Shown here piece by piece: positions 1 to 64,000 of a stretch of 64,000 nucleotides of DNA (positions are counted from its first letter, which is position 1; each line of letters opens with the position of its first letter). Source of the stretch: an uncultured virus (IMG/VR IMGVR_UViG_3300034375_007546) (Duplodnaviria; Heunggongvirae; Uroviricota; Caudoviricetes); IMG/VR virus record IMGVR_UViG_3300034375_007546. The stretch is one strand, 5' to 3'. Both the position numbers and the translations under genes were made by a program. The notes under the pieces are model-generated. The model ran no database searches. It worked only from the letters and a program-made list of their open reading frames with translations, and was not told the origin of the DNA.

Positions 1-21
1 CGTCATTTGAAAAAATAAAAC

Positions 22-29
22 ACTATTTA
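22..29 (+). promoter_or_regulatory. Putative phage late promoter motif ACTATTTA (first of 13 copies)
   Basis: (A/T)CTA(T/A)TTA recurs just upstream of structural or late-type genes at 22, 2899, 5169, 8008, 9677, 30070, 42339, 44139, 47489, 48767, 52656, 55416 and 62845. Confidence 0.75.
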
Positions 30-64
30 TTTTTGACGAGCTATCGTGTTTGGAGTTAATTTTT

Positions 65-1120
65 ATGTCTTCACTATTAGAAGAGGCGATCGTGGACGCC
101 AAAGCCCTTAAGGAAGCAGCATTGAAAAATGCTGAGAATGTTGTATTGGAAAAGTATTCTGGCGAAGTTAAGAAAGCCTTAGATACTTTACTAGAGCAAG
201 AAGAACTAGAAGAGGGTGGCGAAGACGAGGCTCTTACAGAGTTTACAGACGATGTTCCTTACGCATTTCAGAACGAAGAGTTAGATGCTCCAGAAGATGA
301 TGAGATCGTTGAGATCGATTTTGATGCTCTCAAGGCTCGTTTAGAAAAGGAAGATGAAGTTGTTGAGGAAGAAGACCTTAACGATGCTCTAGAGATGGCT
401 GACGATATGGCTGGTGGCGAGATGGCCCCAGAGCTTGAAGCTTCTGCCGAGGAAGATGCTGCTGAACTAGGTGCAGAGCCAGTCGAGCCACTAGATCTAG
501 ATGAAGATCTCGATCTATCCGGACTTTTTATTGAAGAATTAATAGAAGAGCTTGTTGTTGATATGGATACATCACCAGCAGGTTTCTCTTCACTCGGTGG
601 CGCTTACAATAGTGTGATGCAAGCAAATAATGATGCTATTGCAGCCGCTAAGGAAGCACACCTTGAGGAAGAAGAGGAAGAGGAGATTGAAGAAGATACC
701 GCACCAGATGTTGTGCCGGTTGAACTTCATGAGGCAAAGATCTCCGAACTTACAGAATCTAACAGAGAGCTTCGTGCTCTCATTGTTGAAGCAAGGGATC
801 AGCTTACAAAGCTGAATCTTGATAACGCCAAGCTTGTTTATCAAAACAAGGCTTTGAATAGCATCTCCCTGAATGAGCGACAAAAAGCACAAATTGTCGA
901 AGCTGTTCAGACTGCCAATTCTGTTGAAGAAGCAAGTATGATTTTTGAAACAATTCAAAACGCAGTGGGGAACACTCCTGATCAGAGAACACGTCCACAA
1001 ACACTACGTGAAGCAGTTCAAAGACCTACGTCGCTTTTGATCAATTCTAAGAGAAACAACGAGGCAACTAAGGACCCAACTATGGGTCGTATGCTGCGTT
1101 TAGCAGGTTTGAATAAATAA
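65..1120 (+). CDS. Prohead core scaffolding protein (T4 gp22-like)
   Basis: Highly acidic coiled-coil protein directly upstream of the major capsid gene. ATG at 65 follows GGAG; C-terminus is RMLRLAGL. Confidence 0.75.
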   Translation: MSSLLEEAIVDAKALKEAALKNAENVVLEKYSGEVKKALDTLLEQEELEEGGEDEALTEFTDDVPYAFQNEELDAPEDDEIVEIDFDALKARLEKEDEVVEEEDLNDALEMADDMAGGEMAPELEASAEEDAAELGAEPVEPLDLDEDLDLSGLFIEELIEELVVDMDTSPAGFSSLGGAYNSVMQANNDAIAAAKEAHLEEEEEEEIEEDTAPDVVPVELHEAKISELTESNRELRALIVEARDQLTKLNLDNAKLVYQNKALNSISLNERQKAQIVEAVQTANSVEEASMIFETIQNAVGNTPDQRTRPQTLREAVQRPTSLLINSKRNNEATKDPTMGRMLRLAGLNK

Positions 1121-1148
1121 ACAATAACATTCAGGAGGTATATTAAAA

Positions 1149-2840
1149 ATGTCTATTGTACAAAGATTGACAGAAGGTATCGTCAATCGTGACCTCTCGA
1201 CCGAGGGTGCTGCACTCATTTCCAAGTGGGAGCAGACCGGTCTTCTTGAGGGCATCTCTGATGATACACAGAGAAACGGTATGGCCCGTTTGCTTGAGAA
1301 TCAGGCAAAGGAGCTTCTCCGTGAGTCTTCCAGCATGTCTGCTGGTGACGTAGAGGGTTTTGCCGCTGTTGCATTCCCACTTGTACGCCGTGTATTCGGT
1401 TCCTTGATCGCTAACGATCTCGTTAGCGTTCAGCCAATGAGCCTTCCATCAGGTCTCATTTTCTTCCTTGACTTCGCCTTTGGTGGTACTAACAACTCTA
1501 CTGGTGATCGTCTTGGCAACCCATTCGATACATCACTCTACGGTGGTGGGCGAGTTGGTTCTCAGGTCACCGGCGGTGTTCTCCTAGATGGTGTTAACGC
1601 CGAGCGTGGTCCATACGCCCTTAACAACGGTTACGCTTCCCCAACAGGCTCAGTTGCTGTTACCATTACGGTTCAGGCTTCTGGCACAGTTGGCGATGAC
1701 GGTATCTTCGTTCAGGACGGCGGCACAGCCGGCTACACAGATCAGTCTATTCTACTATATGATGCTGATCTAGTGTCTGGTTCTGAGATCGCTATTGGTA
1801 CAATTGCTAAGTCTGACCTTGAGTCAGCTGGCGTTGACTTCAACTTTGATGACTACGTCGCTCTCACACTTATTAGCACTGGTGTAGGTACACAGGTTCG
1901 TCGCCTTACCCGCGAAGATCCTAACGACGAGGATCAGGTTGTCCTCACACTCTTCGGCGCCGCCGGCGCAGATGTCAGTGGTGCTCTAGACGCTGTTGTA
2001 TCCGCTTCTATTCCACTTGCTGATAACTTTGACGATGGTGGTGCCCTCGGTTCTGTCCAGGGTGCAGCTGAGTGGGGTCTAGAGAGCAATGAGAACATCC
2101 CTGAGATCGACATCAAGGTCGATTCCGTAGCAGTCACAGCTGTAACCAAGAAGCTCAAGGCTAAGTGGACACCAGAGTTGGGTCAAGACCTCAACGCTTA
2201 CCACAACCTTGATGCCGAGGTTGAGCTTACTCAGATTCTTTCTGAGCAGATTGCTCTTGAGATCGATCGTGAGATCCTTGAGGATCTTGTCAAGGGTGCA
2301 ACTGCCGGTACACGCTACTGGTCCCGCGTCCCAGGTCAGTTCCTCGATCGCGAGACTGGTCTAGTTGCCTCTGCTGGTGACTTCACCGGTAACGTATCCG
2401 AGTGGTACGAGACTCTCGTTGAGACAATCAACGATGTCTCCGCTCAGATCCACCGCAAGACTCTTCGCGGTGCTGCCAACTTCATCGTCTGCGGACCAGA
2501 AGTTGCCAACATCCTTGAGTTCACAGCTGGCTTCCGTGCAAACGTTACAGCCGATGCTGATCGCGGTGATATCGGTGCTGTTAAGACTGGCTCCCTCTCC
2601 AAGAAGTTTGATGTTATGGTTGACCCATACTTCCCACGTCAGTTGATCCTCGTTGGTCGACGTGGCTCCAGCTTCCTTGAGAGCGGCTATGTGTACGCAC
2701 CATACGTACCACTACAGACCACACCTACAATCTTCGGTGTAGAGGACTTCGTACCTCGTAAGGGTGTCATGACCCGTTACGCCAAGAAGATGGTCCGTCC
2801 GGACATGTACGGCTTGGTTGTCTGCAGAGGACTCGTATAG
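1149..2840 (+). CDS. Major capsid protein (T4 gp23-like)
   Basis: gp23 motifs: LVRRVF..LIANDLVSVQPMSLPSGLIF, KLKAKWTPELGQDL, EIDREI, GYVYAPYVPL, PRKGVMTRY. Confidence 0.96.
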   Translation: MSIVQRLTEGIVNRDLSTEGAALISKWEQTGLLEGISDDTQRNGMARLLENQAKELLRESSSMSAGDVEGFAAVAFPLVRRVFGSLIANDLVSVQPMSLPSGLIFFLDFAFGGTNNSTGDRLGNPFDTSLYGGGRVGSQVTGGVLLDGVNAERGPYALNNGYASPTGSVAVTITVQASGTVGDDGIFVQDGGTAGYTDQSILLYDADLVSGSEIAIGTIAKSDLESAGVDFNFDDYVALTLISTGVGTQVRRLTREDPNDEDQVVLTLFGAAGADVSGALDAVVSASIPLADNFDDGGALGSVQGAAEWGLESNENIPEIDIKVDSVAVTAVTKKLKAKWTPELGQDLNAYHNLDAEVELTQILSEQIALEIDREILEDLVKGATAGTRYWSRVPGQFLDRETGLVASAGDFTGNVSEWYETLVETINDVSAQIHRKTLRGAANFIVCGPEVANILEFTAGFRANVTADADRGDIGAVKTGSLSKKFDVMVDPYFPRQLILVGRRGSSFLESGYVYAPYVPLQTTPTIFGVEDFVPRKGVMTRYAKKMVRPDMYGLVVCRGLV

Positions 2841-2868
2841 TCTTAGCCTGACTTAAGGTCAAAATAAT

Positions 2869-2900
2869 GAAAGCCCTGCCTCTTTTGAGGTGGGGCTTTC
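2869..2900 (+). terminator. Stem-loop after the capsid gene, abutting a late promoter motif
   Basis: GAAAGCCCTGCCTC-TTTT-GAGGTGGGGCTTTC followed by a T-rich tract. Confidence 0.7.
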
Positions 2901-2933
2901 TATTTATTAATAGAGCAAAAAGAGGATTCTTCT

Positions 2934-4199
2934 ATGGCAATTCCAAATTTAAACCCCGCATCAACTTCAAATGCAAACATACTTCCGGTTACGGGAGCAG
3001 CAGGCAGTGTCGCAACAACATTACCATTTGGTATTTATGCTGGTTCAACAGCATTTCTGTCAGGCGCAGCAGATCAAGTTGCTTATACATATAAGAAGCT
3101 GGGCGGTGACGTATTAGATATTGAATTGGCAGAAGGAAACGTATACGCTGCTTATGAAGAGGCGGTTTTAGAATACTCATACTTAGTAAACCTATTTCAA
3201 ACAAAGAACTCACTTTCATCTTACCTTGGTGCCACAACAGGATCTTTTGATCAAGATGGACAAATCACATCAGGATCTTTGTCAGGATCTAATGTAGCTC
3301 TGCGTTATCCAAGATTTGATTATGGTTACGTTCGCAGAATCTCTGAAGGTCTTGCAACTGAAGCCGGGTTCGGTGGAACAACACCAATATACTCTGCATC
3401 GGTTGACAGAGTGGCCAACCAGCAAGATTATAATTTACAAACAATTATCTCTGCTTCTTCAGTAACCGATACTTCATCTTCTTTTTATCAACAGGTCGGA
3501 GATAAAAGAGTAACTATCAGAAAAGTATTCTTCAAAACTCCACGAGCAATGTGGAGATTCTATGGTTACTACGGTGGGTTCTCAGTTGTAGGTAACTTAA
3601 GAACTTACGGTCAGTATGCTGACGACTCTACATTTGAGATTGTCCCAACTTGGCAGAACAAACTTCAAGCAATGGCTTACGAAGATGCGCTTTGGACAAG
3701 AGTATCTCACTACTCTTATGAGATCCACGATAACAAGTTAAGGATTTTCCCAACGCCTGACTCTACATCCCCGGAAAAGTTCTGGGTTCAGTTTACAATC
3801 AATAACCAATATGAGCCTTGGGACAATCAGCCAGGAATAGATAACGGAGCAGAAGGTGTTAACAACATTAACACGCTTCCATTCGAAAATATTCCATACG
3901 AAAACATTAACGCTATAGGTAAGCAATGGATTCGTAGATTTGCTTTGGCTTTAACAAAAGAGATATTGGGGCAAGTAAGGGGCAAGTTCTCTTCTGTTCC
4001 AATCCCAGGAGAGTCTGTAACTCTTAACGCGGGTGAGCTTCTTTCGCAAGCCAGAACTGAGATGGATCAGTTGAGAGATGAACTTAAAACCATTCTTGAG
4101 GATACCACTTACGACAAGTTGGCTGCTGTCGACTCTACAATGCAAGACTCTGGTAGAAAGGTTCTTGAAAACATACCAGCCGGCATTTACGTGGGATAA
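2934..4199 (+). CDS. Neck / head-completion protein (gp13-like)
   Basis: Follows the capsid gene. LGGDVLDIEL and WIRRFALALTKEILGQVRGKF..PGESVTLNAGELL resemble T4-like neck proteins. Confidence 0.7.
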   Translation: MAIPNLNPASTSNANILPVTGAAGSVATTLPFGIYAGSTAFLSGAADQVAYTYKKLGGDVLDIELAEGNVYAAYEEAVLEYSYLVNLFQTKNSLSSYLGATTGSFDQDGQITSGSLSGSNVALRYPRFDYGYVRRISEGLATEAGFGGTTPIYSASVDRVANQQDYNLQTIISASSVTDTSSSFYQQVGDKRVTIRKVFFKTPRAMWRFYGYYGGFSVVGNLRTYGQYADDSTFEIVPTWQNKLQAMAYEDALWTRVSHYSYEIHDNKLRIFPTPDSTSPEKFWVQFTINNQYEPWDNQPGIDNGAEGVNNINTLPFENIPYENINAIGKQWIRRFALALTKEILGQVRGKFSSVPIPGESVTLNAGELLSQARTEMDQLRDELKTILEDTTYDKLAAVDSTMQDSGRKVLENIPAGIYVG

Positions 4200-4203
4200 T
4201 TAA

Positions 4204-5148
4204 ATGTCACGCAGTAAAAGAACAGAAAGACAAATAAAGGACAAAAGATCACAACGTTTTGATTATGTTGGCGACAAAGAAGTTGCAGCAAAGCTTCAAG
4301 AGATTGAGTTTATGCCTTCGTCTTTGGAGACGATTGATAGAGCAATGCTTCGTTTTATTGATGAAGAACTTAACCTTTTTGCGAATACCAATGATGGTTT
4401 CAAGAAAGTTCCAGTTCTGTGGGTCACAGCAGAGCGAGCCTTCCAAATCAAAAATAACAAAGATCTAAGAGATAAAGAAGAAACTTTGATTCTTCCTTTG
4501 ATCACCGTTAATCGATCAAGTGTGACTAAAGAACCAAACTATCGAGGCACTGTGTTCGCGAACTTATATCCTGTTGGTGATGAGAAGGGCGGCACTATTA
4601 CGGTTGCGAGACAAATAAATCAAAAGAAGACAGCAGAGTTTCAGAATGCGCAGGCAAATAGAAAATACGGCGCTGATAAAGATGTTTCCAGTAAAATGCT
4701 AAATACAAACAAAAGAAACATGTCAACCGCCAAGACAGTATATGAAACAATAACAATCCCAATTCCTACCTGGGTTAAAGTAGTATATGAGATTTCTATT
4801 CGCACCGAGTATCAGCAGCAAATGAACGAGCTTATTCGCCCATTCATCACAATTCCGGGCAACTCTAGAACCCCAAAGCGCATTGAGGCAGAGGGGCACT
4901 ATTACGAAATCTTTATTGATGGTGGTTTCGCCAATAACTCCAACCAAGCAAACCTTGGAATGGAACAGAGGAACTACGAAACTAATATTAATATCGAAAC
5001 TCTCGGCTATCTTATTGGTGAAGGCGAAAACCAAGAAAGACCTAAGATAGTGAGACGCCAAAATGCAGTTGAAGTAAAGCTAGGCAGAGAGAGGACAGTC
5101 GTCGGAGATATCCCCGATAATATAAAAGATGGTTTTTACAGAGAATAA
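4204..5148 (+). CDS. Tail completion / sheath terminator protein (gp15-like)
   Basis: Lies between neck and sheath genes; LILPLITVNR and YEISIRTEYQQQMNEL pattern. Confidence 0.55.
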   Translation: MSRSKRTERQIKDKRSQRFDYVGDKEVAAKLQEIEFMPSSLETIDRAMLRFIDEELNLFANTNDGFKKVPVLWVTAERAFQIKNNKDLRDKEETLILPLITVNRSSVTKEPNYRGTVFANLYPVGDEKGGTITVARQINQKKTAEFQNAQANRKYGADKDVSSKMLNTNKRNMSTAKTVYETITIPIPTWVKVVYEISIRTEYQQQMNELIRPFITIPGNSRTPKRIEAEGHYYEIFIDGGFANNSNQANLGMEQRNYETNINIETLGYLIGEGENQERPKIVRRQNAVEVKLGRERTVVGDIPDNIKDGFYRE

Positions 5149-5212
5149 TTCTCTTCCTACTGCATAACACTATTTACTTTGAACATTTTCGCAATGTAGG
5201 AGATAATAACGA

Positions 5213-7978
5213 ATGTCAGTTAAGAATTACCGATTTGTGTCCCCAGGCGTTTTCGTCAACGAAATTGATAACTCCCAGCTTCCAGCTTCCCCAGCCGGAA
5301 TCGGTCCAGTTATCATTGGTCGCGCCGAAAAGGGTCCAGCTTTAAGACCAACCACCGTCAACTCATTTGAAGAGTTTGTCAATGTATTCGGAACACCGAA
5401 CCCAGGGAACGCTGGAGATGACGTGTGGCGACAAGGAAACTCAACGACTGCTACAACATATGGTATGTACGCAGCCCAGGCTTATCTCCGAAATAGTTCT
5501 CCTTTGACTTTCATTCGTTTGCTTGGCGATGAGGATGCTAACGCCACAAATAGTGGCAAGGCTGGCTGGACTGAAGATCAGGCTTACGGATTGTTTGTTT
5601 TTGAGTCTGCTGGAAACGATGAGGTTGACGGTGCTTTGGCTGCAATCTTTTATGCTGGTCCATCAGTTACATTTGCTCTCTCGGGCACAGTGGCTGCATC
5701 TGGTTCCTCCGGCGCGATCACTGACGGACCTGCTATCACAGGTTCTAACCTTATAATCAAAGATACCGGAAATGCTAACGAGTTCAAGATGATCCTAGGA
5801 AACGCTGGCGCTTCTTCGGCTGATATCACAGCTTCTTTCAACTTTAACAGAAATGATTCTCGTTACATTCGTAAAGTGTTTAACACAAACCCGCAGCTTA
5901 CTAACGCTGGCATCACCGATACGCCACTTAACTACTTCTTGGGTGAGACATTCGATAGACATCTTAGCGAAACCGTCTCAGATGAGGGGACGACATATGC
6001 CGCTTTGGTACAACTAACCAACACCGGAGATTCCTTGTCGGGCTCCAACTTCATAGCTAGCCTACAAGGCGCAGAGACGCCACAGATTATTAGCTGCCGT
6101 CTAGATCCTTCCGATACTCCAACAGACTTGTTTAAGTTTGTCACAAGAGGCGAGGGTGGTGATTGGTCTAACAAGAACATCAAGATCTCTATTCAAGATA
6201 TTAAGAGATCCACTAATAACGACACGGAATACGGTACATTCTCAGTTGTTATTCGTCACCTTAGCGACAGCGACAATGTTGTACGAGTAATCGAGCAGTT
6301 CAACAATTGCACACTCAATCCTAATTCGCTTGATTATGTAGCTCGCAAGATCGGTACTCAGTACCGTGAGTGGGAACCTTCAGAGCGCCGCTATCGCACA
6401 CGAGGCGACTGGCCAAACAACTCTCAACTAGTTCGTATTGTAATGAATTCCGATGTGGATGCTGGTCTAACAAACCCAGTTCTTCTTCCATTCGGTTTCG
6501 ACGGAATTGTAAAGTATGTTGACGAAACCATCGTAGACGCCGCTTCTGGCTCTTGGATTTCTGGTTCTGGAAACCCAGACCCCACAGAATATGTTGGTGA
6601 AACCCTCGTAATCTCTGGTTCTTCGCTGACTGCTAATGTGTTCTACCCAGAGCCAGAGCTAAGAGTAAGCGCTTCTGACGGCAACCTTGCAAACCCAACT
6701 GATGCTTACTTCGGTTTCCAAACCACACAGACTGCAGGCGGAACTGTATTCGATACATCCAACATTGACTTGCTTCGTCCTCGCGGCGGCATTGTCGCAA
6801 ACATGTTCGCCGGCGCGACCGGAAGTGTCAGAGCAGAATCAACACAGTTCACCTTAGATGATATCTCGGGGTCCGGCGTTTGGTCAGAAGGTTCTTACGC
6901 CACGGATTCTCTAACATTTGCGGCTCCTATTTCAGGCGTCCTAGATGCCGGATATGATCGCTTTACCGTACCGGTATACGGCGGCTTCGACGGAACTGAC
7001 ATCACTCAGATGGATCCATTTGCGAACGCAACCATGACTGGCTCTCCTTCTGATACAACTAGCTATGAGTTCTTCTCAATCCGTAAGGCAATTGATTCCG
7101 TTGCAGACCCAGAGGTGGTAGAAATGAACTTGGCTGCTATCCCGGCTCTAACACAGGAAGGACTTACAACACACTTGGTAAGAACTTGTGAAGACCGTGG
7201 TGACGCTTTGGCTGTTATTGATCTCCCAGATTCCTTCCAGCCTCGTGAAGAGAGTACAGAGGTAGCTCGTCTTAACACACAAAGCACCATCACGACACTT
7301 ATCAACGGTCTCCGTTCGCGAGGACTTAACTCCTCATACGGTTGTGCTTACTACCCATGGGTCAGAGCTAGAGACACCATCAACGGTGCCTTCCTTTGGC
7401 TCCCACCATCTGTAGCAGCTATTGGTACATTCTCAAGCTCACAGCGTAAGACACAGGTTTGGTTCGCACCAGCCGGTTTCAACCGTGGTGGACTCACAGA
7501 AGGTTCCGCAGGCATTCCAGTTGTTGATGTAGCTCACCAGCTTCGTCGCAAGGATCGTGACGATCTTTATGGGGCGAACATTAACCCAATCGCTAAGTTC
7601 CCATCTGAGGGTGTTGTAATCTTCGGTCAGAAGACACTACAGGTTACACCTTCTGCTTTGGATCGCATCAACGTTCGTCGTCTAATGATCTTCGTTAAGA
7701 AGCGTATCTCTCAGATTGCTTCCGGGATTCTCTTCGATCCAAACGTTAAGACAACTTGGACACGATTCACTTCCCGAGTTGAGCCATTCTTGGCTGATGT
7801 TAAGACAAACTTTGGTCTCTCTGATTACAGAGTTGTTCTTGATGAGACAACCACAACTCCAGATCTTGTAGATAGAAACATTCTATACGCACAGATTTTC
7901 TTGAAGCCAACAAGAGCAATCGAGTTCATTGCGATTGACTTCAACATTACAAGAACCGGAGCATCGTTTGACGATTAA
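5213..7978 (+). CDS. Contractile tail sheath protein (gp18-like)
   Basis: FVSPGVFVNEID N-terminus, WFAPAGFNRG, INPI, GQKTLQ..SALDRINVRRL, PTRAIEFIAIDF. Confidence 0.96.
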   Translation: MSVKNYRFVSPGVFVNEIDNSQLPASPAGIGPVIIGRAEKGPALRPTTVNSFEEFVNVFGTPNPGNAGDDVWRQGNSTTATTYGMYAAQAYLRNSSPLTFIRLLGDEDANATNSGKAGWTEDQAYGLFVFESAGNDEVDGALAAIFYAGPSVTFALSGTVAASGSSGAITDGPAITGSNLIIKDTGNANEFKMILGNAGASSADITASFNFNRNDSRYIRKVFNTNPQLTNAGITDTPLNYFLGETFDRHLSETVSDEGTTYAALVQLTNTGDSLSGSNFIASLQGAETPQIISCRLDPSDTPTDLFKFVTRGEGGDWSNKNIKISIQDIKRSTNNDTEYGTFSVVIRHLSDSDNVVRVIEQFNNCTLNPNSLDYVARKIGTQYREWEPSERRYRTRGDWPNNSQLVRIVMNSDVDAGLTNPVLLPFGFDGIVKYVDETIVDAASGSWISGSGNPDPTEYVGETLVISGSSLTANVFYPEPELRVSASDGNLANPTDAYFGFQTTQTAGGTVFDTSNIDLLRPRGGIVANMFAGATGSVRAESTQFTLDDISGSGVWSEGSYATDSLTFAAPISGVLDAGYDRFTVPVYGGFDGTDITQMDPFANATMTGSPSDTTSYEFFSIRKAIDSVADPEVVEMNLAAIPALTQEGLTTHLVRTCEDRGDALAVIDLPDSFQPREESTEVARLNTQSTITTLINGLRSRGLNSSYGCAYYPWVRARDTINGAFLWLPPSVAAIGTFSSSQRKTQVWFAPAGFNRGGLTEGSAGIPVVDVAHQLRRKDRDDLYGANINPIAKFPSEGVVIFGQKTLQVTPSALDRINVRRLMIFVKKRISQIASGILFDPNVKTTWTRFTSRVEPFLADVKTNFGLSDYRVVLDETTTTPDLVDRNILYAQIFLKPTRAIEFIAIDFNITRTGASFDD

Positions 7979-7984
7979 ATAAAA

Positions 7985-8007
7985 GTGGGGGAGTTCCGAC
8001 TCCCCAC
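7985..8007 (+). terminator. Stem-loop between sheath and tube genes
   Basis: GTGGGGGAGT-TCCG-ACTCCCCAC, directly followed by late motif ACTAATTA. No clear U-tract. Confidence 0.45.
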
Positions 8008-8042
8008 ACTAATTAACTTAGACCTATCAGGAGATAACAACA

Positions 8043-8612
8043 ATGGCCTTTTGGACAAGCGCACTTTCAGAACCAAAGAGACAACATAGATTTATTCTAA
8101 GATTCCCAGAACTTATTACAGGTGATTTTGCTTACGCAGAATACCTTGCTAAATCTGTTACAAAACCTTCGTACACAGTTGGTACAACAGAGCATAAATT
8201 TTTAGGAAACACTTATTACTACCCAGCAGCAGTTACTTGGAACGAGGTCACTGCCACTATTGTTAACTCCGTAGCTCCAGATGGCAATGAGCTTCTTTAC
8301 CAAGCTCTGCAGCAGATGGGTTATCTAAAGCCTGACATTCAGGAAGACGTTTTCCTACAGAACCTTCCAGCCTCAACACCAAACAAGCAGGCTGCGTTAG
8401 CTGCACTTGGTCAGGTTCAGTTTGAGGAGCTTTCCGGCGAAGGTGGCACACTTGGAATTTGGAAGCTACAGAATGCTTTCATTACAAATGTAACTTTTGG
8501 CGATTTAGATTACGCAGGCGAAGAACTTCTAGATATTACAATTCAAATGCGTTACGACTGGGCAACTTATGAGGTTGGACAAGCCACTAGAGCTTTAGCT
8601 AATATTCGATAA
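8043..8612 (+). CDS. Tail tube protein (gp19-like)
   Basis: Follows the sheath gene; EPKRQHRF, WKLQNAFITNVTFGDLDY, MRYDWA. Confidence 0.88.
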   Translation: MAFWTSALSEPKRQHRFILRFPELITGDFAYAEYLAKSVTKPSYTVGTTEHKFLGNTYYYPAAVTWNEVTATIVNSVAPDGNELLYQALQQMGYLKPDIQEDVFLQNLPASTPNKQAALAALGQVQFEELSGEGGTLGIWKLQNAFITNVTFGDLDYAGEELLDITIQMRYDWATYEVGQATRALANIR

Positions 8613-8631
8613 AAGAAAGAGACGGTGATTT

Positions 8632-9480
8632 TTGAGTAGAAATTCAAACAGACAGGGGGCTCCAGAAGGACCCCCCGCACCACTACCACAAGCACAACAA
8701 ACACAAAACTTATTTTCATTCCCGACCCCAACGGAGTTCGTTGAACTTCCTAGTAAGGGGCTTTTCTATGGCGAGGGGCATCCACTGCAGAGTGCTCAAA
8801 CAGTAGAAATCAAACACATGACAGCGAAAGAGGAAGATATCCTATCTTCCGAGACTTTAATTAAAAAGGGTCTTGTTATGGACAGGCTCTTAAAGTCTGT
8901 ACTGGTTGATACAAATATCGATCCTAACTCTTTACTCATAGGCGATAAGAATGCGATCGTTATGGCTATTAGAGAAACCGGATTTGGTTCGCTTTATGGG
9001 ACAAACGTTACTTGCCCTGCTTGTGGAACATTAAATGAGAAACAATTCTCCTTAGAAGGCAAAGAAATCAAGCAATCCAACTTGCTTGATGATGTAAAGC
9101 TTCTAGAGAATGGAAACTTCTTATTAACCTCTACAGATTATAATCCAGAGATTACCTTTGAGATTAGACTTCTGACCGGTAAAGATGAACAGAGAATTTT
9201 GAAGCATGTTGAAGGTCGTAAAAAGCTTAAGCTTGAAACAGGACCAGTAACAGAACTACTAAAAAACATTATTGTATCTGTTAATGGTATCTCACAGCCA
9301 AGCGCGCTCCAAGAGATTATCAGTCAGATTCCTGCTGCTTTATCAAGAAAGATTCGTAAAGTATACGAAGAAGCAATGCCAAACATAGAACTAAAAGCTG
9401 ACTTTACCTGCGACAACTGCTCCCATACAGAGCGCTTGGAGGTGCCGATCAACGTCGACTTTTTTTGGCCTAAACTCTGA
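8632..9480 (+). CDS. Baseplate hub / tail assembly chaperone (gp26-like)
   Basis: VELPSKGLFY, MTAKEEDIL, two CxxC pairs and C-terminal DFFWP; TTG start. Confidence 0.75.
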   Translation: MSRNSNRQGAPEGPPAPLPQAQQTQNLFSFPTPTEFVELPSKGLFYGEGHPLQSAQTVEIKHMTAKEEDILSSETLIKKGLVMDRLLKSVLVDTNIDPNSLLIGDKNAIVMAIRETGFGSLYGTNVTCPACGTLNEKQFSLEGKEIKQSNLLDDVKLLENGNFLLTSTDYNPEITFEIRLLTGKDEQRILKHVEGRKKLKLETGPVTELLKNIIVSVNGISQPSALQEIISQIPAALSRKIRKVYEEAMPNIELKADFTCDNCSHTERLEVPINVDFFWPKL

Positions 9481-9655
9481 TTACCAAGCGACTCTGTACG
9501 AAGAGTTTTTTATTCTTAAACAACATGGGAACTGGTCTTTTTCGGAAGCCTATATGTTGCCCACTGGTTTAAGAAGGTGGTTCCTTTCTCGTTTGGCTAA
9601 ACACTTCGAAGAGAAGAGTGAAGCGGAAGAGAAAGCAATGTCGACATCACGATAA
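9461..9655 (+). CDS. Start-less +1-frame ORF (gp51-like), probable frameshift extension of the upstream chaperone
   Basis: FFGLNSDYQATLYEEFFILKQHGNWSFSEAYMLPTGLRRWFLSRL... opens on the T7 run at 9460-9466, with no start codon before the conserved-looking part. Confidence 0.6.
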   Translation, partial: FFGLNSDYQATLYEEFFILKQHGNWSFSEAYMLPTGLRRWFLSRLAKHFEEKSEAEEKAMSTSR

Positions 9656-9703
9656 GTGCGCCTTTTTCTTTATGCTACTATTTAGATAGAAGAGGTTTGC
9701 CCC

Positions 9704-10021
9704 ATGAGTGAAGAGAACATCGTTATTGATTTAAGTGATAAGACAATCAATGAAAGATTGTACACAGATTTTTCCTATAAGGTTAATCGCATGCTGTTGG
9801 ATTTATACCACGCCGGCGCCGATATTAACCCAACCATTCGTGGAACACAAGCTCAAATAGAATCTTTCTTTAAAGCTCTTCGTGGCGAAAAAAGATATAT
9901 GGATTCGTATATAAAGCACGGCTTGGGTGATTCCAGAACAATGATGAACAGAAGAGACCTTGACCGTGCCGTTATGGGCTTTGAAAGAGAAACAGGCTTA
10001 CGGTGGCCATTTAAAAATTAG
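9704..10021 (+). CDS. Hypothetical phage protein
   Basis: 105-aa ORF with GAGG RBS, behind the late motif at 9677. Confidence 0.75.
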   Translation: MSEENIVIDLSDKTINERLYTDFSYKVNRMLLDLYHAGADINPTIRGTQAQIESFFKALRGEKRYMDSYIKHGLGDSRTMMNRRDLDRAVMGFERETGLRWPFKN

Positions 10022-10032
10022 GTGGCTAGATA

Positions 10033-12291
10033 ATGTCTGAAGTTACAGATCTCACAGCAGCGGTCGAAGCTTTAACCGCCCAACTTAAAAGCGGCGGAAC
10101 CACAGCTGCAACACGAAAAGCAGAAAGAATTGAAGATCTTAAGGAGCGCAATGAACTTCTGGGAAAAGAAAAGAAGCTTATTAAAGAGATAGCTAGAGAT
10201 GAAAAGGAAAGAGTTAAACTTGAAAACGAAAACAAACTTGAGCGACTGAAGAACACCAAAGAGCTTCTCCGATTGGGTATTGACGATGACGAACAGCGAA
10301 AACAGGCTGTTAAGGATGTCGTAAGATTATCCAACGAGACTGAAAAGTATACCAAGACCGTTGACAAATCCACAACTGCACTGAAGAGACAGAAAGAGGC
10401 ATTTAAGGCCGGCGTTGGTGAAGCCGACAACCTGCTTAATCGCTTTCTTAGCCTTTCAGGCGAAGGAGCAGCGTTCTTTAAGATTATCGGTAACGGAACC
10501 ACAAGTTTAGCTGGGTTTGTTACGGGATTAGCTAAAAGCGTATTCACAGGCGACCTACTTGTTAAAAGTTTTCAGAAGTTAATTGGCAACTCTATTAACT
10601 TTGCTTTTGAGCTTGATAGACAGAACGCTCAATTTAAAGCAGCAACTGGTGCTGGTAATGAGTTTTCCGGTGTCATAGATGAGGCTGGAAGCAGATATCT
10701 TACATATGGCATAAATGCCCAAGATGCCGGCAGGGCTACACAAGCTTTATTCGGAAGTTTTAGAGACTTTACCAACCTTTCAGAGTCCGAGCGAGCCAAC
10801 ATAGCTGCAACCACTGCAACATTAGAAAAGTTTGGTGTTTCCTCGGCTCAGACAGGACAAATCTTAGACCAAGCAACAAAGTCCTTATACATGAACTCGC
10901 AAGAAGCTGAGCTTTTAACCAGACAAGCCGCGACGTTGGCCAGAGACATTGGAAAGCCAATATCAGAGGTTGCCGGAGACCTCGCCTCCGCTGCTCCTAA
11001 GCTTGCTTTCTACGGTAAGCAGATGTTCGATGTGTTCGCACAGCTAGAAAGGCAATCAAAGGCTACAGGCTTGTCAGTGGATTCTTTACTTGGGCTGGTC
11101 GGTGAGAAGTTTGATACCTTTGAGGGCGCCGGACAAGCCGTAGGACGCCTTAACGCCATCTTAGGTGGACCTTACCTTAACTCTATTGATATGCTGAATG
11201 CCTCTGAGGCTGATCGTCTTGAGATGATTAAAGAAGCTATTAAGGCTGGCGGTGTACAGTTTGATCAGTTAAACAAGTTTGAACAGAAAGCATTTGCTTC
11301 TGCTATGGGAACTGACGTTGATACACTGCGTAGGTCTCTAAATGAGTTGGATCCAGAAGTTCAATTGCAAGCCATGAGCCAAGAACAGTTGGCAAAGCGC
11401 GCCGGTGATGCCCGAGACATAATGACTAAGCTAACAGATGCAATCAACAGTTTAATTATTAAAAATAAGCCATTGATAGATTCTATTGTAAAGGGTGTAG
11501 ATAAATTCTCGGATCTTGTTTTCCAGATAAACAAAGGTGATAAGTCTATATTTGATTTAGGTAAAACAATTTTTGGTATATTGCCAGGATGGATGAAGTG
11601 GGCTTTTGGAATTGGCTTGGCTGTTAAAGGACTTGGTATGCTTGTCGGCGTCGTGAAGGGATTCCTGGGTCTTAAAGCGGCAATTGCAGCTGCGCAGGCT
11701 TCGGCAACCGCTGGGTTTGCTTCTATGTCCGCTGCCGCCTCGCCATTATTGGCTGTTCTCTTGCCAATCGCAGCTATAATTGCTGGAATAGGCGGTGGCG
11801 CCTACGCAATATCAAAAGCTTCTCAAGCAGCGGCTGCTGGACAAACTGGGAAAGCCGCAGCAATAGGCATGGGCGGTGGCGCTCTTGCCGGCGCTGCTAC
11901 CGGAGCCGCAATTGGATCATTTGTTCCTGTTGTCGGTACCGCGGTCGGCGCGCTTGTCGGAGGCGCCATCGGGCTCGCGACTGGGACAGCTGCAGCCAGC
12001 GGCGCGTTCAACGATGCAACTATGCCAGCGTCGATACAGATGGCTAAGTTTAATAATCAAGATACGTTTGAAAGGGTTGGCAACTCTGTCGTCGCTGCCA
12101 AGCCTGACGGAACTTTGGATAAGGCGATTAGGGAATCTGTTGAAAAGCAGACTGCTGTTCTTGTTGAGGCTATACAGAATGCCATGAACGTTCAGGTTCA
12201 AGTTGGAGATCAGCAATTAGGTGACGTTGTTGTTAAAGCCATGAACTCTACAAGAGGAAGAAATTCAATTTCCCCATTTTACGAGGGATAG
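10033..12291 (+). CDS. Tape measure protein
   Basis: Helical Ala/Lys-rich protein with Gly/Ala-rich hydrophobic C-terminal segments, located after tube and chaperone genes. Confidence 0.8.
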   Translation: MSEVTDLTAAVEALTAQLKSGGTTAATRKAERIEDLKERNELLGKEKKLIKEIARDEKERVKLENENKLERLKNTKELLRLGIDDDEQRKQAVKDVVRLSNETEKYTKTVDKSTTALKRQKEAFKAGVGEADNLLNRFLSLSGEGAAFFKIIGNGTTSLAGFVTGLAKSVFTGDLLVKSFQKLIGNSINFAFELDRQNAQFKAATGAGNEFSGVIDEAGSRYLTYGINAQDAGRATQALFGSFRDFTNLSESERANIAATTATLEKFGVSSAQTGQILDQATKSLYMNSQEAELLTRQAATLARDIGKPISEVAGDLASAAPKLAFYGKQMFDVFAQLERQSKATGLSVDSLLGLVGEKFDTFEGAGQAVGRLNAILGGPYLNSIDMLNASEADRLEMIKEAIKAGGVQFDQLNKFEQKAFASAMGTDVDTLRRSLNELDPEVQLQAMSQEQLAKRAGDARDIMTKLTDAINSLIIKNKPLIDSIVKGVDKFSDLVFQINKGDKSIFDLGKTIFGILPGWMKWAFGIGLAVKGLGMLVGVVKGFLGLKAAIAAAQASATAGFASMSAAASPLLAVLLPIAAIIAGIGGGAYAISKASQAAAAGQTGKAAAIGMGGGALAGAATGAAIGSFVPVVGTAVGALVGGAIGLATGTAAASGAFNDATMPASIQMAKFNNQDTFERVGNSVVAAKPDGTLDKAIRESVEKQTAVLVEAIQNAMNVQVQVGDQQLGDVVVKAMNSTRGRNSISPFYEG

Positions 12292-12303
12292 GAGGTAAAG
12301 TAA

Positions 12304-13146
12304 ATGGCCGATAGAGTAAAACAACCAACATTTTTTAACGATTCAAATTTCTTAATTCATATCACTCATATTCCAACCAACAAGAAGGTTGAGTTTCATT
12401 CGTGGCTTACAGGCTTTACTGATGCTTTTTCCTCTACTTGGCAAGGAACTCCTGTGTATGGTCGAATGGACGATTTATACACTTTTGCCAAAACTGGACG
12501 CGTGATAACCATTTCCTTTGACGTTGTAGCAGCAGACATTAACGAAGCAAGACTTAATCAGGCAAGACTTAATACATTAACTCAGTTCTTGTATCCTGTA
12601 TACTCTAATCCTGTTGCCGGGGGATCCTCTAGAGAAAATAGTCAGGTCCTTCAAGCGGCGCCGCTATTGAAAATGAAGTTTAATTCTCTCGTAAGAAACG
12701 CAGTCGATGGAAGTGAGTTAGTTGGCTTTTTAAATGGTTTTACATATGCCCCCGATGTAAACGCGGGTCAGTTTTTTGCGAATAAAGATAAAGACTTCGC
12801 ATATCAATTGCACAATGTTCAATTAACATTTAACGTGCTCCACACTCACTTAACTGGCTGGGTGCAGGCAGAAGGGGGACAGGGAGCCGATGGTAGAGTT
12901 ACATACTCTTTTGGAAAGGCTGATCATCCTACTCAATCGCGCGAGGGTGCCAGATTAAATGCAAACTATCCTCACGGCGGCGCCGGTGGTTATATCCCTA
13001 AATATCCAAACCCACAAGACCCGCCGCCACAATTAACAAGCCCCGATCTTAATAACGACAATGTTGCCGATGTTTGGCAAACTGGGGTTGGAACAAATCA
13101 GGTCGAGGCTGAAGCCAGCCAGGAAGCAATAACGGATAAAACTTAG
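12304..13146 (+). CDS. Baseplate / tail-tube initiator protein
   Basis: VYGRMDDLYTF..TGRVITISF and PLLKMKF motifs; sits between tape measure and LysM-like genes. Confidence 0.6.
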   Translation: MADRVKQPTFFNDSNFLIHITHIPTNKKVEFHSWLTGFTDAFSSTWQGTPVYGRMDDLYTFAKTGRVITISFDVVAADINEARLNQARLNTLTQFLYPVYSNPVAGGSSRENSQVLQAAPLLKMKFNSLVRNAVDGSELVGFLNGFTYAPDVNAGQFFANKDKDFAYQLHNVQLTFNVLHTHLTGWVQAEGGQGADGRVTYSFGKADHPTQSREGARLNANYPHGGAGGYIPKYPNPQDPPPQLTSPDLNNDNVADVWQTGVGTNQVEAEASQEAITDKT

Positions 13147-13157
13147 GAATTCATATA

Positions 13158-13496
13158 ATGACCAGCAGATACGATAACCGACGAGTTCTTAAAAATGATC
13201 TTGAAGAGTATGAAAATATTCTTGATGATCGAGGAGTTAAACAAATTTTCCAGTATGGAACCAGATTTATGAAATTCCCAACTGTTAATGAGATTAAGAA
13301 CTTGACAAGAGTGCAGCACGTTTGGAGCGTTGGCGATAGATACTACAAGCTTGCTTCAAAGTTTTACGGTAATTCAAAGTACTGGTGGGTCATTGCTCAT
13401 TACAACAAAAAACCTACCGAGGCTGATTTAACCCCTGGCGATATTATTTATGTCCCCACACCATTAGAGAAGATATTGAATTACATTCTGGAATAA
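13158..13496 (+). CDS. Baseplate wedge LysM-like protein (gp53/gpX-like)
   Basis: GDRYYKLASKFYGNSKYWWVIAHYN...GDIIYVP. Confidence 0.85.
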   Translation: MTSRYDNRRVLKNDLEEYENILDDRGVKQIFQYGTRFMKFPTVNEIKNLTRVQHVWSVGDRYYKLASKFYGNSKYWWVIAHYNKKPTEADLTPGDIIYVPTPLEKILNYILE

Positions 13497-13499
13497 GGT

Positions 13500-16400
13500 A
13501 TGACACAGAAGAATTACACCCCAAGAGCAGTTGATTTCATACGTAATAATGAAATCATAGAATACATTTGTCAGTCCTATGTTTATGAATATTTGTCATC
13601 TATTGATGATGGAGATTACGCTGCCTGGGCTAATAAACTTAATACACTTTTGGATCAGTATAAAGACGATCCGGGGTTTGAATTTCTGAAAGCAGACACA
13701 GATGAGGACGGAAATCAGCGATATAAGAGAATCGGCTCCGATAAAGACTCTTATGAAACCTTTAAGCAGTTGCAATTTAGTTTACATGACGGCTTTGGCA
13801 CTGGAAAGCCCGGTACTATCGCAAGAAAGTTTTATAAAAAAGCAAAAGATCTATTTGAAACCGATGAAGGTAAGTCCACGCTTTATGAAATCCTCACTAA
13901 TACAAACGAAGTATTTCTAGATCAAAGCCTTCAGCCACGGGAAGATGTTACGAATGTTGTAGAGGATAATTTAGGTGGTGCTGTAACGCAAAGTATTTTT
14001 GAATTTGGTCCGACCGGTGGGGCAACTTTAAATCTTGAAGGACCCGGAGTATATTTGTTTTTTATGTTTGTGTACCAAACAGCTTGGTTCACGAAAGATA
14101 TGGCTCAGAACGCCCCCACCAAAACAGGAGCAACAGGACTTCCAGCTGATCGGGCTGAGTTGGGCGATAATCCAGCTACAAACATTCTTTGGTTTCCATA
14201 TTTAAGACCATCCCCGCCGCGCTTTAAGATAGAAAAAGAATACCCCCGGGGGACAGCTTACCCGTCAGTTGATGTTCGCCGTGAAATCCCCACTGCTCTT
14301 GTTCCATTGATAGACGGGCGCTTAACAGAAGACTTTGGAGCTGGGAGAGATTACATCTCTAATGGCGGAACAATACAAGTTAAAACTAGAAAAGAGCTAC
14401 AAGATTTTGCTCAACAAAGGGGCGAGGATATTAGTTTTAATGGAATTACTGGCGATGGTTTCCTCCGTAGCCTAGGAGACTTCTTCAGATCAGTTGAAGA
14501 AGAAGTTGCATTAGATCAATTCCTAGCCGACAACATTTTATTCTATAATGGCGGGCCTACATCGCGTGCCCCAAACGGCGGGTTTTTTGAAAGCATCTAT
14601 GCATGGAACTTAGATGTTATAACAACCATCGCGACTTTATATCCTTCAAAAACATGGGCACTCTTAAAGGACGTTCTTAAAGATTTCGTAGAAGAGGTCC
14701 AGCTAAATATACAATCGGCGCAGGCTGTTTTGGGCGCTGAGGAAGAAGAACTTAAAACTCCATTCAAGAAAGTCATTCCTAAACCAAAACCATCAGCCCT
14801 TAAGCCAATTGAACATCAGTGCTACCTTTTAGAAAACATCAGAGCATTATCAGAGTACAAAGATGATCTCACGGTATTTAACGTTAGTAAGTACGAAAAC
14901 ATCGGCACAATATACAACAGTGCGGAAGGAGGCAATTCTCTCCCGGGGAACTTGATTTCGTATATCAATCACGCCAACAAAACGGACGAAGTCAACGCTC
15001 TCCTAAATTTGTGCCCAGAGATATACGCTCTGCTTACACCGCACATCAAGATATATCGTGTTGAATATGAGGGTGAAGACAAGCTTATTCCTACACTGCA
15101 GCAGGAAATACCGTTTCCAAACTTTATAGACCCATCAGATATTCAAGCAATCATGAATAACGACTACGGTAGATTTCCAGGGGCTGGCATCAAATCATTT
15201 TCGTGGAATTTAGATGGGGTCAACCCCGCTGAGGTAGATAACAACATAACCGCCCGTTTGAGTTTGCATTTCCAAACGATTCAAGATTTATTTTCACTCA
15301 ATCAAGGACTCGCTGCTGGGCAAGAAAAGCCAGGATACTTAGATTTAATTATTAAGTCTGCCCGTTCGCAAAGCAACAAAACTCAAGATCAAACACGCGT
15401 TAGTGATAAAAGTGCTGCACTGCCTGTCTCTGCAGAGTGTTTTGAAGCTGCAATGATGGAGTATGATCCAAGAGACTTTGAAATCAAAGCATGCGTAGGA
15501 TGGTCAACCCCAGCGAATTTCTCAAGCATCGTAAATGATCTACAATCATCCAGAGGAAAAGGCGACAGCTACGGAAAAGACCTTGAAGCTGCAATTAATG
15601 CAACAAGAGTTGGGCTGTATTTGACGTTAACGACTCACGAGCTAAACTTTAACGAAAATGGCTCTGTTGACTTAAACATAAATTATCAAGCAAGACTATC
15701 TGGACTTGCAAGATCGCCGGATGCAAACATATTTGGTGGTCCAAGTAAGTTCAAATTTACGCTCAAAGGCATCGACAGTAAACTCAAACAAATAAATCAG
15801 GATATAAGTAGAGAGCTTAACAGGTACGATCAAGAGAATCAGTCTTCTGCTTCAGACGACGAGGTTATTGAAAGTCTTAATAGAGAAAAAGAAGACCTTC
15901 TTGAGCAAAAAATTAAAATTACCAAACAAGACAAAGCAATCAAATACAAAAGATTCTTAAATAACTTGTACCGTGATCAAAAGATATATACATACACAGT
16001 TCCAGCGAGCCAACGCACATTATTAAAAAACATGACACCAGAGCAGAGAGCCCGAGCAGCTAGAAATAGAGTAGGAAGTGTCGAATACGAAGTTGGATAT
16101 AACCCGCAATCTGACTCAGGAGCGGCCGCAGCCATGTATGACTCTGCAGCTAAAAGAATTGATGAGTTGAGCAAAGTAGAGACTAGTGATAAAGACCTAA
16201 CAGATGAAGAAAAAGGTAAGGCAGGCGTCGGTCGTTTAAATCTTGAAAAGTCTGCCAAAAATACAAATACAGATTTAAGGATTCCGTTTTTCTATTTGGG
16301 CGATCTGATCGACTCTGTTTTGGAGTATGTGGGAGGAATAATAGATAAAGATAAAAGCAGAGGAAGTTTTCAATTACTAATGTCACAGATTGAACTGATC

Positions 16401-17366
16401 GACCCACTAGTGGCTTATCAGGTTGAATCAATTAAAGTTGAGTGCCCAAATAATAAGGATGTTGAAATACTAAGAGAACTGTCTAAAGTGGATCCAATGC
16501 GATTTCGTGGTTTAACCGGTATCAAATTTACAACCAATATCGCTAGCATGCCTATTTCACTAGAAGTGTTTCAGGAGTGGTTTATTAACAACATTGTTAA
16601 GCCTCAAGTTGAACAATACAATGTTTTGAGATTCATAAAGACAGTGTGCAGTTCTTTGATTGGAAAAGCTTTTAACTCAATTTGTTTTGATGATCTTAAT
16701 TTCAATTTAAGATTTGATACATCAATATTCAATTTTGATAAAACCTTTACTGGAAAAGTAACAACCGTGCAAGAGCTAGCGTCCTCCAAAAAAGCGGCAG
16801 ATAAAAAAGATTGTGTTGCATTATCTCAAAATCAGAAGCCTACAATACCAACATTTGTTCTTTATTCGGTTGATTCGCGACCATTAACCGGAAATTATGA
16901 TAAAGATTTAAGCACCGGAATTTATCATTACTACCTTGGAGCGGCATGTGGAATTGCAAAAAGCATTAAGTTTAATAGAAACGATTTACCATATTATCGT
17001 GAGTCTCGACTTCAACGAAAAAGTGCCCTCTCGGCGGTTCAGTTAAGAGAACTTTACAATGCAAACATTCAAATGGTCGGCAATAATCTTCACAAAAACG
17101 GACAGTACATTTATGTAAATCCTATTGCGATTGGCGCGGGAAGCATGCAGCAAAAAGGAAGTTTACCAAACCTAGCGCGCTTGCTGGGTATAGGCGGGTA
17201 CTATATGGTGACAAAGGTCTCCCACGATATATCCTCAGCTGGCTTTAATGTGTCAATTGATGCTATCCAAGAAGGAGTTGATTTTTCTGGGACGGGTAAT
17301 TCCGTGACACAACTAGTTCCTTATGATGGGCAAGAAATATTGAACCCTAGATATTCAGGAAATTAA
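13500..17366 (+). CDS. Large baseplate hub-type structural protein
   Basis: 1288 aa. The C-terminal MVGN...GQYIYV...GYYMVTKVSHDI resembles gp27/late-control-D hub ends; synteny agrees. Confidence 0.5.
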   Translation: MTQKNYTPRAVDFIRNNEIIEYICQSYVYEYLSSIDDGDYAAWANKLNTLLDQYKDDPGFEFLKADTDEDGNQRYKRIGSDKDSYETFKQLQFSLHDGFGTGKPGTIARKFYKKAKDLFETDEGKSTLYEILTNTNEVFLDQSLQPREDVTNVVEDNLGGAVTQSIFEFGPTGGATLNLEGPGVYLFFMFVYQTAWFTKDMAQNAPTKTGATGLPADRAELGDNPATNILWFPYLRPSPPRFKIEKEYPRGTAYPSVDVRREIPTALVPLIDGRLTEDFGAGRDYISNGGTIQVKTRKELQDFAQQRGEDISFNGITGDGFLRSLGDFFRSVEEEVALDQFLADNILFYNGGPTSRAPNGGFFESIYAWNLDVITTIATLYPSKTWALLKDVLKDFVEEVQLNIQSAQAVLGAEEEELKTPFKKVIPKPKPSALKPIEHQCYLLENIRALSEYKDDLTVFNVSKYENIGTIYNSAEGGNSLPGNLISYINHANKTDEVNALLNLCPEIYALLTPHIKIYRVEYEGEDKLIPTLQQEIPFPNFIDPSDIQAIMNNDYGRFPGAGIKSFSWNLDGVNPAEVDNNITARLSLHFQTIQDLFSLNQGLAAGQEKPGYLDLIIKSARSQSNKTQDQTRVSDKSAALPVSAECFEAAMMEYDPRDFEIKACVGWSTPANFSSIVNDLQSSRGKGDSYGKDLEAAINATRVGLYLTLTTHELNFNENGSVDLNINYQARLSGLARSPDANIFGGPSKFKFTLKGIDSKLKQINQDISRELNRYDQENQSSASDDEVIESLNREKEDLLEQKIKITKQDKAIKYKRFLNNLYRDQKIYTYTVPASQRTLLKNMTPEQRARAARNRVGSVEYEVGYNPQSDSGAAAAMYDSAAKRIDELSKVETSDKDLTDEEKGKAGVGRLNLEKSAKNTNTDLRIPFFYLGDLIDSVLEYVGGIIDKDKSRGSFQLLMSQIELIDPLVAYQVESIKVECPNNKDVEILRELSKVDPMRFRGLTGIKFTTNIASMPISLEVFQEWFINNIVKPQVEQYNVLRFIKTVCSSLIGKAFNSICFDDLNFNLRFDTSIFNFDKTFTGKVTTVQELASSKKAADKKDCVALSQNQKPTIPTFVLYSVDSRPLTGNYDKDLSTGIYHYYLGAACGIAKSIKFNRNDLPYYRESRLQRKSALSAVQLRELYNANIQMVGNNLHKNGQYIYVNPIAIGAGSMQQKGSLPNLARLLGIGGYYMVTKVSHDISSAGFNVSIDAIQEGVDFSGTGNSVTQLVPYDGQEILNPRYSGN

Positions 17367-17367
17367 T

Positions 17368-18642
17368 ATGACTACAACATACGATTATACCGAGGAAGAA
17401 ATAGCGAATCCGTCAGGCAGGAACTCACAGTCTGCTAGAGCTAAGTTTTTTCAACGTTCTTTGTATAAAGAGGTCATTTATCCTGAAGATATCGCCAAAC
17501 CTCTAGACAGTTGGTACGATAAGAACTTATATGGCAGAATCAATCAAGAGCAGACCAGCATAATCCCTCGCCAATCTAATTTGGTACAAATCGACTATGG
17601 TGTGCAGCCAAATATGTTTTGTTTAAACTTCGTTAACATAGCGTTCTCACGCTTGGTAGAACACATGAAGACAGCTTATGTAACCAACTGTATCGATAGG
17701 GGCGGTAATTCATCCTTGTACAATATGAGAGCCGTAATCAGCTATTCTGATTGGCCCTCTTCATACAATACCCACGCAAGCAAAATAGCAGAAGCTTTTA
17801 TTAACAATTACGTACCTTCCTACGAGTATCCAATTAAGAACTTTATAGATTTTAAACACTTATATGTTAAATATCTTTTAAATATGGTGAAGAGTATGCC
17901 GATAACTTTAACAAGTTACGTTTTATCTCCATTTGCATCAACTTTTGGTAGCGGACTAAAGATAGCTATTGCCCAACAAGACGCAGGGAATGATTCAATC
18001 AAGTATGATGAATTTATTAATGATCCTAACTTCAAGTTTTACGCCCGCGCAGCCAAAAAGTTTGGTTTTCTAGTTGACAAGTATGTTCCTTGGGTATTAA
18101 CATATGATTTATTCACTGATGCATCATTAAAATATATTAATTACTATCTTACTAATGATGGCGAGACCATAACAGAACAAAATTTCTTTGATACATTTTA
18201 TTTTAATGCTAGAGAAGTTGATTTAAATTCTTTAGAAGCTTATATTCGTATAGCATATCAAAAATTTATTGATCAAAGCCCATTTTACGAAGAAATGTGT
18301 GGAGAAAATAGATTAGTAACAAAGCCAAGAGAACAGCTGGGGACTCAAACTCTAACAACCAAAGAATTAATCGATTTATACATTAATTTGAGAAATGCAG
18401 AGGTAAATTATGAAGGACCATCTGTAAAGAAAACAAAAAGACGCGCTTACGAAATATTCAAAATACAATCATCCCCAGAAATGGCAAAATCAATGGTTGT
18501 CAATTATGTCGATGAAACATATAAAAACTTTATTTATCCTAAAAATTATGCCCAATTAAATTCTTCGCTTGACATTACCGAACTGACTGATATAGTAGAC
18601 ACAGTAGCTGAAGTCGCAGTAGCAATTCAGTCTAACTACTAG
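17368..18642 (+). CDS. Hypothetical protein (end of virion module)
   Basis: 424-aa ORF starting one base after the upstream stop. Confidence 0.75.
   Translation: MTTTYDYTEEEIANPSGRNSQSARAKFFQRSLYKEVIYPEDIAKPLDSWYDKNLYGRINQEQTSIIPRQSNLVQIDYGVQPNMFCLNFVNIAFSRLVEHMKTAYVTNCIDRGGNSSLYNMRAVISYSDWPSSYNTHASKIAEAFINNYVPSYEYPIKNFIDFKHLYVKYLLNMVKSMPITLTSYVLSPFASTFGSGLKIAIAQQDAGNDSIKYDEFINDPNFKFYARAAKKFGFLVDKYVPWVLTYDLFTDASLKYINYYLTNDGETITEQNFFDTFYFNAREVDLNSLEAYIRIAYQKFIDQSPFYEEMCGENRLVTKPREQLGTQTLTTKELIDLYINLRNAEVNYEGPSVKKTKRRAYEIFKIQSSPEMAKSMVVNYVDETYKNFIYPKNYAQLNSSLDITELTDIVDTVAEVAVAIQSNY
18569..18596 (+). promoter_or_regulatory. Sigma70-like promoter opening the replication module
   Basis: TTGACA-N16-TATAGT with extended TG. 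Similar promoters near 21389, 24687, 25695, 30941, 43012, 45853, 56122, 57002 and 57894. Confidence 0.65.
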
Positions 18643-18651
18643 GGAGGTAAC

Positions 18652-19839
18652 TTGCTTTTTCAAGTTCTTGACGCCAAGCGCGATTGTGTTGGCTATTTCG
18701 CTGAAAATCAGATAAACTCTACGACGGATCTTCCATCAGAAGGTGGCACTTGGGAATATTCTAGTCATATGGGTGAGGGTAACTACGAAGTAGCACGCAT
18801 CTACGCCAACGGAGCGACGATTACAGACGTTTGTCCGGAGCATATGAAGGCTGACTGGGAGGAAATCAAAAAGACGCTTAGATCGTGTCTGAAAGCCTTC
18901 AAAACCGCTGACCTTTCTTTGGATGATAATTGCTTTTATGACGTGTTGCCCGAGTATTTCTTGTATCGTTACATGAATGCGAAAAATGAGGTCACAAAGC
19001 ACGTTTTGGAGACCTTTGATCGTCCTGAGAATTATCAGCATATGATGAATCTGGTTCAGATGCTCTCGGACATTGAGTCAAGGGACCTAAACATCGATAT
19101 TGAGCCTATCAAGCATCTTTTGTCTTCTGTAAAGGGCAAGAACTTTCATCGCACTCTTCGCACGTCGCGTTGGGTGTGTGATTATAATGCGTGGGGGACG
19201 GTAACTGGTCGACTTTCAACAAAACCTAAGTCTTTTCCGATTTTGACGATGGGTAAGGAGTTTCGAGGGTGCATTAGACCGAACAATGATTGGCTTTTGG
19301 AGCTTGATTTCAATGCAGCAGAGTTGAGAGTGCTCCTGGCGCTGTCAGAGCAAGATCAGCCTCAAAATGACATCCACGATTGGAATGTTCAGAACGTTTT
19401 CAACAATCAATTGACCCGTGAAGACGCAAAGACAAAGACCTTTGCTTGGTTGTATTCTTCCAATGAAAACAAGCAGTTACAGCAGCTTTACAACAAGGAT
19501 TTTGTTCGAAATAAGTTCTGGGATGGCTTCAAAATCAAGACGGATTATGGTAGAATAATGGATAATGTAGACGAGCATCACGCTCTCAACTACATTGTAC
19601 AGAGCACCACGATTGATATGGTGCATGAACAGGCATACAAGGTTTTTAAGCTTTTGGAGGGGATGAAAAGCAATGTCGCGTTCCTTATTCACGACGCAGT
19701 ATACATCGATCTCGCAAACGACGAACGACAGGCAGTTATAAAAATGCTTGACACGTTTAAGAAAACCCGCTATGGTAACTTCAAGGTCAATGTCTCGGCA
19801 GGCAGAAACCTTGGAGAAATGAAGGAATTAAAATTATGA
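18652..19839 (+). CDS. Minimal family A DNA polymerase (polymerase core only)
   Basis: GTVTGRLS, motif A LDFNAAELRVL, motif B REDAKTKTFAWLY, NYIVQST, motif C IHDA; only 395 aa. Confidence 0.85.
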   Translation: MLFQVLDAKRDCVGYFAENQINSTTDLPSEGGTWEYSSHMGEGNYEVARIYANGATITDVCPEHMKADWEEIKKTLRSCLKAFKTADLSLDDNCFYDVLPEYFLYRYMNAKNEVTKHVLETFDRPENYQHMMNLVQMLSDIESRDLNIDIEPIKHLLSSVKGKNFHRTLRTSRWVCDYNAWGTVTGRLSTKPKSFPILTMGKEFRGCIRPNNDWLLELDFNAAELRVLLALSEQDQPQNDIHDWNVQNVFNNQLTREDAKTKTFAWLYSSNENKQLQQLYNKDFVRNKFWDGFKIKTDYGRIMDNVDEHHALNYIVQSTTIDMVHEQAYKVFKLLEGMKSNVAFLIHDAVYIDLANDERQAVIKMLDTFKKTRYGNFKVNVSAGRNLGEMKELKL

Positions 19840-19948
19840 AAAAAATATATCATAAGCTTGTCCGAGATCGAATTCCAGAGATCATCGAAGAAGCCGGCAA
19901 AATGGCACGGCGACCGCTGGGCCCTGCTGCCGGATCCGGGAGGCGACG

Positions 19949-20179
19949 ATGAGTGACGCGCCGATGTACTACCGACCCCGCGCCATCCGCATCGACGTGT
20001 CCGAGTACGGCGAGCAGACCGCCGTTACCGTGACGGAGTGGGAGAACGGCGAGGGGGTCGATGTGGTCCTGGCGCCGCAGAAGGCCGGGCGTGCGGTCGC
20101 CCTGTCCCTGTCGCACCACGAGCTAGACGCGGTGGTTACTGCGGCGCGGCTGATCGGGCTGCGGGATTGGAGCGAGTGA
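19949..20179 (+). CDS. Hypothetical protein in high-GC insert
   Basis: GGAGG RBS and ATGA overlap; VTEWENGEGVDV. Confidence 0.7.
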   Translation: MSDAPMYYRPRAIRIDVSEYGEQTAVTVTEWENGEGVDVVLAPQKAGRAVALSLSHHELDAVVTAARLIGLRDWSE

Positions 20180-20523
20180 TGGACGACGAGACTGCGAAGG
20201 AACTGGGCCTGCGGGCGTTGGCGGCGGGGTTTGAGTGGGCGGGAGGGGCTGTCGATGGTCGGACGCGAGAGCGTTACGAGGACGGCGACGGAGCGTGGGT
20301 TGTCAGCAAGTGGCCCGACTTCCGCGACCCGGCGACCCTGGGCGTGCTGCTCGCGCAGGTTCGCGAGGCTTGGGGCTGCGACTGGCTGACCTGCCAGCCC
20401 CTGCTGACTGAGGGCGGCGTGCATGGCTGGCGAGCTGTGGGCACGTCCGCGCAATCTGACCACACCGAAGCTCACGCCCTCGTCGCCGCGTTGAAGGCTG
20501 CGAAGGGGGTGGGCGATGAGTGA
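20176..20523 (+). CDS. Hypothetical phage protein in high-GC insert
   Basis: GTGA overlap with upstream gene; PDFRDPATLGVLLAQVREAWG and TEAHALVAALKAA. Confidence 0.7.
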   Translation: MMDDETAKELGLRALAAGFEWAGGAVDGRTRERYEDGDGAWVVSKWPDFRDPATLGVLLAQVREAWGCDWLTCQPLLTEGGVHGWRAVGTSAQSDHTEAHALVAALKAAKGVGDE

Positions 20524-20658
20524 CATCATCACGCCGAAGCGTGCGCGGGATCTTAATAGAGAAGGTATCACGGATGCTCAGGTTATGACGGCTGTCACTG
20601 TTAAGCGTATTGAGTGTGGTGGCTTTGACATGGGTTATTTGTTGGAGTGGGTAAAGGA

Positions 20659-21519
20659 ATGATTGTTGTTGGATTAGGAAAAGCAGGTTGTAATATTGCG
20701 AAGGCTTTTTCAAAGTTCCCGCAGTATGAAACTTTTACTATCGATACAAACGACGACGCAAGCATTATGATTGAGGAATGCTCTTCTCACGAAGAGTATG
20801 ACGCAAAGTTTCCCCACTTAGAGTTAGATATTCAAAACGAAGAAGTATTGGTTGTTATTGCTGGCGCAGGAAAGATCTCTGGTGGTTCTTTGCGTTTGTT
20901 GGAGCAACTTCAAAACAATAAGGTTACAGTTCTTTACATTGAAGGCGATCTAACGATTATGTCCGAGATACAAAAGAAGCAAGAGAAGATTGTTTCTTCT
21001 GTACTACAAGAGTATGCTCGTTCAGGCGTATTAGAGCGTATTATTATGGTCAATAACGCGCACATTGAACGCAGCATTGGTGATATGTCTATTATCGGTT
21101 ATTACGATACTCTAAACCAAGCGATTGTAAATATTATTCATATGACAAACGTATTTAAGCATTCAGAGCCTGTAATTGGCAACTTTATTACCCCATCAGA
21201 ATTGTCACGAATCTGCACGATTGGTGCTGTGACGTTGGAGGGTGACGATTATACACAGTATAAAGAAAAGTGGTTCTACCCCTTGACACACACGAAGGAC
21301 GTGGTATACTACTATGGTATTGGAGAGGATGACCTGAAGAATGACGGCACTCTGTTCAGAAAAATCAACAACTTTGTTAAGTCTAGGCTTGACACGGGAG
21401 CGAATGTATCGTATGGTGTGTTTAGAACGAGTTACGAACAGAAATATTGTTATTGCATTCGGTATTCCTCTGTGGTACAATATGTTGACAAGCTTTTAGG
21501 CGATCAGGATATTAGCTGA
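20659..21519 (+). CDS. Divergent tubulin/FtsZ-superfamily protein (PhuZ/TubZ-like)
   Basis: N-terminal VVGLGKAGCNIA, then IDT, degenerate signature AGAGKISGGS, IIMVNN and LNQAI. Confidence 0.65.
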   Translation: MIVVGLGKAGCNIAKAFSKFPQYETFTIDTNDDASIMIEECSSHEEYDAKFPHLELDIQNEEVLVVIAGAGKISGGSLRLLEQLQNNKVTVLYIEGDLTIMSEIQKKQEKIVSSVLQEYARSGVLERIIMVNNAHIERSIGDMSIIGYYDTLNQAIVNIIHMTNVFKHSEPVIGNFITPSELSRICTIGAVTLEGDDYTQYKEKWFYPLTHTKDVVYYYGIGEDDLKNDGTLFRKINNFVKSRLDTGANVSYGVFRTSYEQKYCYCIRYSSVVQYVDKLLGDQDIS

Positions 21520-21550
21520 TCGTACTCTAACCCAAGAAAGGAAATAAAAA

Positions 21551-22327
21551 ATGGGTATCAATTTAGACAAAATGCGAGAGAAGCTCGCAGCCTTGCGAGG
21601 TGAGGGTAAGGGTGGAGACTCCGTTTTCTGGCGTCCCGAGGATGGTGAGCAGGATATTCGTATCGTGCCTACTGCCGATGGCGACCCCTTCAAGGAGATG
21701 TGGTTCCACTACAATGTTGAAAAGGGCGGCTTCCTTTGTCCAAAGCGTAACTTTGGCGATAACTGCCCCGTATGCGAGTTTGCTTCTCAGCTATGGCGTG
21801 AGGGCGTAGACAACAACGACGAGCATTCTAAGAAGACTGCAAAGTCTCTTTTCGTTCGTCAGCGTTTCTTCTCTCCGGTTATGGTCCGTGGTCAGGAGGA
21901 TGCAGGAGTTCGTATCTGGGGTTACGGAAAGACCGCATACGAGAATCTTCTTTCTCTCGTGCTCAACCCTGAGTACGGTGATATTACCGATACGGAGTCT
22001 GGCACTGACCTTACTCTTACTTACGGTAAGCCCCCTGGAGCGTCGTTCCCTCAGACAAAGCTGGTCCCGCGACGACGCCCCTCCGCTCTCTGTGAGGATC
22101 TAACTCCAGATAAGTGCGCAGAGCTTCTTGACAGCATCCCCGAGTTCGGTGGGCTGTTTGAGCGAAAGACGACTGCTGATGTTCAGACGATGCTTGATAA
22201 CTTTGTTAACTCGCAGGTCGATGATCCAGAGTCGGTTTCTAGCGAGACCACGAAGTATGGCAACAAGAACAACGATAGCGAGGTCAACGCCGTCGATGCC
22301 GCCTTCGCAGAGCTTGGCGCTCTTTAA
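21551..22327 (+). CDS. Single-stranded DNA-binding protein (gp32-like)
   Basis: FWRP..IRIVP, HY..FLCPK..CPVCE Zn site, YGDITD..G.D, acidic C-tail. Confidence 0.85.
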   Translation: MGINLDKMREKLAALRGEGKGGDSVFWRPEDGEQDIRIVPTADGDPFKEMWFHYNVEKGGFLCPKRNFGDNCPVCEFASQLWREGVDNNDEHSKKTAKSLFVRQRFFSPVMVRGQEDAGVRIWGYGKTAYENLLSLVLNPEYGDITDTESGTDLTLTYGKPPGASFPQTKLVPRRRPSALCEDLTPDKCAELLDSIPEFGGLFERKTTADVQTMLDNFVNSQVDDPESVSSETTKYGNKNNDSEVNAVDAAFAELGAL

Positions 22328-22336
22328 TCATCCCCT

Positions 22337-22367
22337 CCGCAGGGAGGCCCGGGGTTATAGGGGTCTC
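22337..22367 (+). ncRNA. Candidate structured cis-RNA element, copy 1
   Basis: CCGCAGG + stem GAGGCCC / loop GGGGTTATAG / GGGTCTC. Confidence 0.5.
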
Positions 22368-22388
22368 ACATTCTAGAAAGGAAGAGTT

Positions 22389-22577
22389 ATGACTAATACA
22401 ACGAACCGTCTTGAGCAGCTAATCACGCTTCTTGAGGAGACTCGCGTCGACCACGAGAAGTTCTTTAATGGCGGAAACAACGCTGCTGGAACTCGTGTCC
22501 GCAAGGCAATGCAAGAGGTAAAGGTTCTTGCTCAGGAGCTTCGCGTCGAAGTGCAGGACACCAAGAACGCAGGGTAA
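22389..22577 (+). CDS. Histone H1-like Hc1-family small protein
   Basis: EKFFNGGNNAAGTRVRKAMQEVK..AQELR matches the GNxxAGTRxRK family motif. Confidence 0.7.
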   Translation: MTNTTNRLEQLITLLEETRVDHEKFFNGGNNAAGTRVRKAMQEVKVLAQELRVEVQDTKNAG

Positions 22578-22587
22578 ACTCTACCAA

Positions 22588-22617
22588 CCGCAGGGGGGCA
22601 CGGGTTACAGGTGCCCC
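22588..22617 (+). ncRNA. Candidate structured cis-RNA element, copy 2
   Basis: CCGCAGG + stem GGGGCAC / loop GGGTTACAG / GTGCCCC, with compensatory changes relative to copy 1. Confidence 0.5.
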
Positions 22618-22644
22618 ACTTTTCACTTTAAAAGGGAGTTTAAA

Positions 22645-23175
22645 ATGAGTGATTTTGTTAACCGGCTTAAGGAGCTGGAGATTTCAGAGGATAGTTTTGT
22701 AACCCTCAAGTACGCCGAGGGAAATGACGTATGGCATATTAACGAGGATCATGTTACTGATTCGGTACATGAGACTGCGACTGCCAGCTTGCTTGCAGGT
22801 TTGCTTGCATCTGGTATTCCGGTGTATAGCAACTGGGGCGAGCCAAGTGAGGGCAGCGACATTCTTAACGAGCTACGCGCCCAAGGCGAGCTTGACGATT
22901 ACGAGCGAGGAGAGGATTACTTTCAGGATTACATCACCGAGCGTCTTGCAGAGACCATTTATGACGGTGAGTATTCTCTAGAGTATTCAACCGAGCAGTA
23001 TGATTACAAGCGTGGTCGTTGTGACATCTCTACCGAGGTTCAGGTTCGCTTTGGAGATATCTTCAACGCCGAAGCCGCCACCACTGGACGTTTTCAGTAT
23101 TTTGATGCCGACAACTTTGTTTCCGCTTTTGAGGTTTCTGTCGAGACCCCTAACGGAACTCTAACACTAAACTAG
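22645..23175 (+). CDS. Hypothetical acidic protein
   Basis: ATG at 22645 follows AGGGAG. Confidence 0.7.
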   Translation: MSDFVNRLKELEISEDSFVTLKYAEGNDVWHINEDHVTDSVHETATASLLAGLLASGIPVYSNWGEPSEGSDILNELRAQGELDDYERGEDYFQDYITERLAETIYDGEYSLEYSTEQYDYKRGRCDISTEVQVRFGDIFNAEAATTGRFQYFDADNFVSAFEVSVETPNGTLTLN

Positions 23176-23187
23176 AAAGGAAATAGT

Positions 23188-23397
23188 ATGTTCAAGCGTG
23201 TAAATATCGTTACTTTTGTAACATTTTTGGCTTGCCTTTTTGCTACCAACACGGTAGTATTAGGTGGCTGTTCAAGCTCAGAGACCGATGATGATGACTC
23301 ATCCGTAGATGATGACGATGATTCATCCGTCACCGACGACGACGATGTTGTCGATGATGATGACTCGGCTGCTGACGACGACGACAGCGGGGAGTAA
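23188..23397 (+). CDS. Small poly-Asp lipoprotein
   Basis: Signal peptide ending LGGC, then five DDDD(S) repeats; GAAAGGA RBS. Confidence 0.7.
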   Translation: MFKRVNIVTFVTFLACLFATNTVVLGGCSSSETDDDDSSVDDDDDSSVTDDDDVVDDDDSAADDDDSGE

Positions 23398-23402
23398 GCG
23401 TT

Positions 23403-23564
23403 ATGATTCTGGTCGCTGTAGTGATGATGGTATTTATAATCTGGTATATGTCTGAGCTACAGCGCCAGATAAACGAAGTTGAAGATCTTGTAAGAATGCT
23501 TCACGCTGACTTCGCAGAAGTAGTATACAAAGAATATGGAGAGAAAAGTAATGGCGAAGAGTAA
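23403..23564 (+). CDS. Small membrane-anchored coiled-coil protein (53 aa)
   Basis: MILVAVVMMVFIIWYMSELQRQINEVEDL...; GGGGAG RBS; fills the gap to recA. Confidence 0.55.
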   Translation: MILVAVVMMVFIIWYMSELQRQINEVEDLVRMLHADFAEVVYKEYGEKSNGEE

Positions 23565-24675
23565 GTCAAAAGCAGGCAAGATTTCTATTGATGGTCTGCG
23601 AAGTCTAATCAACAAGACTTCAGGAGTGGAGTGTGCCCACAATCTAAATCAAGCAAATCCAACCGAGGTAAAAGAGTGGATCCCAACTGGCTCACGCTGG
23701 CTTGATTCCATTATCTGCCGAGGACAGCTGGCTGGTATTCCAGTCGGCAAGTTTACGGAGATTGCTGGTCTTGAAGCAACAGGAAAGTCTTTTATGGCTG
23801 CGCAGATTGCTGCGAACGCACAGAAGATGGGAATGAATGTTGTTTATATGGACTCAGAGTCTGCTATTGACCCGGGCTTCTTGGAGCGCACGGGATGTGA
23901 TTTAGAGAGCCTTATTTATGTTCAGGCACAGAGTGTAGAGCACGTCCTTGAGACTGTTGAGGCAGTCTTGGACTCAGGAGCAGAGCGAACTTTATTCATT
24001 TGGGATTCACTTGCTCTGACCCCGACTGTTTCAGATGTAGAGGGAGATTTCAACCCGAACTCTACAATGGCTGTCAAGGCTCGTGTTCTATCAAAGGGAA
24101 TGTCAAAGCTGACGGTTCCAATCGCAAACACACAGTCTGCGTTTTTGGTTCTCAATCAGTTGAAGACGAATATCCCACAGGGTCCAAATGCGCGTATTAT
24201 TGCTATGACGACGCCTTACATCACTCCGGGTGGTAAGTCAATGCATTATGTTTATTCCCTGCGCATTTGGCTAACAGGAAGAAAGGCAAAAGCTGCCTTT
24301 ATTGTAGATGATAGTGGCTTCCGTATTGGTTCAGAAGTAAAAGTTAAGTTGGAGAAGTCACGATTTGGAACTGCTGGTAGAAACTGTGCTTTCAAGATTC
24401 TTTGGGGCTCAGAAGACATCGGTGTGCAGGATAAAGAAAGTTGGTTGGAGGCAATCAAGGTCTCTGACAATCTAAAGCAAGCAGGTGCTTGGTATTCGTT
24501 GGTTTATTCAGACGGCACAGAAGAGAAGTTCCAGTCAGCCCATTGGTTAGATAAGTTAGAGGACGATAAATTTAGAAATCGAGTATTTGAGATTATGGAT
24601 GAAGAGATTATCAAGAAGTTTGATAATCGCGAGGGAGACGCAGGCGATTTCTACGACGTAGATAAAGAAGAATAA
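23551..24675 (+). CDS. recA: RecA/UvsX recombinase
   Basis: WIPTGS..LD, Walker A GLEATGKS, DSE, WDS, NQLK, TPGGK, AGAWY. Confidence 0.95.
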   Translation: MAKSKSKAGKISIDGLRSLINKTSGVECAHNLNQANPTEVKEWIPTGSRWLDSIICRGQLAGIPVGKFTEIAGLEATGKSFMAAQIAANAQKMGMNVVYMDSESAIDPGFLERTGCDLESLIYVQAQSVEHVLETVEAVLDSGAERTLFIWDSLALTPTVSDVEGDFNPNSTMAVKARVLSKGMSKLTVPIANTQSAFLVLNQLKTNIPQGPNARIIAMTTPYITPGGKSMHYVYSLRIWLTGRKAKAAFIVDDSGFRIGSEVKVKLEKSRFGTAGRNCAFKILWGSEDIGVQDKESWLEAIKVSDNLKQAGAWYSLVYSDGTEEKFQSAHWLDKLEDDKFRNRVFEIMDEEIIKKFDNREGDAGDFYDVDKEE

Positions 24676-24686
24676 GTAAATAAGGG

Positions 24687-24732
24687 TTGACAAAGAGGCG
24701 GCTGTGGGGTATCATAACCTCACAGTCGCTTT
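24687..24732 (+). promoter_or_regulatory. Sigma70-like promoter embedded in a 15-bp hairpin
   Basis: TTGACA-N17-TATCAT; the spacer GAGGCGGCTGTGGGG pairs with downstream CCTCACAGTCGCTTT. Confidence 0.6.
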
Positions 24733-24751
24733 CTACGTTAGGGGATAACAA

Positions 24752-25720
24752 ATGAAAAGAGTAATGATTGTGGACGCTCTGAATGCTTACTTCAGGGCGT
24801 TCATTGTAAATCCAAGTATTTCAATCCACGGACAGCCTATTGGCGGTCTTAAGGGTTTTCTAAGCATTCTGCAGAAGCTTTGCCGGGACATTAACCCGGA
24901 CAGTATCGTGATTGTTTGGGATGGGCCAGGAGGGTCACGTAAGCGCCGACAGCAAAACAAGAATTATAAGGAGGGTCGCAAGCCGATTCGAGTCAATCGA
25001 CCCAATAACCTCACGCCGGAAGAACAGCGTGAGAACATGGTATGGCAACAGGTACGTCTTATTGAGTATCTAAACGAACTACCTGTTATTCAGTTCCGCT
25101 TTGACGAGATTGAAGCTGACGATGTAATCTCTTATGTTAGTCGCCTTCCGCACTATGAGGGTTGGCAGAAGGTCATTGTGTCCAATGACAAGGACTTTAT
25201 TCAGCTTTGTGATGATGAGACTGTTTTGTTCCGTCCGACTCAAAAGGTTGTTCACAACAAGATGAACATTGTAGAGCAGTTCGACATTCACCCTCGTAAC
25301 TTTGCTGTTGCTCGGGCTATTGCTGGCGATGCTTCGGACAATCTTGTGGGTGTTCCACGCGCTGGACTTAAGTCTATCGCAAAAAATCTTAATTTTCTGA
25401 GAGAAGATAAAGACGTGACATTACACGAGGTTTTCGATTTCTGTGAAAGCACAGACTCAAAAGCCAAGTTTTTCACCAACATTTTAGAGCACAAAGACAT
25501 AGTTATTAGTAACTATAAACTGATGCAGCTGTATGCTCCAGCCATCTCGCTGCAGAGTCAAGAAAAGGTACATTACGCACTAAATAATTTCGAGCACGAC
25601 TACAACAAGACCGAGATTCTTCGAATGATGAATCAGGATGGTTTTGGTGTCTTTAATTGGGAGGATCTGCACGGCACTATGAACAAAATTTGTATTGACA
25701 AAGCACTGGTGACGGAGTAA
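24752..25720 (+). CDS. 5'-3' exonuclease / flap endonuclease (PolI N-terminal, T4 RNase H-like)
   Basis: IVDALN, VWDG, YKEGR, EADDVI, SNDKDFIQL, GDASDNLVGV. Confidence 0.93.
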   Translation: MKRVMIVDALNAYFRAFIVNPSISIHGQPIGGLKGFLSILQKLCRDINPDSIVIVWDGPGGSRKRRQQNKNYKEGRKPIRVNRPNNLTPEEQRENMVWQQVRLIEYLNELPVIQFRFDEIEADDVISYVSRLPHYEGWQKVIVSNDKDFIQLCDDETVLFRPTQKVVHNKMNIVEQFDIHPRNFAVARAIAGDASDNLVGVPRAGLKSIAKNLNFLREDKDVTLHEVFDFCESTDSKAKFFTNILEHKDIVISNYKLMQLYAPAISLQSQEKVHYALNNFEHDYNKTEILRMMNQDGFGVFNWEDLHGTMNKICIDKALVTE

Positions 25721-25723
25721 GAT

Positions 25724-27112
25724 GTGGCTATGAATCAAACTATCATTGGTAAAAACGAAAACGCTAACTTCTCAAAGTACGGCAAGTCCTTCCAAGAAAA
25801 GCTTTGTATGGTAATACTAGATGACCGTGCGTTTGCTGATCAAATCGAAGAAGTTCTTGATATCAACTTTTTGGAGTTGAACTATCTAAAACTATTTCTA
25901 ACAAAGATTTTCTCTTATCGCGAAAAGTATGGAGTTCATCCATCACGCGATATTATGAAGACTATTCTGCGCTCTGACTTGGACGCAGAGAACGAACTAA
26001 CAGCAAAGCAAGTGCGCGAGTTTTATGTTCGCTCACAGATTACAGATCTTACAGATGTAGAATACATCAAGGATACATCGCTTGATTTCTGTAAAAAGCA
26101 GAACCTCAAGTCTGCGATGGTCAAGTCTATTGGTCTTCTGCAGAACTCTTCTTATGATGAGATTGCTCAGGTAATCAACGATTCACTTCGTTTGGGTATG
26201 AACAACGAAGAAGGTTATGATTGGAAGAAAGACTTTGAGGAGCGCTTCAAGCCTAAGTTCCGCAATCCTATTTCAACTGGTTGGGATCTAATCGACAACA
26301 TTTGCAAGGGCGGTCTTGGACAAAAGGAGCTTGGTGTTGTTATTGCTCCGACTGGTGCCGGTAAGTCAATGGTTCTCGTTCATCTTGGGACACAGGCTCT
26401 CAAAGCAGGCAAGACTGTTGTTCATTACACACTGGAACTTCAAGATACTGTTATTGCTTCTCGTTATGACTCTTGTCTTACAAAGGTGCCTCTGGGCAAT
26501 CTTATGTCTTTCAAGGAGAAGATTTACGAAGAGGTTCAGGATATTGAAGGTCGCCTAATCGTCAAGGAGTATCCAACAAAGTCTGCGACAACTCATACAA
26601 TCAAGACGCACCTTGAAAAGTTGAAGATGCGCAATATCAATGTTGATATGATTATTGTTGATTATGCTGATCTTCTTCGCCCGGTTCGTTCACAGAGAGA
26701 AAAGAGAAACGAACTGGAAACTATTTATGAAGAACTTCGCGGCATCGCATCAGAAATGGAGTGTCCTATTTGGACTGCTTCGCAAACAAACCGCTCTGGT
26801 TTGAATGCCGAAGTTATTACAATGGAGGCGATTTCAGAAGCGTTCAACAAATGTTTCGTTTCAGACTTTATTTTCACTGTTTCTCGAACTGTGGATGATA
26901 AGGTTGCGAACGGTGGTCGCGTCTTTGTAGCAAAGAACAGAAATGGACCTGATGGACTTGTATTCCCAATCTTTATGGATACAAGCACAGTCAGTATCAA
27001 GGTTTTACAACCATCCGAGGAAGACGAGAATGTTGAAGTGGATGCTAAAAAGCAAAAGCAATCACTCGTAGAGAAATACAAGAACTTCAAGAAGAACAAA
27101 GGAGAAAACTAA
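25724..27112 (+). CDS. dnaB: Replicative DNA helicase (DnaB/gp41-like)
   Basis: Walker A APTGAGKS, TLE, IIVDYADL, WTASQTNR, KNRNGPDG. The start may instead be ATG 25730. Confidence 0.93.
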   Translation: MAMNQTIIGKNENANFSKYGKSFQEKLCMVILDDRAFADQIEEVLDINFLELNYLKLFLTKIFSYREKYGVHPSRDIMKTILRSDLDAENELTAKQVREFYVRSQITDLTDVEYIKDTSLDFCKKQNLKSAMVKSIGLLQNSSYDEIAQVINDSLRLGMNNEEGYDWKKDFEERFKPKFRNPISTGWDLIDNICKGGLGQKELGVVIAPTGAGKSMVLVHLGTQALKAGKTVVHYTLELQDTVIASRYDSCLTKVPLGNLMSFKEKIYEEVQDIEGRLIVKEYPTKSATTHTIKTHLEKLKMRNINVDMIIVDYADLLRPVRSQREKRNELETIYEELRGIASEMECPIWTASQTNRSGLNAEVITMEAISEAFNKCFVSDFIFTVSRTVDDKVANGGRVFVAKNRNGPDGLVFPIFMDTSTVSIKVLQPSEEDENVEVDAKKQKQSLVEKYKNFKKNKGEN

Positions 27113-27114
27113 CA

Positions 27115-29544
27115 ATGTATAACGAAGAGCAGGTAAGAGAAGCAACATTAGCTTATTTTGATGGCGATGAACTCGCAACTAATGTTTTTATGACGAAGTA
27201 TTGTCTTCGCGACAATAAGGGAAGCTATGTTGAAAAGACCCCCGATGATATGCATCGTCGCATTGCTTCCGAGTTTGCTCGGATGGAAGATAAGTTTGGT
27301 GAGAACAACCTTACCGAATCAGAAATCTATTCTTACTTAAAGAACTTCAAATACATTGTCCCACAGGGCTCACCCATGATGGGGATTGGAAATAATTATG
27401 TTAATGTATCACTCTCTAACTGCGTTGTCGTGGAGAATCCTCAAGACTCCATTTCTTCTATTATGGACGCTGGTAAAGATATTGCTAACTTGTTTAAGCG
27501 CCGCTGTGGGGTTGGTCTTGATATTTCTGATTTGCGTCCCGAGGGTGCTGCCGTTAACAACTCTGCTCGCACTACTACTGGCGCTTGGTCTTTCGCAGAT
27601 TTTTATTCTTATGTTTGTCGGATGATCGGACAGAATGGTCGTCGTGGCGCTCTTATGATTTCTATGGATGTTCGTCACCCGGATATTCGTGAGTTTGTGA
27701 GAATGAAGCATGATCTGACCAAGGTTACAGGAGCCAATGTGTCCGTAAAGATTACAGACGACTTTATGGAGGCTGTGAGGGACGGAGGAGAGTTTACACT
27801 TCGTTTCCCTGTAGATGCCGAGACTCCAACACATATTAGCTCTATCAATGCTGTAGAGCTATGGAATGACATTGTTGAGTCTGCTACGAAGACAGCAGAG
27901 CCGGGACTTCTTATGTGGGACAACATCACTAAGAACCTTCCAGCACACTCATACGCACAGTTCCAAACAAAGACAACTAATCCTTGTGGAGAGATCCCTC
28001 TTTCTGCTTACGATTCTTGCCGTCTTATTTCTCTCAATCTAAAGCACCTTGTTCAGAATGCTTTTACAGAGAACGCTAGCTTTGACTTCAATAAGCTAAG
28101 GCAGATTGCGTCCGTAGGTATGCGTCTTTCCGACAACCTTGTTGAGTTGGAGTTGGAGAAGCTAGAGAACATTCGTGCTGTTGCTGATTCAGACGATGAG
28201 AAGGAACTATGGACCAAACTTTATGATGCTGCCGCCAATGGTCGCAGAACTGGTCTTGGTACTCACGGTCTTGCTGATGCTGTTGCGCGAATGAACCTTG
28301 CTTACGATTCAAACGAGGCGTTGGTTCTAATTGAGCAGATCTACGAGACTATTAGAGACACCGCTTACACTGAAAGTTGCTATCTCGCACAGGAGCGTGG
28401 CGCTTTCCCTGTTTTTGATTGGGAGATAGAAAAGGATAATGCTTTCATTCAGCGTCTTCCAGAGGAGATCCAAGCTCTAATCCAAGCCCACGGTCGTCGT
28501 AACATTTCTATTCTTACGAACGCGCCTACTGGTTCTGTTTCTATTATGTCGCAGACTTCATCTGGTTTGGAGCCTGTATTCAAGAACTACTACATTCGTC
28601 GTCGCAAGCTTTCTCACAACGAGACAGATGTTACACCTGACTTTGTAGATGATCTGGGAGATCGTTGGTTGGAGTATAAGGTATTCCACCACAATGTTCA
28701 GGAGTGGATAAACGAGAACTTTACCAATCACAGAGAACTACCTCAACTACCTGACTTCTTTGTTGAGTCCGATTCCATTGATTGGTCGCAGCGTGTCTTT
28801 ATTCAAGCAGCAATCCAAAAGTCTATCGATCATTCTATCAGTTCTACAATCAATCTTCCAAAAGGCACAGAGCCAGAGGTTGTTGGAAATCTTTATCAGC
28901 TTGGCTGGGAGTTGGGCCTAAAAGGTATTACTGTATATGTTGATGGTTCCCGAACTGGCGTTCTTCTAACCGAGAACGATAAGAAGGACGAAGAAGTATT
29001 CCCACAGCACCGTGCCCCCAAGCGTCCTTTGGAGTTGGAATGCAACATCCACCACACTACGATTAAGGGCGAGAAGTGGGTTATTATGGTTGGTCTTCTA
29101 GATGGCAAGCCGTATGAGGTTATGGGAGGACTTTCAAACCTTATTGAGATTCCGAGAGGTAAAGCAAAGGGTGTTCTTATCAAGAATCCCCGCAAGACTG
29201 TAAATTCCATTTATGACTTGCGCATTGGAACAAACGGTGATACAGTTATCGTCAAGGATCTAGTAAAGACCTTTGATAATCCAAACCACAGTGCTTTGAC
29301 GCGGATTATTTCACTTGGTTTGCGCCACGGAGCAAATATTCAGTATGTTGTTGAGCAGCTGCAGAAGGATAAGGACTCTGATATGTTCTCGTTCTCCAAG
29401 TGTATTGCTCGTATTCTCAAAAACTACATTCCTGACGGACAAGAGGCAAGTGAGAAGACTTGCCCTGAGTGTGGCGAAGATGGTTTAGTATATATTGAAG
29501 GTTGTCAGACGTGCCAGTCATGTGGCTGGGCTCGCTGCGGATAG
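27115..29544 (+). CDS. nrdJ: Class II (adenosylcobalamin) ribonucleotide reductase
   Basis: SLSNC, TNPCGEIPL, NAPTGSVS, SSGLEP, KGITVY, C-terminal Cys cluster; no beta-subunit gene nearby. Confidence 0.92.
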   Translation: MYNEEQVREATLAYFDGDELATNVFMTKYCLRDNKGSYVEKTPDDMHRRIASEFARMEDKFGENNLTESEIYSYLKNFKYIVPQGSPMMGIGNNYVNVSLSNCVVVENPQDSISSIMDAGKDIANLFKRRCGVGLDISDLRPEGAAVNNSARTTTGAWSFADFYSYVCRMIGQNGRRGALMISMDVRHPDIREFVRMKHDLTKVTGANVSVKITDDFMEAVRDGGEFTLRFPVDAETPTHISSINAVELWNDIVESATKTAEPGLLMWDNITKNLPAHSYAQFQTKTTNPCGEIPLSAYDSCRLISLNLKHLVQNAFTENASFDFNKLRQIASVGMRLSDNLVELELEKLENIRAVADSDDEKELWTKLYDAAANGRRTGLGTHGLADAVARMNLAYDSNEALVLIEQIYETIRDTAYTESCYLAQERGAFPVFDWEIEKDNAFIQRLPEEIQALIQAHGRRNISILTNAPTGSVSIMSQTSSGLEPVFKNYYIRRRKLSHNETDVTPDFVDDLGDRWLEYKVFHHNVQEWINENFTNHRELPQLPDFFVESDSIDWSQRVFIQAAIQKSIDHSISSTINLPKGTEPEVVGNLYQLGWELGLKGITVYVDGSRTGVLLTENDKKDEEVFPQHRAPKRPLELECNIHHTTIKGEKWVIMVGLLDGKPYEVMGGLSNLIEIPRGKAKGVLIKNPRKTVNSIYDLRIGTNGDTVIVKDLVKTFDNPNHSALTRIISLGLRHGANIQYVVEQLQKDKDSDMFSFSKCIARILKNYIPDGQEASEKTCPECGEDGLVYIEGCQTCQSCGWARCG

Positions 29545-29552
29545 GAGATAAA

Positions 29553-29783
29553 ATGAGCGAAACTAAAACAAACTGCCGACACGAATTCGCTGGACAAAAA
29601 GTAAATGGAGATATATGTAACCGATGCGAAAAAGAAGTTGAATGGTTTCATATCCCCGATTCACTGGCAAGTGCTTGTGTAGAGTGTGGCTTTGTTAGAG
29701 TAGGCACTAAGAAGTTTGGCTATGAAGCCGGCGCCACAATACAAGAATGGCTCTCGGATTTGAATAGAGATAGAAAGGAATAA
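29553..29783 (+). CDS. Small Zn-ribbon-like protein
   Basis: CRH, CNRC and CVECG motifs; AGGAG RBS. Confidence 0.6.
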   Translation: MSETKTNCRHEFAGQKVNGDICNRCEKEVEWFHIPDSLASACVECGFVRVGTKKFGYEAGATIQEWLSDLNRDRKE

Positions 29784-29787
29784 TAAA

Positions 29788-30066
29788 ATGAACTTTGTAC
29801 CAGTAAATAACTATCTTTACGTTCAAACAGTAGAGGACAATGAAACCGAAGATGTGGGTATTCTACTTCCACAGGATTACCGATCTGTTGAATCGCCGTT
29901 TGCGGTGGTAGAACTATTACAGACCCACACAACCTTGACTAATGTTATGTGGGCTCGCGGTGTTCATTTGGTTGTGGAGGCTCATATGCTCCGAGATATC
30001 CAGCATAACGGTGAGACTTATACGGTTATCAAAGAACAGTATGTTATTGGGATTTTAACAGAATAG
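29788..30066 (+). CDS. groES: GroES-like co-chaperonin
   Basis: MNFVPVNNYLYV, GILLP mobile loop, GETYTVIKEQYVIGIL. Confidence 0.75.
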   Translation: MNFVPVNNYLYVQTVEDNETEDVGILLPQDYRSVESPFAVVELLQTHTTLTNVMWARGVHLVVEAHMLRDIQHNGETYTVIKEQYVIGILTE

Positions 30067-30117
30067 ATAACTATTTAAGTTGTTGGATGCGCAACAGAAT
30101 ATCAAAGGACCATCAAA

Positions 30118-30492
30118 ATGAAACTAACAAAAGCAAGATTACGGCAGATCATCAAAGAAGAGATTGATGCCGCAACGGAACAAAAGGCGAAAGCCAAGAT
30201 TGATGATCTTATGAACAGTCAGCTGTTTTCAAACGCAGACGAAGAAGATAAGGCAGAAGCACGGTCAATAATCTTTGACACCTTGATGAGCCTTGAAGCC
30301 TACGGCGGCACGATGAGGCCGAGTGAAGAGTACATGGATGATGCGTTCCGCCCTCATAGAGAGCTAACAATAAGGTTAGCGACTGCATCTCCTGCGGCGC
30401 GTCGTAGCTACTGGTTAGACGCCCTTGTCGCTTGGTCGCTTGGTCGCAAAGATTATGAGAAATTGTTAGATGATGATGAGGAATTGTCATAA
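30118..30492 (+). CDS. Late protein with MKLTKARLxQIIKEEI leader
   Basis: Late motif at 30070; leader shared with 30494 and 55442. Confidence 0.75.
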   Translation: MKLTKARLRQIIKEEIDAATEQKAKAKIDDLMNSQLFSNADEEDKAEARSIIFDTLMSLEAYGGTMRPSEEYMDDAFRPHRELTIRLATASPAARRSYWLDALVAWSLGRKDYEKLLDDDEELS

Positions 30493-30493
30493 A

Positions 30494-30913
30494 ATGAAAC
30501 TCACCAAAGCAAGATTACAGCAGATCATCAAAGAAGAGATTGAGGGAACACAAGAGCAAAGCCACGCCTTTGAGATTTATAGCCCCGGTCATTACGGAAC
30601 CGATCCCGACACAACCATTATGTATGTTGATAACGTGCCAATGAGTATGATAGATGTCAGCCAATATGAGAGTTACAAATCGACCGGCGCCAAGAACCCC
30701 GAACGTTTCTATAAGATATCCAAGGAAGGGATGCAAAAGCTTGGTTTCAAGCTAAACGAATATGGGAACTTTTCAGTTCGTTCAAGAAGAATAGATGAAA
30801 TTCCAGAAAGAATTGAGGTTACTGTGCCTTATAATCCCCGCACAGGTGAGTTTATGTTAGATAACTTACGAGCATCTCAAAATCCCAAGGTCGTAGACGC
30901 ATCCGGTATGTAA
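30494..30913 (+). CDS. Late protein with MKLTKARLxQIIKEEI leader
   Basis: The first 50 nt or so are nearly identical to the previous gene's start; the remainder is unrelated. Confidence 0.75.
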   Translation: MKLTKARLQQIIKEEIEGTQEQSHAFEIYSPGHYGTDPDTTIMYVDNVPMSMIDVSQYESYKSTGAKNPERFYKISKEGMQKLGFKLNEYGNFSVRSRRIDEIPERIEVTVPYNPRTGEFMLDNLRASQNPKVVDASGM

Positions 30914-30975
30914 GCTCGGTAGAAATCCTAAAAATAACACTTGACTTGTAAGCCCGGTTATGCTACATTAGTAGT

Positions 30976-31707
30976 ATGACTGGGCTTTCACCTATACAAA
31001 TCAAACTTCCCAATGTTGTGATTGGCTGGCGGGAAGAAGCGATTACATTCGCGAACAAAAAGAACTACCATCTAATCGTCAATGATGAACAAAGACCTTT
31101 TGTTCATTTCTTTCGTTATGAAGATGTAAAAAGCAACTGGTATAACGGCATATTTGAACTTGGAATGAAATCTAAACTTCCTGTTCCGTTTGATATTCAA
31201 ACTATCGGAATGGAAGACAGCAGATTGAAGATTATCACAAAAGGAAACACCAAGATTTTGATTGAGTTTGGTTTCCTTCATATCTTTGACCTTGAAAACT
31301 GTAACTTTGATGGTGTAGATCAGATTATCAAAGATTACACCGTCAAGGATACCTTTGATATTACAGTAGGTTCCAAACTTGGGCACGATATTGTGATCAA
31401 GCCCCACGACACCTTTGTAAAAGAGTTCAGAACCATTAGAACCAACCGAGTTGATAGAAACAAGACCGGCGAGTTCAAGGACTTTTTGGCAACAAGTATC
31501 ATTGATGCCGAGGACATCAAAAACTTTGATTTTTCCGACACAATCGTGCGTTTGCTTTTGGAAAGAAAGATAAGGCAAATGGGATTGAAGAGAAACAACA
31601 AAGAATACCTAAAACTACAACATAGCGACCGACACATAAGCAAAAGAAACTTTTATTTCGAGACAACAGAAGATGCAGATGATAGAATAGTTCTATATGA
31701 CCCGTAG
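30976..31707 (+). CDS. Hypothetical protein (probably leaderless)
   Basis: ATG lies 6 nt after TACATT of the promoter at 30941. Confidence 0.7.
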   Translation: MTGLSPIQIKLPNVVIGWREEAITFANKKNYHLIVNDEQRPFVHFFRYEDVKSNWYNGIFELGMKSKLPVPFDIQTIGMEDSRLKIITKGNTKILIEFGFLHIFDLENCNFDGVDQIIKDYTVKDTFDITVGSKLGHDIVIKPHDTFVKEFRTIRTNRVDRNKTGEFKDFLATSIIDAEDIKNFDFSDTIVRLLLERKIRQMGLKRNNKEYLKLQHSDRHISKRNFYFETTEDADDRIVLYDP

Positions 31708-32566
31708 CAAAGAAAACCTTCCGGGGATCATCCCGGTATCAGGAATGACTTCCGAGTTTGGTATGGAATGGGACTCATCACTAATACCTGTTGCTCCAAA
31801 CTATACCGCATTAGAGTCGGCAATCTTTGAATGTATTCACGTTGGCTGCAACTCTATTTGGATTGTCGCAAACGACGATATTGCCCCACTTATCCGCCAT
31901 CGCATAGGTGAATATGCGACAGATATGCGTTCTGTGGAGCAAGGTGCGTTCAAAAACTGGGGCAGCCCTAATCATTTGGAAGTTCCCATTTATTATGTTC
32001 CTATTCACCCGAAACATAGAGATAAAGTAGACAACTACGCTTGGTCTGCGATCTATGGCGCTAATGCATGCTTTTGGATTATGCGTATGTTCTCGCGATG
32101 GACAACACCGGCTGCTTACTATGTTTCTTTTCCTTTGGGAATGCACGATCCAAAAGAACTGCTCAAACATCGAGCCAAAGTGCAGAAAAAGAAAACATTC
32201 TACTTTTCTCACAAAGGCAAAACAGTAAGAGATGGATATCCTATCTCGTTTGTTATGGAACCAGAAGAATGGCGCAGAGCAAAACACACAATAACCACAA
32301 ATGCTTCGGTTTGGAAATCTACCAATGGAGAGTCTATCCCAAGAGAGAAGCTACCGCCAGAAGAACGGTTGGTGTCTCTAAAATATAATCTTGAAGATGT
32401 ATTTGGTGGAGGACCCACAAACAACGACCAAGAGATTGAAGAGTTTTATAACTTGACTACCTGGGATGGGTATGCTAACTTACTAGGGTCGCCGCTCGGC
32501 AAGCGCATGAAGCGACCATCGAAAACACTAATGTACAGGAAAGGTAAAATTAATGACGACGGATAA
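31697..32566 (+). CDS. Divergent sugar-phosphate nucleotidyltransferase-like protein
   Basis: GIIPVSG....SLIPV...AIFECIHVGCNSIWIV resembles the NTP_transferase N-terminus, but the G-x-G-T-R motif is degenerate. Confidence 0.45.
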   Translation: MTRSKENLPGIIPVSGMTSEFGMEWDSSLIPVAPNYTALESAIFECIHVGCNSIWIVANDDIAPLIRHRIGEYATDMRSVEQGAFKNWGSPNHLEVPIYYVPIHPKHRDKVDNYAWSAIYGANACFWIMRMFSRWTTPAAYYVSFPLGMHDPKELLKHRAKVQKKKTFYFSHKGKTVRDGYPISFVMEPEEWRRAKHTITTNASVWKSTNGESIPREKLPPEERLVSLKYNLEDVFGGGPTNNDQEIEEFYNLTTWDGYANLLGSPLGKRMKRPSKTLMYRKGKINDDG

Positions 32567-35500
32567 AAAGATTCCTTTTGTTGGACTTCACGCTCACTCC
32601 GTAGCAGGTTCAATCTTCGATGCCATCGGGTTCCCGAATGAGCATATGGATTTCTGCTATGAGAATGGGGGTGAAGCTCTTGCACTCACAGACCACGGAA
32701 ATATGAATGGCTTTTCACATCAGTTTCTTCATTGGAAGAAGATGAAGGCAGAAGGCAAGAACTTCAAGCCTATCTATGGTGTTGAAGCTTATTTTCTACC
32801 TTCTATTGAGGAATGGAGAGGAGAATACAATAGAATCAAGGAAGACGCTAAACTCGCAAAGTCTCTTGCGAAGAGCGATACTTCCGGCGCTACCGTCGAG
32901 GATGAGGAAGAGTCAAAGAAGGCTATCAAGTCTATTCTAAACCGTCGTCGTCATTTGGTTCTTTTGGCTCAAAACCAAACAGGACTAAACAACCTTTTCA
33001 AGCTTATTTCCGAGTCTTACAACGAAGAGAACTATTACCGTTATCCGCGTGTTGATTACAAGATGCTGGACAAGTATTCAGAAGGCATTATCGCTGCGTC
33101 TGCTTGTTTGGGCGGTCCGTATGCCGGCAACTACTGGGCAAACCGCGAGGAAGGCCCCGAGGCTGTCCGAGAGGCAATGCGCGAGACTACAAGAGAGTTT
33201 GTAAAGATCTTTGGTGATCGTTGGCACGGCGAGCTTCAATGGAACAATATTCCAGAGCAGCACGAACTAAATCAATACATTATTGAGATGCATCACGAGT
33301 TTGGTATTCCGCTTATCTCAACTGCCGATTCGCATTATCCTAATCCGAATGCTTGGAAGGACCGAGAGCTTTACAAGCGCCTTGGTTGGCTTGGTAAGGG
33401 CAAGCCTGATTGGATGGAGAACACTGATCTTCCGACTGGTGTCGAAGAGATTGGATATGAGATTTATCCTAAGAATGGAAACCAAATGTGGGATTCCTAC
33501 AAGTATTACTCAAAGACCGCTGGCGTAGAATATGACGATCAGTTGGTAATGGACTCGATTACAAGAACTCACGACATTGCTTTCAAGATGATTGAGGACT
33601 TTGTTCCTGATACAACTGTAAAACTTCCTGACTTTGTGGTTCCTGCGGGACACACTGCTACAGAGGCACTTGTAAACTACGCTTTAGAAGGTTTGCGTAA
33701 TCGTGGGCTCCACGAGAACAAAGAATACACTGACCGTCTCAAGATGGAACTAGATGTTATTGATGACCGTGGTTTTAGCAAGTATTTCTTGACTATGAAA
33801 GCGATCTCCGACAAGGCAAACGAAGTTCAGCTAACTGGCCCCGGTCGTGGTTCTGCTGCTGGCTCTTTGGTTGCTTATGTTCTCGGGATCACACAGATTG
33901 ATCCTATCAAGTATGGTCTTCTTTTTGAGAGGTTCCTTCGCAAGGACGCAACTGATTATCCTGATATTGATTATGATGTTGCGGAGCCAATGGAACTAAA
34001 AGAGCGTCTTATGGAAGATTGGGGCAAGAACTCTGTTATTCCAATCTCAAACTGGAATACTCTACAGTTGAAGTCTCTAATCAAGGATATTTCAAAGTTC
34101 TATGGTGTGCCTTTCATTGAGGTAAATAAAGTTACATCTCAGATGATCTTTGAGGCAACTCCTGCCGCAAAGGCAAGGCACGGTATCAAGGCTGGTGTTT
34201 ATACTCCAACTTGGGAAGAGGTTATGGAACTATCTCCTTCTCTTCGTGGCTTCCTTGTAAAGCATCCTCACATCAAAACACACGTTGAGGCGCTTGTAGG
34301 TCAGGTAAGGAATTGCTCCCGCCACGCTGGTGGCGTTTTGATTGCGGACGATCTAAACGAGCATATGCCGATTATTAGTTCTGGTGGTGTTCGACAGTCT
34401 CCGTGGGCAGAAGGTCAGAACGTTCGTCACTTGGAACCGCTTGGGTTTATTAAGTTTGATTTGCTTGGGCTCTCCACACTTCGGATGATTGAAGGCGCAA
34501 TCCGTCATATCCTTGTTCGGCATCACAATAATCCAGAGCCGACGTTCAAGGATGTTCAGGATTTCTACAACAAGCATCTTCACCCGGACGTTATTGACTT
34601 TGACGATCAGGAAGTGTATAAGAATGTTTTCCAGAAGGGAAACTTCGCCGGTATTTTTCAGTTTACCGAGGGGCGAGCACAGGAATTCTGTTCCAATGCA
34701 CAACCAAAGTCTTTGGTTGACATTTCCGCCATTACTTCCATTTATCGTCCCGGGCCTCTATCGGCAAATGTTCACGAGCAATACATTCAAGCTAAGGAGA
34801 ACGCAGACGGTATTGATTATATGAATAATCATATCAAGGAAGTTACACAAGAAACTTACGGGTTCCTTATCTTTCAGGAGCAGATTGCCTTACTTGCTCA
34901 CAAGTTGGGTAAGGGCGTATCTCTTGATGAAGGCAACCTTCTTCGCAAGGTTCTTACCAAGAAGGGAACCGGCAAGGGTCACGAAGTAAAGATGAAAATC
35001 CACGACAAGTTTGTTGAGGGTTGTGTTGAAAAAGGCATTCGCAGGCACGAAGCAGAAAGTATGTGGGAGCGATTTGAGTATTTCTCCGGATACGGCTTCA
35101 ACAAGTCTCACGCTATTTCGTATTCCGCTATCTCTTTCCAGTGCGCTTGGCTTTGGAACTATTACCCGATTGAGTGGATGGCTTCTTTCTTGGACAAAGA
35201 GCCCGAGAAGCGAAAGGAAAAGGCAATCAACATTGCAAAGGCAAATGGCTTCTTTATCGAAAAGGCAGACGTAAACCGTTCTTCGTTTGAGTGGGAGATT
35301 GACCCAAATGATGATCGCAAGCTTATTCAGCCTCTTGCGGGTCTAAAGGGGCTTGGTGATGCAGCAATCCAACAGATTGTTGATAACCGTCCGTTTGCAA
35401 ACATCGAAGAGTTTCTATTCCACGACGATATTGTTTACAGCAAGCTAAACAAGAAAGCTCTTGATGTTTTGGTTCGTTCGGGAGCGATGAATAGTTTGAT

Positions 35501-35990
35501 GGATGATCGCTTCACTGGTCGCAAGCATTTCTGGTCTGCTGTCGCAGTAGATAGAGTTTACAATCGCAAGAAGTTCAATGAGAACATTGAGAAGTACAAG
35601 GACGAAGGTGACTTCACTCCAGAGGAAGAAATCGAGAATCTAACGACAATCACTGGAATCTTCCCTATGTCTCTAGTGGTGACACCAGAGGTGCAACAAA
35701 AGTTGGATGAATATTTCATTCCGGCGATTTCGGATTACGATCCAGAGTTGGGCCTTGTGTGGTTTATCCCACGAGAGATCATTCGCAAGAAAACAAAGAA
35801 CGGCAAGCCTTATTGGATTGTTCAAGTAATTGATTCTAATTCTGTCTTGACACGATTCCGTTGTTGGGGTATAGTTGAAGGTAAGGATAGGATTCACTTG
35901 AATCGTCCTTATATGTGTCGCCCACAATATGACCCCACTTGGGGATTCTCAGTTCGATCAATTAAAAAGCAGCTGCGCCTTTTGGGATGA
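32553..35990 (+). CDS. dnaE: DNA polymerase III alpha subunit (family C)
   Basis: PHP LHAHS/TDHG, GPGRGSAAGSL, YPDIDYD, KFDLLGL, YGFNKSH. Confidence 0.97.
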   Translation: MTTDKKIPFVGLHAHSVAGSIFDAIGFPNEHMDFCYENGGEALALTDHGNMNGFSHQFLHWKKMKAEGKNFKPIYGVEAYFLPSIEEWRGEYNRIKEDAKLAKSLAKSDTSGATVEDEEESKKAIKSILNRRRHLVLLAQNQTGLNNLFKLISESYNEENYYRYPRVDYKMLDKYSEGIIAASACLGGPYAGNYWANREEGPEAVREAMRETTREFVKIFGDRWHGELQWNNIPEQHELNQYIIEMHHEFGIPLISTADSHYPNPNAWKDRELYKRLGWLGKGKPDWMENTDLPTGVEEIGYEIYPKNGNQMWDSYKYYSKTAGVEYDDQLVMDSITRTHDIAFKMIEDFVPDTTVKLPDFVVPAGHTATEALVNYALEGLRNRGLHENKEYTDRLKMELDVIDDRGFSKYFLTMKAISDKANEVQLTGPGRGSAAGSLVAYVLGITQIDPIKYGLLFERFLRKDATDYPDIDYDVAEPMELKERLMEDWGKNSVIPISNWNTLQLKSLIKDISKFYGVPFIEVNKVTSQMIFEATPAAKARHGIKAGVYTPTWEEVMELSPSLRGFLVKHPHIKTHVEALVGQVRNCSRHAGGVLIADDLNEHMPIISSGGVRQSPWAEGQNVRHLEPLGFIKFDLLGLSTLRMIEGAIRHILVRHHNNPEPTFKDVQDFYNKHLHPDVIDFDDQEVYKNVFQKGNFAGIFQFTEGRAQEFCSNAQPKSLVDISAITSIYRPGPLSANVHEQYIQAKENADGIDYMNNHIKEVTQETYGFLIFQEQIALLAHKLGKGVSLDEGNLLRKVLTKKGTGKGHEVKMKIHDKFVEGCVEKGIRRHEAESMWERFEYFSGYGFNKSHAISYSAISFQCAWLWNYYPIEWMASFLDKEPEKRKEKAINIAKANGFFIEKADVNRSSFEWEIDPNDDRKLIQPLAGLKGLGDAAIQQIVDNRPFANIEEFLFHDDIVYSKLNKKALDVLVRSGAMNSLMDDRFTGRKHFWSAVAVDRVYNRKKFNENIEKYKDEGDFTPEEEIENLTTITGIFPMSLVVTPEVQQKLDEYFIPAISDYDPELGLVWFIPREIIRKKTKNGKPYWIVQVIDSNSVLTRFRCWGIVEGKDRIHLNRPYMCRPQYDPTWGFSVRSIKKQLRLLG

Positions 35991-36040
35991 AATAAACCCT
36001 GAGTATATCAGGATAGCTAAGAAAATGTTGGGAGTAGAAA

Positions 36041-37045
36041 ATGATAGCAGATATAATAGTGGGATTGTCTTTTGGTGATGAAGGCAAAGGAAAAGTAACA
36101 CATCACCTTTTAAAGAATGGAGACTACACTCACTGTATTCGCTTTAACGGCGGCTGCAACGCAGGTCACACCATTTATCACGAAGGGGTAAAGTTTATAA
36201 CCCATCACATTCCTGCTGGAGTATTCTTCGGTGTAAGGTCCATTATTGGTAATGGGTGCGTTGTGAATATCGACCAGTTCAATCGTGAGATTCAAATGCT
36301 TCATGAAGGCGGAATCAATACAGATGGGCTAATCTTTATCGCAAACAATGCTCACATCATTACTGATGCGCATCTAGAAGAGGATGGCAAGGACACAACC
36401 ATTGGAACTACAAAGCGAGGTAATGGACCAGCTTACCGTGACAAGTATGATCGTAGGGGAACCTTGGCCTCAAAGGCTCTTGTCGGAACTCCTTATCTTA
36501 TTGATATGTATCGGGAACTCCACGAGACAGACGAGGAAGTTGCAATCCTCTGTGAGGGCGCACAAGGCTTTGGATTGGATATTGACTGGGGAGATTACCC
36601 TTTCGTTACTTCAAGCCACTGCACGACCGCTGGGGCGCTCCTAAACGGCATCCCGCCGCAGGCTGTCCGGAAAGTTTACGGTATTACGAAGGCTTATGAC
36701 ACTTATGTGGGAGCAAAGAACTTTCACGGCGAAGGAAGAGTATTTGATTTGCTACAAAGCCTAGGAAAGGAGTTTGGTGCGACCACTGGCCGTCCTCGTC
36801 AGTGTAACTGGCTTAATGTTCGGGACCTAAAGAAAGCAGTAGATATCAACGGCGTCACAGATGTGATTATCAACAAGGTAGATATTCTTCGAGAAGTTGG
36901 AGAGTGGAACTTGCGTTCTTCTGATAACAATGCTATTATGCTCAAGTTGGGTTCAGAGGTAGCTTGGAAGCAATACATCAGACGACTACTCAACGACAAC
37001 ACAAGTATTAATGTTGTCTTTTCAGAATCACCAGAAAGGATTTAA
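36041..37045 (+). CDS. purA: Adenylosuccinate synthetase (short form)
   Basis: GDEGKGK, GGCNAGHT, IGTT.RGNGPAY.DK, EGAQG, GATTGRPRQC, NKVD. Confidence 0.93.
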   Translation: MIADIIVGLSFGDEGKGKVTHHLLKNGDYTHCIRFNGGCNAGHTIYHEGVKFITHHIPAGVFFGVRSIIGNGCVVNIDQFNREIQMLHEGGINTDGLIFIANNAHIITDAHLEEDGKDTTIGTTKRGNGPAYRDKYDRRGTLASKALVGTPYLIDMYRELHETDEEVAILCEGAQGFGLDIDWGDYPFVTSSHCTTAGALLNGIPPQAVRKVYGITKAYDTYVGAKNFHGEGRVFDLLQSLGKEFGATTGRPRQCNWLNVRDLKKAVDINGVTDVIINKVDILREVGEWNLRSSDNNAIMLKLGSEVAWKQYIRRLLNDNTSINVVFSESPERI

Positions 37046-37046
37046 G

Positions 37047-37511
37047 ATGATTTTACAGTACCACATGATTCACGATAATGTTCACCCTCCGACGCGATCT
37101 AATCCGTCAGATGCGGGTTTGGATTTGCGTTGGTCGCCAGCAGATTCTTCTGTTACGGCTCTACGCATTGAGCCGGGAGAGAGCATACTTGTTCCGACTG
37201 GTTTGCGGTTTGCTATTCCTCACGGTTATATGATGGAGATCAAGAACCGATCTAGTATGGCTGCAAAGCGCCAGCTTCTGGTTGGTGCCTGTGTTGTTGA
37301 TTCCGGCTATGATGGTGAGGTTTTTGTTAATCTTCACAACATTGGTCAGCATTGGCAGACTATTGAGCCCGGTGACAAGGTGGCGCAGGCTGTTATTGTT
37401 CCGGTTGTTCACGCTCGCTTTGTGGCGTCCGAGGATCCCAACATTTACGATTGGCATCCGATTACCATTTCTAACCGGGGCGATGGTGCCCTAGGAAGCA
37501 CGGGTAAGTAA
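37047..37511 (+). CDS. dut: Trimeric dUTPase
   Basis: DAGLDL, RSSMA, VVDSGYDGE, GDKVAQ, RGDGALGSTG. Confidence 0.95.
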   Translation: MILQYHMIHDNVHPPTRSNPSDAGLDLRWSPADSSVTALRIEPGESILVPTGLRFAIPHGYMMEIKNRSSMAAKRQLLVGACVVDSGYDGEVFVNLHNIGQHWQTIEPGDKVAQAVIVPVVHARFVASEDPNIYDWHPITISNRGDGALGSTGK

Positions 37512-37757
37512 ATGATAGAGTGTCCGTATTGTCAAGAAATGTCACACACAAGGGAGCAATTAATTTCTCATATGAATGACGCTCACATAAGATGTTCTTG
37601 TTGTGGGCGTGTCTTTGACTGTCTTGACAAAGAGGCGGATATGGCTTTGTGTGTTAATTGCTACGCTAGAGATTTAATAAAAGGGAGAATAGATAGAAAT
37701 GGCAAAAGTACTACCGCTACCACAGGATCGGTTCCTTTATCTGCCGGAACAAGTTGA
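37512..37757 (+). CDS. Small Zn-finger protein
   Basis: CPYC-x12-H-x4-H plus CSCC and CVNC. Confidence 0.55.
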   Translation: MIECPYCQEMSHTREQLISHMNDAHIRCSCCGRVFDCLDKEADMALCVNCYARDLIKGRIDRNGKSTTATTGSVPLSAGTS

Positions 37758-38262
37758 TCAGGAGTCAATGAACAAGTTGACAAAGAGCATCATCGATATC
37801 AATGCCGACGATGCTCATTTAAAGAAGTTATATGCTGTCCATGGTTTGGACTACACGCCGCAGCCGATTAAGATTTACATTGATTCTTATGGTGGCGCAG
37901 TATACCAATGCTTTGGTTTGCTTGGAGTTATGGAGAAGTCTGAGACGCCAATCCATACGATTGTAACTGGTGCTGCTATGTCTTGCGGATTTATGATTTT
38001 GATCTCGGGACACAAGCGTTTCGGATATAAACTATCCACGCCGCTTTACCATCAGGTTTCTACTGGTTTCTACGGCAAGGTTCAGGATATGGAAGAGAGA
38101 CTACAGGAAACAAAGCGTCTTCAAAAGGTGATTGAGGATATTACTTTGGAGAGAACCAACATCTCAAAAAAGAAGTTGGCCGATGTTCTCAAAAACAAGG
38201 TTGATTGGTATATGTCTGCCGAAGAGGCACTAAAGTTGGGCGTTATTGACGCAATCTTATAA
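37699..38262 (+). CDS. clpP: ClpP-family protease 1
   Basis: IYIDSYGG, GAAMS (Ser), LYHQ (His), DWYMSAEEALKLGVID. Confidence 0.88.
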   Translation: MAKVLPLPQDRFLYLPEQVDQESMNKLTKSIIDINADDAHLKKLYAVHGLDYTPQPIKIYIDSYGGAVYQCFGLLGVMEKSETPIHTIVTGAAMSCGFMILISGHKRFGYKLSTPLYHQVSTGFYGKVQDMEERLQETKRLQKVIEDITLERTNISKKKLADVLKNKVDWYMSAEEALKLGVIDAIL

Positions 38263-38272
38263 AGGATTATAA

Positions 38273-38980
38273 ATGAACCACGAAGACGAAAACAAAACGA
38301 TTTATTTATATGGCGACGGTATTGGAAAGGTCCAACTTATTGAGAGTTATGGATCAGATAAATCCGTCGTGAATAGTGCCCGAGTGTCCTTCGGGAAGCA
38401 TAAAGAAGAACTTGACGAACGAGATAAAAAGTTAATCAACTATCTTATCAAGCATCGCCATACTTCAACTCTGGAACATTGCGGCATTACATTTAAGTTT
38501 GTCGTCCCGCTTTATGTTCGTTCGCAACATCATCGTCATCGTACTTGGTCTTATAACGAGATTTCAAGAAGATACACAGATGTGGATATTCAGTTCTATG
38601 AGCCGAAGGTTTTCAGAACACAACATAAAACAAACCGACAAGCATCAAACGCCGAAGATCTAATCAATCCTGTTCTGTCTTGTGGAAGCGATTGCGATGA
38701 GATGGTTATGCGACACCATCAAATGTCTCTTGATCTTTACGATAGAATGATGTCGGCAGGCGTTTGCCGAGAGCAAGCCCGTGGAGTTCTACCACAGAAC
38801 CTTTACTCTACCTATTGGGGCACGACGAACTTAAATAATCTGCTAAAGTTCATTGACCTTCGCACGCACGAAGGAGCACAATGGGAGATTGTAAAAGTCG
38901 CTGAAGCCTGTCTAGAAATCGCCACCGACCTGTTTCCAGAAACGGTAGGTGCTTATCGTAAGATTAAAGGCGAAGAATGA
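38273..38980 (+). CDS. thyX: Flavin-dependent thymidylate synthase
   Basis: HTSTLEH, RHRTWSYNEISRRY, EQARGVLP, LR...AQWEI. Confidence 0.96.
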   Translation: MNHEDENKTIYLYGDGIGKVQLIESYGSDKSVVNSARVSFGKHKEELDERDKKLINYLIKHRHTSTLEHCGITFKFVVPLYVRSQHHRHRTWSYNEISRRYTDVDIQFYEPKVFRTQHKTNRQASNAEDLINPVLSCGSDCDEMVMRHHQMSLDLYDRMMSAGVCREQARGVLPQNLYSTYWGTTNLNNLLKFIDLRTHEGAQWEIVKVAEACLEIATDLFPETVGAYRKIKGEE

Positions 38981-39180
38981 AAGTCAAATCTATTAAATCA
39001 ATCTATCTTTCTGAAAAGGAACTAAAAGCCGCAATCTGCAATTGGCTTCATATTCGTGGACGCCATGATTTAGCGACACATTTGGGAGATAACTTGTGCG
39101 AGTTTGAATGGACTCTTCAAGATGATGGTAGTTACCTTGCTGTCGATATGGATGGCACATTTGAGGAGAACGAAGAATGA
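38977..39180 (+). CDS. Hypothetical protein (array gene 1, ends ENEE)
   Basis: ATGA overlaps at both ends. Confidence 0.7.
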   Translation: MKVKSIKSIYLSEKELKAAICNWLHIRGRHDLATHLGDNLCEFEWTLQDDGSYLAVDMDGTFEENEE

Positions 39181-39464
39181 AAGTCGGTGATAAAGTAAAA
39201 ATAAACTATCGAGGCGAACCTGCTTATCGCTATAGTAGAAGCGAGGATCATCCAACCAAAGGATTTTACTACGAGAATGGTGATGAGGCAGTTGTAATAA
39301 ACCCAAACTATTACAAGCAAGAGATTAGAGAACACACAAACCTAGCAGGTTACACCTTCCCGATTTCAGTAACCCTTGAGGGTGTTTTGGTTCTTATTGA
39401 TGGCGAACAAGTGGTCGTGAAAGAAAAGGACTTGGAGAAAGTAATCGTGGAGAACGAAGAATGA
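39177..39464 (+). CDS. Hypothetical KOW/SH3-like protein (array gene 2, ends ENEE)
   Basis: MKVGDKVKI start. Confidence 0.7.
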   Translation: MKVGDKVKINYRGEPAYRYSRSEDHPTKGFYYENGDEAVVINPNYYKQEIREHTNLAGYTFPISVTLEGVLVLIDGEQVVVKEKDLEKVIVENEE

Positions 39465-39760
39465 GTGCGCTCAAAAAGATTGAGAACCTTTCCAAGTATG
39501 CTTGGGAACAGGTTGATAGAAATCCAGAAGAAGCAAAAGAACTATTCAAGATGATTTATGAGTTGGCGAAAATGAGTAATAAAAAGAATGTAGATTATAA
39601 TCCACTTTCTATTGACGAAGACTACTATATTACCCCAAGAGAAGTTGAGCCCCGCGAGTTTTCGCAAGAGCAAGAAGATAAAGATATTGCTTATCTTGTA
39701 AAAAATCTTTTTGAAGCAATTAAGATCCCGAAAGAATATTTTAAGGAGAACGAAGAATGA
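39461..39760 (+). CDS. Hypothetical protein (array gene 3, ends ENEE)
   Basis: ATGA overlaps at both ends. Confidence 0.7.
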   Translation: MSALKKIENLSKYAWEQVDRNPEEAKELFKMIYELAKMSNKKNVDYNPLSIDEDYYITPREVEPREFSQEQEDKDIAYLVKNLFEAIKIPKEYFKENEE

Positions 39761-39819
39761 GTGAGCAATGCCCTTATTGTGAATGCGATCCCTGCGATTG
39801 TGATTGGGGGAACGAATGA
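39757..39819 (+). CDS. 20-aa Cys-rich micropeptide MSEQCPYCECDPCDCDWGNE
   Basis: Starts at the repeat's ATG with its RBS and ends in an ATGA overlap with the next gene. Confidence 0.6.
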   Translation: MSEQCPYCECDPCDCDWGNE

Positions 39820-40055
39820 GTGAAAAAGTAAATCACCCCTCACACTATCAAAGTGGCGAGGTTGAAGAAGATGGAACATCAAAATACGAAGCAATCAAAG
39901 TTATTGAGGCTTGGGATCTTAATTTTCATCTTGGTAATGTCGTCAAATACATTTCAAGAGCCGGAAAGAAGTCAGAGAACAGTATTGAGGATCTAAAGAA
40001 AGCAGAGTGGTATTTGAGTCGATATGTCCAGTTCATACAAAAAACAAATAACTGA
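39816..40055 (+). CDS. DUF3310-like phage protein
   Basis: VNHPSHY, FHLGNVVKYISRAGKK, EDLKKAEWYL. Confidence 0.85.
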   Translation: MSEKVNHPSHYQSGEVEEDGTSKYEAIKVIEAWDLNFHLGNVVKYISRAGKKSENSIEDLKKAEWYLSRYVQFIQKTNN

Positions 40056-40515
40056 TTACATCAATAATGTTCTGAATGAAAAGAGAACAGAGTTCAGTGG
40101 TATGGCAGTGTGTCCTTTTGCTGCGCCAGAGTTGGCGAACAATAAGTTGATGATTGCTATGCTTGGGGAAGACGACAAAGGCATAAGAGATCTGTTAGAA
40201 GAGTTCGCTGCATCTGATTATGATAGTGCGATCATTGCTTTGCCGCATCATTTGGGCCCCGAGGACACAAAGCCTTTTCAAATCTTTATCAATAAGATTT
40301 TGAAGAGACTTGGTCTTGAAGATTACAAGAATATCTGTTTCAATCCCAATGATGAGGTGGATATAGATGGCTTCAATCCGAGAGCAAAAGCGCCTTACTT
40401 TTTGATAAATATTGCGCACAGAAAAGTCCTAAATGATGCGCACAAGTCCTTGCGAAAAACGAAATACTATGATAATCTAAATGAACAATACAGAGAGTTT
40501 TTGAGGATAAAGTAA
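40024..40515 (+). CDS. DUF1415-like hypothetical protein
   Basis: CPFA, FNP and APY motifs. Confidence 0.5.
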   Translation: MSSSYKKQITDYINNVLNEKRTEFSGMAVCPFAAPELANNKLMIAMLGEDDKGIRDLLEEFAASDYDSAIIALPHHLGPEDTKPFQIFINKILKRLGLEDYKNICFNPNDEVDIDGFNPRAKAPYFLINIAHRKVLNDAHKSLRKTKYYDNLNEQYREFLRIK

Positions 40516-40517
40516 AA

Positions 40518-40766
40518 GTGAAGAAAATCAGAAAACATATTCCGGGTAAAAGAAAACGAGAAAAGAAGGAAGCAAATGAAAGGCTTGAAAAGCAAGCTGC
40601 TGCTTTCCTTGATCATCCCAAAGAATGTTGCGTTTGTAAAACTGAGTTTGAAAGAACGCACGAGACAGTCAAAACTTGGCAAGTATCCGTAGTAGAAGAT
40701 AGGGTGCGCTTGACTTGTCCCGATTGCTGGGGTAAAATAAACGAAGTATTGGAGAACATAGAATGA
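40518..40766 (+). CDS. Small Zn-binding protein
   Basis: CCVC..F and CPDCW. Confidence 0.65.
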   Translation: MKKIRKHIPGKRKREKKEANERLEKQAAAFLDHPKECCVCKTEFERTHETVKTWQVSVVEDRVRLTCPDCWGKINEVLENIE

Positions 40767-41776
40767 GAGAAGGTTTAGCTTATAACGATGTATTGCTTGT
40801 CCCGCAGTATTCGGATATTGAGTCAAGAAAAGAAGTTAGTCTAAACTCTAAACTTGGGTTTATTGATTGTGATCTGCCCATCATAGCGTCTCCAATGGAC
40901 ACGGTTTCAGAGGTGGCTATGGCGAAAGCAATGGACGCAAAAGGCGCCATTGCGATTATTCACAGATACAATGATGTTGAAGATCAAGCAAGAATGGTTG
41001 CGGAGGCTAGTGATGGAAACTCATTGGTTGGCGCAGCAGTCGGAACATCTGGCGACTTTCTTGAAAGAGCATATGCTTGTTACGAAGCCGGCGCAGATGT
41101 AATCTGTGTTGATGTAGCGCACGGTCATCATTCTCTAATGAAGCAGGCTCTAAAACTGCTAAGGCAGATGGTTAGCGATGATGTTCACATAATGGCTGGA
41201 AATGTCGCAACCTTTGAGGGCTATGAGGATTTGGCTTCTTGGGGTGCGGACAGTGTCCGCTGTAACATTGGAGGCGGTTCAATCTGCTCTACACGCATTC
41301 AAACAGGACACGGTGTCCCTGGACTACAAACAATATTCGATTGTAGTAGATCTCATTTCGCCGGAACTGTTCCTATCATTGCTGACGGAGGCATTCGCAA
41401 CTCCGGTGATATTGTAAAGGCTCTTGCTGCCGGCGCTGACTTTGTAATGTTGGGTTCTTTGCTCGCGGGAACAACAGAAGCCCCGGGCGATGTTTTAGTT
41501 GGCCGCGACGGAAGCAAACAAAAGGCTTACAGAGGAATGGCTTCAAAGGACGCTCAAATGTCTTGGAGAGGCAAGACCGCATCTTTGGAAGGTATCGCTA
41601 CAACTATTCCGTATAAGGGAACAGTAGTGGATATTCTAGATGATCTAGAAAGAGGTATTCGTTCTGGACTATCCTACTCAGGAGCGCGAACCATTACAGA
41701 ACTACAATCAAAGGCTCGATTTATCCGCCAGACTGCGAGCGGACAAACCGAAAGTGGGACACACATCCTAAGATGA
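40763..41776 (+). CDS. guaB: IMP dehydrogenase / GMP reductase family enzyme (no CBS domain)
   Basis: [27 protein letters not shown] (catalytic Cys), IIADGGI, YRGMAS. Reaction direction cannot be resolved by eye. Confidence 0.85.
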
Positions 41777-42108
41777 AAAGGACATACCCAAAGGGACACT
41801 CTATTCTATCGTTCTCATTGGACTCAAAACTTCACGAGAACCTAAAGATTAGATTGTTCTACGATGAGATCAAAACACAAAGCGAGTTCTTTCGGTATTG
41901 TGTTGAATCTTATCTATCACAAGACAAGCTTTTTATGGAGTTTCTTGACGATTACAAAATAAACAAGAAGGTTCAGTCTAAGAAGCGTGTTACGAAATCT
42001 CGCAAACTGCGTGAGGACGGCGAGAAAATGTTACAAGAACTTGCGCTAACAGAAGAAGATATCGAGAACATATTTGATATATTAGAAGAGGATTTACCAG
42101 AGTTATGA
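41773..42108 (+). CDS. Possible ribbon-helix-helix regulator
   Basis: LSFSLDSKLHENLK...TQSEFFRYCVESYL pattern. Confidence 0.45.
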   Translation: MKRTYPKGHSILSFSLDSKLHENLKIRLFYDEIKTQSEFFRYCVESYLSQDKLFMEFLDDYKINKKVQSKKRVTKSRKLREDGEKMLQELALTEEDIENIFDILEEDLPEL

Positions 42109-42347
42109 GAGAATGTTCTAAAAGATGTTACATGCATCAAATACCTTGCACTCAAAGTGAGTGCAGACTTCATTTAGATTATGAAGATGATTTGAACTGC
42201 ACCGACATTGCAGTTTATAAGCACGGCGAAATGACCTTACAACAGATCGGAGAACGCCACGGTATAAGCATTGTGAGAGCAAAGCAGATAGTTGATGAGG
42301 CGCTGCTCAAATTAAAAAAGACATTAGCAGAAGAAAATACTATTTAA
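42105..42347 (+). CDS. Stand-alone sigma70 region-4-like HTH with Cys-rich N-terminus
   Basis: MTLQQIGERHGISIVRAKQIVDEALLKLK. Confidence 0.7.
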   Translation: MRECSKRCYMHQIPCTQSECRLHLDYEDDLNCTDIAVYKHGEMTLQQIGERHGISIVRAKQIVDEALLKLKKTLAEENTI

Positions 42348-42386
42348 AACAGCATATTCGCGAATAATTGTTAGGAGTTTTGCAGA

Positions 42387-43010
42387 ATGTCCAAGAAAAC
42401 ACTTTTAAACGAGTCACAGATTCGTTCTTTTATGAAGCTAGCTAAGCTAGAGCCTTTGACCCCAGGCTTTGTTGAGGGTCTCACAGAGAGCACCGATGAT
42501 CTTGAAGAAGGTCGTGGTATGCGTATGCGCGCAGAGGACGAGATGGATGAGATGCGCATGCGTGATGAAGATGAGATGGACGAGGTTCGTGCCGACGACG
42601 CCGGCGGTGGTTTGCAGGACGCACGAAGAGGTCACGGCAGAGGTCGCGGACCAGCCGATCGCCTTGAGGAAGAGGAAGAGATGGAAGTAGATGCAGCTGA
42701 AATGGAAGATGCTGCCGGAGACGAGATGGAGATGGATGCCGAGGTAGAGGCACCAGTAGAAGCCCCAGCCGCAGACGCAGGCAAGATGGTTTCTGTTGAT
42801 GATTTCCTTTCTGCCCTTGAGCGTGCCCTTGAGGACGCAATGGGTGAGGAAGTTGAGATTGATGCTGATGAGCCAGCAGATGCTATGGATGATATGGCTG
42901 ACGAGCCAGAGGATGCTGATGAGATGGGTGATGACGACGCTCTAATGGAGTCCATCACAAAGCGAGTCGCAAAGAGAATTCTTATGGAGGCTCTAAGCGC
43001 AAAGAAGTAG
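42387..43010 (+). CDS. Acidic late protein (probable internal head protein)
   Basis: Late motif at 42339; LLNESQIRSFMKLA; many L/M-x-E sites. Confidence 0.6.
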   Translation: MSKKTLLNESQIRSFMKLAKLEPLTPGFVEGLTESTDDLEEGRGMRMRAEDEMDEMRMRDEDEMDEVRADDAGGGLQDARRGHGRGRGPADRLEEEEEMEVDAAEMEDAAGDEMEMDAEVEAPVEAPAADAGKMVSVDDFLSALERALEDAMGEEVEIDADEPADAMDDMADEPEDADEMGDDDALMESITKRVAKRILMEALSAKK

Positions 43011-43011
43011 G

Positions 43012-43072
43012 TTGACAAACTCTAACTCCTAACGTATATTAAAGACTGTGAGCAACCCTCACAGTCTTTTTT
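43012..43072 (+). terminator. Intrinsic terminator overlapping a sigma70 promoter
   Basis: TTGACA-N17-TATATT immediately followed by AAAGACTGTGAG-CAACC-CTCACAGTCTTTTTT. Confidence 0.7.
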
Positions 43073-43085
43073 ATTTGGATAAACA

Positions 43086-43484
43086 ATGCTAGAATTAACA
43101 ACGAACGATTTAACCGCCTTCTGCGTGATGGCTTTCTTTGCCGGGGTATTTGCAAGTATGTTCTTGTCTCGGTTTCTGGAGATTGTGCATACTTGGAGGA
43201 TAGTACAAGAGTCAGTTATCTCAATCATTTGGATGCTGACAAAGATGGTAGAAGACATATCCTTCCTACAGGAGTTAAAGTTAAAGCAGATGCGTGAGTC
43301 GGGCTTTACAACAGAACAGATTCGTCAGTTTCAAAAAGTTGACGACCAGTTCTTGACAAACTGGAAGGACAATGCTATCATCTCCATAGTGAACAGATCC
43401 CCCCGACACTTCAAATCAATGTTACCGTTCCACGACTGGAACAGTGCTATGAGGTTCTTAAACAACACCCTAAAGGGAGAATAG
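43086..43484 (+). CDS. Hypothetical membrane protein
   Basis: N-terminal hydrophobic helix. Confidence 0.7.
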   Translation: MLELTTNDLTAFCVMAFFAGVFASMFLSRFLEIVHTWRIVQESVISIIWMLTKMVEDISFLQELKLKQMRESGFTTEQIRQFQKVDDQFLTNWKDNAIISIVNRSPRHFKSMLPFHDWNSAMRFLNNTLKGE

Positions 43485-43492
43485 GAAAAACA

Positions 43493-44143
43493 ATGGTTAT
43501 TTTCAACAACGACACTCAGACCGAGGAGGAACAGGAAGAGATCAGCGATCATCAGGCTGCTATGGTTATGGCGGCAATCGCTGGCGCCCAGGAAGGTCCT
43601 GAACCAAACACTCTTGGTTTGGTCGGGGACCTAAACGAAGAATCAGCCCAGGAGATCTATCACGGTCTTATGCAGTTAAATGGAGGCAAGGTGTTTCCAA
43701 ACCCTGTTGGGGAAGGAGAAGAAAGACCAGAGGACGTTCATTTTCTTATTTCAACTGGCGGTGGCGCTGTTTACGATATGTTCGGTATCATTGATATTAT
43801 GGACATTGTAAAGAGACGTCGTGATATCGCAACACTAGGCACTGGCAAGGTCTTCTCGGCAGGAGTTCCTTTATTGGCTTCTGGAACAAAGGGTAAGCGT
43901 TTCGTGACGCGCAATGCTCGCATTATGATGCATCGTTGCTCCGCAGGCAATATGGGCTCTACTGCTGATATTAAGGTAACTCATGATGAAATGCGAGTAA
44001 TGGAGGATCAGATGGTTCAGGTTATCGCTGAGAACTCAAAGTTATCTGTGGGTGAGATCCACAACATGTTCTCAAAGAACACAGATGAATATTTCTCTGC
44101 GCAGGAAGCAATTGAAATGGGTCTTGCTGACGAAATCATCTAA
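43493..44143 (+). CDS. clpP: ClpP-family protease 2
   Basis: ISTGGG, GKVFSAG (Ser), GTKGKRF..NARIMMH, DEYFSAQEAIEMGLADEI. Confidence 0.88.
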   Translation: MVIFNNDTQTEEEQEEISDHQAAMVMAAIAGAQEGPEPNTLGLVGDLNEESAQEIYHGLMQLNGGKVFPNPVGEGEERPEDVHFLISTGGGAVYDMFGIIDIMDIVKRRRDIATLGTGKVFSAGVPLLASGTKGKRFVTRNARIMMHRCSAGNMGSTADIKVTHDEMRVMEDQMVQVIAENSKLSVGEIHNMFSKNTDEYFSAQEAIEMGLADEII

Positions 44144-44169
44144 TTAGTATTAGTTCCCGAGGATTTACA

Positions 44170-45849
44170 ATGAATATTGATACACTAGTGGAGAGTTTCT
44201 ACTCCAAAAAAGATGAGACCGAAAGCATCATCAATGAGGTTTTGAGTATCTTGGTGGGTAAAGTACAAGCTGAAGCCCTAATCAGAGAACAAAGAGAGCC
44301 AATCACTTTAAGCTTTGACGGTGTGCCTGATATTCCAATCTCGGAAATTCCCTGGTCTTCTGTTAAAACAGTTGAGGGCGGCGCAGAGATCCCAAGCCCG
44401 CAGAGAAAGCAACTTGAGCAGTTCTTGGATGACATCGCGGGAGATGATCTAAAAGATAAAGTTGAGGGTCTAGCAAAATTCTACGAGACAGATCCAGTAC
44501 AACTTCTTGAGCAGGGCTTCTTTGGCGACTCTAATAAAGAGCGTATTTCAAAAGCTTTAGGTTATCTAACTTTTTATAAGACCCTAACAAAGATTATTGC
44601 TCACTTTAACGCTTCATCGGCTGGTTTCTCTTTTGAAGCTTTCTTGGGAGTCTTGCTCGGAGGCAAACAGGTTCCGACTGGTGAGGGAACGATTGCTGAC
44701 TTGGTAACTGGAGATGGAACTCCGGTCAGTCTTAAACTTTATACCGAAGGATCTTTGAAGGTCGGAGGTAGTTTTACCGATTTGGTAAACGATCTTCGTA
44801 AGTTTGAGAAGATGCAGTATGTCGCTGTGACGAAGACTTTGAATGACGAGAATACAGCTGGACGATTGGATTTTTATCGATTTGATTTTACTCTAGACAA
44901 CGTTGCCAACATAATGCTTAATGGTGGACTAGAAAACCCGGAGCTTATGAAGCTGCCCACAGGGTTTGTAGAAAACCCGTCCGGATTTGAAGATATTGAA
45001 ATTCCACCGCCTCCAAAGGTGGAAGAGTTGGTAAAAATCTACGAAGATAGAGTCGTAGAGAGAGGCCAGGGTAAATACCCAGAGGATATTCTAGAATCTG
45101 TGATCCAGCTTGTTAACCTTCCTGAAGGTACAGCGTACCTTACGGGCTCTCCCGCCAAGTTTGGACACCCCAAGAGTAGGCTAAAGAAGATGAGTCCTAC
45201 TGGTAAAGTCGCCGCCCGATTTGCGGTTACACTAGGGTTATTGGAGGATGAGGTTCCGCCCAAGGTGCGTGCCGATGGAAGAGAGGCGGTTGAAAACTAC
45301 AAGAAACAGCTGAATCTGGTTTCGGATATTTATAACGATGTTTTGGTCCCGGCTTATGCTGAGGTGGTTGCCGCAGCAGGTCGCTCTATCAAGGCTCGCC
45401 AAGAATTAATCGCGCGCGCCGGCGGTGATTATCTTGATTATGAACGCTCTGTCGAGGTCTATAACCAGTTACCCTCACCCACCCTTAAGAAGAAGGCTTT
45501 GCTTCTTAGCCACGGCTATGTCAACACAGACCAGTTTGAATTAACACAGCCTCGCGTTCTAAACATCGATAGACTAGCGGATCCTTATGAGGTATTCCCA
45601 CCGGGACAGGATGAAGTAAAACTAGGCTCTATTGAAGTAGGTCAAGAACAGGTTGTCAATCTTATGCAGAAGATCTCCGAAATTATCGACGCATCAGTCT
45701 TTGCAATTTTTGAGGATCTAAAGGTTCTAACTACAAACATTCAAAGCTACTTTGGTAATGGACTGCAGAACGATAAAGAAGCTCAAACAGCAATTGAAGC
45801 ATCCAAGTCTATTGGGGAACGCACCAAAGAACTACAAAGCGAAAAATAA
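44170..45849 (+). CDS. Late hypothetical protein, possible PD-(D/E)XK-like nuclease domain
   Basis: Late motif at 44139; GFSFEAFL...IAD...VSLKL. Confidence 0.5.
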   Translation: MNIDTLVESFYSKKDETESIINEVLSILVGKVQAEALIREQREPITLSFDGVPDIPISEIPWSSVKTVEGGAEIPSPQRKQLEQFLDDIAGDDLKDKVEGLAKFYETDPVQLLEQGFFGDSNKERISKALGYLTFYKTLTKIIAHFNASSAGFSFEAFLGVLLGGKQVPTGEGTIADLVTGDGTPVSLKLYTEGSLKVGGSFTDLVNDLRKFEKMQYVAVTKTLNDENTAGRLDFYRFDFTLDNVANIMLNGGLENPELMKLPTGFVENPSGFEDIEIPPPPKVEELVKIYEDRVVERGQGKYPEDILESVIQLVNLPEGTAYLTGSPAKFGHPKSRLKKMSPTGKVAARFAVTLGLLEDEVPPKVRADGREAVENYKKQLNLVSDIYNDVLVPAYAEVVAAAGRSIKARQELIARAGGDYLDYERSVEVYNQLPSPTLKKKALLLSHGYVNTDQFELTQPRVLNIDRLADPYEVFPPGQDEVKLGSIEVGQEQVVNLMQKISEIIDASVFAIFEDLKVLTTNIQSYFGNGLQNDKEAQTAIEASKSIGERTKELQSEK

Positions 45850-45906
45850 TACTTGACACACACAAATGGTATGCTATAATACCAAGATAGAAAGAGAGGT
45901 TTCTCA

Positions 45907-47487
45907 ATGCCCAAGTGTGTATTTGAAGACCGACAGAGCCTCAACCAAAAGGTTCTGGACGGTGTTAATAAGCTTGCCGACAATGTTGCGGCAACTTTAG
46001 GACCGAAGGGTCGCAATGTTATCCTACATCAAAAAGGAAAAGATCCTATCATCACAAAGGACGGCGTAACTGTTTCTGCGTTTGTTCATTTGGACGATGA
46101 GTTTGAAAACGCTGCCGCACAGATTTTAAAGCAGGCAACCTCCCAGACCAACACTATGGCTGGTGACGGAACCACAACGGCAACTGTGCTTTCTCGTGCT
46201 ATTCTTAACAAGGCACAGCGATACATTACTGCCGGCGCTTCTCCTGTTGAATTGAAGCGAGGCATTGATTTGGCTGTGGATGCCCTAGTCCGAGAGTTAC
46301 AAAAGAACGCACAACACATCGAAACTCTTGATGATGTAGAGAATATCGCAACCATTTCAGCTAACAACGATAGAACAATCGGCAAGTTGATTGCGACTGC
46401 TGTTGACAAGGCTGGCAAGGATGGCTCCATTACAATTGAGGATGCAAAGTCAGTTGAGACTTCCTTGGATGTTATTGAAGGTTTCCGAGTAGAAGCTGGA
46501 TATGCTGCGTCTGCTTTTGTAACTGATGAGCGACGTGGTGCTGTCCATTATGATTCCCCGCTTCTTCTTGTTACAGACAATCGGATTGATTCAGTAGATC
46601 AAATCCTTCCAGCGTTGGAGATTATATCTCGCGATGGTCGTCCGCTTGTTATTGTTGCCGAAGAGATTGAAGGTCAGGCTCTTGCAGCTTTGATTATGAA
46701 TACAGTTCGCGGTTCAATGAAGATTGCTGGTGTAAAGGCTCCCTTCTACGGTGAGAGGCGTCGGAACATCCTATCCGACCTAGCACTCTCAACAGGTGCC
46801 GAGTTCATCTCTACGGACGGCACAGTGCGTCTAAAGGATATCAAGCTACAACACTTTGGTCAGTGCCGATCAGTTGATATCACAAAGATCGGAACAACTG
46901 TTATTGGCGGCAAGGGAGACTTTGAGGAGATTGATCGTCGTATTGAACTTCTTAAGACTGAGCTTCTACAAACAGATGATATGCGCGAGTGCGATAAGAT
47001 TCAAGAACGAATTACAAAGTTGGCTTCTGGAGTTGCGGTTATCAAGGTTGGTGCGGCAACAGAAGTAGAAATGATTGAGAAGAAGCATCGTATTGAGGAT
47101 GCGCTAGAAGCAGTCAAGTCGGCACAGCAAGAAGGCATTGTTCCTGGCGGTGGAGTTGCCCTAGTTCGTGTATCAAACAATCTTCTGGATATAATGCTTG
47201 AAGCCGAGAACGAAGATCAAATGTTTGGTATTGAAATCGTCCGCGATGCTGTAAAGGCTCCGCTGCGTCAGATGGCTCAGAACTGTGGGTTGTCCCCTGA
47301 CTTGGTGCTAGCGAAGGTAGAGGATGCCGAAGGCAATCTAGGTTACAACTTCCGAACAGACGAAATGGTCGATATGTTAGAGGAAGGTGTTATTGATCCG
47401 GTCAAGGTTACGAGAACTGCCCTTCAAAATGCTGCTTCTGCTGCTGGAACATTAATCACAACTTCTCATGCTATTGTGGAGGTATAA
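45907..47487 (+). CDS. groEL: Chaperonin GroEL
   Basis: TLGPKGRNV, ITKDGVTV, AGDGTTTATVL, GIVPGGG, GVIDPVKV. Confidence 0.97.
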   Translation: MPKCVFEDRQSLNQKVLDGVNKLADNVAATLGPKGRNVILHQKGKDPIITKDGVTVSAFVHLDDEFENAAAQILKQATSQTNTMAGDGTTTATVLSRAILNKAQRYITAGASPVELKRGIDLAVDALVRELQKNAQHIETLDDVENIATISANNDRTIGKLIATAVDKAGKDGSITIEDAKSVETSLDVIEGFRVEAGYAASAFVTDERRGAVHYDSPLLLVTDNRIDSVDQILPALEIISRDGRPLVIVAEEIEGQALAALIMNTVRGSMKIAGVKAPFYGERRRNILSDLALSTGAEFISTDGTVRLKDIKLQHFGQCRSVDITKIGTTVIGGKGDFEEIDRRIELLKTELLQTDDMRECDKIQERITKLASGVAVIKVGAATEVEMIEKKHRIEDALEAVKSAQQEGIVPGGGVALVRVSNNLLDIMLEAENEDQMFGIEIVRDAVKAPLRQMAQNCGLSPDLVLAKVEDAEGNLGYNFRTDEMVDMLEEGVIDPVKVTRTALQNAASAAGTLITTSHAIVEV

Positions 47488-47516
47488 CTCTATTTAGTGG
47501 AGACCGGAGGTGTGAG

Positions 47517-47804
47517 ATGATGACTGACGACGAACAGCAGAAACTAACTGTAATGTTAGTTGAACTTTCAGGCAAAATTCAAACTATGCTTGACAAGCAA
47601 GAAGAATTAGCGCAGAATGTAAGTAAGATCAAGGAGGCAGTCTACAATCCAGACTCTGGTTTATATGCGAGACTGAAGGAATTAGATATTCGCATTATTC
47701 AGCTAGAAGCTTGGAAGTCCACCAACACAAGAATTATGTGGCTTGTTGGTGGTTCAGTTGTCGGTTTATTGGTTAAGACAGCATGGTCGGTATTGTTCCC
47801 ATAA
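47517..47804 (+). CDS. Coiled-coil protein with C-terminal TM helix (XhlA/holin-like architecture)
   Basis: Late motif at 47489; C-terminal IMWLVGGSVVGLLV. Confidence 0.5.
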   Translation: MMTDDEQQKLTVMLVELSGKIQTMLDKQEELAQNVSKIKEAVYNPDSGLYARLKELDIRIIQLEAWKSTNTRIMWLVGGSVVGLLVKTAWSVLFP

Positions 47805-47810
47805 GGATTA

Positions 47811-48047
47811 TTGGTGTTTAAAGGAAAAGTAGGAGATTTAGTTCACATCCCGCAGGCTAGCCGCTTATTGTATTTTAGCCCTAATAGCAGGCAGGCACCT
47901 ATACCTTGGGATACGATTCGCTTAGACGAGCCAAAGGTTGCTTTAGTTAGCGGAATAGGCTGGGCAGAAGGCTATGTCCAGATTATATGGAACGGCAAAG
48001 AATGGTCCGTTAGAGAAGAAGACGTTTTTACCTTAAAGGAGTTGTAG
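47811..48047 (+). CDS. Hypothetical KOW/SH3-like protein
   Basis: KVGDLVHIP. Confidence 0.6.
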   Translation: MVFKGKVGDLVHIPQASRLLYFSPNSRQAPIPWDTIRLDEPKVALVSGIGWAEGYVQIIWNGKEWSVREEDVFTLKEL

Positions 48048-48356
48048 ATGATACGTTTTGTAGAGGTCATAAATAAGACTGATAGAGACCCCCGTATGGA
48101 GAGAGTAGCGACACCACAGTTTGAGTTAGGCGAAATTTGGATTAACGAAAAGTATGTAGTTAATGTTCGTCCGCATCAAGGTTATGATACACTATTGAGA
48201 GAAGGAAAGATTGGTCTTGGTTTAGACCAAGCACATAGATTTACTACGGTTGTAGTCAATGAGGGCGGTCGCTCAACAACACATATTGTTCTTGGAGATC
48301 CAAGTGAAGTCGCTACTCGTCTAACAAACAACAGATCACAGTTACTGAAAGGCTAA
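48048..48356 (+). CDS. Hypothetical protein
   Basis: AAGGAG RBS; 102 aa. Confidence 0.7.
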   Translation: MIRFVEVINKTDRDPRMERVATPQFELGEIWINEKYVVNVRPHQGYDTLLREGKIGLGLDQAHRFTTVVVNEGGRSTTHIVLGDPSEVATRLTNNRSQLLKG

Positions 48357-48359
48357 GAA

Positions 48360-48758
48360 ATGCGAAGAAAAGCAGATATTATTGATAAGCCCTGGGGTCA
48401 CGAAGAGATCTGGGCACAGTCTTCTCGTTATGCGGGAAAGATTTTGGTGATCAACAAAGGACATAGATTGTCCCGACAGTATCACAGAGTAAAAGAAGAA
48501 ACGATTATGGTCCTTGAAGGAACCTTGGTCTGCGAGGAAGGACCTACAGAAGTAGGTGGCGAGATCAAGCGACACATTATGGGTCCAGGCGAAATCTTTC
48601 ACGTTCGCCCGGGAACCATCCACCGTTTCTGTGCGGAAGAAACAGACGTTCGCTTGGTTGAGGTGAGCACATCAGAGACCTCTGACGTAGTAAGGTTGGA
48701 AGATGATTACCGTCGTATTACGGATGTTCCAAGAACTCCGAGAACAAGCGGAAAGTAA
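48360..48758 (+). CDS. Cupin (mannose-6-phosphate isomerase C-terminal-like)
   Basis: KPWG, LSRQYH..KEET, PGTIHRF, EVST, DVVRLEDDY. Confidence 0.85.
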   Translation: MRRKADIIDKPWGHEEIWAQSSRYAGKILVINKGHRLSRQYHRVKEETIMVLEGTLVCEEGPTEVGGEIKRHIMGPGEIFHVRPGTIHRFCAEETDVRLVEVSTSETSDVVRLEDDYRRITDVPRTPRTSGK

Positions 48759-48780
48759 CATTTAAGACTATTTATAGTTG

Positions 48781-50595
48781 ATGTATTTACGTCAAACTAA
48801 TAATTGGAAAGAGTTTCTGCTTCAAGAGGCAATCGAACAAACCGGTTTGCCTCTTGAAGTAGTTGCTATGATCCGAGATCTCAGCAACGAGTTAGGTTCG
48901 GTTCCAGAAAAGGTTTTAACTTCACTTGGAACTATGGCTCGTAGTTACTCGTATGCTACGCCTCTTATCATTGATTGGATGAACCCGTCAGATGATGACA
49001 ATAAATTTAGAAGTAACCCCGCAATATCAGATTTACAAGCTATTCTTTATGATCGCAGGAAGCCTCGTTCTGAAAGGACCGCCGAGGATGAAGCTCTTCG
49101 TAAGGAAATGGATAGAGACTTTATTCATCCTTTGGTAGCAGGAACCACAGGAGACAACCCGGATAATCCCCGGCTTGTAAACATTTTAGATACAAATCGT
49201 TATAGAAAGAGATACGTCAAGAAACTTAAAAAAGCGGGACTAACAGAAAAAGCAGAAGCATCAGATAAGGTTTTTGTTGATGCTATGGTTAAGTGGGCAG
49301 AAAAATTTGTAATGCCTTATATGGAGCCCATTATAAAGGCTGTTGTAGAGGATCCGGATGATTATCAATCAATATTAAAGTTTGTGAGTCGCATTTCCGA
49401 TAAAAGGAAGCTGATCGCCGCAGCTGCAAAGGCTAAAAGACTATTAGAAAGAGAACCAGAAGATCCGCAGAACGTAGTTCATAAGTTTAATAATGGTTAT
49501 TACTGGTATGATATCAAGTCTGATGCTTGTACTCTTGAAGGACAAAAGATGGGTCACTGTGGTAAAGGAATAGCTGGCGGCAACCTTTACTCTTTGCGTT
49601 CTCCATCGGGAACTAAAAAAGATCCCGATCCTCACGTTACAATAGAAATGACTGCGCCCGGTGTCATCTATCAAATCAAAGGCAAAGAAAACGACGCGCC
49701 TGTAAAGAAATACTGGCCTTATATTTCTTGGTTCATAAAGAATATTAAATCAACAGAGGGTAAGCCAGTTACAGGTTATATGGAAGAGAAAACCGGTCCC
49801 GGCTTTAGTGAGATGTATGATTACTTACAAGAACAAAATCCGGATGTGCTTAAGGAGGATTTTGCTGAGTTCGCAGATAGATACAAGGAAGGCCTCGCAG
49901 ATTATGCGGAAGCCTTATTCGCCAACTTTGATATACTTGCAGGCTCACCGTCGCCCTACGATACAATAAGGTCTCAAAATATAACCTTTAAGCATACCCC
50001 ACGCGCAGTTGACTCCGACACCCCCAGTCTAACATTTTTTATCAGTTACAAACTCAAATACAAAGCGAAGTTGCCGGATTACTTTAATTTACGCAACATC
50101 TCTTCTCGCGCTCGCGCAAAAAGGGGTGAGGAGTTAGACAAAATTCAAGATCATATTAAAAATGAAATATTCCCAAAGTATTTTTCTAGCGGAACATCCG
50201 ACACACTTCCAGAGCCCAGTCGTCCCAAGGCTGAACAAGGCGAAGGCTCTCTAAGTAATATTTACGATTTACGTTATGATTTGAAATGGAAATGGGACGT
50301 GCGCGCACCAGACAAAAAGAAACTTAGAGAAGCCGTAAAAGAAGTAAAGAATGTTCTTAAATATTTGGTTGGTGTTGACGCTGATGTGATGACTGTCGGT
50401 GGACTTGACCCCGAACAACTGCGAACCCTTCAGAAAGCATTTGATAAAGAAGGCGGCCAAGGTAAGATGGATATTACGGGCTTTGAAATGGAAGTAGAGA
50501 AGTATTTCGATAGTCTAGGGTTTCAGCCTTCTGATGACGAAGAGATGCTACAAGAAAGTATCACATTTGATCGTTGGGCAAAAATAATAAAATAA
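48781..50595 (+). CDS. Late protein with PcfJ-like domain
   Basis: EGQKMGHCG, LYSLRS, PHVTIE, QIKGKEN; late motif 6 nt upstream. Confidence 0.65.
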   Translation: MYLRQTNNWKEFLLQEAIEQTGLPLEVVAMIRDLSNELGSVPEKVLTSLGTMARSYSYATPLIIDWMNPSDDDNKFRSNPAISDLQAILYDRRKPRSERTAEDEALRKEMDRDFIHPLVAGTTGDNPDNPRLVNILDTNRYRKRYVKKLKKAGLTEKAEASDKVFVDAMVKWAEKFVMPYMEPIIKAVVEDPDDYQSILKFVSRISDKRKLIAAAAKAKRLLEREPEDPQNVVHKFNNGYYWYDIKSDACTLEGQKMGHCGKGIAGGNLYSLRSPSGTKKDPDPHVTIEMTAPGVIYQIKGKENDAPVKKYWPYISWFIKNIKSTEGKPVTGYMEEKTGPGFSEMYDYLQEQNPDVLKEDFAEFADRYKEGLADYAEALFANFDILAGSPSPYDTIRSQNITFKHTPRAVDSDTPSLTFFISYKLKYKAKLPDYFNLRNISSRARAKRGEELDKIQDHIKNEIFPKYFSSGTSDTLPEPSRPKAEQGEGSLSNIYDLRYDLKWKWDVRAPDKKKLREAVKEVKNVLKYLVGVDADVMTVGGLDPEQLRTLQKAFDKEGGQGKMDITGFEMEVEKYFDSLGFQPSDDEEMLQESITFDRWAKIIK

Positions 50596-50755
50596 TTTTT
50601 CTCTAATGGTAACAAGCCTCATAGTTACTAATGGACATGAACGGGTTAGAAAGGGCTCAGGTTGTATGCAAAATTTAGCATCCCGTAAGGAGTTTGCAGG
50701 TAAATATACGGTGAGGTGATAGTGATAAAGTAACCTATTGCACGGAGGGTTTTTC

Positions 50756-51592
50756 GTGTCTGGGTGGATTAAAAACTTTATAATAGTAGCTTCTTTACTT
50801 TTGGTAAGTTGTACCGGACCGGTCTTACCAGAATCTAACTCTAATCTAAGTCCGGATTTCATTCAAACACAACGCACAGTTGAAGTTCGAGACTCTCTCG
50901 GAGCAGTCTTGGAAGTCATTGATGCGATTAATTTTACATTAACAGAGAAAAGAACCAGACAGGCTGCTGTCAAGGTGCGTTCACTTTTATATGGCGGTCA
51001 CGGCTCTGGCACTTACATGGTGGCCTATGGCCGTCGAGTTGTCGCAACGGCTGCTCACGTCGTCCGGAACGAGAGCACTATGCTTATAGAAGGTCGCGAC
51101 GGTGAGGTGGTCATAGGCAAGGTTGTTTTTGTGGATCACAAAGTTGATCTTGCTTTTTTGGTTGTCCCTGAGATTGAAACCAGAACAGCCATCCGTTACA
51201 GACCAGAATCAAAGTATGACGAGAGACTAGTTGGCAAAAGTCTAACTTATACTGGCTTTCCTTCACACCACGATCTTCTTACAATTCATGGTTACATCGC
51301 GGCCTTAGAAAGAAATATGATTGTTTCCAATATGTTCGGGTGGTTCGGGTCGTCTGGTTCCGGCGTCTTTGACGATCAAGGAAGATATGTTGGCTGTGTA
51401 TCTGGACTAGATGTTGGCCGATTTGGTCAGGGAGTTAGAATTCCGCTAGAGGACATTGTTTGGGTCGCGCCAATCAGCCAAATTGATCAGGAGCTTTTAA
51501 AAGCAAGAATCACAACATCTGATGTGCCAGAGAAGGAAATGAAGTCTATTCCTGGCGCAGCTGCTCCGAGAAGAGGCGGGTTGAGGGACTAA
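50756..51592 (+). CDS. Trypsin-like serine protease, predicted lipoprotein
   Basis: LLLVSC lipobox; triad TAAHVV, DLAFL, GSSGSGV. Confidence 0.85.
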   Translation: MSGWIKNFIIVASLLLVSCTGPVLPESNSNLSPDFIQTQRTVEVRDSLGAVLEVIDAINFTLTEKRTRQAAVKVRSLLYGGHGSGTYMVAYGRRVVATAAHVVRNESTMLIEGRDGEVVIGKVVFVDHKVDLAFLVVPEIETRTAIRYRPESKYDERLVGKSLTYTGFPSHHDLLTIHGYIAALERNMIVSNMFGWFGSSGSGVFDDQGRYVGCVSGLDVGRFGQGVRIPLEDIVWVAPISQIDQELLKARITTSDVPEKEMKSIPGAAAPRRGGLRD

Positions 51593-51671
51593 GAAAATGC
51601 GTAATCTCCTTCTCTTGCAGAGTTGATTTATAATCGCAAGTCTGGCATAATTACTAGACAGGAGTTAATCA

Positions 51672-51938
51672 ATGTTATCTTTAATACAGAGAATACTCCG
51701 AGCGGCAACATCATTCGATACCGTGCTTAGTCGCTTGGATAGAATTGAAAGCGCGATAAATAAAATCGAGACAAAGATCAAAAAGTTTGATAAGATTGCT
51801 GATGAGAACGATGCTCTTTGGCAAATGCTCGATGAGCAAAGAGAAATGGAACAGATCTTTGTGAAGAATACAGAAGATTACAATAAAGAGATCGCAGAGA
51901 TTCTTTTGAGGAACGCGAAAGTCCAGGGCGATGCCTGA
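51672..51938 (+). CDS. Hypothetical coiled-coil protein
   Basis: AGGAG RBS; heptad pattern. Confidence 0.65.
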   Translation: MLSLIQRILRAATSFDTVLSRLDRIESAINKIETKIKKFDKIADENDALWQMLDEQREMEQIFVKNTEDYNKEIAEILLRNAKVQGDA

Positions 51939-52668
51939 TAGAGTATATCTTTTTGACGTTGACGGAACGTTAACCGAACCGAGAGAGAAGATTAAAGAAC
52001 AGATAGAGGATGTATTCATGAGTTGGATTGCATCTAAGAACAAGAGTGTGTATCTTGTTACGGGTTCCGATATCAGCAAAACCAAAGAGCAGCTTGGCGA
52101 GGATCTGATGGATGCTTGTCTTGGTGTTTTTACTTGCTCCGGTAATGTATTCAGGCAGGAAGACCAGATTATTTACAGTAACGTTTTCGATCCTGGCGAT
52201 GAGTTTATTGCGGATCTGGAACTTTATTTGGAAAACTCTCAATGGCGTTCTAAGAAAGGCAACCATATCGAAAAGCGTCCGGGAATGTTAAACTTCTCTA
52301 CTGTTGGAAGAAACGCAAATCAAAATATGCGCAAGGCTTACGCACGTTGGGATAAGACTTCTCTTGAACGAGAGGATATTGTAGCTTATATAAACGACCT
52401 GTACCCCGACCTAGAGGTTTCCATTGGCGGGTCTATCTCTGTAGACATTTATCCTAAAGGAAAGAACAAAGGTCAGGTGGTTGAGAAGTTGAGAGAGCTT
52501 CACGGTGATGATGTTGAAATGATTTTTGTTGGAGACAAGAATATCCCCGGCGGAAATGATTGGTCTCTCGCACAACGTTTGGAAACTATTGAGGGTTCTC
52601 AATGGTATCAAGTTTTATGTCCAGAAGAAACACGCTGCCTTATTGAGTATGGGGAACTATTTATATAG
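51931..52668 (+). CDS. Eukaryotic-type phosphomannomutase (HAD IIB)
   Basis: LFDVDGTLT, VTGSD, IEKRPGMLNFS..GR, GGSISVDIYPKG, FVGD..PGGND. Confidence 0.85.
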   Translation: MPDRVYLFDVDGTLTEPREKIKEQIEDVFMSWIASKNKSVYLVTGSDISKTKEQLGEDLMDACLGVFTCSGNVFRQEDQIIYSNVFDPGDEFIADLELYLENSQWRSKKGNHIEKRPGMLNFSTVGRNANQNMRKAYARWDKTSLEREDIVAYINDLYPDLEVSIGGSISVDIYPKGKNKGQVVEKLRELHGDDVEMIFVGDKNIPGGNDWSLAQRLETIEGSQWYQVLCPEETRCLIEYGELFI

Positions 52669-54687
52669 ATGAAACGCCAACTACAAATATTTAAAGAGTT
52701 TATTGAGGAAGCAAAAGACCCAGCATACTTCCAAGATACATTCAACTTCACAGTCCTGATCTCAATGGACAAGAACCGTGGTGGTTCCCGCGATGAAACT
52801 AAAAATGATATTCGCGCACTACCAGAGGTTCTAACTGTTACTCTTATCGAGAAGGAAAAGGGTGGTGTTCAGAAAGACTTAGGTAACACTTATCTTTCTA
52901 CTTTGAAGATCCACGTTCGCAGACCTCGCGATACATCCAAAGAACTAATGATGAAGCGTGTTGTAAAGCAGATCGCGAGACTGAAAGGCGTTTCGGTTCT
53001 TCGTTACAAGGAGCGTAAGCCAAAGCAAAGAAGAAAAGCTTTCTACGGACCAGGGTCATACACCAAGAGAGTTCAGAATGTTAATGAGGGTGAATACTAT
53101 CAGTCCTCAAAGCATATGGCTGACCTCAAAAAAGACTTCAAGGATCTTACTTCCAAGGGACCACAAAAGAAAGGCGGCTACAAAAACGTAAGTGACTCGC
53201 CTGATTTCAAGTCCGCACCCCCCGGAGCCCCTGGTGGTTTAGAAGAGGCACTACTTGACGAAGCTATGAAGACTGCCGCCGATCTACCCGAAGGGGTTGT
53301 AGTAGCAGTTGATCTTCAACGGATGCCTATGAAATATAAGGTCTATTATGCGATGAGGGACAACCCTAATGCTCCTTTGGTTGCAGACGATTTGGATCGC
53401 ATGGAGGCAGGCATTGATATATATGGTGTGCTGGAGGCACACAGATCGTCAGGCGACCCGTACAAGGGCACATACAAGGTTGCTACTGTAAAAGCCAGAG
53501 ATGGCTTTGGTCCATTGCTTTATGACGTAGCGTTGGAAATAGCGTCTGATAAAGCCAGGGGTTTGAAAGCAGACGATAACAGCGTATCCGATGACGCTTC
53601 TGCTATTTGGAGATATTATCACGATAAGCGTGACGACGTTGAAAAGCGCGAAGCAGATCCTTACATTGACGACTGGTATGATTCTTATCGTGCTGGCGTA
53701 ACAGATTTGAATAATCTTGCTCGGCATATGGCTGAGGCTGGATTTATTCCAGTAGCCGATCTTGAGTCAGAAAAGTCAATGAGAGACTTTGTTAAGAACA
53801 AGCGTCACCTTACAAAGATTTACAAGAAGGATTCAAAAGACACTACCACATCTTTGAAGGACGCCGGTAAGATTGTTCAGGTTACAAAACAAAAGCCAAA
53901 ACCAAAATACACGATTAAAGACCTTAGTCGCTTTGACCGTTTGCGCGAGGACATTCTAATTTCTGTTGGCAAGGAAGACGATCTTGCTACGTTTGAAATG
54001 CAGCCAGAATTCCAGCAGAAGATTTGGGACGGTGATGAGAGAATCCGCCCGGGCGTTAAGGGTGCTTTGATGGATATAGTTGATGAGTTTGTGGAGCGTT
54101 TAGATCTAGACGCGGAGATCAAAGATATAATTGTTACAGGATCTTTGGCCAACTATAACTGGTCAAAGTTCTCTGATATTGATTTGCATATCCTTATTGA
54201 CTTCAAAGAAGTTAACGACAATGAAGAGTTGGTCAAACGTTTCTTTGATGCTGTTCGTTCCAACTGGAATAAGACCCACGACATAAAAGTCAAGGGACAC
54301 GAAGTTGAGCTTTACGTTCAGGATGAAAACGAGCCACACGTTTCAACAGGAGTTTACTCTTTAATGAACGACAAGTGGCTCGTGAAACCAAACAAAGTCA
54401 AGCCTTTCATTGATAAGAAAACTGCCAAGAAAAAAGCAGCCGATATCGAAAGAGAGGTTGACAAGGTGGCTTCTGTCCTGTATGATGGTAATCATGAAGC
54501 TGCACTAGACAAGGCAGCCTACTTGAAAGAGAAGATCAAGACAATGCGCCAAGCAGGCTTAGAAAAGGCAGGAGTATTCTCCCCAGAGAACCTTGCCTTT
54601 AAGATGCTCCGAAGGTCGGAAGCACTTAGTAAATTACATGACGTATACATTAAAGCATACGATCAGACTTTAAGTCTTGACCAATGA
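52669..54687 (+). CDS. Multidomain late protein: GNAT-like plus pol-beta nucleotidyltransferase domains
   Basis: ARDGFGPLLYDVALE...SVSDDASAIWRYY; IVTGSLANYNWSKFSDIDLHI...VELYVQD. Confidence 0.7.
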   Translation: MKRQLQIFKEFIEEAKDPAYFQDTFNFTVLISMDKNRGGSRDETKNDIRALPEVLTVTLIEKEKGGVQKDLGNTYLSTLKIHVRRPRDTSKELMMKRVVKQIARLKGVSVLRYKERKPKQRRKAFYGPGSYTKRVQNVNEGEYYQSSKHMADLKKDFKDLTSKGPQKKGGYKNVSDSPDFKSAPPGAPGGLEEALLDEAMKTAADLPEGVVVAVDLQRMPMKYKVYYAMRDNPNAPLVADDLDRMEAGIDIYGVLEAHRSSGDPYKGTYKVATVKARDGFGPLLYDVALEIASDKARGLKADDNSVSDDASAIWRYYHDKRDDVEKREADPYIDDWYDSYRAGVTDLNNLARHMAEAGFIPVADLESEKSMRDFVKNKRHLTKIYKKDSKDTTTSLKDAGKIVQVTKQKPKPKYTIKDLSRFDRLREDILISVGKEDDLATFEMQPEFQQKIWDGDERIRPGVKGALMDIVDEFVERLDLDAEIKDIIVTGSLANYNWSKFSDIDLHILIDFKEVNDNEELVKRFFDAVRSNWNKTHDIKVKGHEVELYVQDENEPHVSTGVYSLMNDKWLVKPNKVKPFIDKKTAKKKAADIEREVDKVASVLYDGNHEAALDKAAYLKEKIKTMRQAGLEKAGVFSPENLAFKMLRRSEALSKLHDVYIKAYDQTLSLDQ

Positions 54688-55094
54688 TTAAAATAAGGAT
54701 TGGTAAGAAAATGAAAGGATCGGCTGTTGCAATACTAGACGACGATAGCAATATGTTATTGTTGCTGCGTTCAGAGAAGTCTCGTTGGATGCCTAAAAAG
54801 TGGGGACTCCCAGGTGGCAAGGTTGAGAGCGGTGAAGAGCCGGAAGAAGCAGCCATCCGAGAAACAAAAGAAGAAACAAGTCTGAATATTCGGAACCTAA
54901 CTTACTTAAAAGATTTTAGTAATAAATGGGTTGACTTGTTTTACACAGCCGATTATGATGGTAATATTCAAATTGATTTTGAACACGACGATTATGAATG
55001 GGTGTCTCGCGCTGACGTAGAGCAATACGACACAACGCCACAAATCGTAGACATATTTGATTGGATTTTGAAAAATGAGCGAACAAACGACTAA
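54684..55094 (+). CDS. Nudix hydrolase
   Basis: Nudix box GGKVESGEEPEEAAIRETKEETSL. Confidence 0.93.
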   Translation: MIKIRIGKKMKGSAVAILDDDSNMLLLLRSEKSRWMPKKWGLPGGKVESGEEPEEAAIRETKEETSLNIRNLTYLKDFSNKWVDLFYTADYDGNIQIDFEHDDYEWVSRADVEQYDTTPQIVDIFDWILKNERTND

Positions 55095-55467
55095 CGAAGA
55101 CGAAAGCCAAGTTGAAGAGCAATCTCCTGCTGAGGAGCTAATCCCCAAAAAGCCATCTCGTTTGTGCCCGCGCGGCATTCAAACTTTTACAGTTGCGCGC
55201 CAAGCAGACGAAACAGGCGTCTCTGGTGAGGGTGTTGTTATTGAAGGCGTTGTGTTGGCGACAGGGCAATGTATCGCTCATTGGCTGTATCCGCGACCAA
55301 AGGGTTCCATTGCTATTTTTGATTCAATGAATGATTTTATCACAGTTCATATCAAGCCACACCCAGGCAATCGCACCATTATTACATATGATGATGGCGA
55401 ACAAGAGCGATACGGACTATTTACAGAAGAGGAAAAGTCAAATGAAAATAACGAAGTCCAGACTTAA
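55075..55467 (+). CDS. Hypothetical phage protein
   Basis: DETGVSGEGVVIEGV motif; 130 aa. Confidence 0.7.
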   Translation: MSEQTTNEDESQVEEQSPAEELIPKKPSRLCPRGIQTFTVARQADETGVSGEGVVIEGVVLATGQCIAHWLYPRPKGSIAIFDSMNDFITVHIKPHPGNRTIITYDDGEQERYGLFTEEEKSNENNEVQT

Positions 55468-56113
55468 GCAAATTATTACAGAAGAGTTGCAGAACATTCT
55501 TGCCGAGGAGGATGGTCAAGACGACCCATTCGCTCCGGGCAACACACGGTATTTTGAGCCGGGTGAGAGAGAGGCAGCGCGGAAAGCGCGCGGCGGGGCT
55601 AAGACTGCAAAGGTGGGCATTCGTTCCAAGGCAGCTGCCGACCGTCGTGTAAGAGGTGAGATTCGCCAACGCGCTGAGAAGCTTCTAGACGCGTTATATC
55701 CGGATGCCTCTAATCCAGAACTAGTCTTCATCATTCGGCAAGAAGATGATGAGGGCACTCTTGTAGATAGTTTGTTTGGCTTTATGTTCCCCCGTGAGAC
55801 CAAAATGGACAAGCCAAATCCTTACCTGATGGACAGAGTAGAGGAGTGGATTAAGACGCGCTCTGGAGATGAGGAGATTGCTTTGGAAGTTGGAGGGCGA
55901 TCAAAGCCTGAGAACCTTGACTCGCTTCTTACTTATATCGAAACCAAGGGAATGGAACTAGGCAAGCAGATTTTTGACAAAGCCAAAGCTGATGCGGACA
56001 GTCGCCCAGCTAGAAACGTTCCCGTAGGTAGGGCTGCAACCCCTGGAACCCCAGAACGCGCCGCTCTCGACAGATTAATGAGTGCGGAAGTTCCGCCCAA
56101 GCGAAGACGATAA
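55442..56113 (+). CDS. Late protein with MKITKSRLKQIITEEL leader
   Basis: Late motif at 55416, GAGG RBS, shared leader. Confidence 0.75.
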   Translation: MKITKSRLKQIITEELQNILAEEDGQDDPFAPGNTRYFEPGEREAARKARGGAKTAKVGIRSKAAADRRVRGEIRQRAEKLLDALYPDASNPELVFIIRQEDDEGTLVDSLFGFMFPRETKMDKPNPYLMDRVEEWIKTRSGDEEIALEVGGRSKPENLDSLLTYIETKGMELGKQIFDKAKADADSRPARNVPVGRAATPGTPERAALDRLMSAEVPPKRRR

Positions 56114-56168
56114 GATAATCCTTGACGTGGCGCTCTCAGCCTGCTATAGTGTATGTAGAGGTTGAGAG

Positions 56169-56420
56169 ATGGTTTTTCACGGAGACTACGAAGAAGCACT
56201 AAATGATTGGGGATCAAAAAACCCCACTTGTCCCGGCGATATAAGAGTTGGCGATCTTGTGAGATCAAAAACTAAATGGTTAGGTGGTGTGGGTATTGTC
56301 ACAGACGTTTATAAGGTGACACACCTAAGTGGTGACTCTTGGTGGTGTTGCAAAGTTTACATTGACGGCAAAGAACGCGCATTGCCAATCGGAGATTTTG
56401 AATTGGTAGAAAGGAGATAA
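56169..56420 (+). CDS. Hypothetical KOW/SH3-like protein
   Basis: IRVGDLVR..GVGIVTDV; promoter at 56122. Confidence 0.65.
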   Translation: MVFHGDYEEALNDWGSKNPTCPGDIRVGDLVRSKTKWLGGVGIVTDVYKVTHLSGDSWWCCKVYIDGKERALPIGDFELVERR

Positions 56421-56421
56421 G

Positions 56422-56766
56422 TTGAGAGATTTAATTTACGGCTTCCTACTTTTCTTTGTAGGGCAAGTGCTGATATGGTTTCAAACCAATGCTCAGTTTC
56501 TAAATGAATGGGCAAAGGAGCATCCCTTTTTAATGTCTTGTATATTCAGCATTCCAATATCTTATATGTTTATCAAAGCAACCGGGCTCGTTGTAAGCCA
56601 CTTTGATGGTTTGCTTTGGCCTGGACGTTTTATTGGCTTCGCATCCGGCGTTGTTAGTTTTGCGTTCCTATCTTATTTCTTTATGGGCGAGGGTATTACA
56701 GCCAAAACAGGCTTGAGTTTGCTTCTCGCAGTTATTATTGTTTGTATTCAGGTGTTTTGGAAATGA
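56422..56766 (+). CDS. Four-TM small membrane protein (SMR/DMT-like)
   Basis: Four hydrophobic segments in 114 aa. Confidence 0.65.
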   Translation: MRDLIYGFLLFFVGQVLIWFQTNAQFLNEWAKEHPFLMSCIFSIPISYMFIKATGLVVSHFDGLLWPGRFIGFASGVVSFAFLSYFFMGEGITAKTGLSLLLAVIIVCIQVFWK

Positions 56767-56987
56767 AGAAGATTATTATTATTTGTGCCGTGCTAATGAC
56801 TGGTTGCGCACATACACGTATGCCTCTTTTGAACGGTCGCTGCCCAAGCGACTTCCCTATCAAGGGAAATGCTGAATCAAGGTTATATCATACTCCGGGT
56901 GGTGAGTATTATCATTTAACTGTACCGGAAGTTTGCTTTGCATCAGAGGATGTTGCTCGCCAGCGAGGCTTTGGTAAATCCAGATAA
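56763..56987 (+). CDS. Small lipoprotein with IKGN..YH.PG..Y domain
   Basis: LMTGC lipobox; CP..FPIKGN..LYHTPGGEYY..EVCFASE..A..GF. Confidence 0.7.
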   Translation: MKKIIIICAVLMTGCAHTRMPLLNGRCPSDFPIKGNAESRLYHTPGGEYYHLTVPEVCFASEDVARQRGFGKSR

Positions 56988-57049
56988 AGCAATAATAAAC
57001 CTTGACTTCCCGAGCCTCCCATGCTACTATATGAGTGTAGGAGGCTACT

Positions 57050-57520
57050 ATGGATAGTCATAAAGAAAACGAACTTTACGAAAGGTTCCCGCATTTATAT
57101 AGAGAGAGATTGGCTCCGTTAGAAAGCTCAAAGATGGGCTGGGGTTTTCAATGTAATGATGGTTGGTATGATATTATTCACAAAATGTCTAAGAGGATTG
57201 CTGCGATATCGTCAGACGACGAGTTCGCACCAGCCATTACGGAAGTTTCTCGGAACGAAGACGGGACGCTTTATGTTGAGGCACGCAATCTTACACCGGC
57301 AGTCTCAAATCTCATTGAAGCTGCCAAAGAACAATCAAAACTAACTTGTGAGAGTTGTGGATACGCGCCAGCGTTTAAGCGATCCAAAGACGGTCCTATG
57401 AAGGATCGTGTGGCTTGTGGACGCTGTGCAAGACAAGCAGAAGGGAGTAAGAGGCATAAGGCACCAAAACGCAAGAGAAAGCCGCGTAGGGCGCCTGATG
57501 TAATGGTTGTAAAGCGTTGA
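57050..57520 (+). CDS. Hypothetical Zn-ribbon protein
   Basis: GFQCNDGW, TCESCG, ACGRC; promoter at 57002. Confidence 0.7.
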   Translation: MDSHKENELYERFPHLYRERLAPLESSKMGWGFQCNDGWYDIIHKMSKRIAAISSDDEFAPAITEVSRNEDGTLYVEARNLTPAVSNLIEAAKEQSKLTCESCGYAPAFKRSKDGPMKDRVACGRCARQAEGSKRHKAPKRKRKPRRAPDVMVVKR

Positions 57521-57744
57521 TGAAAGAATTTAAGGTAGGCGACTTGGTTCGCGATAAGTTAAATCAAAATAATAATAGTTACGGGCTTGGTGTTGTAGTT
57601 GATGATAATCTTGCCCCTTCAAAGGGGGAGTTATGGGATCGTCTCGACGGAGCCCTCGGCAAAAAGTATTCTGTTTATTTTACGAAGTTTGGAAAGACAA
57701 TAACATTTCACGGAGATTATCTTGAACGAGTATCAGAGGACTGA
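57520..57744 (+). CDS. Hypothetical KOW/SH3-like protein
   Basis: FKVGDLVR..GLGVVV. Confidence 0.65.
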   Translation: MKEFKVGDLVRDKLNQNNNSYGLGVVVDDNLAPSKGELWDRLDGALGKKYSVYFTKFGKTITFHGDYLERVSED

Positions 57745-57944
57745 GAAGTATACAAATCGAAGGATCAAGCAACTTAAGGGCGAGTTGTCTAGCGTTGAAC
57801 CGTTGGCGTTGGATGCTAAGATGGAAAGATATACAAGTCGGCGCCTTTTTGAGCTTCGGTGCGAGGCAAAAGAAAGAGAAAACACTTTTTTGGTTGACAA
57901 CGTGCTGTTCAGAGGGTATACTATGGCAACGATGGAGGTTTACC

Positions 57945-58331
57945 GTGGTGATTGAGGATTGGTCAGAGTTTGAGGATTGGTCAGAGTATAAGACTCGCAG
58001 CCTACTAAGCAATTTTACTTGGACCGATGAAGCTACTAGTGATTGGGTTGATATTTGGGATGCTCTTTGGCAACTAGGGTTCCAATGGGAATGGAAGGTT
58101 GGTGATGGTTATGTTCGCCGCTATGATAAGTCGACTTTTAACTATTACTTTGTTCACGATCTTTACCTTACGCCTCCGCAGGAAGGTGCGATACCACTCC
58201 CGCAGATTCACGTTCTAAACGAGATCAAGGATGTTTTGCTAGATCATCCCGGCGATGATTCTCGTGTGGGCTATGCTATCAAAGCGATCAATGATTGGTT
58301 TAGCCATGTTATATTCCGAGAGAGGACATAA
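57945..58331 (+). CDS. Hypothetical protein
   Basis: GTG follows GGAGG and the promoter at 57894; contains an 18-bp tandem duplication at 57952-57987. Confidence 0.6.
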   Translation: MVIEDWSEFEDWSEYKTRSLLSNFTWTDEATSDWVDIWDALWQLGFQWEWKVGDGYVRRYDKSTFNYYFVHDLYLTPPQEGAIPLPQIHVLNEIKDVLLDHPGDDSRVGYAIKAINDWFSHVIFRERT

Positions 58332-58332
58332 A

Positions 58333-58599
58333 ATGAGAAACTTCCTAAACTTTGTTCGCGATACCTTAATGTTCATTGGCTTCTTTATTGCTACTGGGGT
58401 GTATGTTACAACCGCAGCAGGTATGGCTACCATTGTTATCAATGACATTCAGTTGGACACTTACGTTACTTTGAGGACAGGCTTTGCGGCAGTGCTATGG
58501 ATGATCCTTACCATCTGGGTACCGATTATTCTATTCTGCGGGTCAGGAAGAATCGACAGAAATCAAATAATCCTTGACAGCGATGGCGAGGCGTGGTAG
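58333..58599 (+). CDS. Two-TM membrane protein
   Basis: GAGGA RBS; two hydrophobic helices. Confidence 0.65.
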   Translation: MRNFLNFVRDTLMFIGFFIATGVYVTTAAGMATIVINDIQLDTYVTLRTGFAAVLWMILTIWVPIILFCGSGRIDRNQIILDSDGEAW

Positions 58600-58646
58600 A
58601 CTGTAGTCACGATGAGAGAAGGCGCCCAGTCTTTTGACTGGGTGTC
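58574..58646 (+). promoter_or_regulatory. Repeated sigma70 promoter, copy 1, plus downstream stem-loop
   Basis: TTGACA-N17-TAGACT; 30 bp identical to 62630-62659; hairpin GGCGCCCAGTC-TTTT-GACTGGGTGTC. Confidence 0.85.
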
Positions 58647-58685
58647 AACCCCCGGATTCCTTAATTTGATCACGAAAGGACATTG

Positions 58686-61187
58686 ATGCTGGTTGTAAAC
58701 CATATTTATGGATATTCAACGGATTCAGACCGAGAAAAGGGCTGGGCTAAGATCGGACAGACTACCAACCAAACTGTTGACGATCGCATTAGACAGCAAG
58801 ATACGAGTTCAAACTCCGAGCCTCTGAAAAAGTTGTGTGAGATTCGCAACGTTAGATTCACCGATCATCAAATTCGTAATGAAATAGAACGTTTGGGTCT
58901 TGGCTATCCTGTTCGTAAAGAGTGGATGTTTATTAAAGCTGGGGTCGACAAGGTTGCCGAGACTATTCAAAAAGCCATTAATTCTCTGGCACTAGGTATC
59001 GTTCGCTCTAATTCCTTTGGATTGCGTCCGTGGCAGCAAGAGTGTCACGATAAGGCTGTGGGTGCTCTTAATAGTAGTCATGACAAGTTTCTTATTGGCG
59101 CTGTCATGCGTTTCGGAAAGACGTTTACGTGCCTTAAAATTGCTGAATCTTTGGGTATCAAGTCTGCCCTAGTCATTACTGGCAAGCCTGAAGTCCGCGA
59201 TTCTTGGAAGAATGAGCTTCAGAGCCATGTTGATTTTGTTGGTTGGGATTTTGTTGACTTGCGTGATGGCAATCTCTCAGTCAGCAATATTGATTTCAAT
59301 AAGAAGAACTTGTTCTTTGTATCATTCCAGTACCTTTTGACAAAGGCTGAGGGTGTTGATAAGACTTGGATCTATGACTTGCCAATTGATTTGATTCTGA
59401 CTGATGAGGAACATTATGGGTCAAAGACGGAAAAGTCGGCAAACATTCTGAATAATTTCGGATCTGTCCGGACAATTGCTATGTCAGGTACGCCGATTGA
59501 AAGTCGTAGGTCGGGGCGTTATGAGGATGATAATTCATTTTACTGGTCGTACCTAGACGCAGTACAAAGCAATTCAACTTTTCCAAATTTGCGAATCCAT
59601 GCTATGGATGTAGCAAAGTCAGTTGTTCGTGAAGCAAAGACTGCCGGGTTTGTTGGTGATGAAGCCTTTAATATTGCAAAGGTATTCGCAACCGAAAATG
59701 GCAAGTTTCTGTACGAGAGCGATGTTCGCTCATTGTTTGAAAAGGTATTTGATCTGCGTGCTATGTCGCGCGATCGCCGTAGAGACTCACCGGAGCGAAT
59801 TACGGGACTACAGAGTGACAATTTCAGTCATATTCTAATGCGTGTTCCCTATTCTGTAGATGCCGCTAGTGCCACTGTTGATTTGCTAAGAGAGCTTTTG
59901 CCCGATAGAGAGATTGTTCTAGCTGCTGGAAGCGCTAACGGCGCCGTCACAAATATTAACGAAGTTAAGCGACGTATCGCACAAAATAACAAGACGATAA
60001 CCGTTACGTGCGGTCGGTTTGAGACAGGCGTTACGGTTCCAGAATGGGGCGCTGTTTATCTTTTTGATGGAGGTCGAAGCCCCGAATCATTTTGGCAGTT
60101 TATTTTTAGGGCATCAACTCCACTTAAAACGGATTCCTGGGAAAAGAAGGATTTTTACGTTTTTGATTTTGATCCTCATCGCTCTCTTGAGATGATGTAT
60201 ACAGCAGCATCGGTTTCTCGTAAGCCGGGGCAAGAAATGGAGAAGGTTGTCACAGAATGGCTTGACGTTGCACCTATTTTGCAGCATGATGGTAGTCAGT
60301 TTACAGAGATTGATGCCAAGAGTGTGTTGGGGGCATACGACAATATGACTGCCGGCAAAATGCTGGAGAGGTTTGCCTCTGAGTATGGTATTTGGAATGT
60401 TTATGATCAGTCGGCTATGGATATTCTGTCCGACATTAAGGCAAGTAGTAAGCGCAAGATTGTGCAAGCAATCGCGGACAATCCTGATCTTGAAAAGGGC
60501 AAGGTAAAGAAGATTGTTGAAAAGGTGAAGAGTCTCTCAGTGAGTGAGAAGGCTGAAATTAAAAACCTCAAGGAAAAGGTCAAGAGCGTACTCCGCAGGA
60601 TCCCAATGGCTCTGCCGAAATTGGGGGCTGTTGATTTGAATAGCCTTCTGAGCACTCAAGATAAGGATTACTTTAAGGCGACCGTTGGAATCTCGGTAGA
60701 GAACTTTAAGGAACTGATTGAGAATAGAGTTATCAATAGCGACTGGTTAAACGATTGTATTATCAGCACTGTTAACTATCTTGCGCGGGTTGAAAATAAC
60801 CCGGATGCTTTGTGGAAGATCCTTGAACTCTATGCTAGTATGGGTAGCGAAGTGTCTCCTGGCACTCCTAAAAACATCGCAAACGAAATGCTTGATTCGT
60901 TGGATGAAAGCCTTTGGAAGGATCCAACTAAGACATTCTGTAACCCTAATGTTTCTGATGGAACTTTTTATTTTCTTATGATCGAAAAGCTGATGAATGG
61001 ATTGACAGAGGCAATCCCAAATGAGGCAGAAAGAATGCGCCATATTCTTACAAATCAGATATATGGCTACGATCATAAGGTCGGCCCTCTGGGCTTTGTT
61101 AAGTCGATCGCTGAAAGATACCTTAACACTAAGGCATTGGGTATCGAACTTAACTTGGAGATGAGAAACATTTTGGAGGAAAATTAA
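58686..61187 (+). CDS. Restriction-type protein: T5orf172/GIY-YIG-like nuclease + SF2 helicase + degenerate MTase N-half
   Basis: KIGQT..RI, DH.IR, KEW; MRFGKT, DEEH, MSGTP, TGVTVPEW, QFIFRA.TP; C-terminal TPKNIANEMLD..WKDPTKTFCNP. Confidence 0.82.
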   Translation: MLVVNHIYGYSTDSDREKGWAKIGQTTNQTVDDRIRQQDTSSNSEPLKKLCEIRNVRFTDHQIRNEIERLGLGYPVRKEWMFIKAGVDKVAETIQKAINSLALGIVRSNSFGLRPWQQECHDKAVGALNSSHDKFLIGAVMRFGKTFTCLKIAESLGIKSALVITGKPEVRDSWKNELQSHVDFVGWDFVDLRDGNLSVSNIDFNKKNLFFVSFQYLLTKAEGVDKTWIYDLPIDLILTDEEHYGSKTEKSANILNNFGSVRTIAMSGTPIESRRSGRYEDDNSFYWSYLDAVQSNSTFPNLRIHAMDVAKSVVREAKTAGFVGDEAFNIAKVFATENGKFLYESDVRSLFEKVFDLRAMSRDRRRDSPERITGLQSDNFSHILMRVPYSVDAASATVDLLRELLPDREIVLAAGSANGAVTNINEVKRRIAQNNKTITVTCGRFETGVTVPEWGAVYLFDGGRSPESFWQFIFRASTPLKTDSWEKKDFYVFDFDPHRSLEMMYTAASVSRKPGQEMEKVVTEWLDVAPILQHDGSQFTEIDAKSVLGAYDNMTAGKMLERFASEYGIWNVYDQSAMDILSDIKASSKRKIVQAIADNPDLEKGKVKKIVEKVKSLSVSEKAEIKNLKEKVKSVLRRIPMALPKLGAVDLNSLLSTQDKDYFKATVGISVENFKELIENRVINSDWLNDCIISTVNYLARVENNPDALWKILELYASMGSEVSPGTPKNIANEMLDSLDESLWKDPTKTFCNPNVSDGTFYFLMIEKLMNGLTEAIPNEAERMRHILTNQIYGYDHKVGPLGFVKSIAERYLNTKALGIELNLEMRNILEEN

Positions 61188-62141
61188 ATGAAGTTTGATG
61201 TAGTAATTGGGAACCCGCCTTACCAAAAGAGTGACGGAGGTCATGGTGCCTCAGCAAAGGCGATTTATAATGACTTTGTGGAAAAGGCGAAGGAATGGGA
61301 TCCTGAATACCTTTCCTTTGTGATTCCGGCGCGCTGGACAGTCGGCGGAAAGGGAATGGCAAGCTTCCGCAAGAGCATGCTGAATGATACGAGTATTGAG
61401 CTTCTTAAGATTTTTCCTAATTCTAAGGATTGCTTCCCCGATAATGATATCAAGGGTGGTATCTGTTACTTTGTTAGAAATACCAACCACAATGGAAACT
61501 GCAAAGTTGTTATAAAGAATGGATCCAGCGAAACCTCAGATATTAGAACTCTCAACGAGGTCGGTGACGATTTGTTTATTGTCAATAAGACATCAGCTGA
61601 TATCGTCGCAAAAGTCCAAAATGTTGAATCGGAGTTTATGGATACGATTGTTAGCGCTTCTAAGCCTTTTGGGTTGCGTACCTTCTACAAGGGTAAAGAT
61701 GCAGGAGAAGTATTACTCTACCAAAACAAGGGACAAGCTTATTGTGAAAGTAGTGATCTACTTAAGAATCGTGATTGGGTGGATGATTATAAGGTTTTAA
61801 TTCCATATGCAGCCGATGGTCGTGGTGGCATGGGCTTGCAAGTTCTGGGTCATCCAATTGTTGCGAAGCCTGGAAGTGCTTGTACCGAGACCTATCTAAT
61901 TGTTAATCGTTACGACAATCTTGTAGAGGCTGAAAATATGGCATCGTTTCTAAAAACAAAGTTTGCGCGCTTTATGGTATCGACCCTAAAGAAGACGCAA
62001 CACGGTACGCGACGAGTCTTTAGGTTCGTTCCTCATCTCGATATGAACAAAAAATGGGTTGACAGCGAGCTTTATGAGAGGTACGATCTGAGTCAGAATG
62101 AGATCGACTTCATCGAGAAGAAGATCAAAGCGATGGCATGA
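61188..62141 (+). CDS. Eco57I-like adenine methyltransferase catalytic half + target recognition domain
   Basis: MKFDVVIGNPPY, FVIPARW, IKGGICYF, CTETY, LYERYDLSQNEIDFIE. Confidence 0.88.
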   Translation: MKFDVVIGNPPYQKSDGGHGASAKAIYNDFVEKAKEWDPEYLSFVIPARWTVGGKGMASFRKSMLNDTSIELLKIFPNSKDCFPDNDIKGGICYFVRNTNHNGNCKVVIKNGSSETSDIRTLNEVGDDLFIVNKTSADIVAKVQNVESEFMDTIVSASKPFGLRTFYKGKDAGEVLLYQNKGQAYCESSDLLKNRDWVDDYKVLIPYAADGRGGMGLQVLGHPIVAKPGSACTETYLIVNRYDNLVEAENMASFLKTKFARFMVSTLKKTQHGTRRVFRFVPHLDMNKKWVDSELYERYDLSQNEIDFIEKKIKAMA

Positions 62142-62629
62142 CAGAGAAACTTGTTAAAACAAAAAAGCGTGTTGCAGATGTTGGAGAGGTGTTCACACCT
62201 AGATGGCTTGTTGAAGAGGTTTTAGAGGCTCTTCCTAAAAGTGTATTTGAAGACTCTGAGAAAACCTTTATTGACCCCGCCTGTGGTGATGGAAATTTCT
62301 TGGCTGTAGTACTTGAACAAAAGATGGAACATGGCGTTGATGCATTACAGGCTATCTCTACCATATACGGTGTTGATATCATGCCTGATAATGTTTTAGA
62401 GTGCAGGCAGCGTCTGTTTAAGACGGTTGTTTCTAGAGTGAATAACAAAGTAGTGCCTTCTAATTTTTACAGTCAAATGGTGGAAATACTAAAGAGGAAC
62501 ATCCAACTCGGGGATACACTTCAATTTGATATAGAGGATATTCTGTCCGAGAATCCATCATCAGAGCTTCAAAGTTTCAGGCTAGAAAGAATGAGTGAAA
62601 GTAAAAAAGCAGTTGACAAGACAGACTGA
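62138..62629 (+). CDS. Methyltransferase SAM-binding half (motifs X and I)
   Basis: GEVFTP, FIDPACGDGNFL, IYGVDI, NIQLGDTL; no NPPY motif. Confidence 0.85.
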   Translation: MTEKLVKTKKRVADVGEVFTPRWLVEEVLEALPKSVFEDSEKTFIDPACGDGNFLAVVLEQKMEHGVDALQAISTIYGVDIMPDNVLECRQRLFKTVVSRVNNKVVPSNFYSQMVEILKRNIQLGDTLQFDIEDILSENPSSELQSFRLERMSESKKAVDKTD

Positions 62630-62659
62630 GCGTGGTAGACTGTAGTCACGATGAGAGAA
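62612..62659 (+). promoter_or_regulatory. Repeated sigma70 promoter, copy 2
   Basis: GTTGACAAGACAGACTGAGCGTGGTAGACTGTAGTCACGATGAGAGAA. Confidence 0.85.
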
Positions 62660-62694
62660 TGGACCTCTAGCTCAACAGGTAGAGCATCGGACTT

Positions 62695-63383
62695 TAAATA
62701 GGAGTGCTTTAGTAGAAATATTAAAAGTAGAATTTGGCTATATGCTGGAACACCCTTAGAGCCTTTAATACCAATTACCTTTGGTGACAATTTGAAGGAT
62801 TGGGCAATCAGCAGGAAACTAACAGGTCACTAATCCGACGCTTGACTATTTATCTGTAGGAGGTAAACTACAGTGTTACATAGTAAAGCAAAAGGGACGA
62901 TTGGTGAGGTGAAAGTGGCAGCCGATTTACTTTCAAGAGGATTTCACGTTTTTACAGAAATTGGTGATCTATCGAAGATTGACTTGATAGCCGAGCGGGA
63001 TAGAAAACTATACAGATTTCAAGTAAAAGCCTACCATTCTAAGGATGGTGTTGTTGTTCTCTCAAGTAAAAAGAGTGGCCCAAACTACTCTTTTCACTAC
63101 GAAAGTGATCAAGTTGACATTTTTGCCGTGTATGTCTTAGACAAAGATATAATTTTCTATGTCTCCTCTAAAGAGGTTTGTGAATATTCAAGCAGTATGA
63201 ATATTCGCCTTGAGCCTCCAAAGAATGGACAAAAGAAAAATATAAACTTAGTAGAAAACTGCACACTAGAAAGGATCCTCAGAGACTACACGCCAAACGC
63301 CCAAACAGATAATGCTGTGGGTGATGATATAGTCCAGACCAGCAAACCTTTTTGGGCGGCTTAGGAAACTAAGTGCTGGTAAG
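62695..63383 (+). mobile_element. Group I intron in the tRNA anticodon
   Basis: P TGCTGGAA at 62743, Q AATCAGCAGG at 62806, R TCAGAGACTACA at 63279, S GATATAGTCC at 63326, P3 TTTGGC/GCCAAA; the 5' exon ends in U and the intron ends in G. Confidence 0.92.
62873..63364 (+). CDS. Intron-encoded PD-(D/E)XK homing endonuclease (I-Ssp6803I-like)
   Basis: KGTIGE, IDLIAE, RFQVK, Y...QVDIFAVY; AGGAGG RBS and GTG start. Confidence 0.85.
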   Translation: MLHSKAKGTIGEVKVAADLLSRGFHVFTEIGDLSKIDLIAERDRKLYRFQVKAYHSKDGVVVLSSKKSGPNYSFHYESDQVDIFAVYVLDKDIIFYVSSKEVCEYSSSMNIRLEPPKNGQKKNINLVENCTLERILRDYTPNAQTDNAVGDDIVQTSKPFWAA

Positions 63384-63445
63384 TTAATCCGCAGGTTCTG
63401 GGTTCGAGTCCCAGGGGGTCCACCAATTTTCACCAAGAGGTAAAA

Positions 63446-63673
63446 ATGAACAACACAGATTATAGAATTAAATTGGCTAGGATTTGGAATAGCTCCTCCG
63501 ATCGGGGCGAAGCATTGCGCCGTGCCAGAGAAGAGATTGATCCGAGCCTTACTCTTTCTAAGATGATGAGTAAGATCAGGTATATGCAAAGTAAGGGAGT
63601 TCCGTTGTGCGATTTGACTCCGTCACGACATGTGGACTGGGCCCGCGTTAACGATGCTATAGATTGCTGTTAA
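63446..63673 (+). CDS. Hypothetical small protein (possible HTH)
   Basis: GAGGT RBS; IRYMQSKGVPL. Confidence 0.65.
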   Translation: MNNTDYRIKLARIWNSSSDRGEALRRAREEIDPSLTLSKMMSKIRYMQSKGVPLCDLTPSRHVDWARVNDAIDCC

Positions 63674-63708
63674 TCAGACTCAAAATAAAGGCGAAAGTTA
63701 AGAAAAGG

Positions 63709-63750
63709 GTTGACAAGACAGACAGGGCGTGGTAGACTGTAGTCACGATG
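63709..63750 (+). promoter_or_regulatory. Repeated sigma70 promoter, copy 3
   Basis: 40 of 42 bases identical to 62612-62653. Confidence 0.85.
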
Positions 63751-63755
63751 GGGGA

Positions 63756-63831
63756 TGAGGTGTAGTTCAATTGGCAGAGCCCCGGATTTTGATTCCGGCA
63801 GTTGTAGGTTCGAGTCCTACCACCTCAACCA
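63756..63831 (+). tRNA. trnQ: tRNA-Gln(UUG)
   Basis: TGAGGTG/CACCTCA acceptor stem, CCGGA-TTTTGAT-TCCGG anticodon arm, encoded CCA. Confidence 0.95.
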
Positions 63832-63861
63832 GTTACATTACCAGAACAAGGAGAACGAAGA

Positions 63862-64000
63862 ATGAAGATCGTAACTATCTGGGAAACTTCGGAAGGCTTC
63901 TTTACTCGCAAAGAAGATTGTATTTGTCATCGTTTCTTCGATGAATATTATCGAAGGGAGGAAAAAGAAACCCCCGCAGAACATTACGCCATCTATGATG
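63862..64000 (+). CDS. Partial hypothetical protein starting from the 16-bp junction motif
   Basis: Open to the window end; preceded by AAGGAGAACGAAGA. Confidence 0.6.
   Translation, partial: MKIVTIWETSEGFFTRKEDCICHRFFDEYYRREEKETPAEHYAIYD

Follow-up and report, generated by a model that had tools for sequence, protein, structure and literature searches.

A tRNA-Lys(UUU) gene split in the anticodon

Near one end of the window (the whole stretch of DNA that was analysed, 64,000 nt, one strand) two tRNA halves flank an insert of 689 nt, with a promoter-like site ahead of them. The features of this locus are as follows.

62613..62641, plus strand: promoter-like site TTGACA-17-TAGACT in which TG precedes the -10 hexamer; the tRNA begins about 20 nt downstream
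62661..62694, plus strand: 5' exon of tRNA-Lys(UUU), 34 nt, positions 1-34, ending in C32 U33 U34
62695..63383, plus strand: predicted group I intron, 689 nt, with G63383 (omega G) as its last base
63384..63425, plus strand: 3' exon of tRNA-Lys(UUU), 42 nt, starting with U35 U36 A37 A38, CCA encoded

The window comes from a large tailed freshwater phage that is uncultured. It also encodes a major head protein, a tail sheath, a DNA polymerase, a helicase, a ribonucleotide reductase and a GroEL-like chaperonin. A PurZ-like gene raises the possibility that 2-aminoadenine is present in the phage DNA. Positions 50000-62600 had no match among the GenBank phages in a megablast search, which found no close relative of this phage.

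An earlier note on this DNA had described two tRNA halves at 62661..63425 around a 689-nt insert, and these coordinates proved exact by sequence. It had also placed the splice after U34, restoring a 7-nt CUUUUAA loop. When the exons were joined at this point, ARAGORN returned a canonical tRNA-Lys(ttt) of 76 nt with that loop and a single mismatch (U27.C43). The 3' exon shared about 89% identity with tRNA-Lys as annotated in T5-like phages (blastn).

The split gene is easily overlooked. Neither ARAGORN with default settings nor Rfam at the gathering score detected the split tRNA-Lys, and only a tRNA-Gln at 63756-63831 was called. With long introns allowed, ARAGORN found a split tRNA at exactly 62661-63425, but misplaced the junction and reported Leu(taa) with a 679-nt intron. 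Because standard tRNA finders miss or mislabel such split genes, tRNA-Lys is under-counted in phage genomes.

The promoter-like site scored 10 of 12 in the consensus scan. It lies within a 42-nt block (62612-62653) that recurs before the tRNA-Gln at 63709-63750, giving two copies in the window versus 0 expected by chance. The sequence suggests that 62613-62641 serves as a promoter.

The insert is predicted to fold as a group I intron

The elements of the predicted ribozyme are listed below, all on the plus strand. The assignments from P2 to P4 rest on covariation, for P3, P4 and P5/P5a/P5b together with the Rfam alignment.

62701..62705: internal guide sequence, whose GAGU forms P1 with exon ACUU
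62707..62727: P2 hairpin with GAAA tetraloop
62733-62738: P3, 5' strand
62743-62748: P4, 5' strand (element P)
62753-62804: P5/P5a/P5b
62808-62813: P4, 3' strand (element Q)
62819..62823: P6, 5' strand CUAAC, pairing with GAAAG at 63269-63273 with two central A.A mismatches among the five pairs
63269-63273: P6, 3' strand
63284-63288: P7, 5' strand (element R)
63292-63297: P3, 3' strand
63298-63323: P8
63330-63334: P7, 3' strand (element S)
63339-63344 with 63374-63379: P9 (5' strand first)
63360-63373: P9a hairpin with GAAA loop; P9 is followed by UAAG up to omega G63383

The exon sequence ACUU pairs with the intron GAGU at 62702-62705. In this P1 the wobble pair U62694(U34).G62702 stands at the splice site with three Watson-Crick pairs behind it, so that P1 of the window has 4 pairs only. 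G62701, A62700 and U62699 are able to pair with UUA of the 3' exon (P10).

Relatives were gathered through the ORF and through the peptide encoded by the core. Their splice sites were set by the requirement for U-1 and omega G and by ARAGORN on the joined exons. Covariation was scored in 55 mini-introns (54 distinct) from which the ORF loop had been cut out, and the partner column was slid by 1-2 positions as control. The results for each helix were:

P2: 91% of cells paired, compensatory change in 8 of 8 pairs
P3: 99% of cells paired, compensatory change in 5 of 6 pairs
P4: 100% of cells paired, compensatory change in 1 of 6 pairs
P5: 100% of cells paired, compensatory change in 2 of 3 pairs
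P5a: 98% of cells paired, compensatory change in 7 of 7 pairs
P5b: 87% of cells paired
P7: 100% of cells paired, compensatory change in 2 of 5 pairs
P8: 94% of cells paired, compensatory change in 7 of 9 pairs
P9a: 100% of cells paired, compensatory change in 5 of 5 pairs

In the slid-partner controls only 1-64% of cells were paired for P2, P3, P4, P5, P5a, P7, P8 and P9a (1-50% for P3, P4, P7 and P8). P6 was 63% paired in the family alignment, in which it is poorly aligned; in the relative L023 it is fully paired (CUAUC/GAUAG). Of 125 columns conserved to 90% or more among the related introns, the window matched 121, and its intron and exons were 100% identical in a second contig (L021). The earlier note had read the P/Q/R/S elements, the P3 and P7 pairings, the U.G in P1 and the terminal G from this one sequence. 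All of them are present, and P3, P4, P7 and P8 are 94-100% paired across the 54 distinct introns.

A search with Infernal and the Rfam model, which the note had proposed, gave a divided answer. Both halves of the core matched RF00028 (63112-63357, 32.3 bits, E 2.8e-6; 62685-62995, 19.8 bits, E 0.016), but each stayed below the gathering score of 50, which is an operational threshold. These low scores are due to the ORF, which splits the core in two halves with about 460 nt. Among the ORF-less relatives tested, 10 of 12 reached the gathering score (50.2-73.5 bits).

These results indicate that 62695-63383 is, judged by its sequence, a group I intron with a predicted P3/P7 pseudoknot. It is of the small tRNA type and IC3-like by its predicted architecture: the anticodon loop is the insertion site, P2 is single, and both P2 and P9a end in a GAAA loop.

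The intron encodes a predicted PD-(D/E)XK nuclease

An ORF is inserted in loop L6 of the ribozyme, with the following features.

62854..62873, plus strand: predicted hairpin CUGUAG/CUACAG, with GGAGG in or beside its loop and the G of GTG as last paired base
62859-62863: Shine-Dalgarno sequence GGAGG, 9 nt upstream of the GTG
62873..63364, plus strand: predicted homing-endonuclease ORF, 163 aa, GTG start, in loop L6, PF11645
63269..63364, plus strand: dual-use stretch, codons 133-163 and the stop, also holding P6'-P7-P3'-P8-P7'-P9 and the first strand of P9a

The ORF product matched Pfam PF11645 (PDDEXK_5) over residues 3-128 with 85.1 bits (cut-off 26.1), and NCBIfam gave zero matches to it. 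PF11645 was present in all 74 homologues at E <=1e-5, two of which are named 'group I intron-associated PD-(D/E)XK endonuclease' by NCBI. Two database homologues, 95% and 87% identical to the ORF, were both intact. An AlphaFold2 model of the protein (pLDDT 83.8) had I-Ssp6803I (2OST_A) as its best PDB match (E 8.4e-10, TM 0.69/0.76), followed by Hjc resolvases. D37, Q50 and K52 were invariant in 35 sequences and aligned to D...QVK of 2OST, whose catalytic D...(Q/E)xK residues we take from the motif. The product is therefore predicted, from sequence and model, to be a PD-(D/E)XK nuclease of the I-Ssp6803I family. A complex prediction with two copies of residues 1-142 scored 0.30 against a mark of 0.42 and is silent on oligomerisation either way.

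As the earlier note had claimed, the ORF is inserted between Q and R and extends through the core at its 3' end. The spacing from Q to R is 425-481 nt in ORF-bearing introns, versus a P6 hairpin of 23-38 nt in the ORF-less relatives. The ORF stop (63362-63364) falls in the 5' strand of P9a, so that 63269-63364 codes for protein and forms ribozyme core at once. A peptide, LRDYT...GDDIVQT, is conserved across the protein family because the frame from 63269 on also encodes the ribozyme core. Residues 143-163 were predicted to be disordered by AlphaFold2, and free-standing relatives of the nuclease stop short of this tail. The tail thus mostly looks like a read-through of the ribozyme that lies outside the enzyme fold.

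The start position of the ORF is shared with L023, which uses ATG. The start-codon hairpin of the window had a folding energy of -10.5 kcal/mol with z -1.1, which is not significant for the window alone. Ten sequences were folded, those of the window and of nine relatives; such a hairpin was predicted in 8, and z was <=-2.5 in 6 of these. Covering the ribosome-binding site and the start codon, it probably dampens translation. This fits a remark, in the excerpt of PMC3984707 consulted, that ORFs invading the core are tightly controlled. An internal promoter-like site at 62842-62869 (9 of 12) was dropped; its predicted start lies past the GTG, and such matches occur at chance level.

Intron-minus alleles of the same tRNA gene

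The earlier note had proposed a search of phage genomes for alleles with and without the intron, and both were found. A 27-nt word from the 5' exon (62668-62694) occurred in 8 IMG/VR loci. In 4 of them (L100, L102, L103, L104) it runs directly into the 3'-exon sequence of the window and forms an intact tRNA-Lys(UUU). Three others (L101, L105, L107) have a small intron without an ORF at this position, and the remaining locus is an ORF-bearing relative.

The second source was run X13, whose type was guessed ('DNA?') and which is possibly the source sample. One of its contigs joins 62694 to 63384 and skips exactly 689 nt, with the ends TA..AG (depth 22.6). Another contig of this run has the intron (depth 42.4). 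Since 3 of 103 flanking bases are changed in the contig that lacks it, the latter stems from a related phage and not from that of the window. The stretch of the window with the split gene was found in runs of 18 studies, many of which perhaps stem from one campaign or are the source sample. Freshwater and estuary samples are among those that contain the phage.

Bacterial genomes were covered by a DNA pattern search of genome contigs. The 28-nt anticodon arm occurred uninterrupted and exact in 7 bacterial MAGs (one each of Chloroflexi, Acidimicrobiia and Saccharimonadia, two Actinomycetes and two Phycisphaerales). Bacterial trnK genes with the same anticodon arm therefore exist as target-like sequences, as far as identity of sequence can tell.

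The spliced joint was absent from the contigs of all three RNA runs (X18-X20). These contigs held short parts at low depth, namely 62728-62862 with 1 mismatch and pieces of the ORF at 95-99% identity, which are neutral on transcription and splicing.

A proposed cycle of splicing and homing

We consider it highly probable that a mobile group I intron has inserted here between U34 and U35, in the tRNA-Lys(UUU) gene of a phage. We infer its splicing, the activity and target of its nuclease, and its homing from the sequence and by analogy with known systems. A sigma-70-like promoter of its own would drive transcription of the tRNA gene. The intron would then fold through P1-P10, the P3/P7 pseudoknot and the GAAA loops on P2 and P9a. 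Guanosine would drive a cut after the U34.G pair, and G63383 would then be used to ligate CUU to UUAA, which would give a normal tRNA-Lys(UUU). The ORF in L6 would be read through P6'-P7-P3'-P8-P7'-P9 to its stop in P9a, and the hairpin at the ribosome-binding site and start would probably hold translation low and so let ribosomes spare the core. Acting like I-Ssp6803I, the nuclease would cut the pseudo-palindromic anticodon-arm DNA of intron-less trnK(UUU) in co-infecting relatives, and repair would copy the intron into the cut allele. The phage's own trnK would be protected because the intron splits the proposed cut site.

The same locus could also hold an intron that still splices and a nuclease that is a decaying passenger, with homing lost and vertical descent only. 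We regard this as unlikely. It would agree with the many relatives that are ORF-less (254-311 nt) or keep partial ORF remnants (371-470 nt), with the disorder predicted for residues 143-163, and with the GTG start and start-codon hairpin of the window ORF. On the other hand, the ORF is full length and keeps every family-invariant residue, and the homologues at 95% and 87% identity are not broken either. The intron-plus and intron-minus alleles in run X13 also occur together, as an active homing cycle predicts.

That splicing has been lost and the locus is a dead tRNA gene is less probable still, and we think it very unlikely. The weak P6 and short P1 of the window and the absence of spliced RNA from the contigs of the three RNA runs would suit such a loss. 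Against it, the core retains 121 of its 125 conserved columns and all helices but P6 are intact, the identical sequence stands in L021, and the gene has its own promoter block in common with the neighbouring tRNA-Gln.

It is hardly credible that another tRNA is split here. The candidates are Leu(UAA), for which intron-aware ARAGORN put a 679-nt intron behind position 39, and an 86-nt Gln(CUG), which has a stem-count score of 53 versus 46 for Lys(ttt). Either one would have to borrow tRNA sequence from P9 or P1, and the Leu(taa) junction offers no U.G at the 5' splice site. The uninterrupted form in nature and the guide sequence both agree with the Lys junction, and the 3' exon resembles annotated phage tRNA-Lys. 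The lower stem-count score of Lys(ttt) is due to the U27.C43 mismatch.

Related introns in tRNA-Lys genes and free-standing nucleases

The mobile tRNA-Lys(UUU) intron of the window has many relatives. A 14-row alignment was used for the relative search on metagenome contigs. Over 58 distinct introns the guide sequence tracked the exon in three insertion registers:

Lys(UUU) after U34: exon CUU, guide GAG, 12 rows
Lys(UUU) after U35: exon CUUU or UUUU, guide GAAG or GGAAU, 5 rows
Lys(CUU): exon CUCU, guide GGAG, 41 rows

The match between guide and exon settles the rows that were tied in ARAGORN between Lys and Thr, His or Asn. With the Lys candidate chosen wherever one existed among the split-tRNA solutions, 67 of 71 resolved calls had a Lys solution; the other four were three neighbouring Leu(UAA) introns and L001. 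By their sequences the related introns occupy almost only tRNA-Lys genes, and the element of the window, so judged, belongs to a large and barely described family of tRNA-Lys introns.

The nuclease also occurs alone. We found 17 intron-less relatives of it without any intron core, and in 13 of these loci the nearest tRNA was an intact tRNA-Lys(UUU), 0-78 nt off. Locus L016 has a free-standing nuclease flanked on one side by an ORF-less intron in tRNA-Lys(UUU) and on the other by an intron in tRNA-Leu(UAA). A search for duplicated remnants of tRNA-Lys exons near the genes of free-standing nucleases gave no convincing ones. A quick-search tree of the nucleases (first 132 residues, two rows dropped) placed the window with L023, L004 and the free-standing L003 at SH-aLRT 92. 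The tree mixes free-standing and intron-borne nucleases, which is suggestive.

The family thus offers a natural series on the formation and retargeting of mobile introns, in which alleles with and without the intron stand beside introns with and without an ORF, free-standing nucleases adjoining the target gene, and three registers whose guides match. It is possible, although we would not expect it, that the series reflects a large and so far undescribed radiation of tRNA-Lys homing elements. The nuclease lineage would repeatedly shuttle between the free-standing state and the intron, and the guide would be retargeted among Lys(UUU) 34/35, Lys(UUU) 35/36 and Lys(CUU). Under such a radiation, phage trnK(UUU) may be a preferred site since it is kept against host anticodon nucleases and the gene cannot be lost. 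PrrC and PARIS act on tRNA-Lys. The nuclease may also cut trnK in rival phages or in the host.

Comparison with known systems

The element is built like known bacterial tRNA introns. Williams 2020 (10.1101/2020.01.27.920355) extended the four classical bacterial classes (Leu.3Ug, Arg.5Ug, fMet.2Ug and Ile2.5Ug), all of them IC3, to 21. That survey was confined to bacterial and archaeal assemblies, with phages outside its scope. The words 'Lys', 'phage' and 'virus' are absent from its scientific text, while its class names are given in images outside that text. In its scheme the intron of the window would be named 'Lys.3Ug'. According to the excerpt consulted of Hausner et al. 2014 (PMC3984707), the phage introns then known were all in protein genes, despite the many phage tRNA genes. 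Devoto et al. 2018 described unclassified introns in tRNAs of Lak phages and were aware of no earlier ones in phage tRNAs. Our literature search, which covered Williams 2020 apart from the class names in its images, brought up no account of a group I intron in any phage tRNA or in a bacterial or phage tRNA-Lys.

The earlier note had called a Lys(UUU) site in a phage unusual. This holds for the searchable papers but not for the sequence data, in which 58 distinct related introns sit in tRNA-Lys genes. Phage tRNA genes, tRNA-Lys above all, would then also be common homing sites, whereas reviews place the group I introns of phages in protein genes only.

The closest known arrangement is that of the tRNA-fMet intron of Synechocystis PCC 6803 and its nuclease I-Ssp6803I (2OST), which likewise combines a group I intron in the anticodon loop with a PF11645 PD-(D/E)XK nuclease. 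According to the excerpt of PMC3384342 consulted, I-Ssp6803I is tetrameric and recognises a pseudo-palindromic site of 23 bp. The anticodon arm of tRNA-Lys is also an inverted repeat. The two systems differ in the tRNA (here tRNA-Lys(UUU)), in the insertion point (after loop position 3 versus 2 for fMet, in Williams's numbering) and in the genome (phage versus cyanobacterial), and the protein identity is only about 20%.

The tRNA-Leu(UAA) introns resemble the intron of the window in their insertion between 34 and 35 (CUU/...g/), U-1, omega G and small architecture (10.1101/2020.01.27.920355). Unlike them, the intron of the window has a Lys exon, the guide GAG(U) and an ORF. Three Leu(UAA) introns were found in phage contigs beside the relatives, with RF00028 scores of 58.4 (L010), 61.5 (L016) and 70.2 bits (L101); at 200-237 nt they are too short for an ORF.

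The free-standing relatives call to mind other phage nucleases. Homing endonucleases that stand free beside the gene they target are known, as is 'collaborative homing' together with an ORF-less intron (F-CphI and psbA in cyanophage S-PM2); the Seg enzymes of T4 are further free-standing examples. The intron-less nuclease relatives beside tRNA-Lys(UUU) are arranged like these systems. Unlike them, the nuclease of the window lies inside the intron, and the likeness bears on the history of the family only.

In the P3-P6 region (62740-62818) the intron was 77-80% identical (blastn) to introns in protein genes of phages, for example that of the portal gene of Pseudomonas phage KIL1 and those near the terminase gene of Acinetobacter phage YMC13/03/R2096. 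Such phage protein-gene introns scored 59.9, 78.8 and 96.6 bits with RF00028. Unlike the intron of the window, those of KIL1 and YMC13/03/R2096 split protein genes, and the nuclease annotated nearby is of the HNH type. The portal CDS of KIL1 is annotated as two joined pieces.

Free-standing and tRNA-enclosed relatives of the nuclease

Relatives of the homing nuclease in the window were found at the following loci of other contigs.

L018, around 1878: free-standing nuclease gene with an R-element-like remnant
L016, 1130-2199: free-standing nuclease between two intron-split tRNA genes
L001, 1384-1953: split tRNA enclosing a distant nuclease relative

The free-standing gene of L018 adjoins an intact tRNA-Lys(UUU). 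Its 3' end retains the R-element-like remnant and the protein terminates in ...ILRNYK, which hints at an intron-borne ancestor of this copy. In L016, the nuclease is flanked on one side by a tRNA-Lys(UUU) gene whose intron, 200 nt long, lacks an ORF, and on the other by a tRNA-Leu(UAA) gene split by a group I intron that is likewise 200 nt long (61.5 bits), making this locus a candidate for two-part (collaborative) homing. A tmRNA gene comes next. The L001 relative (29% identity) lies within a split tRNA that appears Pro-like by its resemblance to the adjacent tRNA-Pro. This 495-nt insert is too small to fit a group I core as well, and none of the Q, R and S anchors was found in it.

Clustered and unusual intron-split tRNAs

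In one tRNA cluster of three phage contigs of 143-281 kb (L101, L105 and L107), at least three group I introns fall within 1.5 kb. A further intron-split tRNA was found in L010/L011.

L101/L105/L107 cluster: Leu(UAA) tRNA, intron of 237 nt
L101/L105/L107 cluster: Lys(UUU) tRNA, intron of about 190 nt
L101/L105/L107 cluster: third group I intron, truncated at the locus edge (52.4 bits)
L010/L011, 1310-2054: intron-split tRNA with anticodon UUU

The spliced length of the L010/L011 tRNA is 82 nt, and its 15-nt variable arm is unusual for tRNA-Lys.

A repeated block upstream of the tRNA genes

Window 62612-62653: 42-nt block, copy 1, before tRNA-Lys
Window 63709-63750: 42-nt block, copy 2, before tRNA-Gln

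The block, TTGACA-17-TAGACT plus a conserved leader, is the same upstream of both tRNA genes of the window, and a near-copy precedes tRNA-Lys in the relative L004/L106. The block appears to be a promoter unit dedicated to tRNA genes.

DNA chemistry and other genes of the phage

Window 36041-38980: PurZ-like gene, dUTPase/dCTP-deaminase-like ORF and ThyX, in that order
Window 61188-62629: two overlapping ORFs with DNA-methyltransferase parts
Window 18652-19839: 395-aa ORF with a partial match to family A DNA polymerase
Window 32553-35990: 1145-aa polymerase, present besides the 395-aa ORF

The PurZ-like product is a short adenylosuccinate-synthetase homologue of 334 aa, with matches to Pfam PF00709 (E 3.4e-82) and to the PHROG family that groups PurZ-type enzymes of phages (E 6.5e-67). 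The phage DNA may contain 2-aminoadenine; if so, such DNA would be the substrate of the phage's homing nuclease.

The methyltransferase parts are in swapped order, the C-terminal Eco57I-type profile part preceding the N-terminal N6_Mtase one, and the pair may constitute a permuted or two-subunit methylase. The 395-aa ORF covers the family A DNA polymerase profile only partly. G+C is raised at window 20000-24000 (0.495 versus about 0.43).
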